From: Brevundimonas sp. A19_0
GTDB lineage: Bacteria > Pseudomonadota > Alphaproteobacteria > Caulobacterales > Caulobacteraceae
Assembly: GCF_017744255.1 (NCBI RefSeq)
Contig: NZ_JAGHQP010000004.1
Span: 20,010 to 52,009 of the forward strand
Length of the DNA: 32,000 nucleotides
Direction of reading: 5' to 3'
In this document: in pieces, positions 1 through 32,000 of the stretch
Position numbering within the stretch: position 1 is the stretch's first letter
How the letters are laid out: each line of letters starts with the position of its first letter
The notes under the pieces: model-generated
Seen by the model: the letters and a program-made list of their open reading frames with translations, nothing else
Databases searched by the model: none
Told to the model about the DNA's origin: nothing
Made by a program: the position numbers and the translations under genes

Positions 1-3000
1 GGGCATAGGTTCGGGTAGTCATGCCCGCCATCGGATAGTCGTAGGCGGGGTTGGAGCTCTCTCTGGAGATGATCTGGCCGGAAGGATTGGACGCAAATGA
101 CCAGGTCACGTCGTTTGTGGTTCCGGCCAGATTCAAGCTCATTGACCAGTTGCGGCTGTTGGGGACGTAAGCAAAATTGGTCGAGCCGCCGCCCTTCTGC
201 ACGACGAGATAGCGTCCCAGGGCGTCATAGGAATAGGCTGCGAACAAGCCGGTGCCGGAGGGGGACCCCGCATTGTCCCAAGCCAGGACCATGCGGTTGG
301 CGAGATCCCACTCATACTCCGCCGCCGCCCCGCCCGGCCAGGTCAGGCGGGTGCGTTGCCCCACCAGATCGTAGGCCGAGGTCAGGGTGCGACCGTAAGT
401 CGTCTCGGTGATCGGTCGGCCGAGGGCGTCCCAGGTCCAGACCACGCCATCCCCCGTCGTAGCGTTGGTGAACCGTGCCGACAGCCGGCGATCCAGATTG
501 TCGTAGGTGGTGAAGACGTCATTGGCCGTGCCGCTGCCGGGGACAGTCTTGACCGTCTCGCGGTTCAGGGCGTCGAAGGTGTAGGTGATCTCCTGACCGT
601 CGCGCAGACGGCGGGAGGTCAGATTGTCATTGGCGTCATAGCCGTACTCTTCATAATCCGTGGCGCTGGGCGCCTGAGAGCCGATTGTCGGGTTGGGAAA
701 GTACAGGCGGTAAACCCGGTCAAAGCCGTCATAGGCATAGTCGGAGCGATTGCCGTTGGCGTCCTCGACCCAGTCAATCTGGCCGTTCATCGTCCACGCC
801 TGCGTGCGGGTGGCCTGTTCCAGGGTGGGGTGGCCTACTGCACTTCGCACGACGGTGAGGCGGTCGGCCTCGTCATAGGTATTTTGGGTAATCCGGTCGC
901 CACCGAAGGCCCCGACCGAACCGCGCGTGCACGCCGAACCCGGCAAGCTGCCGTACTCGGCCGGGTTCATTCGTACTGCGGTGCAAAGCAAAAGGCCTTC
1001 ATCATCATAGGTATATTGAATCACGCTGATCGTGCCGCTGCCCAGAACCTGATCTTCGCGGGCCTTGCGGGCCTGGGCATCATACGCCGTCACGCTCTTG
1101 CTCAGCACCGTCATGGCGGCAAGAGCGGCATCGGATTGGGCCGTGGCGGAACCTTGCCGGACCTCGAGCGGCTGGCCGTCAGCGTTGTAGACGGTGCGCG
1201 TGGCCGGATAGGGCAGCGGCCCCGCGCCGTCGGGATCCGGCGCGATCGTGCCGGTTGGCCGGCGCATCACGTCGTAGGCGTACCAGGTGGTGTCGGCCGT
1301 GCCCGCCAGCGGGCCGTCGACGGTGCGGACATTGCCGACGGCGTCATAGGTCATGGTCGTGGTGGCCGAAAGCGTTCCCGCCCCATTGCGCGCCGTGGTC
1401 GAAACGGGCCGCAGATTGCTGCCGGTGGAGACATCGCCGACCTCGTAGGCCGTCGTGGTGACGACTTCATCGGCCGTGCCATTGCAACCTGGCGACGGGG
1501 CGGCGGTGGCACAGGCCGAGGTCTCGGTCTGAACCCAGACCGGCGTAGGGGCCTGCACGAACCCCGGTGTGCCGGCGACCTTGTACCAGGCGTACTGAGG
1601 GGTCCAGGTGAAGCGGGTCTGGGGCCGCGCCGCGCCCGATGTCGGAGCCGGACGGGTGGCTGTCAGAGGCAGGCCCGTGGTGGCGTCATAGGTGAAGTTG
1701 GTGACATTGCCCCGGGCATCCGTGATCGAATCCGGCTGTAGGCACAGCACGGCATTGACGCTGCAGTCCGGATAGTGGGCAGTCGACTCGCGCGGGCTGA
1801 GGCCCGAACCGGGCTTGGGCGTGGTGAGGATGCTTGTGACGGCGCCGTTCGGATTGCGACCGATTGTGACGCTGTTGCCTTCGGGGAGCTCGGCGAAGCG
1901 CAGGCCGCCACCACTCTGAAAGATGTCGGTCTGCTGGTTCATACCGTTCTTGATCCAGACCAGGGAGGGCGTGAACTGCTCTTCCTGGGTGGTCGGCGAC
2001 GTCCAGACCGTGTAGCCCAACCAGGCGATGTGGTACTCGCTCGTCTGGCTATTGGGGTCGGTGACCGTTGTACTGAGCTGATAGGAGCCCTGGGGCGGAC
2101 TGCATGGGGCGGGCGCAGGCGCACAGTAGGTCTCATAAGCGTAGGTCCAGGTCCCGCGTCCGTCGCTGGCCGAAGTGACGACGGTGCCGCGCCCCCGCAC
2201 GAAGCTGTAGCCGTAGGTGATGGAGTTGCCCGTTGTCTGGGTCGGGCGAGATACGCCCACCGGCAAGTCCAGACCGGGTGTCGTGCCGCTCAGAGTAATG
2301 CGGGTCGTCGCGTTGGTGGCGTCCGTCACGCGACGTTCGTTGCCCACGCTGGAGAAGGTCAGGCTGGGCCAGGACGTGCCGCCGGGGCAGGCGCCCCCCA
2401 CCGGACACACGGTGTTGTTGACCGCTGTTACGACCTGATCGCCGGAGGTATTGGTCGTGAACCTCAGCTCATAGCCCAGGTTGTTGCGGATCGAGCCCGT
2501 TTCGAAGGTGATGACTTCGCCATTTAGTCGCGTGATGGTCTGAACGGGTGTGCCCACAGGTGTCGGGCTGGCAGCGGGAAAGACCGCGACCGCGCCGTCG
2601 ACGGATACATAGGTGAAACTGCCGTCGGTTTCCTCGGTCAGCGCGCCGAAGCCGTCGATGAGCTCGAACGTCGGACCGTCGCACTCCTCCCTCTGGAACA
2701 CGTTGGAACTGCCCAGGTACACGACGGTGTAGAGGGCAAAGCAGCTGCTCTCCTTGTTGATCGTGCGGGAGAGGCTGGTCAATGTGCTGTAGCGCCAGGC
2801 TTCCTTCTGCGTGTCCCAGGTCGCCGAGAAGGATAGTCCGCCCGCTGCGGGATCGCCGATGCTGATGGCGGGAGATGAGATCTGCGCCGTGCCGCTGATC
2901 ACATCGACGCCGAGGGGGCCGACCTGTTCATAAACGGGAGGAGCCTCAAGAGTGGTCTGGGCCGAGGCGGGTAGGACCGCGACGCCAAGCGCTGCGGCAC

Positions 3001-3055
3001 CGGCCATAACTGCCAGCAGGAGGCGGCGGGCGTGAGACAGACCGAACATCTTCAT
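1..3055 (-). CDS. RHS / YD-repeat family protein, N-terminal ~1018 codons (3' end beyond the left edge)
   Basis: Absent from the ORF track because it has no in-window stop. My reverse-complement translation from ATG 3055..3053 gives MKMFGLSHARRLLLAVMAGAAALGVAVLPASAQTT, a Sec-type signal. The frame then stays open to the window edge and contains many YD units: YTYDDEGLL, YAYDGFDRV, YGYDANDNL, YTFDALNRE, TTYDNLDRR, WTWDALGRP, SAYDLVGQR, YSYDALGRY. The ATG overlaps the upstream gene's TGA (ATGA at 3052-3055). Confidence 0.85.
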   Translation of the reverse strand, partial: MKMFGLSHARRLLLAVMAGAAALGVAVLPASAQTTLEAPPVYEQVGPLGVDVISGTAQISSPAISIGDPAAGGLSFSATWDTQKEAWRYSTLTSLSRTINKESSCFALYTVVYLGSSNVFQREECDGPTFELIDGFGALTEETDGSFTYVSVDGAVAVFPAASPTPVGTPVQTITRLNGEVITFETGSIRNNLGYELRFTTNTSGDQVVTAVNNTVCPVGGACPGGTSWPSLTFSSVGNERRVTDATNATTRITLSGTTPGLDLPVGVSRPTQTTGNSITYGYSFVRGRGTVVTSASDGRGTWTYAYETYCAPAPAPCSPPQGSYQLSTTVTDPNSQTSEYHIAWLGYTVWTSPTTQEEQFTPSLVWIKNGMNQQTDIFQSGGGLRFAELPEGNSVTIGRNPNGAVTSILTTPKPGSGLSPRESTAHYPDCSVNAVLCLQPDSITDARGNVTNFTYDATTGLPLTATRPAPTSGAARPQTRFTWTPQYAWYKVAGTPGFVQAPTPVWVQTETSACATAAPSPGCNGTADEVVTTTAYEVGDVSTGSNLRPVSTTARNGAGTLSATTTMTYDAVGNVRTVDGPLAGTADTTWYAYDVMRRPTGTIAPDPDGAGPLPYPATRTVYNADGQPLEVRQGSATAQSDAALAAMTVLSKSVTAYDAQARKAREDQVLGSGTISVIQYTYDDEGLLLCTAVRMNPAEYGSLPGSACTRGSVGAFGGDRITQNTYDEADRLTVVRSAVGHPTLEQATRTQAWTMNGQIDWVEDANGNRSDYAYDGFDRVYRLYFPNPTIGSQAPSATDYEEYGYDANDNLTSRRLRDGQEITYTFDALNRETVKTVPGSGTANDVFTTYDNLDRRLSARFTNATTGDGVVWTWDALGRPITETTYGRTLTSAYDLVGQRTRLTWPGGAAAEYEWDLANRMVLAWDNAGSPSGTGLFAAYSYDALGRYLVVQKGGGSTNFAYVPNSRNWSMSLNLAGTTNDVTWSFASNPSGQIISRESSNPAYDYPMAGMTTRTYA

Positions 3056-3606
3056 CCTCCCGGGTTCCAGCCGACTGTCACGGTTCCGGTGTAGGCCACG
3101 GCCGCAGCGCCGTCGGTAACCTTGCAGCGCCAGTTGGCGAACTTGGGCGGGGTCGAGAGGGACCCTGTCCACTCAAAGGCTGTATTGGCCGAGGTAATGC
3201 TGGTCGGAACGATCAGTGCCGAGCCGCCCGTACGCTCCCAGAGATAGGTGTAGGGTGCTGTCCCGCCGCTGGCCGTGACGTAGGCCTGGGCCGACGGCCC
3301 ATATCCCGTGCCGGAGATCGAGGTCGGGGTAACCGATGCCGACAATGGAGGCGGAGGCGGAGGTGGGGGTGGTGGAGGAGTCGCTGCTGCCGCAACCTGG
3401 GTCCGGTTGCCCGCTGGGTCGTAGGTGTAGGTGATCGTGACGCCACTCGGATAGGCCGCAGAGATCAGACGGCCCAAATCGTCGTAGGTGTAAACCACGG
3501 GGTCCTTGGCGCTCGCGCGGCCGGCTCGACCGAAGGTGAGCAAGGCCAGCCCCGAGGCCAGAGACAGCAACGCAGTCCGACGTTCGTTTCGCAAGTTACC
3601 CCCCAT
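3052..3606 (-). CDS. Small secreted YD-repeat / poly-proline / Ig-like-domain protein, first gene of the RHS operon
   Basis: 184-aa ORF. It has an N-terminal signal-like segment (ALLSLASGLALLTFGRAGRASA) and one YD-repeat pair (VVYTYDDLGRLISAAYPSGVTITYTYDPAGNRTQV). A proline run follows, then a beta-rich C-terminal module with the motif GGTAPYTYLWE, which resembles PKD/Ig-type repeats. The stop overlaps the RHS start. Confidence 0.75.
   Translation of the reverse strand: MGGNLRNERRTALLSLASGLALLTFGRAGRASAKDPVVYTYDDLGRLISAAYPSGVTITYTYDPAGNRTQVAAAATPPPPPPPPPPPLSASVTPTSISGTGYGPSAQAYVTASGGTAPYTYLWERTGGSALIVPTSITSANTAFEWTGSLSTPPKFANWRCKVTDGAAAVAYTGTVTVGWNPGG
3346..3378 (-). repeat. CCN x11 tract encoding a poly-proline linker
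   Basis: The plus-strand run tgg agg cgg agg cgg agg tgg ggg tgg tgg agg reads as 11 consecutive Pro codons on the minus strand, in the frame of the 3052..3606 ORF. Confidence 0.9.
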
Positions 3607-3641
3607 CCCCGAGCTAACGCAAAGGTAGCGTCACTGCATTT

Positions 3642-3676
3642 CGAAGATGCGTCAACCTGACGAAGATGTAAGTCAA
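3642..3676. promoter_or_regulatory. Two direct repeats (CGAAGATG-n-GTCAA) upstream of the YD/RHS operon; possible regulator binding site
   Basis: cgaagatg occurs at 3642-3649 and 3661-3668. Each copy is followed by gtcaa (3651-3655 and 3672-3676). The spacing is about two helical turns, in the 107-bp gap between the lipoprotein gene and the YD gene. Confidence 0.25.
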
Positions 3677-3713
3677 TCCTGGTCGCCGAGCGCTTCCCCG
3701 GAGTGTGGCCCGG

Positions 3714-4016
3714 TTAGAACCCGCGTTCGTTCATCTGTTGGCCACACCTCAGAGCGTTGTGGGTAAGTCCGAAGCCCATGGCATTCCCGTCGCTGAAGCA
3801 GCGTTCGGTCTTTCCGTCGGGCAGCGTCACGGTGAAGTACGTTCCGCCAGCTTGTGGGTCGCGGCGCGAAATCTCGATCTGCGAGGCATCGACCCCAAAA
3901 TGTGCCGCTGCCATCTGGGCAAGCCGGTCCTCCGAATACAGCATCCCCGTCGCGGTCGCGCAGCCGCTCGCGGCGAAGGAAGCCGCGAGCGCCACTCCAA
4001 GCATCTTGATACGCAT
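3714..4016 (-). CDS. Small putative lipoprotein (100 aa), function unknown
   Basis: MRIKMLGVALAASFAASGC has a signal peptide plus a lipobox-like ASGC. The sequence GGGAGAGAA lies upstream of ATG 4016. Third-position GC fits this frame better than the four overlapping alternative ORFs. The track ORF opens at 4031. Confidence 0.65.
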   Translation of the reverse strand: MRIKMLGVALAASFAASGCATATGMLYSEDRLAQMAAAHFGVDASQIEISRRDPQAGGTYFTVTLPDGKTERCFSDGNAMGFGLTHNALRCGQQMNERGF

Positions 4017-4037
4017 GTCTTTCTCTCCCAAAGCTCC

Positions 4038-4072
4038 AATATATGAAGATCATATATTCGATAGTCGAATAT
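4038..4072. promoter_or_regulatory. Two overlapping perfect palindromes in an AT-rich divergent promoter region; likely operator(s) for the adjacent XRE regulator
   Basis: AATATATGA-aga-TCATATATT (4038-4058) has 9-bp arms. ATATTCGA-tag-TCGAATAT (4054-4072) has 8-bp arms. They sit between the divergently oriented lipoprotein gene (start 4016) and the XRE gene (start 4107). Confidence 0.55.
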
Positions 4073-4106
4073 AAGGGAAGAGCTGGTTTCGATTCAGGGC
4101 CAGCTT

Positions 4107-4364
4107 ATGCCGAAGACTGTCCATTCCGACGCCGGTGCGTCGGTGCTCCGCGTCCTCATTGAGGCGCGCAAGACGGCCGGAGTAACGCAGGCGGAACTAG
4201 CCCGGCGCGTGGGAAGTCAGCAGCCAGTGATTTCGCTCATTGAACGTGGGGTGCGGCGCGTGGATGTGGTGGAGTTCTACGTGCTTGCCCGGGCCATAGG
4301 GGCAGATCCGGTTGACCTCTTCCGGAAGGCCGGAAGCGGCATTCCACTCTCGCAGTCCCTGTAG
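4107..4364 (+). CDS. XRE/Cro-C1 family helix-turn-helix transcriptional regulator (85 aa)
   Basis: LRVLIEARKTAGVTQAELARRVGSQQPVISLIERGVRRVDVVEFYVLARAIGADP is the classic HTH_3 pattern (GxTQxELA...S.IE.G.R). Confidence 0.85.
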   Translation: MPKTVHSDAGASVLRVLIEARKTAGVTQAELARRVGSQQPVISLIERGVRRVDVVEFYVLARAIGADPVDLFRKAGSGIPLSQSL

Positions 4365-4443
4365 CTGTCAAAGTCCGTCTCGGCCTTCTGTCCCGCGCCT
4401 CTCGTCCGAGGCGGCGGGGCTCGAATATCGCCACGCCATCGGT

Positions 4444-5193
4444 GTGACGGAAGAGGCACTCGAAGAGGTGCTGGATGCCAATCGCGTGCGCTACTGCGGC
4501 ACACTTGACGACGTTATGGGCTTTGACCTCGCTCCGCCGATCGAAGCCGCGATGGCCGAAGGTCCGGAAGTGCGCACACCGCCGCAAAGGGAGGAGCGTC
4601 CGCGTGTCGCGTTGCCAGAAGAGCCGTCTGACGCCGTTGAGCCTCGTGTCTCCGCGCTGCGCCCTGCGCCGGAGCCGCGCGAGCTTGGAAAGGGTGGATC
4701 GCAGCATCGCTATGTCCAGCACCTGGTGAAGGGGCTAGCCGAAGAGCGGGGGTTCCGGGCTGTGATTGAGGAGGCCGTTGAAGGCGGTCAGGTCGACGTC
4801 GCTCTCTACCGAGACGACCTCTCGATTGCGTGCGAGATTTCCGTGACCTCGACCGCCCAATACGAAGCTCAAAACCTCGCCAAATGCGCCCAGGCGGGGT
4901 TCTCGCGCGTTCTCGCCATTGCGGCTGACGCGAAGCGCCTGAAAGCCATTGAAACCGCCGCCAGGGCCCGTCTGTCGGACGAGGAGATGGGCTGCATCGA
5001 CTTCCTCACGCCGGAGCACGTCGCCGCAGCGCTGGATGCCTTCGCGGCGCCAAGCGAGGAAGCGAGCGTGGTTCGCGGCTATCGGGTGAAGGTGTCCCGC
5101 ACCATCGTCGGTGCAGATGAGGCGAAGGACCGCAGAAGCGCCATCGCCCGGGTCATCGCTCAATCCATGCGCGGTCTTCCGCAGGACAAGTAG
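4444..5193 (+). CDS. Hypothetical protein with a PD-(D/E)xK (restriction-endonuclease-like) core motif; start uncertain
   Basis: The ORF is open from 4312, but its first ~44 codons look non-coding. In-frame candidates are GTG 4444 and ATG 4516. The core is GGSQHRYVQHLVKGLAEERGFRAVIEEAVEGGQVDVALYRDDLSIACEISVTSTAQYEAQNLAKC. The pattern E...D-V-(x)n-E-I-S...E..N..K resembles nuclease-fold proteins (Asp codon within 4792-4800, Glu 4834-4836). Codon usage is good throughout. Confidence 0.6.
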   Translation: MTEEALEEVLDANRVRYCGTLDDVMGFDLAPPIEAAMAEGPEVRTPPQREERPRVALPEEPSDAVEPRVSALRPAPEPRELGKGGSQHRYVQHLVKGLAEERGFRAVIEEAVEGGQVDVALYRDDLSIACEISVTSTAQYEAQNLAKCAQAGFSRVLAIAADAKRLKAIETAARARLSDEEMGCIDFLTPEHVAAALDAFAAPSEEASVVRGYRVKVSRTIVGADEAKDRRSAIARVIAQSMRGLPQDK

Positions 5194-5204
5194 CACTTCA
5201 TGAA

Positions 5205-6443
5205 GTGCCCCCGGGCCAAACCTTGGCCGAGGCGCACACTGCTGGGATGCCGAGCGACCCGGGGAAGGCAGTCTCATACTTCGGCAGAACCAACTTCCAT
5301 CGCCGCGGTCAGCGTTTCGGCATACGGCAGGCAGACCGGCTGTCGCATGTGTATGTGATCGGCAAGACCGGCGTCGGCAAATCTACGCTGCTTGAGGTGC
5401 TGGCGAGTCAGGACCTAGCGGCCGGACGCGGGTTCGCTCTCATCGACCCGCATGGCGACTTGGCCGAGCGTCTTCGCGATGCGGCGCAGCCGATCCTCGG
5501 CGGCCAGCTCAACTATCTGGACGCCGCCGATCCAAACCAACCCCTCGGCTATAATCCGCTTCGCCGGGTCCGGGACGACAAGATTCCGCTCGCAGTCTCT
5601 GGCTTCCTTGAGGCCCTCAAGAAGCTATGGCCGGACGCGTGGGGCGTACGCATGGAGCATGTGCTTCGCAACAGCCTTTACGCGCTCCTGGAGCGAGACG
5701 ACTCAACACTACCGGACATCCTCGGCCTCTATTCGGATGAGACATTTAGAAAGCAGGTGACCGGCAGGATCCGGAATGAGGTGGTGCGCCGATATTGGTC
5801 GCACGAGTTTGCCAAATATCCGGACCGCCTTCGGGTCGAAGCCTGCGCACCCATCCAGAACAAGCTCGGCGCTCTCTTGACCGATCCGCGCCTCTACCGT
5901 GTTCTGGTCGCTCCCGAGCGCCACATCCGGTTCCGCAAGATTATGGACGAGGGCGGGGCGCTGGTCGTGAACCTGGCCAAGGGACGGCTTGGCGAGGACG
6001 GCGCGGCGCTCCTGGGCGGCTTCATCGCCTCGACCATCGGGCTCGCGGGTCTGAGCCGCGCGGACGCGCCGGCCGCGGATCGCCGTCCCTTCTTTTTCTA
6101 CATCGACGAGTTCCAGAGCTTCACCACGCTCGCGTTCGTGAATATGCTCCCGGAACTGCGCAAATACGGCGTCGGTCTGACCCTCGCGCACCAGCACCTG
6201 AACCAGCTGGAGCCGGACATCCGCCACGCCGTGCTCGGGAACGTCGGCACCGTCATCTCATTCCGCGTCGGTGCCGAAGACGCTGCGGTAATGGCGAGAG
6301 AATTTCAGCCGACCTTCGATGTGCTTGACCTGATCGGCTTGGCCAACCGCGACATGTATCTGAAACTCATGATCGACGGCGCGCCGAGCCCGCCGTTCAG
6401 TGCTCGCTCCATCGATCCCGTTCTGCCAACTGCGAACGGTTGA
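5205..6443 (+). CDS. Soluble P-loop ATPase of the TraD/VirD4 coupling-protein / HerA-FtsK type (AAA_10 / TraG-D_C-like)
   Basis: Motifs seen: Walker A VIGKTGVGKST (~5361-5387); DPHGDL just downstream; GYNPL; Walker B RPFFFYIDEFQSF (~6090-6116); and a C-terminal LTLAHQHLNQL...GNVGTVISFRVG, as in T4CP C-terminal domains. No transmembrane N-terminus. Start is GTG 5205 or ATG 5247. Confidence 0.75.
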   Translation: MPPGQTLAEAHTAGMPSDPGKAVSYFGRTNFHRRGQRFGIRQADRLSHVYVIGKTGVGKSTLLEVLASQDLAAGRGFALIDPHGDLAERLRDAAQPILGGQLNYLDAADPNQPLGYNPLRRVRDDKIPLAVSGFLEALKKLWPDAWGVRMEHVLRNSLYALLERDDSTLPDILGLYSDETFRKQVTGRIRNEVVRRYWSHEFAKYPDRLRVEACAPIQNKLGALLTDPRLYRVLVAPERHIRFRKIMDEGGALVVNLAKGRLGEDGAALLGGFIASTIGLAGLSRADAPAADRRPFFFYIDEFQSFTTLAFVNMLPELRKYGVGLTLAHQHLNQLEPDIRHAVLGNVGTVISFRVGAEDAAVMAREFQPTFDVLDLIGLANRDMYLKLMIDGAPSPPFSARSIDPVLPTANG

Positions 6444-6595
6444 CCCGCTGTTGGTGCATCCGACTGATGTAGTGCGGTACGCCGCCGCATGCTGCAGGTT
6501 CTGGGGACGGGTCGACAGGTTGCCGATGGCGGTGACGGAGCCGCCCTACCGCCGAGCCACGAGACTTTAGCGGCCCCGGAGGAAGAGGTGGTCAA

Positions 6596-7306
6596 ATGAA
6601 GGTCGGGGCGGCTGACGATCTTGAGCATCGGTACATGGCGAAGTTTCGCCAGTTTGCGGCCAGCTACGGAACGTTCGTGGAGTACACTTCGGATCGGGCC
6701 GGTCGGGATATCGGTTTGCACTTGACGCAGCTCGCATCGTCCGGCGGAAAGGTCGTCACCCCGGCGTTGGTTTGGTTCCAGATGAAGGGCATTCCGGCGG
6801 CGAGGCTGCCGAGGGAGGCGTTCGACGCTGCCGAGGCGGTCACGCTATCGCTCCAAACTAACCATCTACGTTTCTGGTACATCGCACCGGAGCCGTCCTA
6901 CCTCGTCGTCTATGTGGAGAGTTCCGATCAGTTCCTGGTGTTCAATATCAAGACTTGGATTTCCGAAGAGTTGGGCGAAACGGTTCTCACCACGACCCAG
7001 CAGTCTTACTCGGTCTCGATCGACAAGAAGAACATCCTCGACGACCACGCCTTCGGAATCGTTCTGAGGAGAAACTTGGTGTCGGTCGTGCGCGAACGGC
7101 TGGGCGCTGCGGACGACGCCGAAGCTCGTCGGTTTCTCGCGGCGTCTGAGGTCGTTAAGTGGATGGATGCCTGCCGCCAGCAGGGCGTCTCGACGCGTAT
7201 CGCCGTGAAGGTATGGATCACGGAGACCCGAACAGAGGTCATCTTTCTAAGCAACCCGCCGGAGCTGACGACCGGATCCCCGCTCGCGTGCACTGGCAAT
7301 ACATGA
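6596..7306 (+). CDS. DUF4365-like (PD-(D/E)xK nuclease fold) domain protein, 236 aa
   Basis: A strong RBS (GGAGGAAGAGG) precedes ATG 6596. TSDRAGRDIGLHLTQL...GKVVTPALVWFQMKG matches my memory of the DUF4365 signature (D-x-G-x-D ... v-Q-x-K), at ~6692-6721 and ~6776-6790. It is followed by HLRFWYIAPEPSYLVVYV. The family call is from memory only. Confidence 0.5.
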   Translation: MKVGAADDLEHRYMAKFRQFAASYGTFVEYTSDRAGRDIGLHLTQLASSGGKVVTPALVWFQMKGIPAARLPREAFDAAEAVTLSLQTNHLRFWYIAPEPSYLVVYVESSDQFLVFNIKTWISEELGETVLTTTQQSYSVSIDKKNILDDHAFGIVLRRNLVSVVRERLGAADDAEARRFLAASEVVKWMDACRQQGVSTRIAVKVWITETRTEVIFLSNPPELTTGSPLACTGNT

Positions 7307-7695
7307 TGCCGCCGCTGGCGGAGACGTTCCCGTTCCTTTCCTTTTCGGGCGGCCGCCAAGCGCGGTTTGGGGAACGCATCACCATCGAAGAATACGATGG
7401 GGAGATCTACACCGAGCCCCACCGAGTCATCGAATGGCTCGACCGCAATGACGCGGACGAAATGGACGACGAGGAGCTCGAGGGCGAAGGCTGGCTCGCG
7501 CTTGGCGAGGACATCTATGCATACGGTGAGTTTGCCGGTGGCGAATGGGTCGAACACGAGTTCGACATCAGCCTGAACGAGCTCGGCGAAAACTGGCTCT
7601 CGACTTCGAAGGTGATGGAGGCGGCCGAAATCCTTGTAGTAGGGGAAGCGGAAGGCTGGGTGAGCGTCGCGCCCTGGCATGCGCGGGACCTCTAG
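7303..7695 (+). CDS. Highly acidic 130-aa protein, translationally coupled to the DUF4365-like gene
   Basis: ATGATG at 7303 overlaps the upstream TGA (7304-7306). My count gives 23 Glu + 9 Asp versus 6 Arg + 1 Lys in 130 aa. Third codon positions are mostly G/C in this frame. The antisense 224-aa ORF (7006..7680) looks like a shadow ORF. Confidence 0.65.
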   Translation: MMPPLAETFPFLSFSGGRQARFGERITIEEYDGEIYTEPHRVIEWLDRNDADEMDDEELEGEGWLALGEDIYAYGEFAGGEWVEHEFDISLNELGENWLSTSKVMEAAEILVVGEAEGWVSVAPWHARDL

Positions 7696-7699
7696 CCGG

Positions 7700-9010
7700 C
7701 TAGGCCTGCGCCGCCTCTTCGTCCTCGTTATCGGCCAGAAGGTCTAGCTTGCCCCAAATCTCCAGGAACGGCGCAAGCGTCATAATCTGTCCCTCATCGT
7801 GCTCAGTCGGTCCAAGTGCCTTGACCTTGTGCCGCCTTATCCGTTGGCGGGTGATCTTGGCCTGAAGGCTGAACATCTCGCCATCTGCATTCGCCGCGAA
7901 CATCACCAGCGCTTCGCCGCGGCGTTGAGCCTCGGCGGCGAAGCCGCTTTCTGGGAGGTCCTCTCGTCGCGCAGTCCAGGCTTCGGAAATGAATGTCACG
8001 CCGTTCGCACCGATCTGGCGTGCCCTCGCCGCGGCGTCGCGCATCATCATGTATTTCGCGCGCCGATCGGTGGACCAAGCCTGGATTTGGTCTACGGGGA
8101 GCAGGTCCTTCCATAGGAGCATAATGGGCATGTGGTAGCCGTCTCGCAGCATGACGCGGCGAGCCTCGGCGAAGAACACCTCCGCCATCTCTCTGAAACT
8201 TCGCGCATCCTTGAGTCCCGCCCAAGCATCCTTGACGTAACGCTTCCGGGCGAGCCGCGTCACCTTTGCAGATGGTTGTCCTCTCGGAATTCGGCCGATC
8301 TCCATCTCACGGCCGGTGCTCACCGCTACGTAGATGGTGCGCTCTGCCTCCAAGACCTCCATGGACTTCAGACGTCCGTCGGGGAGAGTATCAAGCAGGA
8401 GATGCTCGCCCTTGTCGGGGCCTCCGCGGGGGATATCGGCGCCGATGTGCCGATGAAGCTCGACGACCATTTGCGCCAACTGGCCGTAGACGTGAGCAAG
8501 GGCGTCGAGGATCTCGTGATCAGGTAGCTCCGCGTCGACCCAACGACGCTGCACGCACAGGACGCCGTGCTTGAGGACGTGCTCATCCAAAAGATGGGCG
8601 GGAATAGTGCGGCGAATGTCCCCCAAGGACGCGAAAACGTTCGCCGGAGTCCAGGCTGTGTGCGGGTGCCCCGCGTAGCTCGCCACCAGTTCAACCTTGA
8701 CTTGGCTGAGTGTGGCCAGATCGCCTTGCTTCTCGATCTTATTTCGAGCGTTGACCGCCCATCTCATGATCGGATCGGACTTGAATCTCGATTGAACGCC
8801 TTCGTACCAAGCCTTGAACTCGGGAATCGCCGCCTTGTTGCTTTGCAGGATGAAGGTGACGGTGCGCGCGGTAGCGATCGTGGACTGCAAGCCCAAGCGG
8901 AATTTGTCAGGCTCGAAATAGGCGCTTCGCGTCTGGTGCCAGAGCTGGCGCAGATCTCCCAGACGCCGGAGGACAGCACCGACCGCGTTTGAAACTTCGT
9001 CGACTTCCAT
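7700..9010 (-). CDS. Hypothetical protein, 436 aa, no motif I can assign; directly downstream of and co-oriented with qatD
   Basis: Long ORF with normal amino-acid composition. I saw no P-loop, no TM segment and no recognisable catalytic motif. A 59-bp gap separates it from the qatD stop, with only a weak 6-bp hairpin (GCGCTC..GAGCGC) and no T-tract. Confidence 0.7.
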   Translation of the reverse strand: MEVDEVSNAVGAVLRRLGDLRQLWHQTRSAYFEPDKFRLGLQSTIATARTVTFILQSNKAAIPEFKAWYEGVQSRFKSDPIMRWAVNARNKIEKQGDLATLSQVKVELVASYAGHPHTAWTPANVFASLGDIRRTIPAHLLDEHVLKHGVLCVQRRWVDAELPDHEILDALAHVYGQLAQMVVELHRHIGADIPRGGPDKGEHLLLDTLPDGRLKSMEVLEAERTIYVAVSTGREMEIGRIPRGQPSAKVTRLARKRYVKDAWAGLKDARSFREMAEVFFAEARRVMLRDGYHMPIMLLWKDLLPVDQIQAWSTDRRAKYMMMRDAAARARQIGANGVTFISEAWTARREDLPESGFAAEAQRRGEALVMFAANADGEMFSLQAKITRQRIRRHKVKALGPTEHDEGQIMTLAPFLEIWGKLDLLADNEDEEAAQA

Positions 9011-9069
9011 GGCGGCTTCTATTGCCTCGGGCGCTCAATGCGCTTGGAGCGCGGCACAGTTTGACCCTG

Positions 9070-9810
9070 TTAGACTACTGGAACCGAACCCAACAACGAG
9101 CGGAGGTTTGCATGCAGTTGGGCGGGCACGGCCTCTTCAGTCATGCGCCAGACCTCAGCTAGTGTGACGTATGTGAGAGAAACGTCCCACGGCATCAAAG
9201 GGCGTCCGTTCACCTGCGCAAACGGCGCGTCAGTTTCGGTAAGGACGCGTTCGGCTGGCATGGCCTGAGCCAGCTGCTTGCCCTTTGCAGAGTTCAACAT
9301 CGAGGGGCCGACGCTGAACCAGCAGCCGAGCTTCACCGCCCGAGCAAGCTCCCGCTCGGTGCCGCTGAACCAGTGCAGAACTGGCGTTCCTGCAGCCGGG
9401 AATTCCTCGATCAAGTCCAAGACTGGTGTAGCCGCACGCCTAGAGTGGAAACTCATGATCCGACCACCAGCATCCGCGCAACCGCGCAACATGCGCTTCA
9501 GAATCCGCTTCTGAATGTCGAAGCTGCCTCGGTGTTGCGGACTACCGTCGAGACCGATTTCACCGACATACCTCGCTTCGGGCAGGAAGTGTTCCCACAG
9601 TGGTATTTCGGTGTGGCGTTCAGCTACCAGTTCGGGGTGAAGCCCGAGGCCTACCCGCACACGCCTCAGGTTGCGGACCAGCTTCTGATTTCCCGCCCAC
9701 GCCTTGGGCGTTGTGGTGACCGCTAAAACGTAAACGCCTTTTGCCTCGGCTTCCGCCAAAACAGCGGCGGGATCGGCATAAAGATCGATGTGGCAGTGGA
9801 AATCGATCAA
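9070..9810 (-). CDS. qatD: QatD, TatD-family metal-dependent DNase/hydrolase
   Basis: Motifs IDFHCHIDL (HxH), VGEIGLDG, SFHSR and LTETDAPF are TatD hallmarks. The apparent start is TTG at 9810, overlapping the qatC stop (9807-9809). Confidence 0.85.
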   Translation of the reverse strand: MIDFHCHIDLYADPAAVLAEAEAKGVYVLAVTTTPKAWAGNQKLVRNLRRVRVGLGLHPELVAERHTEIPLWEHFLPEARYVGEIGLDGSPQHRGSFDIQKRILKRMLRGCADAGGRIMSFHSRRAATPVLDLIEEFPAAGTPVLHWFSGTERELARAVKLGCWFSVGPSMLNSAKGKQLAQAMPAERVLTETDAPFAQVNGRPLMPWDVSLTYVTLAEVWRMTEEAVPAQLHANLRSLLGSVPVV

Positions 9811-11081
9811 ATCACACCATGCGCCTTCAACAAGGTTTCAAGTTCCGCAAGGCCCCGCAGCGCCGTGTCCTCTAAATCGGTCGTTGGGCCTAATTGTGCC
9901 GAGTTCAGAGAACCTCCGATCCATGCGTTACGCCCGCGCGAATCTGCAAGATGGACGGCGTAGGCAGCCGACCGGACGTCATCGAAGTCCATGTGTTTTC
10001 GGCCCGGTAGACCGAGGTTATCGTACTTGTAGCTGGGCGTGGAATCCGTAACACCCCATCTCAGGAAGGACGCGCGCCGAACAAGGCAGGGCACGCATCG
10101 ACCGCATTGGGTGAATCCGGTTCTGGCGTAGCGGCCGCAGCTGGTCGTACCGCCAATCAGAGATTTGAGGAGCGTTTGATTGGCGCATCCCGCCAGCATC
10201 TCGCCTTTGGTCTTCAGCTGGTAGGGGTTCTGGAGCTGTACGTTGAGACCGGCAGCGGTCAGGACGCTTTGCAGCTTTCCGAGATAGAATGGGTGCGTCG
10301 TTCTCGTGCTTAGGGAACCGACACGCATAGGCGTGAGCGGGATGTTAAGGCTGATGAAGCCGTTTTCTGGCACGATGAGGTCGATGGTCGCACCTTTGGC
10401 GTAGGCCTCTAGGCAGGTCGCCGAGAGCACACCTAATCCGAAGAAAACCATCGACCTGGCGCGCTGCGAACGCTCCGACTGGATCGGGGGCGATGCGTTG
10501 TGATTGAGCTGGATGTGCAGAGACTGTGGAGAGATCGTCCGTGCGAATCGACTCTGATCTTTCTTGTCACCCTTAGCGACTTGGCTGACGAGCAGGGGCT
10601 TATGCCCTTGCGCGACCAGATCGATCGCTCCGATCAGGCTGTCCATACCTCCGGACAAGAGGCAGACGATGTCTTCGGTTCGATGCTGGACGGGGATAGG
10701 TGGTGCCGGAAGATAGCCGCCCCCGAAGAATGCCACCTTCCAGATGTCGCCCGTGACGAACTGGAGCATTTGCTCAAGTTCTGGCGCGACTCCATTCCAG
10801 AAGGCAGGATCGACGACAGCCACAGTCAAGTCGATTTGGCGCGTCCAGCCATCGGGGCTGGTGCTGCGGGTGCAGGACTCGTCCGCAGCTACGACGGATA
10901 GGGCAAAGGAAAGAAAGTCCCAGGCCCTTGCCGATGGCTGAAGCTTTAGGCCGCGAAAATAGGGTGGGATGGCCGCGCCAATAGCGCCTTCATTGGGCGT
11001 GTTTTTATAACCGTAGAGAATGAACGGAATGTCAGTGCTCGTGGGAAATGCCGTCCCGGCAGGTGCGCAGCTGACCCTCAT
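9807..11081 (-). CDS. qatC: QatC, QueC-like PP-loop ATPase
   Basis: It has the PP-loop VCLLSGGMDSLIGAIDL, the motif KTKGEM, and the C-terminal Cys cluster CGRYARTGFTQCGRCVPCLVRR, as in QueC Zn sites. The ATG at 11081 overlaps the qatB TGA (TGATG). GTG 11084 is also possible. Confidence 0.85.
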   Translation of the reverse strand: MRVSCAPAGTAFPTSTDIPFILYGYKNTPNEGAIGAAIPPYFRGLKLQPSARAWDFLSFALSVVAADESCTRSTSPDGWTRQIDLTVAVVDPAFWNGVAPELEQMLQFVTGDIWKVAFFGGGYLPAPPIPVQHRTEDIVCLLSGGMDSLIGAIDLVAQGHKPLLVSQVAKGDKKDQSRFARTISPQSLHIQLNHNASPPIQSERSQRARSMVFFGLGVLSATCLEAYAKGATIDLIVPENGFISLNIPLTPMRVGSLSTRTTHPFYLGKLQSVLTAAGLNVQLQNPYQLKTKGEMLAGCANQTLLKSLIGGTTSCGRYARTGFTQCGRCVPCLVRRASFLRWGVTDSTPSYKYDNLGLPGRKHMDFDDVRSAAYAVHLADSRGRNAWIGGSLNSAQLGPTTDLEDTALRGLAELETLLKAHGVI

Positions 11082-11875
11082 CACAGGTAGCTCTCAAAGA
11101 TTTCGAAGGTGTCGCGAATGATGTCATTCGCCAACTCGCTGGCGACTTGGCGATTCATGGTTTGCCCGACGTTCGCCCTGGCCCGAAAGGCGCGCGCCAC
11201 CTCTTGGCGGACGTAGCTCTTCATCTCTTCCAGCCGGTCAACGCCCTGAGCATAGTTCGGTGCCTTGTCGAGAATCGCCTGCCCGACATCGAACTCGATC
11301 CGCTGCGCAAGATCGCCGGCGATGTAGGACTCGATCACCAGATCGATTTCCGGCGGCGTTAGCGCCGCCAGGTCGGCGTTCGGGTTATGAGCAAGCACTT
11401 CCGAAAGCGCCCTGGAAACGGAGTCGCGCGCGCCCTCTGTGTCTTGTGTCCCGTCGACGGGCCGAAGCGCCTCGACGATGATGTCGGCAATCTCCTTTTG
11501 GGTGCGACCCGCCAAGCTTGCCGGATTAAGAGTGACGTCGGTCGGCAGCGGAGCGCCCGTGCTCAGCGCATCCAAGACTCCATAGAGACCGCCCGCTGTC
11601 CGGGCCGTCCCCGCCATGCGTTGGGCGGCCGACGCAGCGCCACCGAGTCCCTTGCGGGAGTAGTGGCCAAGCCCGCGGCGAAGGTCTCGCGGCCCCCCAG
11701 ACCGGCCATACCGGCCGAGGCTTGTCCGCGCCGGCCTAAAGCGGCCAGCGGGCGCGACGGCGGGGGGATTTGCTCCCGCCGCAGGCGAGGGCTGCTGTCC
11801 CGGCGCAGAGGGAACCCATTCAGGGACCAAGGGGATGCCCGAGCCCGGGCCCTTGCTTGATGCCGAAGTCCCCAT
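11081..11875 (-). CDS. qatB: QatB (assigned by position in the Qat operon); disordered G/P/A/S-rich N-terminal third and helical acidic C-terminus
   Basis: It lies between the KAP ATPase and the QueC-like gene. The ATG at 11875 overlaps the qatA TGA by 1 nt (TGATG). The protein starts MGTSASSKGPGSGIPLVPEW. The track's upstream extension (to 11986) overlaps qatA and is Cys/Gly-rich junk. Confidence 0.7.
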   Translation of the reverse strand: MGTSASSKGPGSGIPLVPEWVPSAPGQQPSPAAGANPPAVAPAGRFRPARTSLGRYGRSGGPRDLRRGLGHYSRKGLGGAASAAQRMAGTARTAGGLYGVLDALSTGAPLPTDVTLNPASLAGRTQKEIADIIVEALRPVDGTQDTEGARDSVSRALSEVLAHNPNADLAALTPPEIDLVIESYIAGDLAQRIEFDVGQAILDKAPNYAQGVDRLEEMKSYVRQEVARAFRARANVGQTMNRQVASELANDIIRDTFEIFESYL

Positions 11876-13755
11876 CAGTGCCTCTCGTTTCCAGCGGCTT
11901 TCTTGCTGGCCGCAGCAATCGCCTTCTTCACCGGTTCCGAAACATTCGGCTCCTTCACCCAACCGGCCAGCACATCGACAGCCCAAGGCTTATCAGCCAG
12001 CAACGGCACAATCGGAGCCGTTATCTGCGCCGGGGGAAGATCACCCATGAAGCGTGCAACGGTTTGGATGTGAGCGCCTGGCACGGCGGCGACGGTGAGC
12101 AGTGCATTGAGAATCTGAGGCGTACCCCACTGCTCAACAGCTCGCGCCCGACTGAGGACCCGCTCCGCAATGCGACTGACTTCGTTCAAAGGCAGTGCAT
12201 GCAGCTTCTGAACCAATGTCGAACTCGGCGTTGTGCTCAGCTTGAGTAGCGCTTCAAGTAGGTTCGCACCTTCGGACGACAATTTGTCCGCTGCCGTTAT
12301 GATCGGCATGCGCTCCCGGCTGACGTAGACGATGCCGCGAAGATCTTGTTCGCCAAGGGGCGGCTCTAGCGCCAACCAATCGCGCACGAACTCGTCGTCC
12401 CACTCGCCCTCAAGGACAAGACTGGCCGGGTCTTTCGCGGCCATCTCTTCGAGCGGCACGAGCAAGCTTGCCTTGCCGTCTTCGCTCTCGTTGATGGTCC
12501 GAAGAATCTCGGCATAGGCCGCTTCCGATCCGCACCGCTCGAACAGCAGCATTTTGGCTAGAGCGGTCTCGTCCACATTGACCTGTTGGACACGGGCGAT
12601 GGCTTTGCGGATCGATAGTGTGTTGAGCAGGCGCTTAATGAGGCGAGGGTTGCCCGCAATCTTGTTCGATGTGGTCAGGATGGGGGCGATGCGATCCGCA
12701 AGGTCCAACTGAAGACCCAAGTCGAGCGGGACCTCTTTGATCAGAGATTCCACATAGGCGCGATCGACTCGCTTACCCGACCAGGTTTCTCCCAACCGCT
12801 TGCAGATCGCCGCCCGAGCGGAATCCTGCTCCTCCTTTTTGAGGCTGCTATTCTCGATAAATAGCATCATCAAATAGGCGCGCACGTCCTGTGTACCCAG
12901 CGGGGGGACGCGGATGGGGACCTGGATCAGTTTGTCGAAATAGTTCGTAACGAGATCGTCTGTGAGCCTAGCGTCTTTGAAGTGATCTACTACCGCGCGT
13001 TTGATCATTTCGTCGTCGGCCGCGATCACGAATGCCGTGTGGTCGAGGAAAAGGAAGAGGCGCATTGCCTCCAAGGTCGCGATCGCTGTCGGCGGCAGAC
13101 AGCGGTCGAGGTCGTCAATCAATACGACCAAGGTGACGCCTAGGTCCTTCAGTGTCTTTTCGAGTTCGTCTCGGAAATCCTGGATTTCTTTCGGGGGGGT
13201 TTGATCGGCCGCGCCGCTCTCTTTCAGGAAGCCCTTTGCATCGCCCGCTAGTTTGGCCGCTGCGTCCAAGTCCGTTTCAGTAACTTGCCCATCCGTCAGG
13301 TCTCTATAGACAGCGATCCCGTCGCCGATGAGTCCGACTGGAGGCAGGCCGACCGCTAATGCCGCGACAGTTTTCGCACTGGCGCTCGCCAGTCGAAGCC
13401 AGTTGACACGCTTCAGGAGGTTTTGGGCGTGCCACACCACATTGTCGCCGAGGTCCTTGCTCTCCTCCGCCTTTTTCAGAACGGCCCGAGCGATGACCTC
13501 CATCAGCGCAGCGCGAGTATCGTCGTAGCCCTGATAGAGCCAAGCGTTGAACTCGACGAATAGATAATCCTCGGCAGTCCGAGACTTAAGCGACTGAGCC
13601 AGAAGCTTCATCATCGACGACTTGCCGACGCCCCAGCTCCCAGAAATCCCCATCGAAATGGGCTTCCCGTTGGCCTGCAGTATCATCTCCGCCGCGATGT
13701 CCGCGACAAAGCCGAAATTTAGGAAATCTTGGTCGGTCTCGTTATCGGACCACAT
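11875..13755 (-). CDS. qatA: QatA, KAP-family P-loop NTPase
   Basis: Walker A is ISGSWGVGKSSMMKLL. Walker B is TLVVLIDDLDRCLP, the KAP signature. MWSDNETDQDFLNFGF is a typical KAP N-terminus. GGGGGAG lies ~10 nt upstream of ATG 13755; the track start 13791 is less likely. Confidence 0.85.
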   Translation of the reverse strand: MWSDNETDQDFLNFGFVADIAAEMILQANGKPISMGISGSWGVGKSSMMKLLAQSLKSRTAEDYLFVEFNAWLYQGYDDTRAALMEVIARAVLKKAEESKDLGDNVVWHAQNLLKRVNWLRLASASAKTVAALAVGLPPVGLIGDGIAVYRDLTDGQVTETDLDAAAKLAGDAKGFLKESGAADQTPPKEIQDFRDELEKTLKDLGVTLVVLIDDLDRCLPPTAIATLEAMRLFLFLDHTAFVIAADDEMIKRAVVDHFKDARLTDDLVTNYFDKLIQVPIRVPPLGTQDVRAYLMMLFIENSSLKKEEQDSARAAICKRLGETWSGKRVDRAYVESLIKEVPLDLGLQLDLADRIAPILTTSNKIAGNPRLIKRLLNTLSIRKAIARVQQVNVDETALAKMLLFERCGSEAAYAEILRTINESEDGKASLLVPLEEMAAKDPASLVLEGEWDDEFVRDWLALEPPLGEQDLRGIVYVSRERMPIITAADKLSSEGANLLEALLKLSTTPSSTLVQKLHALPLNEVSRIAERVLSRARAVEQWGTPQILNALLTVAAVPGAHIQTVARFMGDLPPAQITAPIVPLLADKPWAVDVLAGWVKEPNVSEPVKKAIAAASKKAAGNERH

Positions 13756-13817
13756 TTGTTGTTTGCTCCCCCGAACAGCCCACTCTCCCATTAGTTGCGG
13801 CAGGCCTCAAGTACCAA

Positions 13818-14072
13818 CTACTGAGTGGCGCAGAGGTCATCGCGGTTGAGGAATGCCTCCACTGCAGCCAGGCGGCATCCGGTGGGTAGATGTACGTCTC
13901 GCTCCCACCACATCCATGTTTTGGCGTCCACGCCGACCAAGGCCGCAGCATCCTTCTGACGAAGGCCCAGCTTCTGCCGGCGAACCCGAAGGCATTCCCC
14001 AAGTGTTGGGTTCTTGGAAAGCGTCGTATCAGGCCGAGCAGCCCTGAGGGCGCAGCTCAGGCCCGGTAGCAA
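13818..14072 (-). CDS. XRE-type helix-turn-helix regulator upstream of qatA; start uncertain (TTG 14072 or TTG 14132)
   Basis: TLGECLRVRRQKLGLRQKDAAALVGVDAKTWMWWERDVHLP is an HTH_3-like pattern. It is on the same strand as qatA and 62 nt upstream of it. There is no ATG or GTG between 14072 and the HTH. Confidence 0.65.
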   Translation of the reverse strand: MLPGLSCALRAARPDTTLSKNPTLGECLRVRRQKLGLRQKDAAALVGVDAKTWMWWERDVHLPTGCRLAAVEAFLNRDDLCATQ

Positions 14073-14085
14073 AAGGGCAACACCG

Positions 14086-14619
14086 CCATGCCGTTGCGGC
14101 CTAGGCGGGGCGGGCAAGGGGGCCTGCGGCAAGGCCCCGCGCTGCCAGAGGGACTATCAGAACCGCATCTCCGGCCCGCTGTTCGACCGCATCGACCTGA
14201 CGGTCGAGGTGCCGCCGGTGACCGCCGCCGACATGAGTCTGCCGCCTCCGACCGAGGGCACCGCCGAGGCGGCCGCCCGCGTCACCCGCGCCCGCGAGAT
14301 CCAGACCGCCCGTCTGGACGAGGCCGGCCATGAGGGCGAGCCCGTCATCAACGCCCATCTGGCCGGGGCCCTGCTGGACCGGTTCGCCCAGCCCGATGCC
14401 GACGGACGGGCCCTGCTGATGCGGGCGGGCGAGGCCGGGGGTCTGACGGCGCGCGGCTGGACCCGGACCCTGCGGCTGGCGCGAACCATCGCCGATCTCG
14501 ATGGCTCGACCGGCATCCTGCGCCGCCATGTGGCCGAGGCCCTGATCTATCGCCACACCCGGATGGACGCCGAGATGCAGTTCAACCGGGCGACCGCAGG
14601 TGCCCACGCCCCGGTTTGA
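14086..14619 (+). pseudogene. comM: 3' fragment (C-terminal ~175 codons) of a comM/yifB Mg-chelatase-like AAA ATPase, separated from its 5' part
   Basis: PCRCGLGGAGKGACGKAPRCQRDYQNRISGPLFDRIDLTVEVPPV...GLTARGWTRTLRLARTIADLDG...ILRRHVAEALIYR is the conserved ComM/YifB Zn-ribbon and C-terminal domain. The ~330-aa ATPase part that should precede it is replaced by minus-strand island genes. Confidence 0.8.
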
Positions 14620-14653
14620 GCGGGTGTTAAGAGGTCGGCGCTAGTCTGGCGCC

Positions 14654-16165
14654 ATGAGCGCGCCTGCCCGCCCCGCCGATCCGGATGACACGGATCCCGC
14701 CGTCCGCTTCCTGCGGCTGATGAGCCATGAGATGCGCACGCCCCTGAACGGGGTGATCGGCATGCTGGGCCTGCTGTCCGACAGTGGGTTGGACCCGGCG
14801 CAGAAGGCCTATCTGGAGGCGGCCCGAACCTCGGCCGACCATCTGCTGGGGCTGGTCAACGACCTGCTGGACTATGCCCGTCTGGATGCCGGCAGTCTGG
14901 AATTCGACCTCGCCCCCGTGGCCGTCGACGATCTGGTGCGCGGCGTCGCCGAACTGCTCAGCCCCCGGGCCCACGACAAGGGGTTGGAAATCGCCTGGAT
15001 CGTGACGCCCGACGTGCCCCGCGTGCGGGCCGACGAAGGCCGCCTGCGCCAGATCCTGTTCAACCTGGCCGGCAATGCCGTGAAGTTCACGCCATCGGGC
15101 GGGGTGTCGATGGCGGTGTCCGGCACGGATGACGGTGCCCTGGCCTTCGTCGTCGAGGACACCGGACCCGGCGTGCCCGAGGCAGCCCGCGCCCGCATCT
15201 TCGAGGAGTTCGGCCACGCCGACAGTTCCGACGCCACCCGTCACGACGGCGCGGGGCTCGGCCTCGCGGTGGCGCGCAAGCTGGCGCTCGCCATGGGCGG
15301 CAGCCTGTCGGTCGACGACCGCCCCGGCGGCGGGGCCCGGTTCGTCTTCCAAGGCCGTTTCGATCCGGTCCCCGGTGAGGACCGGCCGGCGACGGCCTCC
15401 CTCAAGGGCCTGAGGATCGCGGTGGCAGGCGCCCATCCCTTCACGACGGCGGCCGCAACGGCCATGGCCGAAGCGGCGGGGGCCACATCGGTTGATCCGC
15501 AGCAGGCCGATCTGGTGCTGGTCGATGACGACGGACGCGCGCCGGATGCCGAACTGGCCCCCCGTCCGGACAGCCGCCATGCCGTGATCCTGCTCCGGCC
15601 CGGTCGGCGCGACCGCATCGCCGACTACCGCACCGCCGGCTTCGACGGCTATCTGATCAAACCCCTGCGCCCCGCCTCTCTGGTCGAGCGCGCCCGGGCG
15701 CTGGGCGCCGCTCCCTCCGCCGCCGGACAGCTGGCCGCCGGGCCCGAGGATGACCGCCTCGTCCGCCCGGCCTTCCCCGGCGTGCGGGTGCTGCTGGTGG
15801 AGGACAATCCTGTCGGCGCCCTCCTGGCCACCACCCTGCTGAAGCGGCAAGGCTGTGTGGTTGAGACGGCCGCGGGCGGCGAGGAGGCGCTGGATGCCCT
15901 GACGCGCGCCCGGTTCGATCTGGTGCTGATGGATATGCGCATGCCGGGCATGGATGGCCTGACCGCCACCCGCACGCTGCGTGGGCGAGGGGACAGGACG
16001 CCGGTGCTGGCCCTCACCGCCAATGCCTTTGCCGACGACCGTCGCGCCTGTCTGGACGCCGGCATGGACGACCATCTGACCAAGCCTCTGGGCGTCGAGG
16101 CCCTGATCGCCGCCCTGACCCGCTGGACGAACCCGCCGGAGCGCGCCAAGGTCGCCTCCGCATAG
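14654..16165 (+). CDS. Soluble hybrid histidine kinase with DHp-CA-pseudoreceiver-receiver architecture (ShkA-like)
   Basis: The H-box LMSHEMRTPLNG (His 14726-14728) lies only ~25 aa from the N-terminus, so there is no sensor or TM region. CA motifs are NLAGNAVKFT, VEDTGPGV and GAGLGLAVA. The middle region is degenerate and receiver-like (LVLVDDD...GFDGYLIKPL). The C-terminal receiver is canonical (VLLVEDN...LVLMDMRMPGMDG...LTANA...KPL). Confidence 0.9.
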   Translation: MSAPARPADPDDTDPAVRFLRLMSHEMRTPLNGVIGMLGLLSDSGLDPAQKAYLEAARTSADHLLGLVNDLLDYARLDAGSLEFDLAPVAVDDLVRGVAELLSPRAHDKGLEIAWIVTPDVPRVRADEGRLRQILFNLAGNAVKFTPSGGVSMAVSGTDDGALAFVVEDTGPGVPEAARARIFEEFGHADSSDATRHDGAGLGLAVARKLALAMGGSLSVDDRPGGGARFVFQGRFDPVPGEDRPATASLKGLRIAVAGAHPFTTAAATAMAEAAGATSVDPQQADLVLVDDDGRAPDAELAPRPDSRHAVILLRPGRRDRIADYRTAGFDGYLIKPLRPASLVERARALGAAPSAAGQLAAGPEDDRLVRPAFPGVRVLLVEDNPVGALLATTLLKRQGCVVETAAGGEEALDALTRARFDLVLMDMRMPGMDGLTATRTLRGRGDRTPVLALTANAFADDRRACLDAGMDDHLTKPLGVEALIAALTRWTNPPERAKVASA

Positions 16166-16200
16166 GGACGGTTGTCGCGTCCCCGCAGAGGACGAGCCGC

Positions 16201-17568
16201 ATGACCGACCCCACCGTCGAGACGACGCCACCCAAAAAAGCAGGCACGAGGGACGTCTTCAGGGCGCTCGGGGAGGCCCGCGTCCTGATCACCCTGCTGC
16301 TGGGCTTCGGCTCGGGTCTGCCCTTTCTTCTCACCGGAGCCACGCTGAGCATCTGGCTGGCGGAAGGTGATGTCGCGCTGTCGGCCATCGGCTTCATCTC
16401 CTGGGTCGGTCTGGCCTACTCCTTCAAATTCATCTGGGCCCCGGTCGTGGACCGGTTCGATGTGCCCCTGCTGGGGCGTTTGGGCCGACGGCGCGGCTGG
16501 ATGCTCCTGTCCCAGCTGGTTGTCGGTGGCGCCCTGATCGCCATGGCCATTATCGGTCCCGAAGGCGGTTTGACGGCCCTCGGCATCGCTGCACTTGTGA
16601 CGGCGTTCGCGTCTGCGACGCAGGACATCGTCGTCGACGCCTGGCGGATCGAAAGCGCCGACAACGACGAGGAGATGGGCCTGCTGACCTCCGCCTATCA
16701 ACTCGGCTATCGCTCGGCCATTCTGGCCGGCAACGCCCTGATCCTCTTCTTCGCCAGCTGGGTCGGCTGGAATGGCGCCTATGCGATCTGGGGCGCCGCA
16801 ATGGCCATTGCCGTTGTCGCCACCCTGTTTGCAAAGGAACCGGTTGACCGACGCGAGATTGCCGCCGTGACCGGGGGCGCAGCCCCCTGGACCCCGCGCG
16901 GCATGTTCGATGTCGTCGTGGGTCCCTTCCTCAGCTTTCTCAAGACGCACAAGACCGCGGCCCTGCTGATGCTGGCCGCCATCAGCCTGTATCGCCTGCC
17001 CGACTTCGTGATGGGGCCGATGGTGGGGCCCTTCTACATCGACCTCGGCCTCACCAAGGAAGCGATCGGCGCCATGCGGCTGAGTGTCGGCCTGGTGGCC
17101 GCCTTCGTTGGCATTGCCGCAGGTGGACTGAGTGCGGTCCGCTTCGGCTTTGGAGCAACCCTGCTGGTCGGGGCCCTGATCGGGCCGATGTCCAACCTCG
17201 GCTACACGATCATGGCGGTGGTCGGCCTGTCGACACCGACCTTCGCGGGCGTCCTCTTCGTGGAGAACTTCTCGGAAGGCTTCGCCGGCGCCGCGCTGGT
17301 CGCCTACATGTCCAGCCTGACAAGCATCGGCTACACGGCCACCCAATATGCCCTGCTCAGTTCCTTCTATGCCTTGCTCGGCAAGTTCCTGAAGGGCTTC
17401 TCGGGGGTGGCCGTCGAGGGCCTGCAGCAGGGTCATTCCCTGATGACCGCCTACGCCCTGTTCTTTGCCGGCACGGCGATCGTCGGCATCCCGGCCGTCG
17501 TCCTGTGCTGGTTCCTGGAACGTCGAAACCAGCGGCTGAAGCGTGAGGCGGGCGTGGCGCCCGGCTAG
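16201..17568 (+). CDS. ampG: AmpG-family MFS permease (muropeptide transporter)
   Basis: LLLGFGSGLPFLLTGATLSIWLAE...YSFKFIWAPVVDRF...LGRRRGWMLLSQ is the AmpG signature. Multiple hydrophobic helices are present. Confidence 0.85.
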   Translation: MTDPTVETTPPKKAGTRDVFRALGEARVLITLLLGFGSGLPFLLTGATLSIWLAEGDVALSAIGFISWVGLAYSFKFIWAPVVDRFDVPLLGRLGRRRGWMLLSQLVVGGALIAMAIIGPEGGLTALGIAALVTAFASATQDIVVDAWRIESADNDEEMGLLTSAYQLGYRSAILAGNALILFFASWVGWNGAYAIWGAAMAIAVVATLFAKEPVDRREIAAVTGGAAPWTPRGMFDVVVGPFLSFLKTHKTAALLMLAAISLYRLPDFVMGPMVGPFYIDLGLTKEAIGAMRLSVGLVAAFVGIAAGGLSAVRFGFGATLLVGALIGPMSNLGYTIMAVVGLSTPTFAGVLFVENFSEGFAGAALVAYMSSLTSIGYTATQYALLSSFYALLGKFLKGFSGVAVEGLQQGHSLMTAYALFFAGTAIVGIPAVVLCWFLERRNQRLKREAGVAPG

Positions 17569-19844
17569 CCCTCCTCGCTCGCGCCCTCGTCATAGGCGGC
17601 GAAGGTGGCGGCGGTCATGATCTCGCTGACCGAGGCGCCCAGGCTGACGATCTGGACCGACTTCTCGAGGCCGACCAGCATCGGCCCGATCACGGTGGCC
17701 CCGCCCAGCGCCTCGACCAGCCGGGTCGAGATCGAGGCCGAGTGGATGCCCGGCATGACCAGCACATTGGCATCGCCGGTCAGGCGCATGAACGGATAGG
17801 ACGAGCGCGCCTCGGGATCGAGCGCCAGCTCGGCCGGCATTTCGCCCTCGTATTCGAAATCGACGCCCTTCTGGTCGAGGATGCGGATGGCCTCGCGCAC
17901 CTGTTCGCTGCGGTCGCCCGGCGGGTTGCCGAAGGTCGAATAGCTGAGGAAGGCGACGCGGGTCGTGCGGCCCAGCTTGCGCACCGTGGCGGCGGCCTGG
18001 ATGGCGATCTCGGCCAGCTCGGTGGCATTCGGCAGCTCGTGGATCGAGGTGTCGGCCACGAACAGGGTGCGCCCGCGCGCCAGCAGTACCGACAGGCCGA
18101 TCAGCCGGTCGCGGACGTCCAGCACGCGCCGGACCTCCTTGAGCACCATGTTGAAGTTCCGCGTGGTGCCGGTCACCACCGCGTCGGCGTCACCGCGCGC
18201 GACCATGGTGGCTGCGAAATAGTTGCGGTCCTGGTTGATCATCCGCTGCACGTCGCGGCGCAGATAGCCGCGCCGCTGCAGGCGCCCGTACAGCCAGTCG
18301 GTATAGGCGTCGTTCTTGTCCGAGATGCGGGCGTTGACGATCTCGATGTCCAGATCGTCGAAATTCAGCCCGGCCTCGGCGGCATTCTTGCGGATCAGGT
18401 CCTCGCGGCCCAGCAGGACCGGCGTGCCCAGCTCGGCCTGCTTGAAGGCCCAGGCGGCGCGGATGACCGAGGTCTCCTCGCCCTCGGCGAACACCACCCG
18501 CTTGTTGGGGGCGGCGCGCACGGCCGAGGCGATTTTCTGCATCAGGGCGGCGGACGGATCGACCCGCTGGCGCAGGGCGATGCGATACGCCTCCATGTCC
18601 TCGATCGGCTGGCGGGCCACGCCGGTGTCCATGGCGGCCTGGGCCACGAAGGGCGGAATGTACCAGATCAGCCGCGGGTCGAACGGCGTGGGAATAATGT
18701 ACTCGGGGCCGAACTTCAGCTTGCGACCGGAATAGGCGGCGGCCACCTCGTCGGGCACATCCTCGCGCGCCAGCATGGCCAGGGCGTAGGCGCAGGCGAT
18801 CTTCATCTCGTGATTGACGGTGCGTGCCCGCACGTCCAGCGCCCCCCGGAAGATGTAGGGAAAGCCCAGCACATTGTTGACCTGGTTCACATAGTCCGAC
18901 CGGCCGGTGGCCATGATGGCGTCCGAGCGGACGCTCATCACATCCTCGGGCGTGATCTCCGGGTCGGGATTGGCCATGGCGAAGATGATCGGATTGGCCG
19001 CCATCGAGGCCACCATCTCCTTGGTGATCGCGCCCTTGGCCGACAGGCCCAGCACCACATCGGCGCCGACCATGGCTTCGGCCAGCGTCCGGTGCGGGGT
19101 GTCGGTGGCGTGCGCCGCCTTCCACTGGTCGACGTTCTCGCGACCCTTGTAGACCACACCGTCGCGGTCGACGATCACCGTGTTCTCGGCCTTGACCCCG
19201 ACGGCCTTCATCAGCCCGATCGACGACAGGCCCGCCGCCCCGGCCCCGGCCAGCACCACCTTGATGTCTTCCAGCTTCTTGCCGGTGATGTGACAGGCGT
19301 TGATCAGGCCGGCGGTCGAGATAATGGCCGTGCCGTGCTGGTCATCGTGAAACACCGGAATGTCCAGCAGGTCCTGCAGCTGGCTCTCGATCACGAAGCA
19401 TTCCGGCGAGCGGATATCCTCCAGATTGATGCCGCCCCAGGTGTCGCCGATGTTCTTGACGACGGTGACGAACTCGTCCGGATCGGTGGTCTTCACCTCG
19501 ACGTCAAAGCTGTCGACGTCGGCGAACCGTTTGAACAGGACCGACTTGCCCTCCATCACCGGCTTGGAGGCCATATGCCCCAGATTGCCGAGGCCGAGGA
19601 TGGCGGTGCCGTTCGAGATGACGGCGACCAGATTGCCCTTGGACGTATAGTCATAGGCCCGGTCGGCATCGTCGGCGATGGCCAGCACCGGCACCGCGAC
19701 CCCCGGCGAATAGGCCAGCGACAGATCCCTCTGGGTCGCCATGGGCTTGGTCGGCGCCATGGAAATCTTGCCCGGCACGGGATCGCTGTGAAACTCCAGC
19801 GCGTCGGTGTCGGAGAAGGTCTGTTTGTCGGTCAGGTCGGGCAT
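17565..19844 (-). CDS. maeB: NADP-dependent malic enzyme (malic enzyme domain plus PTA-like C-terminal domain)
   Basis: DLSLAYSPGVA, INLEDI, VFHDDQHGTAII and LAGAGAAG identify the enzyme, along with a C-terminal phosphate-acetyltransferase-like domain (~760 aa). The likely start is ATG 19844 (MPDLTDKQ); the track opens at 19904. Confidence 0.9.
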   Translation of the reverse strand: MPDLTDKQTFSDTDALEFHSDPVPGKISMAPTKPMATQRDLSLAYSPGVAVPVLAIADDADRAYDYTSKGNLVAVISNGTAILGLGNLGHMASKPVMEGKSVLFKRFADVDSFDVEVKTTDPDEFVTVVKNIGDTWGGINLEDIRSPECFVIESQLQDLLDIPVFHDDQHGTAIISTAGLINACHITGKKLEDIKVVLAGAGAAGLSSIGLMKAVGVKAENTVIVDRDGVVYKGRENVDQWKAAHATDTPHRTLAEAMVGADVVLGLSAKGAITKEMVASMAANPIIFAMANPDPEITPEDVMSVRSDAIMATGRSDYVNQVNNVLGFPYIFRGALDVRARTVNHEMKIACAYALAMLAREDVPDEVAAAYSGRKLKFGPEYIIPTPFDPRLIWYIPPFVAQAAMDTGVARQPIEDMEAYRIALRQRVDPSAALMQKIASAVRAAPNKRVVFAEGEETSVIRAAWAFKQAELGTPVLLGREDLIRKNAAEAGLNFDDLDIEIVNARISDKNDAYTDWLYGRLQRRGYLRRDVQRMINQDRNYFAATMVARGDADAVVTGTTRNFNMVLKEVRRVLDVRDRLIGLSVLLARGRTLFVADTSIHELPNATELAEIAIQAAATVRKLGRTTRVAFLSYSTFGNPPGDRSEQVREAIRILDQKGVDFEYEGEMPAELALDPEARSSYPFMRLTGDANVLVMPGIHSASISTRLVEALGGATVIGPMLVGLEKSVQIVSLGASVSEIMTAATFAAYDEGASEEG

Positions 19845-19947
19845 GAGGTCGTTTCGATCAGAGAGGAAGGCGGCGATCCTAGAGGGCGGGTGCCGCGCAA
19901 ACAACGGCAGCGAGGCCGGATTTGACGTAACGACAGGGGGGCAGCGG

Positions 19948-20793
19948 TTACAGGGCCAGCGTCCCTGTCCCCTCCAGCTCGACCGGCCCGGTCATGAAGA
20001 CGTGGCCGCTGTCGGCGTCCCAGCGGATGTCGAGGTCGCCTCCGTCCAGCGTCAGGGTGGCGGTCCGTCCGGTCAGGCCGCGCCGGTGGGCGGCTACCAG
20101 GGCGGCACAGGCCCCGGTGCCACAGGCCTGCGTCAGGCCCGCCCCGCGCTCCCAGACCCTGAGGCGGATGTGATCCGGGGCCAGTACATGGGCAAAGCCG
20201 ACGTTCACGCCTTCCGGAAACAGCGGATGATGTTCGATCAGCGAGCCGGCCCCACGCACAAAGGCGTCGTCCTGCCGGTCGGTAAAGAAGACCACATGCG
20301 GATTGCCCATCGACACCGCCCCGGGTGTGTGGATCACCGGCGCGTCGACCGGCCCGATCTGCAGCTCAATGCCGCGCGTGTCCATCTCCTCGGCCAGCGG
20401 GATCTGCTGCCACGCCAGCCGCGGTTCGCCCATGTCGATCTCGATGCGGTGGTCGCCGGCCCGCCGCGCCACGGTCGCCCCGCCCAGGGTGCCGATCACC
20501 GCCCGGCCCTGCTCCGAGGCCTCCAACAGCAGCCAGCCGACGCAGCGCAGGGCATTGCCGCAGGTCTCGACCTTGCCGCCGTCGGCATTCCAGACCCGCA
20601 TGAAGGCGGTCTGACCCGCCTCTGCCGGCGGCTCGATGACGATCAGCTGGTCACAGCCCGGGCCGGTGGCCGGATCGGACAGGCGCCGCACCGTATCGGC
20701 ATCGAGATCGAAGCCCGGCGCATCGGCGCGCAGGACGATGAAGGCGTTTCCCGCCCCGTTCATCTTCAGATACGGCATTCCGCGCGCGCTCAT
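19948..20793 (-). CDS. dapF: Diaminopimelate epimerase
   Basis: YLKMNGAGNAF is present, and the catalytic Cys motifs are ETCGNALRC and QACGTGACA. Start is ATG 20793 or 20778 (MPYLKMNG). The track's longer N-terminus is unlikely. Confidence 0.9.
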   Translation of the reverse strand: MSARGMPYLKMNGAGNAFIVLRADAPGFDLDADTVRRLSDPATGPGCDQLIVIEPPAEAGQTAFMRVWNADGGKVETCGNALRCVGWLLLEASEQGRAVIGTLGGATVARRAGDHRIEIDMGEPRLAWQQIPLAEEMDTRGIELQIGPVDAPVIHTPGAVSMGNPHVVFFTDRQDDAFVRGAGSLIEHHPLFPEGVNVGFAHVLAPDHIRLRVWERGAGLTQACGTGACAALVAAHRRGLTGRTATLTLDGGDLDIRWDADSGHVFMTGPVELEGTGTLAL

Positions 20794-20884
20794 GCCCTGC
20801 CTATAGGCCAGCCATGGCCGGTGTGCGAGCGTCCGGCCCATCACGAACGGTTTGCACGGGCGGCCATCCGCGCTATCGCAGGGC

Positions 20885-21694
20885 ATGGCCTCCGAGACGA
20901 GCTCCCCAGACTCCCATCGCGGCTGGCGCATCCGGGCCAGGCTCAGGGCCCTCTATCATGGCCAGTCCCGTCAAGCGGTGCGCTTCCGCTACGGGGTGCT
21001 GGTCATCGATCTGGCCATCATCGCCTTCTTCGTCGCCGCCCCGGTCATGCGCGGCCAGAACCTGGGCTGGCTCTTCTATGTCCTCGACTATGTGATCGCC
21101 GCCCTTCTGGCCGCCGACCTGCTGGCCCGGGCCATGGCCTGGACCGACATCCGCTCGTGGCTGAAGCGGCCGGTGGTCTGGGCGGACCTGTTCATTCTGG
21201 CGACCCTGCTGTTCCCCGCCTGGCTGTTCAACTTCGGCTTCCTCCGGGTCATTCGCCTGTGGACCCTGATCAACTCCGACTTCTTCTGGCGGACGGTCGG
21301 TCGGAAGTATGACGACACCCATGTCGAGGATGTGATCAAGGCGCTGGCGGCGCTGGTCACCTTCATCTTCGTGGCGACGGGGTTCGTCTATACGGCCTTC
21401 GTCGGCACCCATGAGGGCCTGACCGGCTATGTCGACGCCCTCTATTATACGGTCACCAGCCTGACCACGACCGGCTATGGCGACATCCTGCTGCCCGGCG
21501 CCTGGGGGCGGATCGTGTCGATCATCATCATGCTGACGGGCGTGACCCTGTTTGTCCGGCTGGGCCAGACCCTGCTGCGCCCGCCCAAGGTGCACCACCC
21601 CTGTCCCAACTGCGGCCTGCAGCGGCACGACCCCGATGCGGTGCACTGCAAGGCCTGCGGTCAGGGCCTGTGCATCCCGAACTACGAGGTCTGA
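20885..21694 (+). CDS. Potassium channel family protein with a C-terminal CxxC...CxxC zinc-ribbon tail
   Basis: The selectivity filter is TSLTTTGYGD. Flanking TM helices are present, and an S4-like segment is FLRVIRLWTLI. The C-terminus is HHPCPNCGLQRHDPDAVHCKACGQG. The start is probably ATG 20885, divergent from dapF. Confidence 0.8.
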   Translation: MASETSSPDSHRGWRIRARLRALYHGQSRQAVRFRYGVLVIDLAIIAFFVAAPVMRGQNLGWLFYVLDYVIAALLAADLLARAMAWTDIRSWLKRPVVWADLFILATLLFPAWLFNFGFLRVIRLWTLINSDFFWRTVGRKYDDTHVEDVIKALAALVTFIFVATGFVYTAFVGTHEGLTGYVDALYYTVTSLTTTGYGDILLPGAWGRIVSIIIMLTGVTLFVRLGQTLLRPPKVHHPCPNCGLQRHDPDAVHCKACGQGLCIPNYEV

Positions 21695-21792
21695 ACCGGC
21701 AACGGATGACGAAACCGTAATGAACGGGGCCATGGCTTGTCGTCGCCCCCTGCCCGGGTAAGGTGCCCCACCCCCGCCCGGAGACCCCGTCC

Positions 21793-23940
21793 ATGCTTCG
21801 TCGCACCCTGACTGCCCTCGCCCTGACCCTGCCGCTGTCGCTGGTGGCGGCCCCCGTTTTTGCCCAGAGCGCTTCCGACCCGACCATGACCGCACCCGCC
21901 GATGCCGACGATCCCTACCTCTGGCTGGAAGAGGTCGAGGGCGAGCGCGCCATGGCCTGGGTCGAGGAACAGAACGCCCGCTCGCTGGGCATTCTGACGG
22001 GGGATCCGCGCTATCAGGGCCTGCACGATCAGGCGCTGGCGTTGCTGGAGGCGCGCGACCGCATCCCCTCGCCGGGCTTCCGCCGCGCGGGTGGCGTCGA
22101 GATGATCGACAATTTCTGGCAGGACGCGGACCATGTGCGCGGCATCTGGCGCACCACCACGGTCGACAGCTACGCCACCGACGATCCCCAGTGGGAAACA
22201 GTTCTGGACTTCGACGCTCTGGCCGCCGCCGAGGGCGCCAACTGGGTCTACAAGGGCGCCGGCTGCCTGCCGCCCGACGGACGGCTGTGCCTGGTCAATC
22301 TGTCGGACGGCGGCAAGGACGCCGTCACCGTGCGCGAGTTCGACCGCGAGACCGGCCAGTTCATCGCGGGCGGCATCACCCTGCCGGAATCCAAGGGCGG
22401 GGTGTCGTGGATCGACGCCGACACCTTGCTGGTCTCGCGCGACTTCGGCGAAGGCTCCCTGACCGATTCCGGCTATCCGCGTACCGTGCGCCTGCTGACG
22501 CGCGGCCAGTCGATCGAGGACGCCCCGGTGGTGTTCGAAGGCCGGCAGACCGACGTCTCGGTCAGCGGCTTCACCCTGCGCGATTCCGATGGCGTGGTGC
22601 AGGCCGTGCTGCTCAACCGCGGCATCAACTTCTATGAGAGCGAGACCTGGCTGCTGAACGCGGACGGCACGACCCGTCAGCTGGCCCTGCCGCTCAAGGG
22701 GGGCATCACCGCCCTGGTCGACGGCCAGCTGATCGTGACCACGGATCAGGACTGGACCGCCCCGTCCGGGCAAGAGTTCAGGACCGGCGACGTGCTGGCG
22801 TACGACCTTGCTGCCTGGCTGGCCGATCCGACGGTCGAGGCCCATCTGGTCATCCGCCCCGGCCCGCGCGAGTCGATCGAGGGCATCACCGCCACCCGCA
22901 ACCGTCTGGTCGTGGCCCTGTTCGAGAACGTCCGGGGCGCCGTCTATGTCTATGACCCCTCGGACTGGAGCCGCACGCGGCTGGACCTGCCCGAGAACGT
23001 CACCGTCGGCGTCGGCTCGGCGTCGGATATGGACGACCGAGTGTTCGTCAGCGTCGCCGGCTATCTGAACCCGCAGTCCCTGTGGCTGTTCGACGCCTCG
23101 ACCGGCGAGGGTGAGGTGATCAAGTCCCTGCCGGCCAAGTTCAATGCCGACGGCCTTGAGGTCCGCCAGTTCGAGGCGGTGTCCGCCGACGGCACCCGCA
23201 TCCCCTATTTTGTCGTCGGCCGGTCGGACATGCCGATGGACGGCTCCAACCCGACGCTGCTGTACGGCTATGGCGGCTTCCAGGTGTCGATGCTGCCCGG
23301 CTATTCGGCCACGGTCGGCAAGCTGTGGCTGGAGCGCGGCGGCGTCTATGTCGTCGCCAACACACGCGGCGGCGGCGAATTCGGTCCCACCTGGCACCAG
23401 TCAGCCCAGGGCGTGAACCGCCAGCGCGCGCATGAGGACTTCCAGGCCGTGGCGCTCGACCTGATCGACCGGGGCATCACCAGCCAGCCGCGCCTCGGCA
23501 TCATGGGCGGCAGCCAGGGCGGCCTGTTCATGGGTGCGATGCTGACCCAGCGCCCGGACCTGATCAACGCCGCGGTCATCCAGGTGCCCCTGTTCGACAT
23601 GCTGCGCTTCCACAAGCTGTTGGCCGGGGCCTCGTGGATCGCCGAATACGGCAACCCGGATATCCCCGAAGAGCGCGAATGGATCGCCGCCTATTCGCCC
23701 TACCAGAATCTGCGCGCGGGCCAGCCCTATCCCGAGGTCTTCATCCACACCTCGACCAAGGACGACCGCGTCCATCCCGGCCATGCGCGCAAGGCCGCCG
23801 CCCGCATGGAAGAGCTGGGCTATGACGTCCTCTTCTATGAGAACACCGACGGGGGCCACGCCGCCGGCGCCAATCTGCGGGAAACCGCCCGGCGTCTGGC
23901 GCTGGAATACACCTATCTGACCCGCCGCCTGATGGACTGA
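21793..23940 (+). CDS. Prolyl oligopeptidase family (S9) serine peptidase, secreted
   Basis: Signal peptide MLRRTLTALALTLPLSLVAAPVFAQS. Catalytic triad context: GIMGGSQGG (Ser), TSTKDDRVHPGHARK (Asp), GGHAAG (His). Confidence 0.85.
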   Translation: MLRRTLTALALTLPLSLVAAPVFAQSASDPTMTAPADADDPYLWLEEVEGERAMAWVEEQNARSLGILTGDPRYQGLHDQALALLEARDRIPSPGFRRAGGVEMIDNFWQDADHVRGIWRTTTVDSYATDDPQWETVLDFDALAAAEGANWVYKGAGCLPPDGRLCLVNLSDGGKDAVTVREFDRETGQFIAGGITLPESKGGVSWIDADTLLVSRDFGEGSLTDSGYPRTVRLLTRGQSIEDAPVVFEGRQTDVSVSGFTLRDSDGVVQAVLLNRGINFYESETWLLNADGTTRQLALPLKGGITALVDGQLIVTTDQDWTAPSGQEFRTGDVLAYDLAAWLADPTVEAHLVIRPGPRESIEGITATRNRLVVALFENVRGAVYVYDPSDWSRTRLDLPENVTVGVGSASDMDDRVFVSVAGYLNPQSLWLFDASTGEGEVIKSLPAKFNADGLEVRQFEAVSADGTRIPYFVVGRSDMPMDGSNPTLLYGYGGFQVSMLPGYSATVGKLWLERGGVYVVANTRGGGEFGPTWHQSAQGVNRQRAHEDFQAVALDLIDRGITSQPRLGIMGGSQGGLFMGAMLTQRPDLINAAVIQVPLFDMLRFHKLLAGASWIAEYGNPDIPEEREWIAAYSPYQNLRAGQPYPEVFIHTSTKDDRVHPGHARKAAARMEELGYDVLFYENTDGGHAAGANLRETARRLALEYTYLTRRLMD

Positions 23941-23957
23941 CCGTCCGGGAGTAGCTG

Positions 23958-26156
23958 ATGAAACGCCTGATCCTGTCCGTGGCCGTTCCGGCCCTGATGC
24001 TGTCTGCCTGCGCCGGCATGCCGGGCGCCCAGGACCCGGCGGAGACCTCCGTCCCGGTCTCAGAGGCCTCCATGCCCGGCTTCCCGGCGGACCTCTCGCC
24101 CGAGGGCGTCGCGGCCGCCGACGATCATCTGGCGCTGGAACAGGTGGATGGGGCCGAGGCCATGGCGTTCGTCGCCCGCTCCAACGAGCGGGCGCTGGCG
24201 ACGCTGGAGGGCGACCCCCGCTATGAGCCCTTCCGCCAACAGGCCGAGGCGATCCTTACGGCCACCGACCGGATTCCCGCCCCGTCCTTCCTCGGCGACG
24301 GCATCGGCAATTTCTGGCAGGACGCGACCAATCCCAAGGGCATCTGGCGCCGCACGACGCTGGAGTCCTATGCGTCCGGCGACACGCAGTGGGAGACCCT
24401 GCTCGACATCGACGCCCTCGCCCGCGCCGAGGGCCGCGACTGGGTGTTCAAGGGCGCCAGCTGTCTGCCGCCGGCCGAGACCCGCTGCCTCGTCAATCTG
24501 TCCGACGGCGGCAAGGACGCCGTGGTGGTCCGCGAGTTCGACCTGACCACCAAGGCCTTCGTGGACGGCGGCTTCGTCCTGCCAGAGGGCAAGCACCGCA
24601 TCAGCTGGCTGGACGCCGACACCCTGCTGGTCGCCACCGACTTCGGACCCGGCACCCTGACCGAGTCGGGCTATCCCTATATCGTCAAGTCGCTGAAGCG
24701 CGGCCAGACCCTCGCCCAGGCGACCGAGGTCTATCGCGGCGAGGCCGGCGACGGCGGCTATGGGGTCAGCGCCTCGGTCTTCCGCGACGGCGAGGGCGCC
24801 GTGCAGGCGGTGCTCATCAACCGGCCGCTCGACACCTTCAGCGCCCAGACATGGGAACTGGTGGACGGCGAGGCGGTCCGCCTCGACATCCCCGAGCGGG
24901 TCGCCATCTACGGCGTCCAGGCCGGCAGCCTGATCCTCTCTCCGGACGAAGCCTGGACCCGTTACGGCCTGACCTATGCCCCGGGATCGCTGCTCGCCAT
25001 CTGCATCCCGTGCGTGCGCCCGGACCCGCAGGTGATCAGCAACCAGGCGACGCAGATCTTCGAACCGACCGACCGTCAGTCGATCAGTTCGGTGGCCGTC
25101 TTCGATAACCGCGTGGTCGTCGCCTACAACGACAACGTCGTCGGACGCGTGGCCACCTTCCGCAATCGCGGCGAGTTCGGCTGGCCTCGCACGGATGTGG
25201 CTGTGCCGGATAATCAGGCCGTCTCGCTGGGCGACTCCTCGCGCGGCTCGGGGCGGGTCTTCCTGTCGACGCAGGGCTTCCTGACGCCGCCGACGCTCAG
25301 CCTGTTCGGGGTCGAGGGCGGCACCCTCACCCAGCTCCGCTCCGCCCCGCCCAAGTTCAATGCCTCGACCCATGTGGTCCGGCAGTATGAGGCGACCTCG
25401 ACCGACGGGACGAAGATCCCCTATTTCGTCGTCATGCCGCGCGACCTCGCGCTGGACGGTACGGCGCCCACCATCCTGTTCGGCTATGGCGGGTTCCAGA
25501 TCAGCTTCCCGCCTGCCTACAAGCCCGAGATGGGCAAGCTGTGGCTCGAGAACGGCGGCGTCTTCGTTCAGGCCAACATCCGCGGCGGGGGCGAATTCGG
25601 CCCCGGCTGGCACCAGGCGGCCCTCAATGAAAACCGCCAGCGCGCCTTTGATGACTTCGCCGCCGTGGCCGAGGACCTGATCGCGCGGGGCATCACATCG
25701 CCCCGGCATCTGGGCATCTATGGCCGGTCGAACGGCGGGGTGCTGACCTCGGTCTCGATCACCCAGCATCCGGAACTGTTCAATGCGGCCGTGATCGAAA
25801 GCCCGCTGATCGACATGCTGCGCTATCACGAACTGCCCGCCGGGGCCTCGTGGATCGGCGAGTACGGCGACCCCCGCATTCCCGAGGAAGCCGCCTGGAT
25901 CGCGGACTACTCGGCCTATCAGCGGCTGAGCCCCGATGTCGACTATCCGCGCGTCTACATCACCACCAACACGCGCGACGACCGCGTCCACCCCGGCCAC
26001 GCCCGCAAATTCGCGGCCCGGCTGGAGGCGCAGGGCCACGACCACCTCTATTTCGAGGACACGGCCGGCGGCCATTCCAACGACGCCGACCCGGTCGCCA
26101 ACGCCCGCCGCTGGGCCCGGCACTATGTCTATCTGGCCCAGCAGCTGATGGACTGA
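23958..26156 (+). CDS. Prolyl oligopeptidase family (S9) serine peptidase, lipoprotein-type signal; paralogue of the upstream gene
   Basis: MKRLILSVAVPALMLSACAG carries a lipobox. Catalytic context: GIYGRSNGG, TNTRDDRVHPGHARK, GGHSND. Many blocks are shared with the upstream gene, for example NFWQDA..GIWRRTT and CLVNLSDGGKDAV.VREFD. Confidence 0.85.
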   Translation: MKRLILSVAVPALMLSACAGMPGAQDPAETSVPVSEASMPGFPADLSPEGVAAADDHLALEQVDGAEAMAFVARSNERALATLEGDPRYEPFRQQAEAILTATDRIPAPSFLGDGIGNFWQDATNPKGIWRRTTLESYASGDTQWETLLDIDALARAEGRDWVFKGASCLPPAETRCLVNLSDGGKDAVVVREFDLTTKAFVDGGFVLPEGKHRISWLDADTLLVATDFGPGTLTESGYPYIVKSLKRGQTLAQATEVYRGEAGDGGYGVSASVFRDGEGAVQAVLINRPLDTFSAQTWELVDGEAVRLDIPERVAIYGVQAGSLILSPDEAWTRYGLTYAPGSLLAICIPCVRPDPQVISNQATQIFEPTDRQSISSVAVFDNRVVVAYNDNVVGRVATFRNRGEFGWPRTDVAVPDNQAVSLGDSSRGSGRVFLSTQGFLTPPTLSLFGVEGGTLTQLRSAPPKFNASTHVVRQYEATSTDGTKIPYFVVMPRDLALDGTAPTILFGYGGFQISFPPAYKPEMGKLWLENGGVFVQANIRGGGEFGPGWHQAALNENRQRAFDDFAAVAEDLIARGITSPRHLGIYGRSNGGVLTSVSITQHPELFNAAVIESPLIDMLRYHELPAGASWIGEYGDPRIPEEAAWIADYSAYQRLSPDVDYPRVYITTNTRDDRVHPGHARKFAARLEAQGHDHLYFEDTAGGHSNDADPVANARRWARHYVYLAQQLMD

Positions 26157-26167
26157 CGGCGGCTTCA

Positions 26168-26197
26168 CGCGCCCCTCACGCGAAAATGAGGGGCGCG
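26168..26197 (+). terminator. GC-rich hairpin after the second S9 peptidase gene (possible intrinsic terminator, no U-tract)
   Basis: cgcgcccctca (26168-26178) pairs perfectly with tgaggggcgcg (26187-26197) across an 8-nt loop, cgcgaaaa. It starts 12 nt after the stop at 26156. It is followed by aatacgcc, which is not T-rich. Confidence 0.4.
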
Positions 26198-26227
26198 AAT
26201 ACGCCGGAGCGGCTAGGAGTCTGACCC

Positions 26228-26983
26228 ATGGGAGTTCGGGGGTGGACACGTCTGGTGATCGCGGGGGCCGCTGGCGCCTGCCTGTTCGGGGCGGTTGCGA
26301 CCTCGGCCCAGTCCGTGCGCCGTGTCGCCCGCGCCGATGTGGCGGTCCGCGAGGCCCCGGTGGTGGTCGAGCTGTTCACCGCCCAGGGCTGCGGCGGCTG
26401 TCCCGAAGCCAACCAGCGGGTCGAGACCCTGGTCGACCGCCCCGGCGTGATCGTCCTGACCTATCCGGTCGATTACTGGGACTACACCGGCTGGACCGAT
26501 ACCCTGGCCCGCCCCGAATTCAGCGAGCGCCAGCAGGCCTATCGCCAGGCCCTGCGCCTGCGCGCGGTCTCCACGCCCCAGGTCATCCTCGACGGCTATC
26601 GCACCGTTGCCCCGCGCGACGAGGACAGTCTGGGCGTCGCGGTGAATGAGGAATCCGCCCGCCGGCTGTGGGCGCCGGATATCGAGTTCCGCACCTCCGG
26701 GGACCGGGTCGGCATCGGCTCGGGCCGGGTCGAGGACGGCGGGGCCGATGTGCTGGCCGTGGTCTATACTCCCGGCCCGGTGCTGGTCCGGGTTGAGAGC
26801 GGCGACAACCGCGGCCGGGTGGTCCGGCACACCAATGTCGTCCGCTCGATCCAGCCGATCGGCGAATGGACCGGCCGCCCGATCCTGCTGTCCCTGCCCG
26901 ACGAGCTGGAGCCCGGCGACCGGGTGGCGGTGCTGATCCAGTCGCGCGAAGACCGCCACATTCTGGGGGCCGCGGTTCGCTGA
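26228..26983 (+). CDS. DUF1223 (thioredoxin-like) domain protein, secreted
   Basis: It has a signal peptide, then VVELFTAQGCGGCPEANQ...VLTYPVDYWDYTGWTD, which matches my memory of the DUF1223 signature (ELFTSQGCSSCPPAD...VDYWD). Confidence 0.7.
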   Translation: MGVRGWTRLVIAGAAGACLFGAVATSAQSVRRVARADVAVREAPVVVELFTAQGCGGCPEANQRVETLVDRPGVIVLTYPVDYWDYTGWTDTLARPEFSERQQAYRQALRLRAVSTPQVILDGYRTVAPRDEDSLGVAVNEESARRLWAPDIEFRTSGDRVGIGSGRVEDGGADVLAVVYTPGPVLVRVESGDNRGRVVRHTNVVRSIQPIGEWTGRPILLSLPDELEPGDRVAVLIQSREDRHILGAAVR

Positions 26984-27098
26984 ACGGCGAAAGCCCCTTT
27001 GCGGACGCCATCACATTCGGTCAGTATTCCGGTTGCCCGGGGGCGGGCAGACTGTCGCGACGCGCACCCTTGCGCGTACGGCATGGGGAAAAGAACGC

Positions 27099-27782
27099 AT
27101 GGGCAGCCACGCATACAGGATCGCAACCGGCCCGCTCCGCACGGGGCTGCTGGCGCTCGTCGCGGCCCTGACGGTCATGGCCTGCGCCGGTCTGGGCCGC
27201 GCCCAGGACCCCGCGCCCATGGTGCCCTCGCCCGAGGCCGCCGGCGTGTCGCAACTGGTGACGGCGGCCGGGCTGGCCGACTGGGGGCGCACGCATCAGG
27301 ACCCCGGCGCCCTGATCATGGCGGCCAGGATCGTCGGCGAGGTGCCCCTGCGCAACCAGGGCGACCAGCTGCCCTTCCTGACCTTCGACAGCCTGCTGAC
27401 CGAGGCCGAGGAAATGGCGGCCGGCCAGCCCGCCTATCTGGCGGCCATAGAACAGCTGCGCGGACAGGTCACCCGCGGGGTGGTGTCCTCGCCCTTTGGC
27501 CGCGGCCCGATCGCGACCGTCAAGGACGTCCGGGCGCGCGAGACCTTCGGCTTTGACGTCGATGCGCGCGGCGGCGAAATCCTCCGCATCGCTGCCATCG
27601 GCGACGGCGACACCAACATCGACCTGATCGTACGCGACGCCGAGGGGCGGCTGTTGTGTCAGGACGGGTTCGGCGACCACTATCCCGTCTGCACCCTGAT
27701 GCCGCAGCTGGCGGGCAAGGTGCGGGTCAGCGTGGTGAACCGGGGCGCGATCTGGACCAAGGTCCAGATCCTCAGCAACTGA
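27099..27782 (+). CDS. Secreted hypothetical protein with a beta-rich C-terminal domain
   Basis: The start is ATG 27099, preceded by GGGGAA. The signal peptide is LRTGLLALVAALTVMACAGLGRAQDP. The C-terminus FGFDVDARGGEILRIAAIGDGDTNIDLIVRDAEGRLLC...VRVSVVN resembles PPC/pre-peptidase-type beta domains; this resemblance is weak and from memory. Confidence 0.6.
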   Translation: MGSHAYRIATGPLRTGLLALVAALTVMACAGLGRAQDPAPMVPSPEAAGVSQLVTAAGLADWGRTHQDPGALIMAARIVGEVPLRNQGDQLPFLTFDSLLTEAEEMAAGQPAYLAAIEQLRGQVTRGVVSSPFGRGPIATVKDVRARETFGFDVDARGGEILRIAAIGDGDTNIDLIVRDAEGRLLCQDGFGDHYPVCTLMPQLAGKVRVSVVNRGAIWTKVQILSN

Positions 27783-27789
27783 GGACGGC

Positions 27790-29547
27790 ATGGGGGCAGG
27801 GGCAGAGCGCGGCATGAGGATCGGGGCCTGGAGGCTGGGCCTGCTGATCCTGCTCGGTCTGGCCCTGGCCGGGGGGGCGCTGGCGCGCGCCGGGTCCGGA
27901 CAGGATCCCGACACGCCGGAATCCCTGCGTGCCGAGGCGTTTGAGGCGGCCCAGTGGGCCATTGTGTCCGATGCCGCCGACGCCCTCGCCAAGGTCTCGG
28001 CCCGCTTCGCCGAGGGTGACGACGCCCTGGGGCAGCTGGCGGAGCGGCGCGAGCGGCTGATCCAGCGCCGCGATGCGCTGGAGCGTGAGGTCGAGGGCCT
28101 CTACGCCCAGGATACGCCTTCGGCCCGCGAGCGCCGCCGGATTCTCAGCCGCAGCTATGAGCAGACGCTCGCCGAGCTGGGCGAGGTCGACGCCGAAATT
28201 CAGGAGTCCTTTCCCGCCTTTGCCGAGCTGACCAGCCCGCGCGCACTGAGCGTCACCGAGACCCAGGCCCTGCTCAATCCGGACGAGGCCCTGTTGCTGG
28301 TGTTCGTCAATCCGGAGGCGACCTATGTCTGGGGCATCACCTCGGACCGGATCGAATGGGCCCGCGCGGCCGATCTGGGCGAGGCTGCGCTGACCGCCTC
28401 GGTCGACCGCCTGCGGGCCTCGCTGACCACGGCCGGCGCGCGCAGCGACCCGACGCTGGATCCCGCCCTGTTCGCCGGTCGCCCGGTCCGCGCCTATGAC
28501 CGGGCCGAGGCCTACCGCCTCTACACATCCCTGATCCAGCCGGTCGAGGGCATCTTCGCCGGCCATTCCACCCTGATCACCGTGGTCAGCGGACCTCTGA
28601 CCACCCTGCCGCTCGCCGCCCTCGTGACCGCCCCGCCAGTGGGCGAGGACACGGCCCCCGAGGCCCTCGCCACGACGGAATGGCTCATCGACCGCTATGC
28701 GCTGGCGACCCTCCCGTCAGTCTCCAGCCTCAAGGCCCTGCGCTGTCATCTGGCGGCGGACGAGGACCGCCATCCGGGGTGCCCGGCCCGTCTCACCGGC
28801 GGAGACGGCCGACGGGCCATGCTGACGGGCGATCGCCTGCCGCTCGTGGCCTTCGGGGCGCCGGTCCTGACCGGCACGCCAGAGCCCGCCGCGCGCGGCG
28901 CACCCGATGCCGATGGCATACTGGGCGAGGGCCAGCTGGCCGATGTCGAGAAGCTGCGCGCCTTGCCGGACCTGCCCGGCGCCCGGGCCGAGCTGATGGC
29001 GCTGGGTCGCATCTATCCCAAGGGTGTGGTGCGGATCGGGGCGGCGGCCACCGAGACCGCCGTCCGCAAGACCGACACCGATCTGTTGTCCGAGGCGCGC
29101 TTCGTCGTCTTCTCGACCCACGGGCTTATGGCCGGGGCCAGTTTCGCCGAACCCGGTCTGGTGCTCACCCCGCCCGGAACGGCGACCGCCGAGGACGACG
29201 GCTATCTGACCGCGTCGGAAGCGGCCGGTCTGCGCCTCAACGCCGACTTCGTCGTGCTGTCGGCCTGCAATACGGCGGCCTCCGACGGCCGGCCGGGCGG
29301 AGAGGGGCTGTCGGGCCTCGCCCGGGCCTTCTTCTACGCCGGGGCCCGCTCGATCCTCGTTTCGCACTGGGAAGTGTCGGACCAGGCCACGACCGCCCTG
29401 ATCACCGGCACCTTTGCGGGCCTCGACCGTACGCCGGGTAACCGGGCCGTGGCGCTGCAGGGCGCCATGCGCGAGGTGCGCGCCGACCGTCGCTGGCAGC
29501 ATCCGGCCTATTGGGCGGCCTTCACCCTCGTGGGCACCCCCAGCTAG
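27790..29547 (+). CDS. CHAT-domain (caspase-like) protease with an N-terminal signal/anchor and a coiled-coil region
   Basis: The His-Cys dyad context is FVVFSTHGLM (His 29119-29121) and FVVLSACNTAAS (Cys 29266-29268), followed by YAGARSILVSHWEV. The N-terminus MRIGAWRLGLLILLGLALAGGALARA is hydrophobic. GAGGA lies upstream of ATG 27790. Confidence 0.8.
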   Translation: MGAGAERGMRIGAWRLGLLILLGLALAGGALARAGSGQDPDTPESLRAEAFEAAQWAIVSDAADALAKVSARFAEGDDALGQLAERRERLIQRRDALEREVEGLYAQDTPSARERRRILSRSYEQTLAELGEVDAEIQESFPAFAELTSPRALSVTETQALLNPDEALLLVFVNPEATYVWGITSDRIEWARAADLGEAALTASVDRLRASLTTAGARSDPTLDPALFAGRPVRAYDRAEAYRLYTSLIQPVEGIFAGHSTLITVVSGPLTTLPLAALVTAPPVGEDTAPEALATTEWLIDRYALATLPSVSSLKALRCHLAADEDRHPGCPARLTGGDGRRAMLTGDRLPLVAFGAPVLTGTPEPAARGAPDADGILGEGQLADVEKLRALPDLPGARAELMALGRIYPKGVVRIGAAATETAVRKTDTDLLSEARFVVFSTHGLMAGASFAEPGLVLTPPGTATAEDDGYLTASEAAGLRLNADFVVLSACNTAASDGRPGGEGLSGLARAFFYAGARSILVSHWEVSDQATTALITGTFAGLDRTPGNRAVALQGAMREVRADRRWQHPAYWAAFTLVGTPS

Positions 29548-29550
29548 GCG

Positions 29551-30623
29551 TCAGGCGCCGGCCTTTTTCGCAAAGCTCCAGGCCGCGTCCGACAGCGGCC
29601 CGACCTGGGCGGCCATGGTCCGGGCGTGGCTGCTGGCGGCGGTGCCGTCGCGCACCCGCCCGGCGATCCCCTGACAGATGGCGGCCAGACGGAACAGATT
29701 ATAGGCGAACAGCCAGTCGAGATTGGCCGGCCCCGCCGTTCCGGTCTTCTCGGCATAGCGCGCGACCGTCTCTTCGACCGACGGAATGCCCAGCGCCTCC
29801 AGATCTGCCCCGGCCAGACCGTTTCTGAGGGTCGCCGGAATCACCCAGGCGATCAGCAGATAGGAAAAATCCGCCATCGGGTCGCCCAGCGTCGACAGCT
29901 CCCAGTCCAGCACGGCCCGCACCTCGGCCCGGTCGGGCGCGAGGATCATATTGTCGAGGCGGAAGTCGCCGTGCACGATCCGCGTCGGCCCGTCCGGCGG
30001 CAGGCTTTCGGGCAGGAAGGCGATCAGCCGGTCCATCGCCTCGATCGTGTCGATCTCGGACGCCTGATACTGTTTGGTCCAGCGGCCGACCTGACGGGCG
30101 AAATAGTTGCCCGGCTTGCCATAGTCCGACAGGCCGATGGCCTCCGGATCGAACCGGTGCAGGGCCGCCAGCGTATCGGTCTGGGCCTCATAGATGGCGC
30201 GCCGTTCGGCCGGTGACAGATCGGGCAGTTTCAGGTCCCAGAACACCCGGCCCTCGACCTTGTCCATCACATAGAACATCGAACCGATGACGCTATCGTC
30301 CGTACACAGAATATGGGGTCGGGCGACGGGGAAGCCCTGGGCATGCAAGGCCGAGATCACCCGGAATTCCCGATCGACCGCATGGGCGCTGGGCAGCAGA
30401 ACGCCCGGCGGCTTGCGGCGCAGCACATAGGTCCGGCCGGGCGTGGTCAGCTCATAGGTCGGGTTCGACTGCCCGCCCTTGAATTGGCGGAGCGTCAGGG
30501 GGCCCTGATAGCCCTCGACGTGTTCGGCCAACCAGGCGTCCAGGGTGGCTTCGTCCAGCGCGTGCCGGGGATCGACCTCGCGCGTACCGGAAAAGGCGGA
30601 CTGGGGGTCGAGGGTCGGGTCGG

Positions 30624-30627
<4 letters not shown>
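29551..30627 (-). CDS. Phosphotransferase (APH / choline-kinase-like) family protein
   Basis: The Brenner/APH motif is RIVHGDFRLDNMIL, followed by VLDWELSTLGDPMADF. The ATG at 30627 overlaps the glpK stop (ATGA). Confidence 0.8.

Positions 30628-32000
<1,373 letters not shown>

Follow-up and report, generated by a model that had tools for sequence, protein, structure and literature searches.

An XRE-family regulator, a putative nuclease and a P-loop ATPase are encoded side by side in Brevundimonas sp. A19_0, which raises the question of whether the three genes form a native unit or were brought together secondarily. All coordinates given below refer to the window, i.e. the whole stretch of 32,000 nucleotides that was analysed. 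The original prediction had proposed an XRE-regulated three-gene module, perhaps a new defence system, made up of co-oriented ORFs at 4107-4364, 4312/4444-5193 and 5205-6443. All three ORFs are real, and all of the motif strings quoted for them were found in the translations. Comparison with related loci nevertheless identifies the locus, at the level of sequence, as the scar of a ~6.5-kb deletion inside a comM-integrated island; the genes were juxtaposed by this deletion, and c16, the obligatory upstream partner of the nuclease gene, is gone. Relatives harbour an intact operon composed of c16 (~127 aa), LARGE (~890 aa) and SMALL (~400 aa), and these names are used for the features of the window as well:

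4035-4073, no strand: overlapping AT-rich inverted repeats 5' of the XRE gene (TCCAATATATGA/TCATATATTCGA and TATATTCGA/TCGAATATA)
4107-4364, + strand: XRE-family HTH regulator, 85 aa (Pfam HTH_3, 2.4e-9)
4368-4384, no strand: deletion junction (blastn synteny, tblastn, local alignments)
4384-5193, + strand: 3' remnant of the ~890-aa LARGE gene, codons ~625-890 (tblastn, domain mapping, alignment, AF2/Foldseek)
4384 to ~4689, + strand: Pro/Glu-rich linker of the remnant
~4690-5043, + strand: predicted PD-(D/E)xK core of the remnant
4768-4770, 4795-4797, 4834-4836, 4864-4866 and 4882-4884: conserved residues E109, D118, E131, E141 and K147 of the remnant, in this order
~5056-5172, + strand: C-terminal β-hairpin and helix of the remnant
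5247-6443, + strand: SMALL, soluble T4CP-like P-loop ATPase, 398 aa, intact (Pfam, homologues, Foldseek, ω)
5361-5387, + strand: Walker A motif of SMALL, GKTGVGKST
6105-6110, + strand: Walker B aspartate-glutamate of YIDEF in SMALL

The gene order in relatives was RHS genes, XRE, six unrelated genes, the c16-LARGE-SMALL operon, variable defence cargo and a comM 3' fragment, with 6.5 kb between XRE and the ATPase in close relatives. In blastn comparisons with the related locus L089, window positions 4025-4367 matched 2352-2694 (86% identity), 4445-6409 matched 9197-11163 and 14061-16045 matched 19224-21212, and the ~6.5 kb at L089 2695-9196 had no counterpart in the window. Homology to relatives stops just past the XRE stop codon and restarts at ~codon 625 of LARGE; in tblastn searches, residues 625-890 of the LARGE protein of locus L001 showed 80.6% amino-acid identity to window positions 4384-5187. 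XRE thus adjoins the nuclease ORF because ~6.5 kb of the relatives' DNA is missing here, an adjacency found in this genome alone among the loci examined. The deletion joined the end of XRE to ~codon 625 of LARGE and removed c16 as well as the N-terminal and ATPase domains of LARGE, while SMALL was spared. About 70% of the LARGE gene is absent from the window, as is c16, whose HMM detected the gene 5' of LARGE in 20 loci and had no match in the window. Accordingly, the ~250-aa protein first taken for a gene of its own is what remains of the 3' part of a ~890-aa gene whose complete form is present in relatives.

The assignment of the first ORF to an XRE repressor with upstream palindromes agreed with the HTH_3 match and with the inverted repeats at 4035-4073, which look like operators. 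Lying within the block of homology to L089 at 4025-4367, the repeats go with XRE rather than with the downstream genes. The XRE orthologues of loci L089-L091 are located 4.6 kb 5' of LARGE, with six other genes intervening, and, judged by this gene order, XRE and the ATPase genes are not linked in the native state. Neither a sigma-70-like promoter nor an intrinsic terminator was found across 3900-6700.

The restriction-endonuclease fold suspected in the middle ORF was borne out by structure prediction, so that the lack of such a fold, named beforehand as possible counter-evidence, was not observed. The AF2 model displayed an α-βββ-α-β topology with pLDDT >94 over residues 83-200 and in every element (helix 83-101, strands 105-112, 115-123 and 126-133, helix 138-150, strand 155-160). 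The best Foldseek matches in the PDB were all PD-(D/E)xK nucleases (AF1548, EcoT38I, Bax1, R2 endonuclease, BspD6I, Can2 and Cap4), and the domain had no Pfam match, even at E <= 1. In an alignment of 44 sequences, E109, E131, E141 and K147 were invariant and D118 was kept in at least 90%; D118 is placed on the second and E131 on the third strand of the model. The product of 4384-5193 is therefore confidently predicted to possess a PD-(D/E)xK fold with conserved catalytic residues. Its ORF has candidate starts at GTG 4444, GTG 4468 and ATG 4516, none of them an obvious start codon, and no obvious ribosome-binding site.

A small stand-alone nuclease family, as suggested by a first homologue listing in which all proteins were <=431 aa, was rejected after an exhaustive search: 51 of the 135 newly listed representatives were full-length proteins of 766-1153 aa with the ATPase upstream, the nuclease domain was C-terminal to the ATPase in all 51, and shorter homologues of at least ~370 aa still bore ATPase fragments. 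The split gene of locus L081 (617 + 257 aa) was likewise rejected as a natural stand-alone nuclease, the split being a scaffold gap of Ns. As for the other short copies, that of L083 is truncated by an IS element and the remainder are gene calls cut by contig ends. The remnant in the window showed an ω of 0.06-0.09 and only three lineage-specific substitutions, and neither measure gave a signal of decay; for this reason, the deletion is not datable, and the fragment could still be expressed and useful.

SMALL is open from GTG 5205, and with this start the 12-nt spacing originally proposed between nuclease and ATPase would stand; the N-termini of homologues favour ATG 5247 (398 aa), which leaves a gap of 53 nt. 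The protein matched Pfam TrwB_AAD_bind at 33.6 bits (gathering score 20.5) and DUF87 marginally over the cut-off. Its NCBIfam scores were 50.3 for SXT_TraD against a cut-off of 366 and 40.6 for TOL TraD against 648; for both ATPases of the operon, the best NCBIfam matches were the DNA-transfer ATPases TraD, CedD and VirB4. As predicted for a soluble T4CP/HerA-like ATPase, no transmembrane segment was detected, N-terminus included, with the maximal Kyte-Doolittle 19-residue mean (1.57) falling at residue 266, inside the core. The AF2 model (pLDDT 69, with the C-terminal 90 residues poorly modelled) contains helices at 110-220 between Walker A and Walker B. Its best 18 Foldseek matches were TrwB and DotL chains (5.8e-5 to 2.3e-4), Cagβ followed at 5e-4 to 7e-3, and HerA ranked behind the coupling proteins, defence HerA complexes having E >= 0.013. 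Based on the model, the nearest structures to SMALL are those of the coupling proteins TrwB, DotL and Cagβ. It is under strong constraint (ω ≈ 0.1), with ~8000 homologues at ~70% identity; this level is kept across alphaproteobacterial families and drops to ~60% in other phyla.

Downstream of SMALL, the island consists of exchangeable cargo and a chromosomal boundary:

6410-14060, no strand: variable cargo slot, without DNA homology to L089 and L085 although both flanks align
6596-7306, + strand: DUF4365 protein, in the cargo slot
7700-9010, - strand: 436-aa protein of no assigned family, in the cargo slot
9070-13791, - strand: QatD, QatC, QatB and QatA, a complete QatABCD (PADLOC matches 1e-35 to 1e-152)
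14014-14619, + strand: comM/yifB 3' fragment (Mg-chelatase-like, by Pfam), right-hand boundary of the island

The Qat system reported next door is thus complete, and since all four of its genes are accounted for at 9070-13791, the genes at 4107-6443 are not QatA-D. In relatives, the same slot carries CBASS together with an OLD/GajA-like ATPase, or other genes. The window is conserved with L085 and L089 from 14061 on, and the GC content climbs from ~0.59 to ~0.70 at the comM fragment, which matched Mg_chelatase at positions 155-206/207 and Mg_chelatase_C at 3.2e-26. Judged by this synteny, the operon is island backbone, keeping its place between relatives as the neighbouring defence cargo changes.

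The LARGE protein of relatives comprises an N-terminal domain, a T4CP-like ATPase paralogous to SMALL, a disordered linker and the C-terminal PD-(D/E)xK domain, and its gene invariably has c16 upstream. Searches with c16, the N-domain of LARGE and two backbone proteins, c4 and c6, yielded no match in Pfam, NCBIfam or PHROGs. Neighbourhoods of SMALL were counted in 57 related non-CPR loci. A large serine recombinase was present within 8 kb in 35 of them (within 600 bp in 16), ArdC in 14, and conserved backbone genes in 16-20; the same backbones include a ParB-like gene and a putative P-loop replication protein. A plasmid-borne copy adjoins a recombinase and DUF3768. The neighbours of the operon in Flavobacteriaceae and Pirellulaceae are defence genes (Pycsar, ThiF/DUF2971, STAND NTPase and WYL), as would be expected of a defence system. 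Most of the 57 loci contain SMALL without LARGE within 8 kb, which argues that joint action of the two is not required. The headline of a nuclease-translocase module was not upheld in this respect either, as it is the SMALL family that tracks the serine recombinase, ArdC, DUF3768 and a MOB_C-type relaxase while the defence cargo changes.

This relaxase, Replic_Relax (PF13814), represents the PD-(D/E)xK-like MOB_C family (PMC5357655, PMC6736028). Six loci encode a LARGE protein without the nuclease domain, and there a Replic_Relax gene lies downstream of LARGE, directly in five and one gene further on in L051, whereas in 11 loci LARGE has the nuclease domain and no Replic_Relax gene is present. 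The nuclease domain is thus met in a MOB_C-like setting, fused to a T4CP-like ATPase and replaced in position by a relaxase gene; no oriT was identified. Homology of the two was rejected, with hhalign against seven Replic_Relax proteins of related loci giving a probability of 3.5%, so that only positional equivalence remains. Consistent embedding in conjugation clusters had been named as evidence that would speak against a defence module; a Replic_Relax-type gene was indeed found in 9 of the 57 loci, but no T4SS genes were. Neither VirB4, T4SS components nor HUH relaxases were among the best 25 of 83 Pfam families of 47 large neighbouring proteins, and no relaxase or T4SS gene was seen in the region of the window examined, which took in part of the ORFs of 14-32 kb. 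Phage and plasmid collections yielded distant homologues only (<=44% identity; 25-27% for phages), with no T4SS context.

With the conjugative T4CPs (TrwB/VirD4/TraD, DotL, Cagβ), the operon shares a P-loop nucleotide-binding domain in which a long helical insertion separates Walker A from Walker B, the best structural matches of SMALL, a TrwB_AAD_bind score above gathering and TraD as the best NCBIfam match. It differs in that neither ATPase has an N-terminal membrane anchor, SMALL falls far under the curated TraD/VirD4 cut-offs (50 vs 366 bits), and there are two paralogous ATPases, of which one carries a fused nuclease, with no T4SS genes seen nearby. Class 8 IMEs of streptococci combine a MOB_C (Replic_Relax, PF13814) relaxase with a VirD4 coupling protein and a serine integrase (PMC5357655). 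Common to both are a serine recombinase, a coupling-protein-like ATPase and a PD-(D/E)xK-type nuclease in one compact integrative element, as well as a genuine Replic_Relax gene in the six loci whose LARGE lacks the nuclease. However, the fused domain has no detectable Replic_Relax sequence similarity or Pfam match, and class 8 IMEs reside in Firmicutes, whereas the operon is found in alphaproteobacterial comM islands and has SMALL and c16 in addition. HerA-nuclease pairs (HerA-NurA, SIR2-HerA, DUF4297-HerA) likewise unite a hexameric FtsK/HerA-superfamily ATPase with a nuclease partner, but the PADLOC HerA matches (2e-5) span only ~50 residues, no SIR2, DUF4297 or NurA gene is adjacent, and defence HerAs scored E >= 0.013 as opposed to 6e-5 for coupling proteins. 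A candidate parallel is TdtA, the DNA-donation ATPase of the Thermus element ICETh1, a HerA/FtsK-type protein reported by Blesa et al. in 2017 to be encoded beside nuclease genes on an integrative element, with export of DNA in the absence of a classical T4SS as its proposed function; it belongs to another phylum and gene set.

Among the defence models of PADLOC, none matched the operon beyond mad8 (2.2e-14), a generic P-loop match. MADS (mad1-mad8) is an eight-gene operon with a methylase, a kinase and a specificity subunit, for which mad8 alone is insufficient, and its HMMs were built from HHpred/PDB alignments (10.1101/2023.03.30.534895). Membership in MADS was rejected, given the generic nature of the mad8 model and the lack of further mad genes next to the operon. 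No description of a c16-LARGE-SMALL operon was found in the literature on TrwB_AAD_bind, DUF8128, comM islands and MOB_C; the operon family is undescribed, and its copy in the window is crippled.

We estimate a probability of roughly 0.55 that the locus is the deletion-scarred remnant of an operon whose intact form is a DNA-processing and translocation module of the island. The comparative evidence favours DNA mobilisation of the island, initially named only as the alternative. In such a module, the PD-(D/E)xK domain would cut or nick the DNA of the element in the manner of MOB_C relaxases, and this DNA would be engaged and pumped by the two ATPases, which are of the hexameric type and resemble coupling proteins, probably with the use of a helper conjugative pore, given that no T4SS is encoded nearby. 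In the window, we infer, at most SMALL and possibly a free nuclease fragment act.

Several observations count against a mobilisation role: the lack of T4SS, VirB4 or HUH relaxase among the Pfam families listed, the missing membrane anchors, the profile-profile probability of only 3.5% against Replic_Relax, the defence-gene flanks in Flavobacteriaceae and Pirellulaceae, the frequent occurrence of SMALL without LARGE and the undecayed state of the remnant.

Pairing of an ATPase with a nuclease is a common logic of defence, and the intact operon might instead be an undescribed anti-phage or anti-plasmid system in which the ATPases load onto foreign DNA and the fused nuclease cleaves it, the window holding a broken copy or a minimal pair. 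We consider this unlikely. The operon does lie always in or beside defence cargo (Qat; CBASS with an OLD-like ATPase; Pycsar, STAND NTPase and WYL in other phyla), its architecture is suitable, it has weak PADLOC matches to HerA, DndH and mad8, and its predicted catalytic residues are conserved under purifying selection. However, SMALL is conserved to a degree unusual in immune genes and is mostly found without LARGE yet with recombinase, ArdC and backbone genes, a gene for a MOB_C relaxase can stand in for the nuclease domain, the nearest structures are those of coupling proteins rather than defence HerAs, and mad8, the sole PADLOC family or candidate family matched, was built from generic PDB homologues. 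The intact operon is thus more likely to serve the handling or mobilisation of island DNA than to be a new anti-phage system.

Less probable still is a role in maintenance instead of transfer, with the operon resolving or segregating the excised circle or acting like a terminase in packaging into a helper capsid or GTA. Weak PHROG matches to a large terminase (phrog_2666) and to an 824-aa phage family without assigned function (phrog_5156), the ParB-like and replication genes of the backbones and the lack of a T4SS nearby would fit, but the terminase matches are restricted to the P-loop, phage homologues are just 25-27% identical, and the exchange of position with a MOB_C relaxase is in favour of conjugative processing. 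That the XRE, the 250-aa nuclease and the ATPase constitute, as they stand, a native XRE-regulated nuclease-translocase module is highly improbable: the genes are co-oriented and close-set, the ORF of the remnant is unbroken, retains every conserved catalytic residue and shows no excess substitutions, and read-through from the XRE promoter is conceivable because no terminator was found, yet the arrangement is confined to this genome among the loci examined, XRE lies 4.6 kb from LARGE in relatives, LARGE homology begins in mid-protein 20 nt past the XRE stop codon, an obvious start codon or ribosome-binding site is lacking, and short copies elsewhere arose from IS truncation, assembly gaps or contig-cut calls.

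Cloning of 4030-6450 as a 'system' would assay a deletion artefact, the proper unit being the intact operon of a relative. The conserved operon directly adjoins an exchangeable defence slot and combines ATPases that resemble coupling proteins with a nuclease domain for which a MOB_C relaxase can be substituted, which makes it a concrete candidate, open to testing, for what drives the mobility of a widespread family of islands. The operon is represented by at least ~1000 clusters of proteins (50% identity) in Alphaproteobacteria, Bacteroidota and Planctomycetota. Tentatively, the intact operon could be either a new DNA-mobilisation machine that moves recombinase-bearing defence islands without a T4SS of their own or a new anti-plasmid or anti-phage system, with the window copy as a natural loss-of-function allele. 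As a mobilisation machine, it may employ an anchorless ATPase fused to a PD-(D/E)xK 'relaxase' and helped by a paralogous ATPase, and may move islands of which many reside in comM.

The flagged interval was found by an ORF scan of the window to contain three ORFs, all in the same orientation; these are listed with the nearby features. Two proteins encoded in the window show 100% identity to NCBI entries of Brevundimonas sp. A19_0.

4035-4073: two overlapping AT-rich inverted repeats, upstream of the XRE gene
4107-4364, +: XRE/HTH_3 regulator, 85 aa (Pfam, 2.4e-9)
4312/4444-5193, +: middle ORF, a PD-(D/E)xK piece of LARGE (the ~890-aa protein of relatives); no family match
5205-6443, +: P-loop ATPase SMALL (TrwB_AAD_bind and DUF87)
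6596-7306, +: DUF4365 protein (4.8e-6), cargo slot between ATPase and Qat
7700-9010, -: 436-aa protein (phrog_19262, 2.8e-40), same slot

All motif strings quoted in the original prediction were found in the translations, and the XRE regulator with palindromic repeats upstream was recovered. The middle ORF had zero matches in Pfam, NCBIfam, PHROGs and PADLOC. Its AlphaFold2 model, built from an alignment of 44 sequences (mean pLDDT 83.5; >94 at residues 83-200), shows the α-βββ-α-β topology of a restriction-endonuclease core, and all significant Foldseek matches against the PDB were PD-(D/E)xK nucleases (AF1548, EcoT38I, Bax1, R2 endonuclease domain, BspD6I, Can2 and Cap4), bearing out the proposed fold. 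Four residues (E109, E131, E141, K147) do not vary in the alignment, and D118 is almost invariant.

SMALL starts at ATG 5247 (398 aa), as indicated by the N-termini of homologues, and scored above the Pfam gathering thresholds for both of its families. Its top NCBIfam similarities were TraD, VirB4 and CedD, all DNA-transfer ATPases, with every score far under the curated cut-off, and its sole notable PADLOC match was mad8 (2e-14). A search of SMALL for transmembrane segments found none. Its model (pLDDT 69; residues 50-290 good, C-terminus poor) matched TrwB (E 5.8e-5), DotL (7.3e-5), HerA (2.3e-4), Cagβ (5e-4) and VirB4 (1.4e-3) in Foldseek, with the defence SIR2-HerA and DUF4297-HerA complexes at E ≥ 0.013. 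Because TrwB and DotL rank ahead of these complexes, SMALL is predicted to be a soluble coupling-protein-like ATPase and not a defence-type HerA.

The proposed native three-gene unit did not survive comparison with 80 related loci from species-representative genomes. The middle protein aligns with the final ~250 residues of a ~890-930 aa ORF adjoining the small ATPase. This protein, LARGE, comprises an N-terminal domain (~250 aa, no Pfam match), a TrwB/DUF87-like ATPase with 27% identity to SMALL, a linker rich in Pro/Glu and the PD-(D/E)xK domain. Window positions 4384-5187 correspond to LARGE residues 625-890 (80.6% identity, tblastn), and residues 1-624 have no tblastn counterpart anywhere in the window. 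An exhaustive representative search with the nuclease region returned 1465 clusters; the domain was C-terminal in every case among the 150 listed, and all 51 full-length members among these matches (766-1153 aa) carry the ATPase upstream of it. The presumed separate ~250-aa nuclease gene is the end of LARGE. Shorter matches of at least ~370 aa among those listed hold ATPase fragments and are therefore cut gene calls. As natural stand-alone nucleases, the short copies in L081 (assembly gap) and L083 (IS240 insertion) were rejected, as were the remaining ones (fragments). The best representative match, P0194 (511 aa; 65% identity, residues 261-509), has no detectable LARGE ATPase match in its N-terminal 260 aa and is possibly one more product of rearrangement or fusion.

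In close Brevundimonas relatives, the ancestral order is RHS(-), small RHS(-), 217 aa(-), XRE 85 aa(+), 269 aa(-), 237 aa, PRTase, HAD, isochorismatase, c16 (127 aa), LARGE (890 aa), SMALL (403 aa), cargo, comM 3' fragment and HisKA-response regulator. A search with a c16 HMM recovered a copy ahead of LARGE at 20 loci but gave no match in the window. DNA synteny with the related locus L089 falls into three blocks.

DNA synteny between the window and L089
Window 4025-4367; L089 2352-2694; 86% identity
Window 4445-6409; L089 9197-11163; 81% identity
Window 14061-16045; L089 19224-21212; 82% identity

From these blocks it follows that in the window some 20-80 nt stand in place of 6.5 kb of the relative, with the junction at ~4368-4384, directly past the XRE stop codon. 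The flagged module is thus very probably (roughly 0.9) a deletion scar that joins an unrelated XRE gene to the final 30% of LARGE, with SMALL left intact. Decay of the nuclease remnant was looked for by ω (0.06-0.09 against three relatives) and lineage-specific substitutions (3, vs 3-9 in intact genes), and none was evident; therefore, either the deletion happened recently or the fragment retains some use.

The first stretch of the window (1-3606, -) carries an RHS/YD-repeat toxin gene (at least 1056 aa) that runs off the window start, and a small RHS_repeat/SprB protein (3052-3606) comes next; the same pair flanks XRE in L089-L091 and L082. In L001, the closest MAG relative, an insertion of about 900 bp (6867-7967) encoding a minus-strand XRE-like gene separates LARGE from SMALL. 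It is flanked by a direct duplication of ~100 bp, window 5074-5174 matching both L001 6867-6967 and 7867-7967.

Positions 14014-14619 encode only the C-terminal part (about one third) of ComM (comM/yifB; Mg_chelatase positions 155-206/207, then Mg_chelatase_C), and GC content steps upward at ~14000, the start of this fragment. Since only C-terminal comM is encoded in the window, the entire left 14 kb belongs to an island integrated in comM, whose other end and recombinase fall beyond the window. The slot between SMALL and the comM fragment holds a complete QatABCD here, an OLD/GajA-like ATPase and CBASS (CD-NTase and Cap15) in L085-L088 and yet another gene set in L089-L091; thus, the operon is a fixed backbone element next to variable cargo. 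The DUF4365 and 436-aa proteins, neither matched by PADLOC, may form an unrecognised cargo system; another DUF4365 gene occurs close to the operon in L092 (14269-14949), an unrelated contig of low GC content. Genes directly upstream of c16 also vary, with an ATP-grasp protein, Vut_1 (queuosine-precursor transporter family) and GTP cyclohydrolase I in L085-L088 (2919-6826) vs PRTase, HAD hydrolase and isochorismatase in L089-L091 (4203-6854). This region is a second variable slot, possibly with nucleotide or DNA-modification cargo.

SMALL is extremely conserved, with about 8000 matches; identity is ~70% between alphaproteobacterial families and ~60% for homologues in Flavobacteriaceae and Planctomycetota. 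Of 57 non-CPR loci, 35 have a large serine recombinase no more than 8 kb from SMALL (within 600 bp in 16); over the same distance, ArdC was present in 14, three further conserved backbone genes in 16-20, a tyrosine integrase in 8, a Replic_Relax protein in 9 and nuclease-bearing LARGE in 11. VirB4, T4SS and HUH-relaxase were absent from the 25 most frequent of 83 Pfam families in 47 large neighbours. On a Sulfitobacter plasmid, SMALL adjoins a recombinase and DUF3768, and one low-GC metagenomic contig carries integrase, SMALL, RadC, ArdC, XRE, LARGE, DUF4365 and serine recombinase. Longer homologues (530-750 aa, 45% identical) in Patescibacteria and 'Gammaproteobacteria' MAGs (L049-L080) sit in a strongly conserved cluster: a membrane protein with two TM segments is encoded immediately upstream, and a SecD/SecF-like pair and a sigma-like protein also belong to it. 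The cluster resembles a CPR housekeeping system for translocating DNA or protein, the membrane anchor of the ATPase possibly being provided in trans.

In six loci (L002, L030, L031, L051, L066 and L075), LARGE lacks the nuclease domain and is followed, usually within a few nucleotides, by a Replic_Relax gene (PF13814, 1.7e-19), which is missing from the 11 loci with nuclease-bearing LARGE. PF13814 is the MOB_C relaxase family, which occurs with a VirD4 coupling protein and serine integrase in streptococcal class-8 IMEs (PMC5357655). PMC6736028, citing Francia et al. 2013, describes MOB_C relaxases as PD-(D/E)xK-like enzymes whose metal site is D-E-E. The nuclease domain and MOB_C relaxase are interchangeable, their equivalence being only positional and fold-level: the sequence profiles are unlinked (hhalign probability 3.5%), and the domain is not a MOB_C member by sequence. 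L002 (uncultured Brevundimonas) has a SMALL 85% identical to that of the window, with homology beginning only at 5156 and no nuclease-bearing LARGE upstream; a nuclease-less LARGE and Replic_Relax pair lies 60 bp downstream on the opposite strand (9294-11955, -), showing module replacement inside one genus.

For the intact c16-LARGE-SMALL operon, we tentatively favour, at close to even odds, a role in island DNA processing and translocation (mobilisation), the former alternative, on the basis of the backbone genes and relaxase swap. Two coupling-protein-like motors would act together with a nuclease or nickase, a mode of working that may resemble a coupling protein and relaxase pair, and a helper conjugative pore would probably be borrowed, as no pore is encoded nearby. 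SMALL falls outside the VirD4/TraD family: it lacks a membrane anchor, its NCBIfam scores stay below the curated cut-offs and no T4SS is linked to it. The originally suggested defence role is the main rival and suits the ATPase and nuclease logic. Defence genes border the operon in all lineages examined; in two other phyla these include Pycsar, ThiF/DUF2971, WYL and a STAND NTPase. It is nevertheless unlikely, given the backbone-like conservation of SMALL, its frequent occurrence alone with a recombinase, the swap of nuclease domain and relaxase, the coupling-protein fold of the ATPase and the want of a specific PADLOC match, the mad8 model being built from generic PDB homologues. A HerA-effector defence system and MADS were rejected as identities of the operon, whose genes are not part of Qat either. 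No description of the operon was found in the searchable literature. The window copy is a crippled example, and the object worth testing is the intact operon in relatives.

Follow-up and report, generated by a model that had tools for sequence, protein, structure and literature searches.

A lambda Ea47-family gene directly downstream of qatABCD in a Brevundimonas genomic island: very probably independent of Qat, and possibly a single-gene conflict function

The locus described here lies in a 32,000-nucleotide stretch of the Brevundimonas sp. A19_0 genome (the window), in which a gene related to ea47 of phage lambda follows a Qat operon on the same strand. The features of the locus are:

6596..7695, plus strand: convergent gene pair, a DUF4365 protein and a 130-aa ORF (gene calls; context)
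7700..9010, minus strand: Ea47-like CDS of 436 aa with an ATG start and its stop codon at 7700-7702 (ORF list and translation)
9011..9069, minus strand: 59-bp spacer between the qatD stop and the Ea47-like ATG, with a 6-bp inverted repeat, no T-tract and a weak GAAG before the ATG
9070..13791, minus strand: qatABCD operon (PADLOC and Pfam; context, outside the Ea47-like unit)
9070-9810, minus strand: qatD (PADLOC QatD, 3.1e-100)
9807-11084, minus strand: qatC (PADLOC QatC, 2.6e-103)
11081-11875, minus strand: qatB (PADLOC QatB, 1.2e-35)
11875-13791, minus strand: qatA (PADLOC QatA, 2.6e-152)
14014..14619, plus strand: 3' fragment of comM/yifB (Pfam Mg_chelatase, positions 155-207 of 207, plus Mg_chelatase_C)

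On the evidence of these profile matches, accompanied by Pfam matches to KAP_NTPase, QueC and TatD_DNase, the four genes upstream of the Ea47-like gene are bona fide QatA-D. In the gene calls they overlap one another by 1-4 nt, whereas the Ea47-like gene stands apart from them: with the end of the qatD stop at 9070 and the Ea47-like ATG at 9010-9008, a gap of 59 bp (9011-9069) is left. The initial annotation had placed a 436-aa ORF 59 bp behind qatD on the same strand, with a weak 6-bp hairpin and no T-tract in the gap, and the ORF list and coordinates bear this out. The inverted repeat (GCGCTC-N10-GAGCGC) lies at 9031-9052, and the folding energy of the spacer (-17.8 kcal/mol) is not better than that of shuffled sequence (z = -0.25). 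On its minus strand the spacer shows neither a terminator-like nor a sigma-70-like site. Because the gap holds no terminator-like site, read-through is possible and qatD and the Ea47-like gene may be co-transcribed.

The qat operon and the Ea47-like gene share a lower-GC island, as had also been proposed: the GC content is 0.58-0.64 between 3 and 14 kb and 0.67-0.74 further right. The comM/yifB fragment forms the right edge of this island, where the GC step falls at about 14 kb. No convincing att repeats were found inside the window, and the left end of the island therefore probably lies outside it. On the other side of the Ea47-like gene, the DUF4365 protein (6596-7306; Pfam 4.8e-6) is overlapped by 4 bp by the 130-aa ORF (7303-7695), whose stop codon is 4 bp from that of the Ea47-like gene. 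These two neighbours were absent beside every other Ea47-like gene at the loci fetched.

At 100% identity, the product of the Ea47-like gene corresponds to a Brevundimonas sp. A19_0 protein annotated as ‘hypothetical protein’ (P0001). This is to all appearances a real, functional gene, since it has 82 close homologues and 2648 cluster representatives (some 2,600 clusters at 50% identity) and since its dN/dS against relatives is 0.066-0.094, a ratio obtained with synonymous sites near saturation.

The suggestion that the gene encodes a fifth Qat component was addressed by comparison of loci. No Qat homologue was present within 10 kb on either side of any of the 107 other Ea47-like loci, which fall into 70 distinct groups. 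The closest qatABCD operons, with QatC proteins 82% and 69% identical to that of the window, have no Ea47-like gene, and the genes that follow them are unrelated. When the window is compared with the loci of the 80-83% identical copies, nucleotide homology extends over the CDS from ATG to stop and no further, and the 59-bp spacer is not conserved there. More generally, QatC relatives far outnumber Ea47-like proteins. The Ea47-like gene resembles QatABCD in strand, in its low-GC island and perhaps in transcript, but its product has no homology to any QatA-D model, does not co-occur with Qat elsewhere and is encoded with no start/stop overlap of the qat kind. Taken together, these comparisons make it very probable that the gene is independent of Qat.

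The protein had been considered unassignable, and this proved to be wrong. The exact protein and all 82 homologues carry the Pfam tag PF26900 (Phage_lambda_Ea47), and the window protein matches phrog_19262 at E = 2.8e-40. A tblastn search against lambda aligned residues 15-345 at 32% identity, and a MAFFT alignment with lambda Ea47 is colinear from residue 1 to about residue 425, with invariant residues in both halves. In an alignment of 12 sequences including lambda Ea47 there are 26 invariant residues, among them those of RNxIxKxGDL, ERRW, SExW and R-x-E. Of the family-invariant residues the window protein retains RNxIxKxGDL, R155, W157, E166, E343, W345 and E366. It is thus almost certainly, as judged from sequence, a full-length member of the lambda Ea47 family (PF26900 / phrog_19262). 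The two proteins are alike in aligning over their full length (410 aa in lambda and 436 aa here) and in having both domains, although they are merely 26-32% identical. Their genes are alike in being non-core accessory genes just downstream of a defence-type operon (Ea59/Ea31 in lambda and qatABCD here), although the window copy belongs to an island in a bacterial chromosome, inserted in comM, and lambda ea47 to a phage.

Scans with Pfam-A (in a copy lacking the PF26900 model), NCBIfam and PADLOC gave no significant match to the window protein. The only PADLOC-DB v2.0.0 match among 5027 models was at chance level (an orphan methyltransferase model, E = 0.019), and among 12 diverse family members PADLOC returned weak E2 and E1-E2 matches in two members each, with a best E of 2.4e-4. 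No recurrent family emerged from weak Pfam matches pooled over 40 members. PADLOC-DB v2 has no matching model, and earlier surveys of defence islands have therefore missed the Ea47 family or not validated it. Lambda ea47 is transcribed early from the pL operon and is not known to be transcribed from the prophage. Among 50,697 phage records the family was found in 18, all of them lambda-like temperate phages, with no virulent phage represented. The gene is non-essential in lambda (PMC10695390); the literature searched mentions it solely as dispensable or as a site used for insertions, and nothing on the function of Ea47 was found. Kinship with lambda Ea47 therefore supplies a family name rather than a mechanism.

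The architecture of the protein was examined in AlphaFold models, which are confident both for the full-length protein (pLDDT 88.7) and for the C-terminal domain alone (pLDDT 93.4, pTM 0.87). The following parts can be recognised:

8441..9010, minus strand: N-terminal domain, residues 1-190 (AlphaFold2 secondary structure, pLDDT about 90; invariant columns)
8717..8746, minus strand: family signature R-N-x-I-x-K-x-G-D-L, here RNKIEKQGDL (residues 89-98; register checked against the codons), where helix 4 reaches its C-terminal end
8201..8440, minus strand: middle region, residues 191-270 (gaps between subfamilies; pLDDT 71-85)
7736..8200, minus strand: C-terminal alpha/beta domain, residues 271-425 (full-length and domain-only AlphaFold models; invariant columns)

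The N-terminal domain consists of four helices (5-29, 34-57, 65-78 and 80-95) followed by strands at 100-109, 150-159 and 162-166 and a helix at 167-189. It contains most of the family-invariant residues: R16, L17, Y31, F37, R49, T52, Q56, Y69, W84, R89, N90, K94, D97, S102, R155, W157 and E166. Within the signature, R89, N90, K94, D97 and L98 are invariant in 40 bacterial sequences; in the 12 sequences with lambda Ea47, I92 and G96 join them as invariant positions. The middle region contains short helices and, at about 196-215, a linker rich in indels; R224, R257 and Y258 are conserved in it. The C-terminal domain runs from a helix (272-290) through two strands, a second helix (316-333) and strands 337-346, 365-374 and 379-388 to two short strands and a final helix. 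Its conserved positions are D290-G-Y-H, E343-x-W345 (nt 7976-7984) and R364-x-E366 (E366 at nt 7913-7915). The earlier description of a helical N-terminal half and an alpha/beta C-terminal half therefore stands for the C-terminal half and for the N-terminal helices, but it overlooked the beta sheet that is also present in the N-terminal domain.

The same annotation had seen no P-loop, no transmembrane segment and no recognisable nuclease or protease motif, in agreement with our motif scans. The protein lacks a Walker A motif, and its Kyte-Doolittle hydropathy (maximum 19-residue mean 1.09) indicates no transmembrane segment. Searches of Pfam, NCBIfam, PDB sequences and, with Foldseek, PDB structures revealed neither a catalytic motif nor a known enzyme fold. 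A profile search of PDB sequences with the window protein gave 0 matches. Foldseek against the PDB found nothing significant with the full model (best E = 0.06) or with the C-terminal domain model (best E = 0.02, TM no greater than 0.25). The noise in these searches was of generic two-layer alpha/beta or GAF/CapZ/roadblock-like folds. In a Foldseek comparison with the BFVD database, uncharacterised phage proteins of 150-210 aa match one domain (E = 6e-6 to 9e-4), which we infer to be the N-terminal one.

Two assignments to known enzyme classes were considered and rejected. A P-loop NTPase or PD-(D/E)xK nuclease is contradicted by the lack of Walker A, by conserved SExW and RxE motifs that have no following Lys and by the lack of a fold match. 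HEPN RNases are like Ea47 in having an N-terminal four-helix bundle with R-N-x-x-x-[basic] on helix 4 (in many HEPN proteins R-N-x-x-x-H), but in Ea47 the motif occupies the middle and C-terminal part of the helix, and in HEPN proteins it lies at the helix start. The R-N-x-x-x-K of the Ea47 family has an invariant Lys in place of His, and neither a HEPN Pfam match nor a PDB fold match was obtained. The window protein does contain two R-x4-6-H strings, both at non-conserved positions.

Further evidence comes from the surroundings of homologues in other genomes, the 80-83% identical copies as well as more distant members. One Ea47-like gene is followed after 146 bp by the MkoA gene of a Mokosh system (MkoA 3.5e-236, MkoB 1.6e-87), another has a Drt6/Drt4-like reverse transcriptase gene (1.7e-133) 65 bp downstream, and a third has the HsdR gene of a type I system 4 bp upstream. 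Two Shedu SduA genes are also among the neighbours, and another locus combines type III CBASS and AbiE with a relaxase and a T4CP. Other contexts include MazE/Fic, ParDE and a type ISP restriction enzyme, or T4SS, Schlafen and TIR genes. ArdC, relaxase and T4SS genes accompany certain homologues that are carried by conjugative or ICE-like elements. Matches pooled over the immediate neighbours also include LmuB, PglW, integrases and resolvases. In lambda itself, Ea59 matches PDC-M01A/PtuA (3.9e-201) and Ea31 matches PDC-M01B (5.8e-113); both genes are upstream of ea47, with 563 bp between Ea31 and ea47. One of about ten annotated contexts (L121) looks mostly housekeeping. It is probable that Ea47-like genes reside in defence islands and mobile elements, on evidence that is guilt by association from individual loci without a matched genome-wide background.

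No conserved partner gene was found, the commonest neighbour being a small serine recombinase at 8 of 71 loci, and the orientation and spacing of neighbours vary widely over 70 loci. The family is patchily distributed over Alpha-, Beta- and Gammaproteobacteria, Verrucomicrobiota and Actinomycetota. In these comparisons the gene appears to travel as a single CDS and to be horizontally mobile. The Shedu protein SduA and the lactococcal Abi proteins offer a parallel: they too are encoded by stand-alone genes that sit between changing neighbours in defence islands and mobile elements and are scattered patchily over the phylogeny, although the Ea47-like protein has no kinship in sequence or fold to any PADLOC model.

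Some members of the family are longer. Among the top 150 representatives 16 (about 11%) exceed some 550 aa, and in the 10 of these that were scanned the Ea47 core is followed by SEC-C in seven, with TPR as well in three of the seven and a match to the TPR-S model in one of the three (P0293). When lambda Ea47 and long fusions were searched with phmmer, matches were confined to the SEC-C and TPR parts. Ea47-like proteins of Actinomycetota have a conserved 330-aa N-terminal extension with no Pfam match. The long members resemble Avs/STAND-like and TPR-S conflict proteins in that an N-terminal core, in the usual position of the effector, is followed by repeats, but they lack an NTPase domain, whether of the STAND type or another. 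With neither SEC-C nor repeats, the window protein differs from both its long relatives and TPR-sensor immune proteins. A literature search on SEC-C/TPR defence proteins found nothing relevant. DUF5677 is fused to an Ea47-like N-terminal domain in one protein (P0227) and is near the gene at one locus (L106). Similarity between the Ea47 N-terminal domain and DUF5677 was considered and rejected (hhalign probability 0.1%), and DUF5677, which has been assayed elsewhere as a candidate for defence, is not among genes reported to be protective (PMC12632615).

These observations are best accommodated by a single-gene unit of the Ea47 type having landed directly downstream of qatABCD in the lower-GC island, with a product that would act alone as a conflict or phage-exclusion protein. 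The initial annotation had offered ‘a new stand-alone defence gene’ as its second suggestion, and this is a reasonable but unproven reading because of the mobility of the gene as a single CDS, the lack of a conserved partner and the repeated adjacency to unrelated defence and mobile genes. Taken as a whole, the proposition that an Ea47-family gene is carried here as independent cargo and has a role related to conflict seems to us evenly balanced. A function in defence or exclusion specifically falls somewhat below that, although it is a substantial possibility.

As to mechanism, the helix register suggests that R16, R49, Q56, R89, N90, K94, D97, S102, R155 and E166 of the N-terminal domain would converge at one end of the bundle, where they might form a pocket for an anionic ligand, either a nucleotide or a nucleic acid, and so constitute a putative effector or catalytic site. 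The two-layer alpha/beta C-terminal domain, with D290, E343, W345 and E366, could then regulate or complete this site, and in the longer relatives the SEC-C zinc knuckle and TPR (TPR-S) array may have been added as a sensor of a phage-derived trigger. That the mechanism is directed at nucleotides or nucleic acids is in itself unlikely. It may tentatively be proposed that the Ea47 family is an unrecognised single-protein system of anti-phage or inter-phage exclusion, whose fold has no relative of solved structure and whose candidate active-site signature is RNxIxKxGDL with SExW/RxE. If so, the Septu-like Ea59/Ea31 pair and Ea47 would together amount to a small defence island in the lambda b region, and the Brevundimonas island would stack Qat with an independent system of the Ea47 type. 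Whatever its function, lambda ea47, among the last unexplained genes of that phage, is part of a family that is sizeable in bacteria, is kept under strong purifying selection and appears to pass, one gene at a time, between defence islands, ICEs and the accessory regions of prophages. The Septu-like matches of Ea59 and Ea31, together with Ea47, raise the possibility that the b region of lambda serves as a cassette for defence or exclusion.

Other roles have to be weighed against this one. The Ea47 protein could be a factor for counter-defence or host takeover, made early when a phage or conjugative element enters the cell and neutralising a host immune pathway. The transcription of lambda ea47 as an early pL gene, rather than from the prophage, fits such a role at least as well as it fits defence, and the dispensability of the gene, the copies near ArdC, relaxases and T4SS genes on conjugative and ICE-like elements and the one-domain structural relatives in phages are all consistent with it. 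Nevertheless, the restriction of the family among phages to lambda-like temperate ones, the residence of most copies as chromosomal island cargo beside integrases, resolvases and defence genes, and a length of 436 aa with TPR-S-type repeats in relatives, which is more like an immune sensor-effector than a small inhibitor, leave this quite unlikely. Decidedly unlikely, too, is a selfish maintenance or toxin-like gene, or other mobile-element housekeeping gene, with no role in phage conflict. It would account for the patchy distribution, for the frequent adjacency of integrases, resolvases, transposases and toxin-antitoxin pairs and for the strong purifying selection, but no conserved antitoxin-like partner and no recognisable toxin fold accompany the family, and fusions to TPR sensors would be unusual in an addiction module.

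It is very unlikely that the gene is a promiscuous accessory or regulatory module of varied defence operons, comparable to WYL/BrxR/CapW-type regulators. In favour of such a module, the gene is often on the same strand as unrelated defence operons and within about 150 bp of them (59 bp for qatD, 4 bp for HsdR, 65 bp for the DRT and 146 bp for MkoA, with 563 bp for lambda Ea31), but Pfam detected no DNA-binding domain, the flanking arrangement differs from locus to locus as noted above and several copies lie between toxin-antitoxin pairs or beside non-defence genes.

A fifth or accessory Qat component, co-transcribed with qatABCD and modulating or extending its activity, is scarcely credible and appears largely refuted by the comparative data, in spite of the short same-strand gap with its chance-level hairpin and lack of a terminator-like site and of a GC and GC3 content resembling that of the qat genes. 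The idea of a five-gene Qat can be dropped, and the definition of Qat stays clean. This is in agreement with published work, in which the canonical four-gene form makes up 98.1% of Qat clusters (PMC13434339) and QatB-QatC have been reported to be sufficient for defence (PMC13376578).

The 436-aa ORF downstream of qatD was recovered at 7700..9010 on the minus strand with an ATG start, exactly as the initial annotation had placed it. The genes of the window that bear on its interpretation are the following.

3052-3606, minus strand: 184-aa protein whose N-terminus is signal-like, with a single RHS repeat, a run of 15 prolines and an SprB-like repeat
4312-6443, plus strand: 293-aa ORF, then, after an 11-bp gap, a 412-aa TraD/TrwB/HerA-like ATPase
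6596-7695, plus strand: DUF4365 protein (236 aa) and a 130-aa ORF, with a 4-bp mutual overlap
7700-9010, minus strand: Ea47-like CDS (ORF and translation), ATG start, 436 aa
Upstream of the Ea47-like CDS, same strand: qatABCD (PADLOC: QatA 2.6e-152, QatB 1.2e-35, QatC 2.6e-103, QatD 3.1e-100)
14014-14619, plus strand: 3' fragment of comM/yifB (last ~180 aa: end of Mg_chelatase plus Mg_chelatase_C)
14654-19904: core genes to the right of the comM fragment (hybrid histidine kinase, MFS transporter, malic enzyme/PTA)

The gene does lie within a block of lower GC, as had been claimed. The right edge of this block is the truncated comM, where GC jumps from ~0.58 to ~0.71. comM is a classic island insertion site and, since the truncated gene stands exactly at the GC jump, an island carrying Qat and the Ea47-like gene appears to have been inserted in it; no att repeat of the island was found within the 32,000-nt window. 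The 130-aa ORF is convergent with the Ea47-like gene, with 4 bp between their stop codons, and may form with the DUF4365 protein another small defence-like pair, which was not found beside other Ea47-like genes. The 293-aa ORF has no family match and the 412-aa ATPase matches PADLOC mad8 (2.2e-14), with weak matches to HerA; together they might represent either a two-gene defence-like module, an ATPase with its partner, or what is left of a conjugative element.

The protein matches a 'hypothetical protein' from Brevundimonas sp. A19_0 at 100% identity. It had been regarded as unassignable, but it belongs to the Ea47 family: the identical protein and all 82 homologues found carry a precomputed PF26900 tag, labelled Phage_lambda_Ea47 in the contig look-up, and the protein matches phrog_19262 (2.8e-40; profile length 410, annotated as of unknown function). 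A Pfam scan of the protein was empty because the copy of Pfam scanned did not hold the PF26900 model. In a MAFFT alignment the protein is colinear from end to end with lambda Ea47 and with other phage and bacterial members, with invariant residues in the N-terminal part (R16, L17, Y31, P34, F37, R49, T52, Q56, Y69, D79, W84, R89, N90, I92, K94, G96, D97, L98, S102, R155, W157 and E166) and in the C-terminal part (A327, E343, W345 and E366). The family has no invariant Cys. An exhaustive HMM search returned 2648 cluster representatives at E <= 1e-3, 784 of them at E <= 1e-30. The gene is a new member of a catalogued family without an assigned function; the literature searched mentions lambda ea47 only for being dispensable, for serving as an insertion site, or as an 'unknown' of a yeast two-hybrid map. 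Ea47 constitutes a tractable orphan family that is widespread and has a phage lambda gene among its members. Comparison with copies 80-83% identical in protein gave dN/dS of 0.066-0.094 despite nearly saturated synonymous sites, which argues that the gene is clearly functional and under strong purifying selection. In a set of 12 diverse family members including lambda Ea47, two showed weak PADLOC matches to the CBASS 'E2' and 'E1-E2' models (best E = 2.4e-4) and one a weak match to PDC-M71B.

An AlphaFold2 model built from a 40-sequence alignment was confident over the full length (pLDDT 88.7, pTM 0.79). In the N-terminal part, residues 1-190, a bundle of four helices precedes beta strands and a long helix; an indel-rich linker leads to an alpha/beta C-terminal domain which, modelled alone, reached pLDDT 93.4 and pTM 0.87. 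The reported lack of a P-loop and of membrane helices was borne out, there being no Walker A motif and no transmembrane segment; nor does the protein contain a conserved R-x4-6-H motif. Among the 150 best family representatives 16 exceed ~550 aa, and in seven of ten long members scanned (P0210, P0233, P0236, P0239, P0268, P0278 and P0293) the Ea47 core, at residues 1 to ~430, is directly followed by a SEC-C zinc motif (CxCGSGxxxKxCC). Three of these fusions (P0210, P0233, P0293) have TPR repeats in addition, P0293 alone matching the TPR-S 'sensor' model, while another protein, P0227, has an N-terminal DUF5677 domain instead. Five members from Actinomycetota (loci L046, L049, L053, L064 and L072) share a conserved N-terminal extension of ~330 aa, encoded in the ~1 kb that precede the Ea47 core in the same reading frame. 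This extension has no Pfam match and contains the motifs WTNGRAFPAVWRD, SPLFLDFEA and HPWGGTDYQAW.

The genomic surroundings of relatives were compared in 80 genome and 17 viral loci, plus contigs for the closest homologues; collapsing near-identical copies, many of them apparently lambda DNA contaminating unrelated assemblies, left 71 distinct loci. The gene neighbourhoods differ between loci and abound in genes of defence and of mobile elements. An 83% identical copy lies one gene from a type III CBASS (Cap8, HORMA, SMODS, S_4TM), in an element that also carries ParB, ArdC, a relaxase, T4CP and AbiE. Downstream of an 80% identical copy lie Mokosh MkoA (3.5e-236) and MkoB (1.6e-87), and an 81% identical copy is surrounded by unknowns, with DUF4238, DUF3800 and HipA nearby. 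The Agrobacterium copy is in a small island with an integrase at its boundary, a resolvase upstream and a Drt6/Drt4-like reverse transcriptase (1.7e-133) 65 bp downstream. The Caulobacter soli copy is flanked by two Shedu-type (SduA_C) genes, one of which was scanned with PADLOC (SduA 3.2e-151), and in Sphingosinicella the gene has a MazE/Fic pair on one side and a ParD/ParE pair on the other, with a type ISP restriction enzyme nearby. Another copy adjoins a T4SS/TrwC element with Schlafen and TIR genes, and one context is mostly housekeeping in appearance. Pooled scans of 134 immediate neighbours gave integrases, resolvases and matches to MkoA, LmuB, PglW, Drt6 and PD-T4-6. The sole operon-like embedding noticed was in a Verrucomicrobiota MAG (L041, 6961-12904), with gaps of 4 bp to a type I HsdR-like gene upstream and 3 bp to a 557-aa unknown. 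The most widespread neighbour family, a ~193-aa protein whose Agrobacterium copy carries the Pfam label Resolvase (small serine recombinase), occurs in 8 of the 71 loci. Between the window and the loci that hold the 80-83% identical copies, DNA homology sets in no more than 6 nt from the ATG and stops 1 to ~35 nt short of the stop codon, so the mobile unit is the bare coding sequence. The data show an Ea47-family gene that moves singly, has no conserved partner and resides in defence-rich mobile regions.

In lambda itself (L085, 6925-9389) the two genes upstream of ea47 are ea59 and ea31. Ea59 matches PADLOC PDC-M01A (3.9e-201) and Septu PtuA (5.4e-184) and Ea31 matches PDC-M01B (5.8e-113), so the lambda b region encodes, immediately before ea47, a candidate defence pair of Septu-like type; no statement of such a pair was found in the literature searched. 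Among 50,697 phage records the family was confined to lambda-like temperate phages, and 12 plasmid records contained it, several of them of lambda length. Lambda-type Ea47 (clustered at >=95% protein identity) was also present in genome contigs L052, L054-L057 and L059-L062, from assemblies of Neobacillus, Oceanobacillus, Shewanella, Pseudomonas, Chromatium and Leeuwenhoekiella; several of these contigs measure ~48.4-48.5 kb and three contig names give a coverage of ~1. Plasmid matches H24-H26 are 48.5-kb 'plasmids' of Stenotrophomonas, Paenibacillus and Salmonella, with tblastn scores equal to that of phage match H7, 'Campylobacter phage CJLB-4'. These occurrences in unrelated records look like lambda DNA contamination or mislabelling.

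The earlier suggestion of a stand-alone defence gene survives only as a hypothesis. A function in defence or exclusion is tentatively favoured: the protein would be a conflict protein that works by itself, with phage exclusion or abortive infection as its most plausible role. Judging by helix register, the N-terminal domain would have its invariant Arg, Lys, Gln, Asn, Asp and Glu gathered beside the sheet at one bundle end, where an anionic ligand or substrate might bind. The C-terminal domain (D290, E343, W345, E366) might either regulate this putative site or complete it, and the SEC-C/TPR arrays of relatives could be added sensors. That the mechanism is specifically directed at nucleotides or nucleic acids is rather unlikely. 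Lambda ea47 is expressed early, which would favour a counter-defence or host-takeover factor, although we judge this unlikely for the present gene. A selfish or addiction gene carried by mobile elements is quite improbable, and a promiscuous accessory of diverse defence operons very doubtful.

An accessory role in Qat is hardly credible. The 59 bp reported between qatD and the gene recur in the gene calls of the identical public contig, and the weak 6-bp hairpin without a T-tract corresponds to an inverted repeat at 9031-9052, the predicted folding energy of the spacer being no better than that of shuffled sequence (z = -0.25). As a consensus scan of the spacer found no promoter or terminator on the gene's strand and the hairpin is at chance level, the proposed read-through from qatD is possible, with the sequence speaking neither for nor against it. 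Qat is a four-gene system, the canonical form making up 98.1% of 619 clusters (PMC13434339), and QatB-QatC have been reported as sufficient for defence (PMC13376578). Searches of the fetched loci with QatA-D of the window (tblastn, and blastp on called ORFs) found no homologue except in the window-identical contig, so that linkage to qat is limited to that contig among the 71 distinct loci. With the same tool, relatives of QatC greatly outnumber those of the Ea47-like protein (more than 3799 at E <= 1e-60, compared with 82), and the two closest qatABCD operons (QatC 82% and 69% identical) have unrelated genes downstream. The gene as a fifth Qat component is therefore not supported, and its finding does not extend Qat. 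For the operon itself, Pfam (KAP_NTPase, QueC, TatD_DNase) agrees with PADLOC, and in the gene calls of the identical contig neighbouring qat genes share 1-4 nt. The mechanical ORF of qatB (11081-11986, minus strand, 301 aa from a TTG start) reaches 112 bp into qatA; in the public gene calls qatB begins at 11875 (264 aa) and shares 1 nt with the qatA stop codon, a start that fits the tight coupling of the operon.
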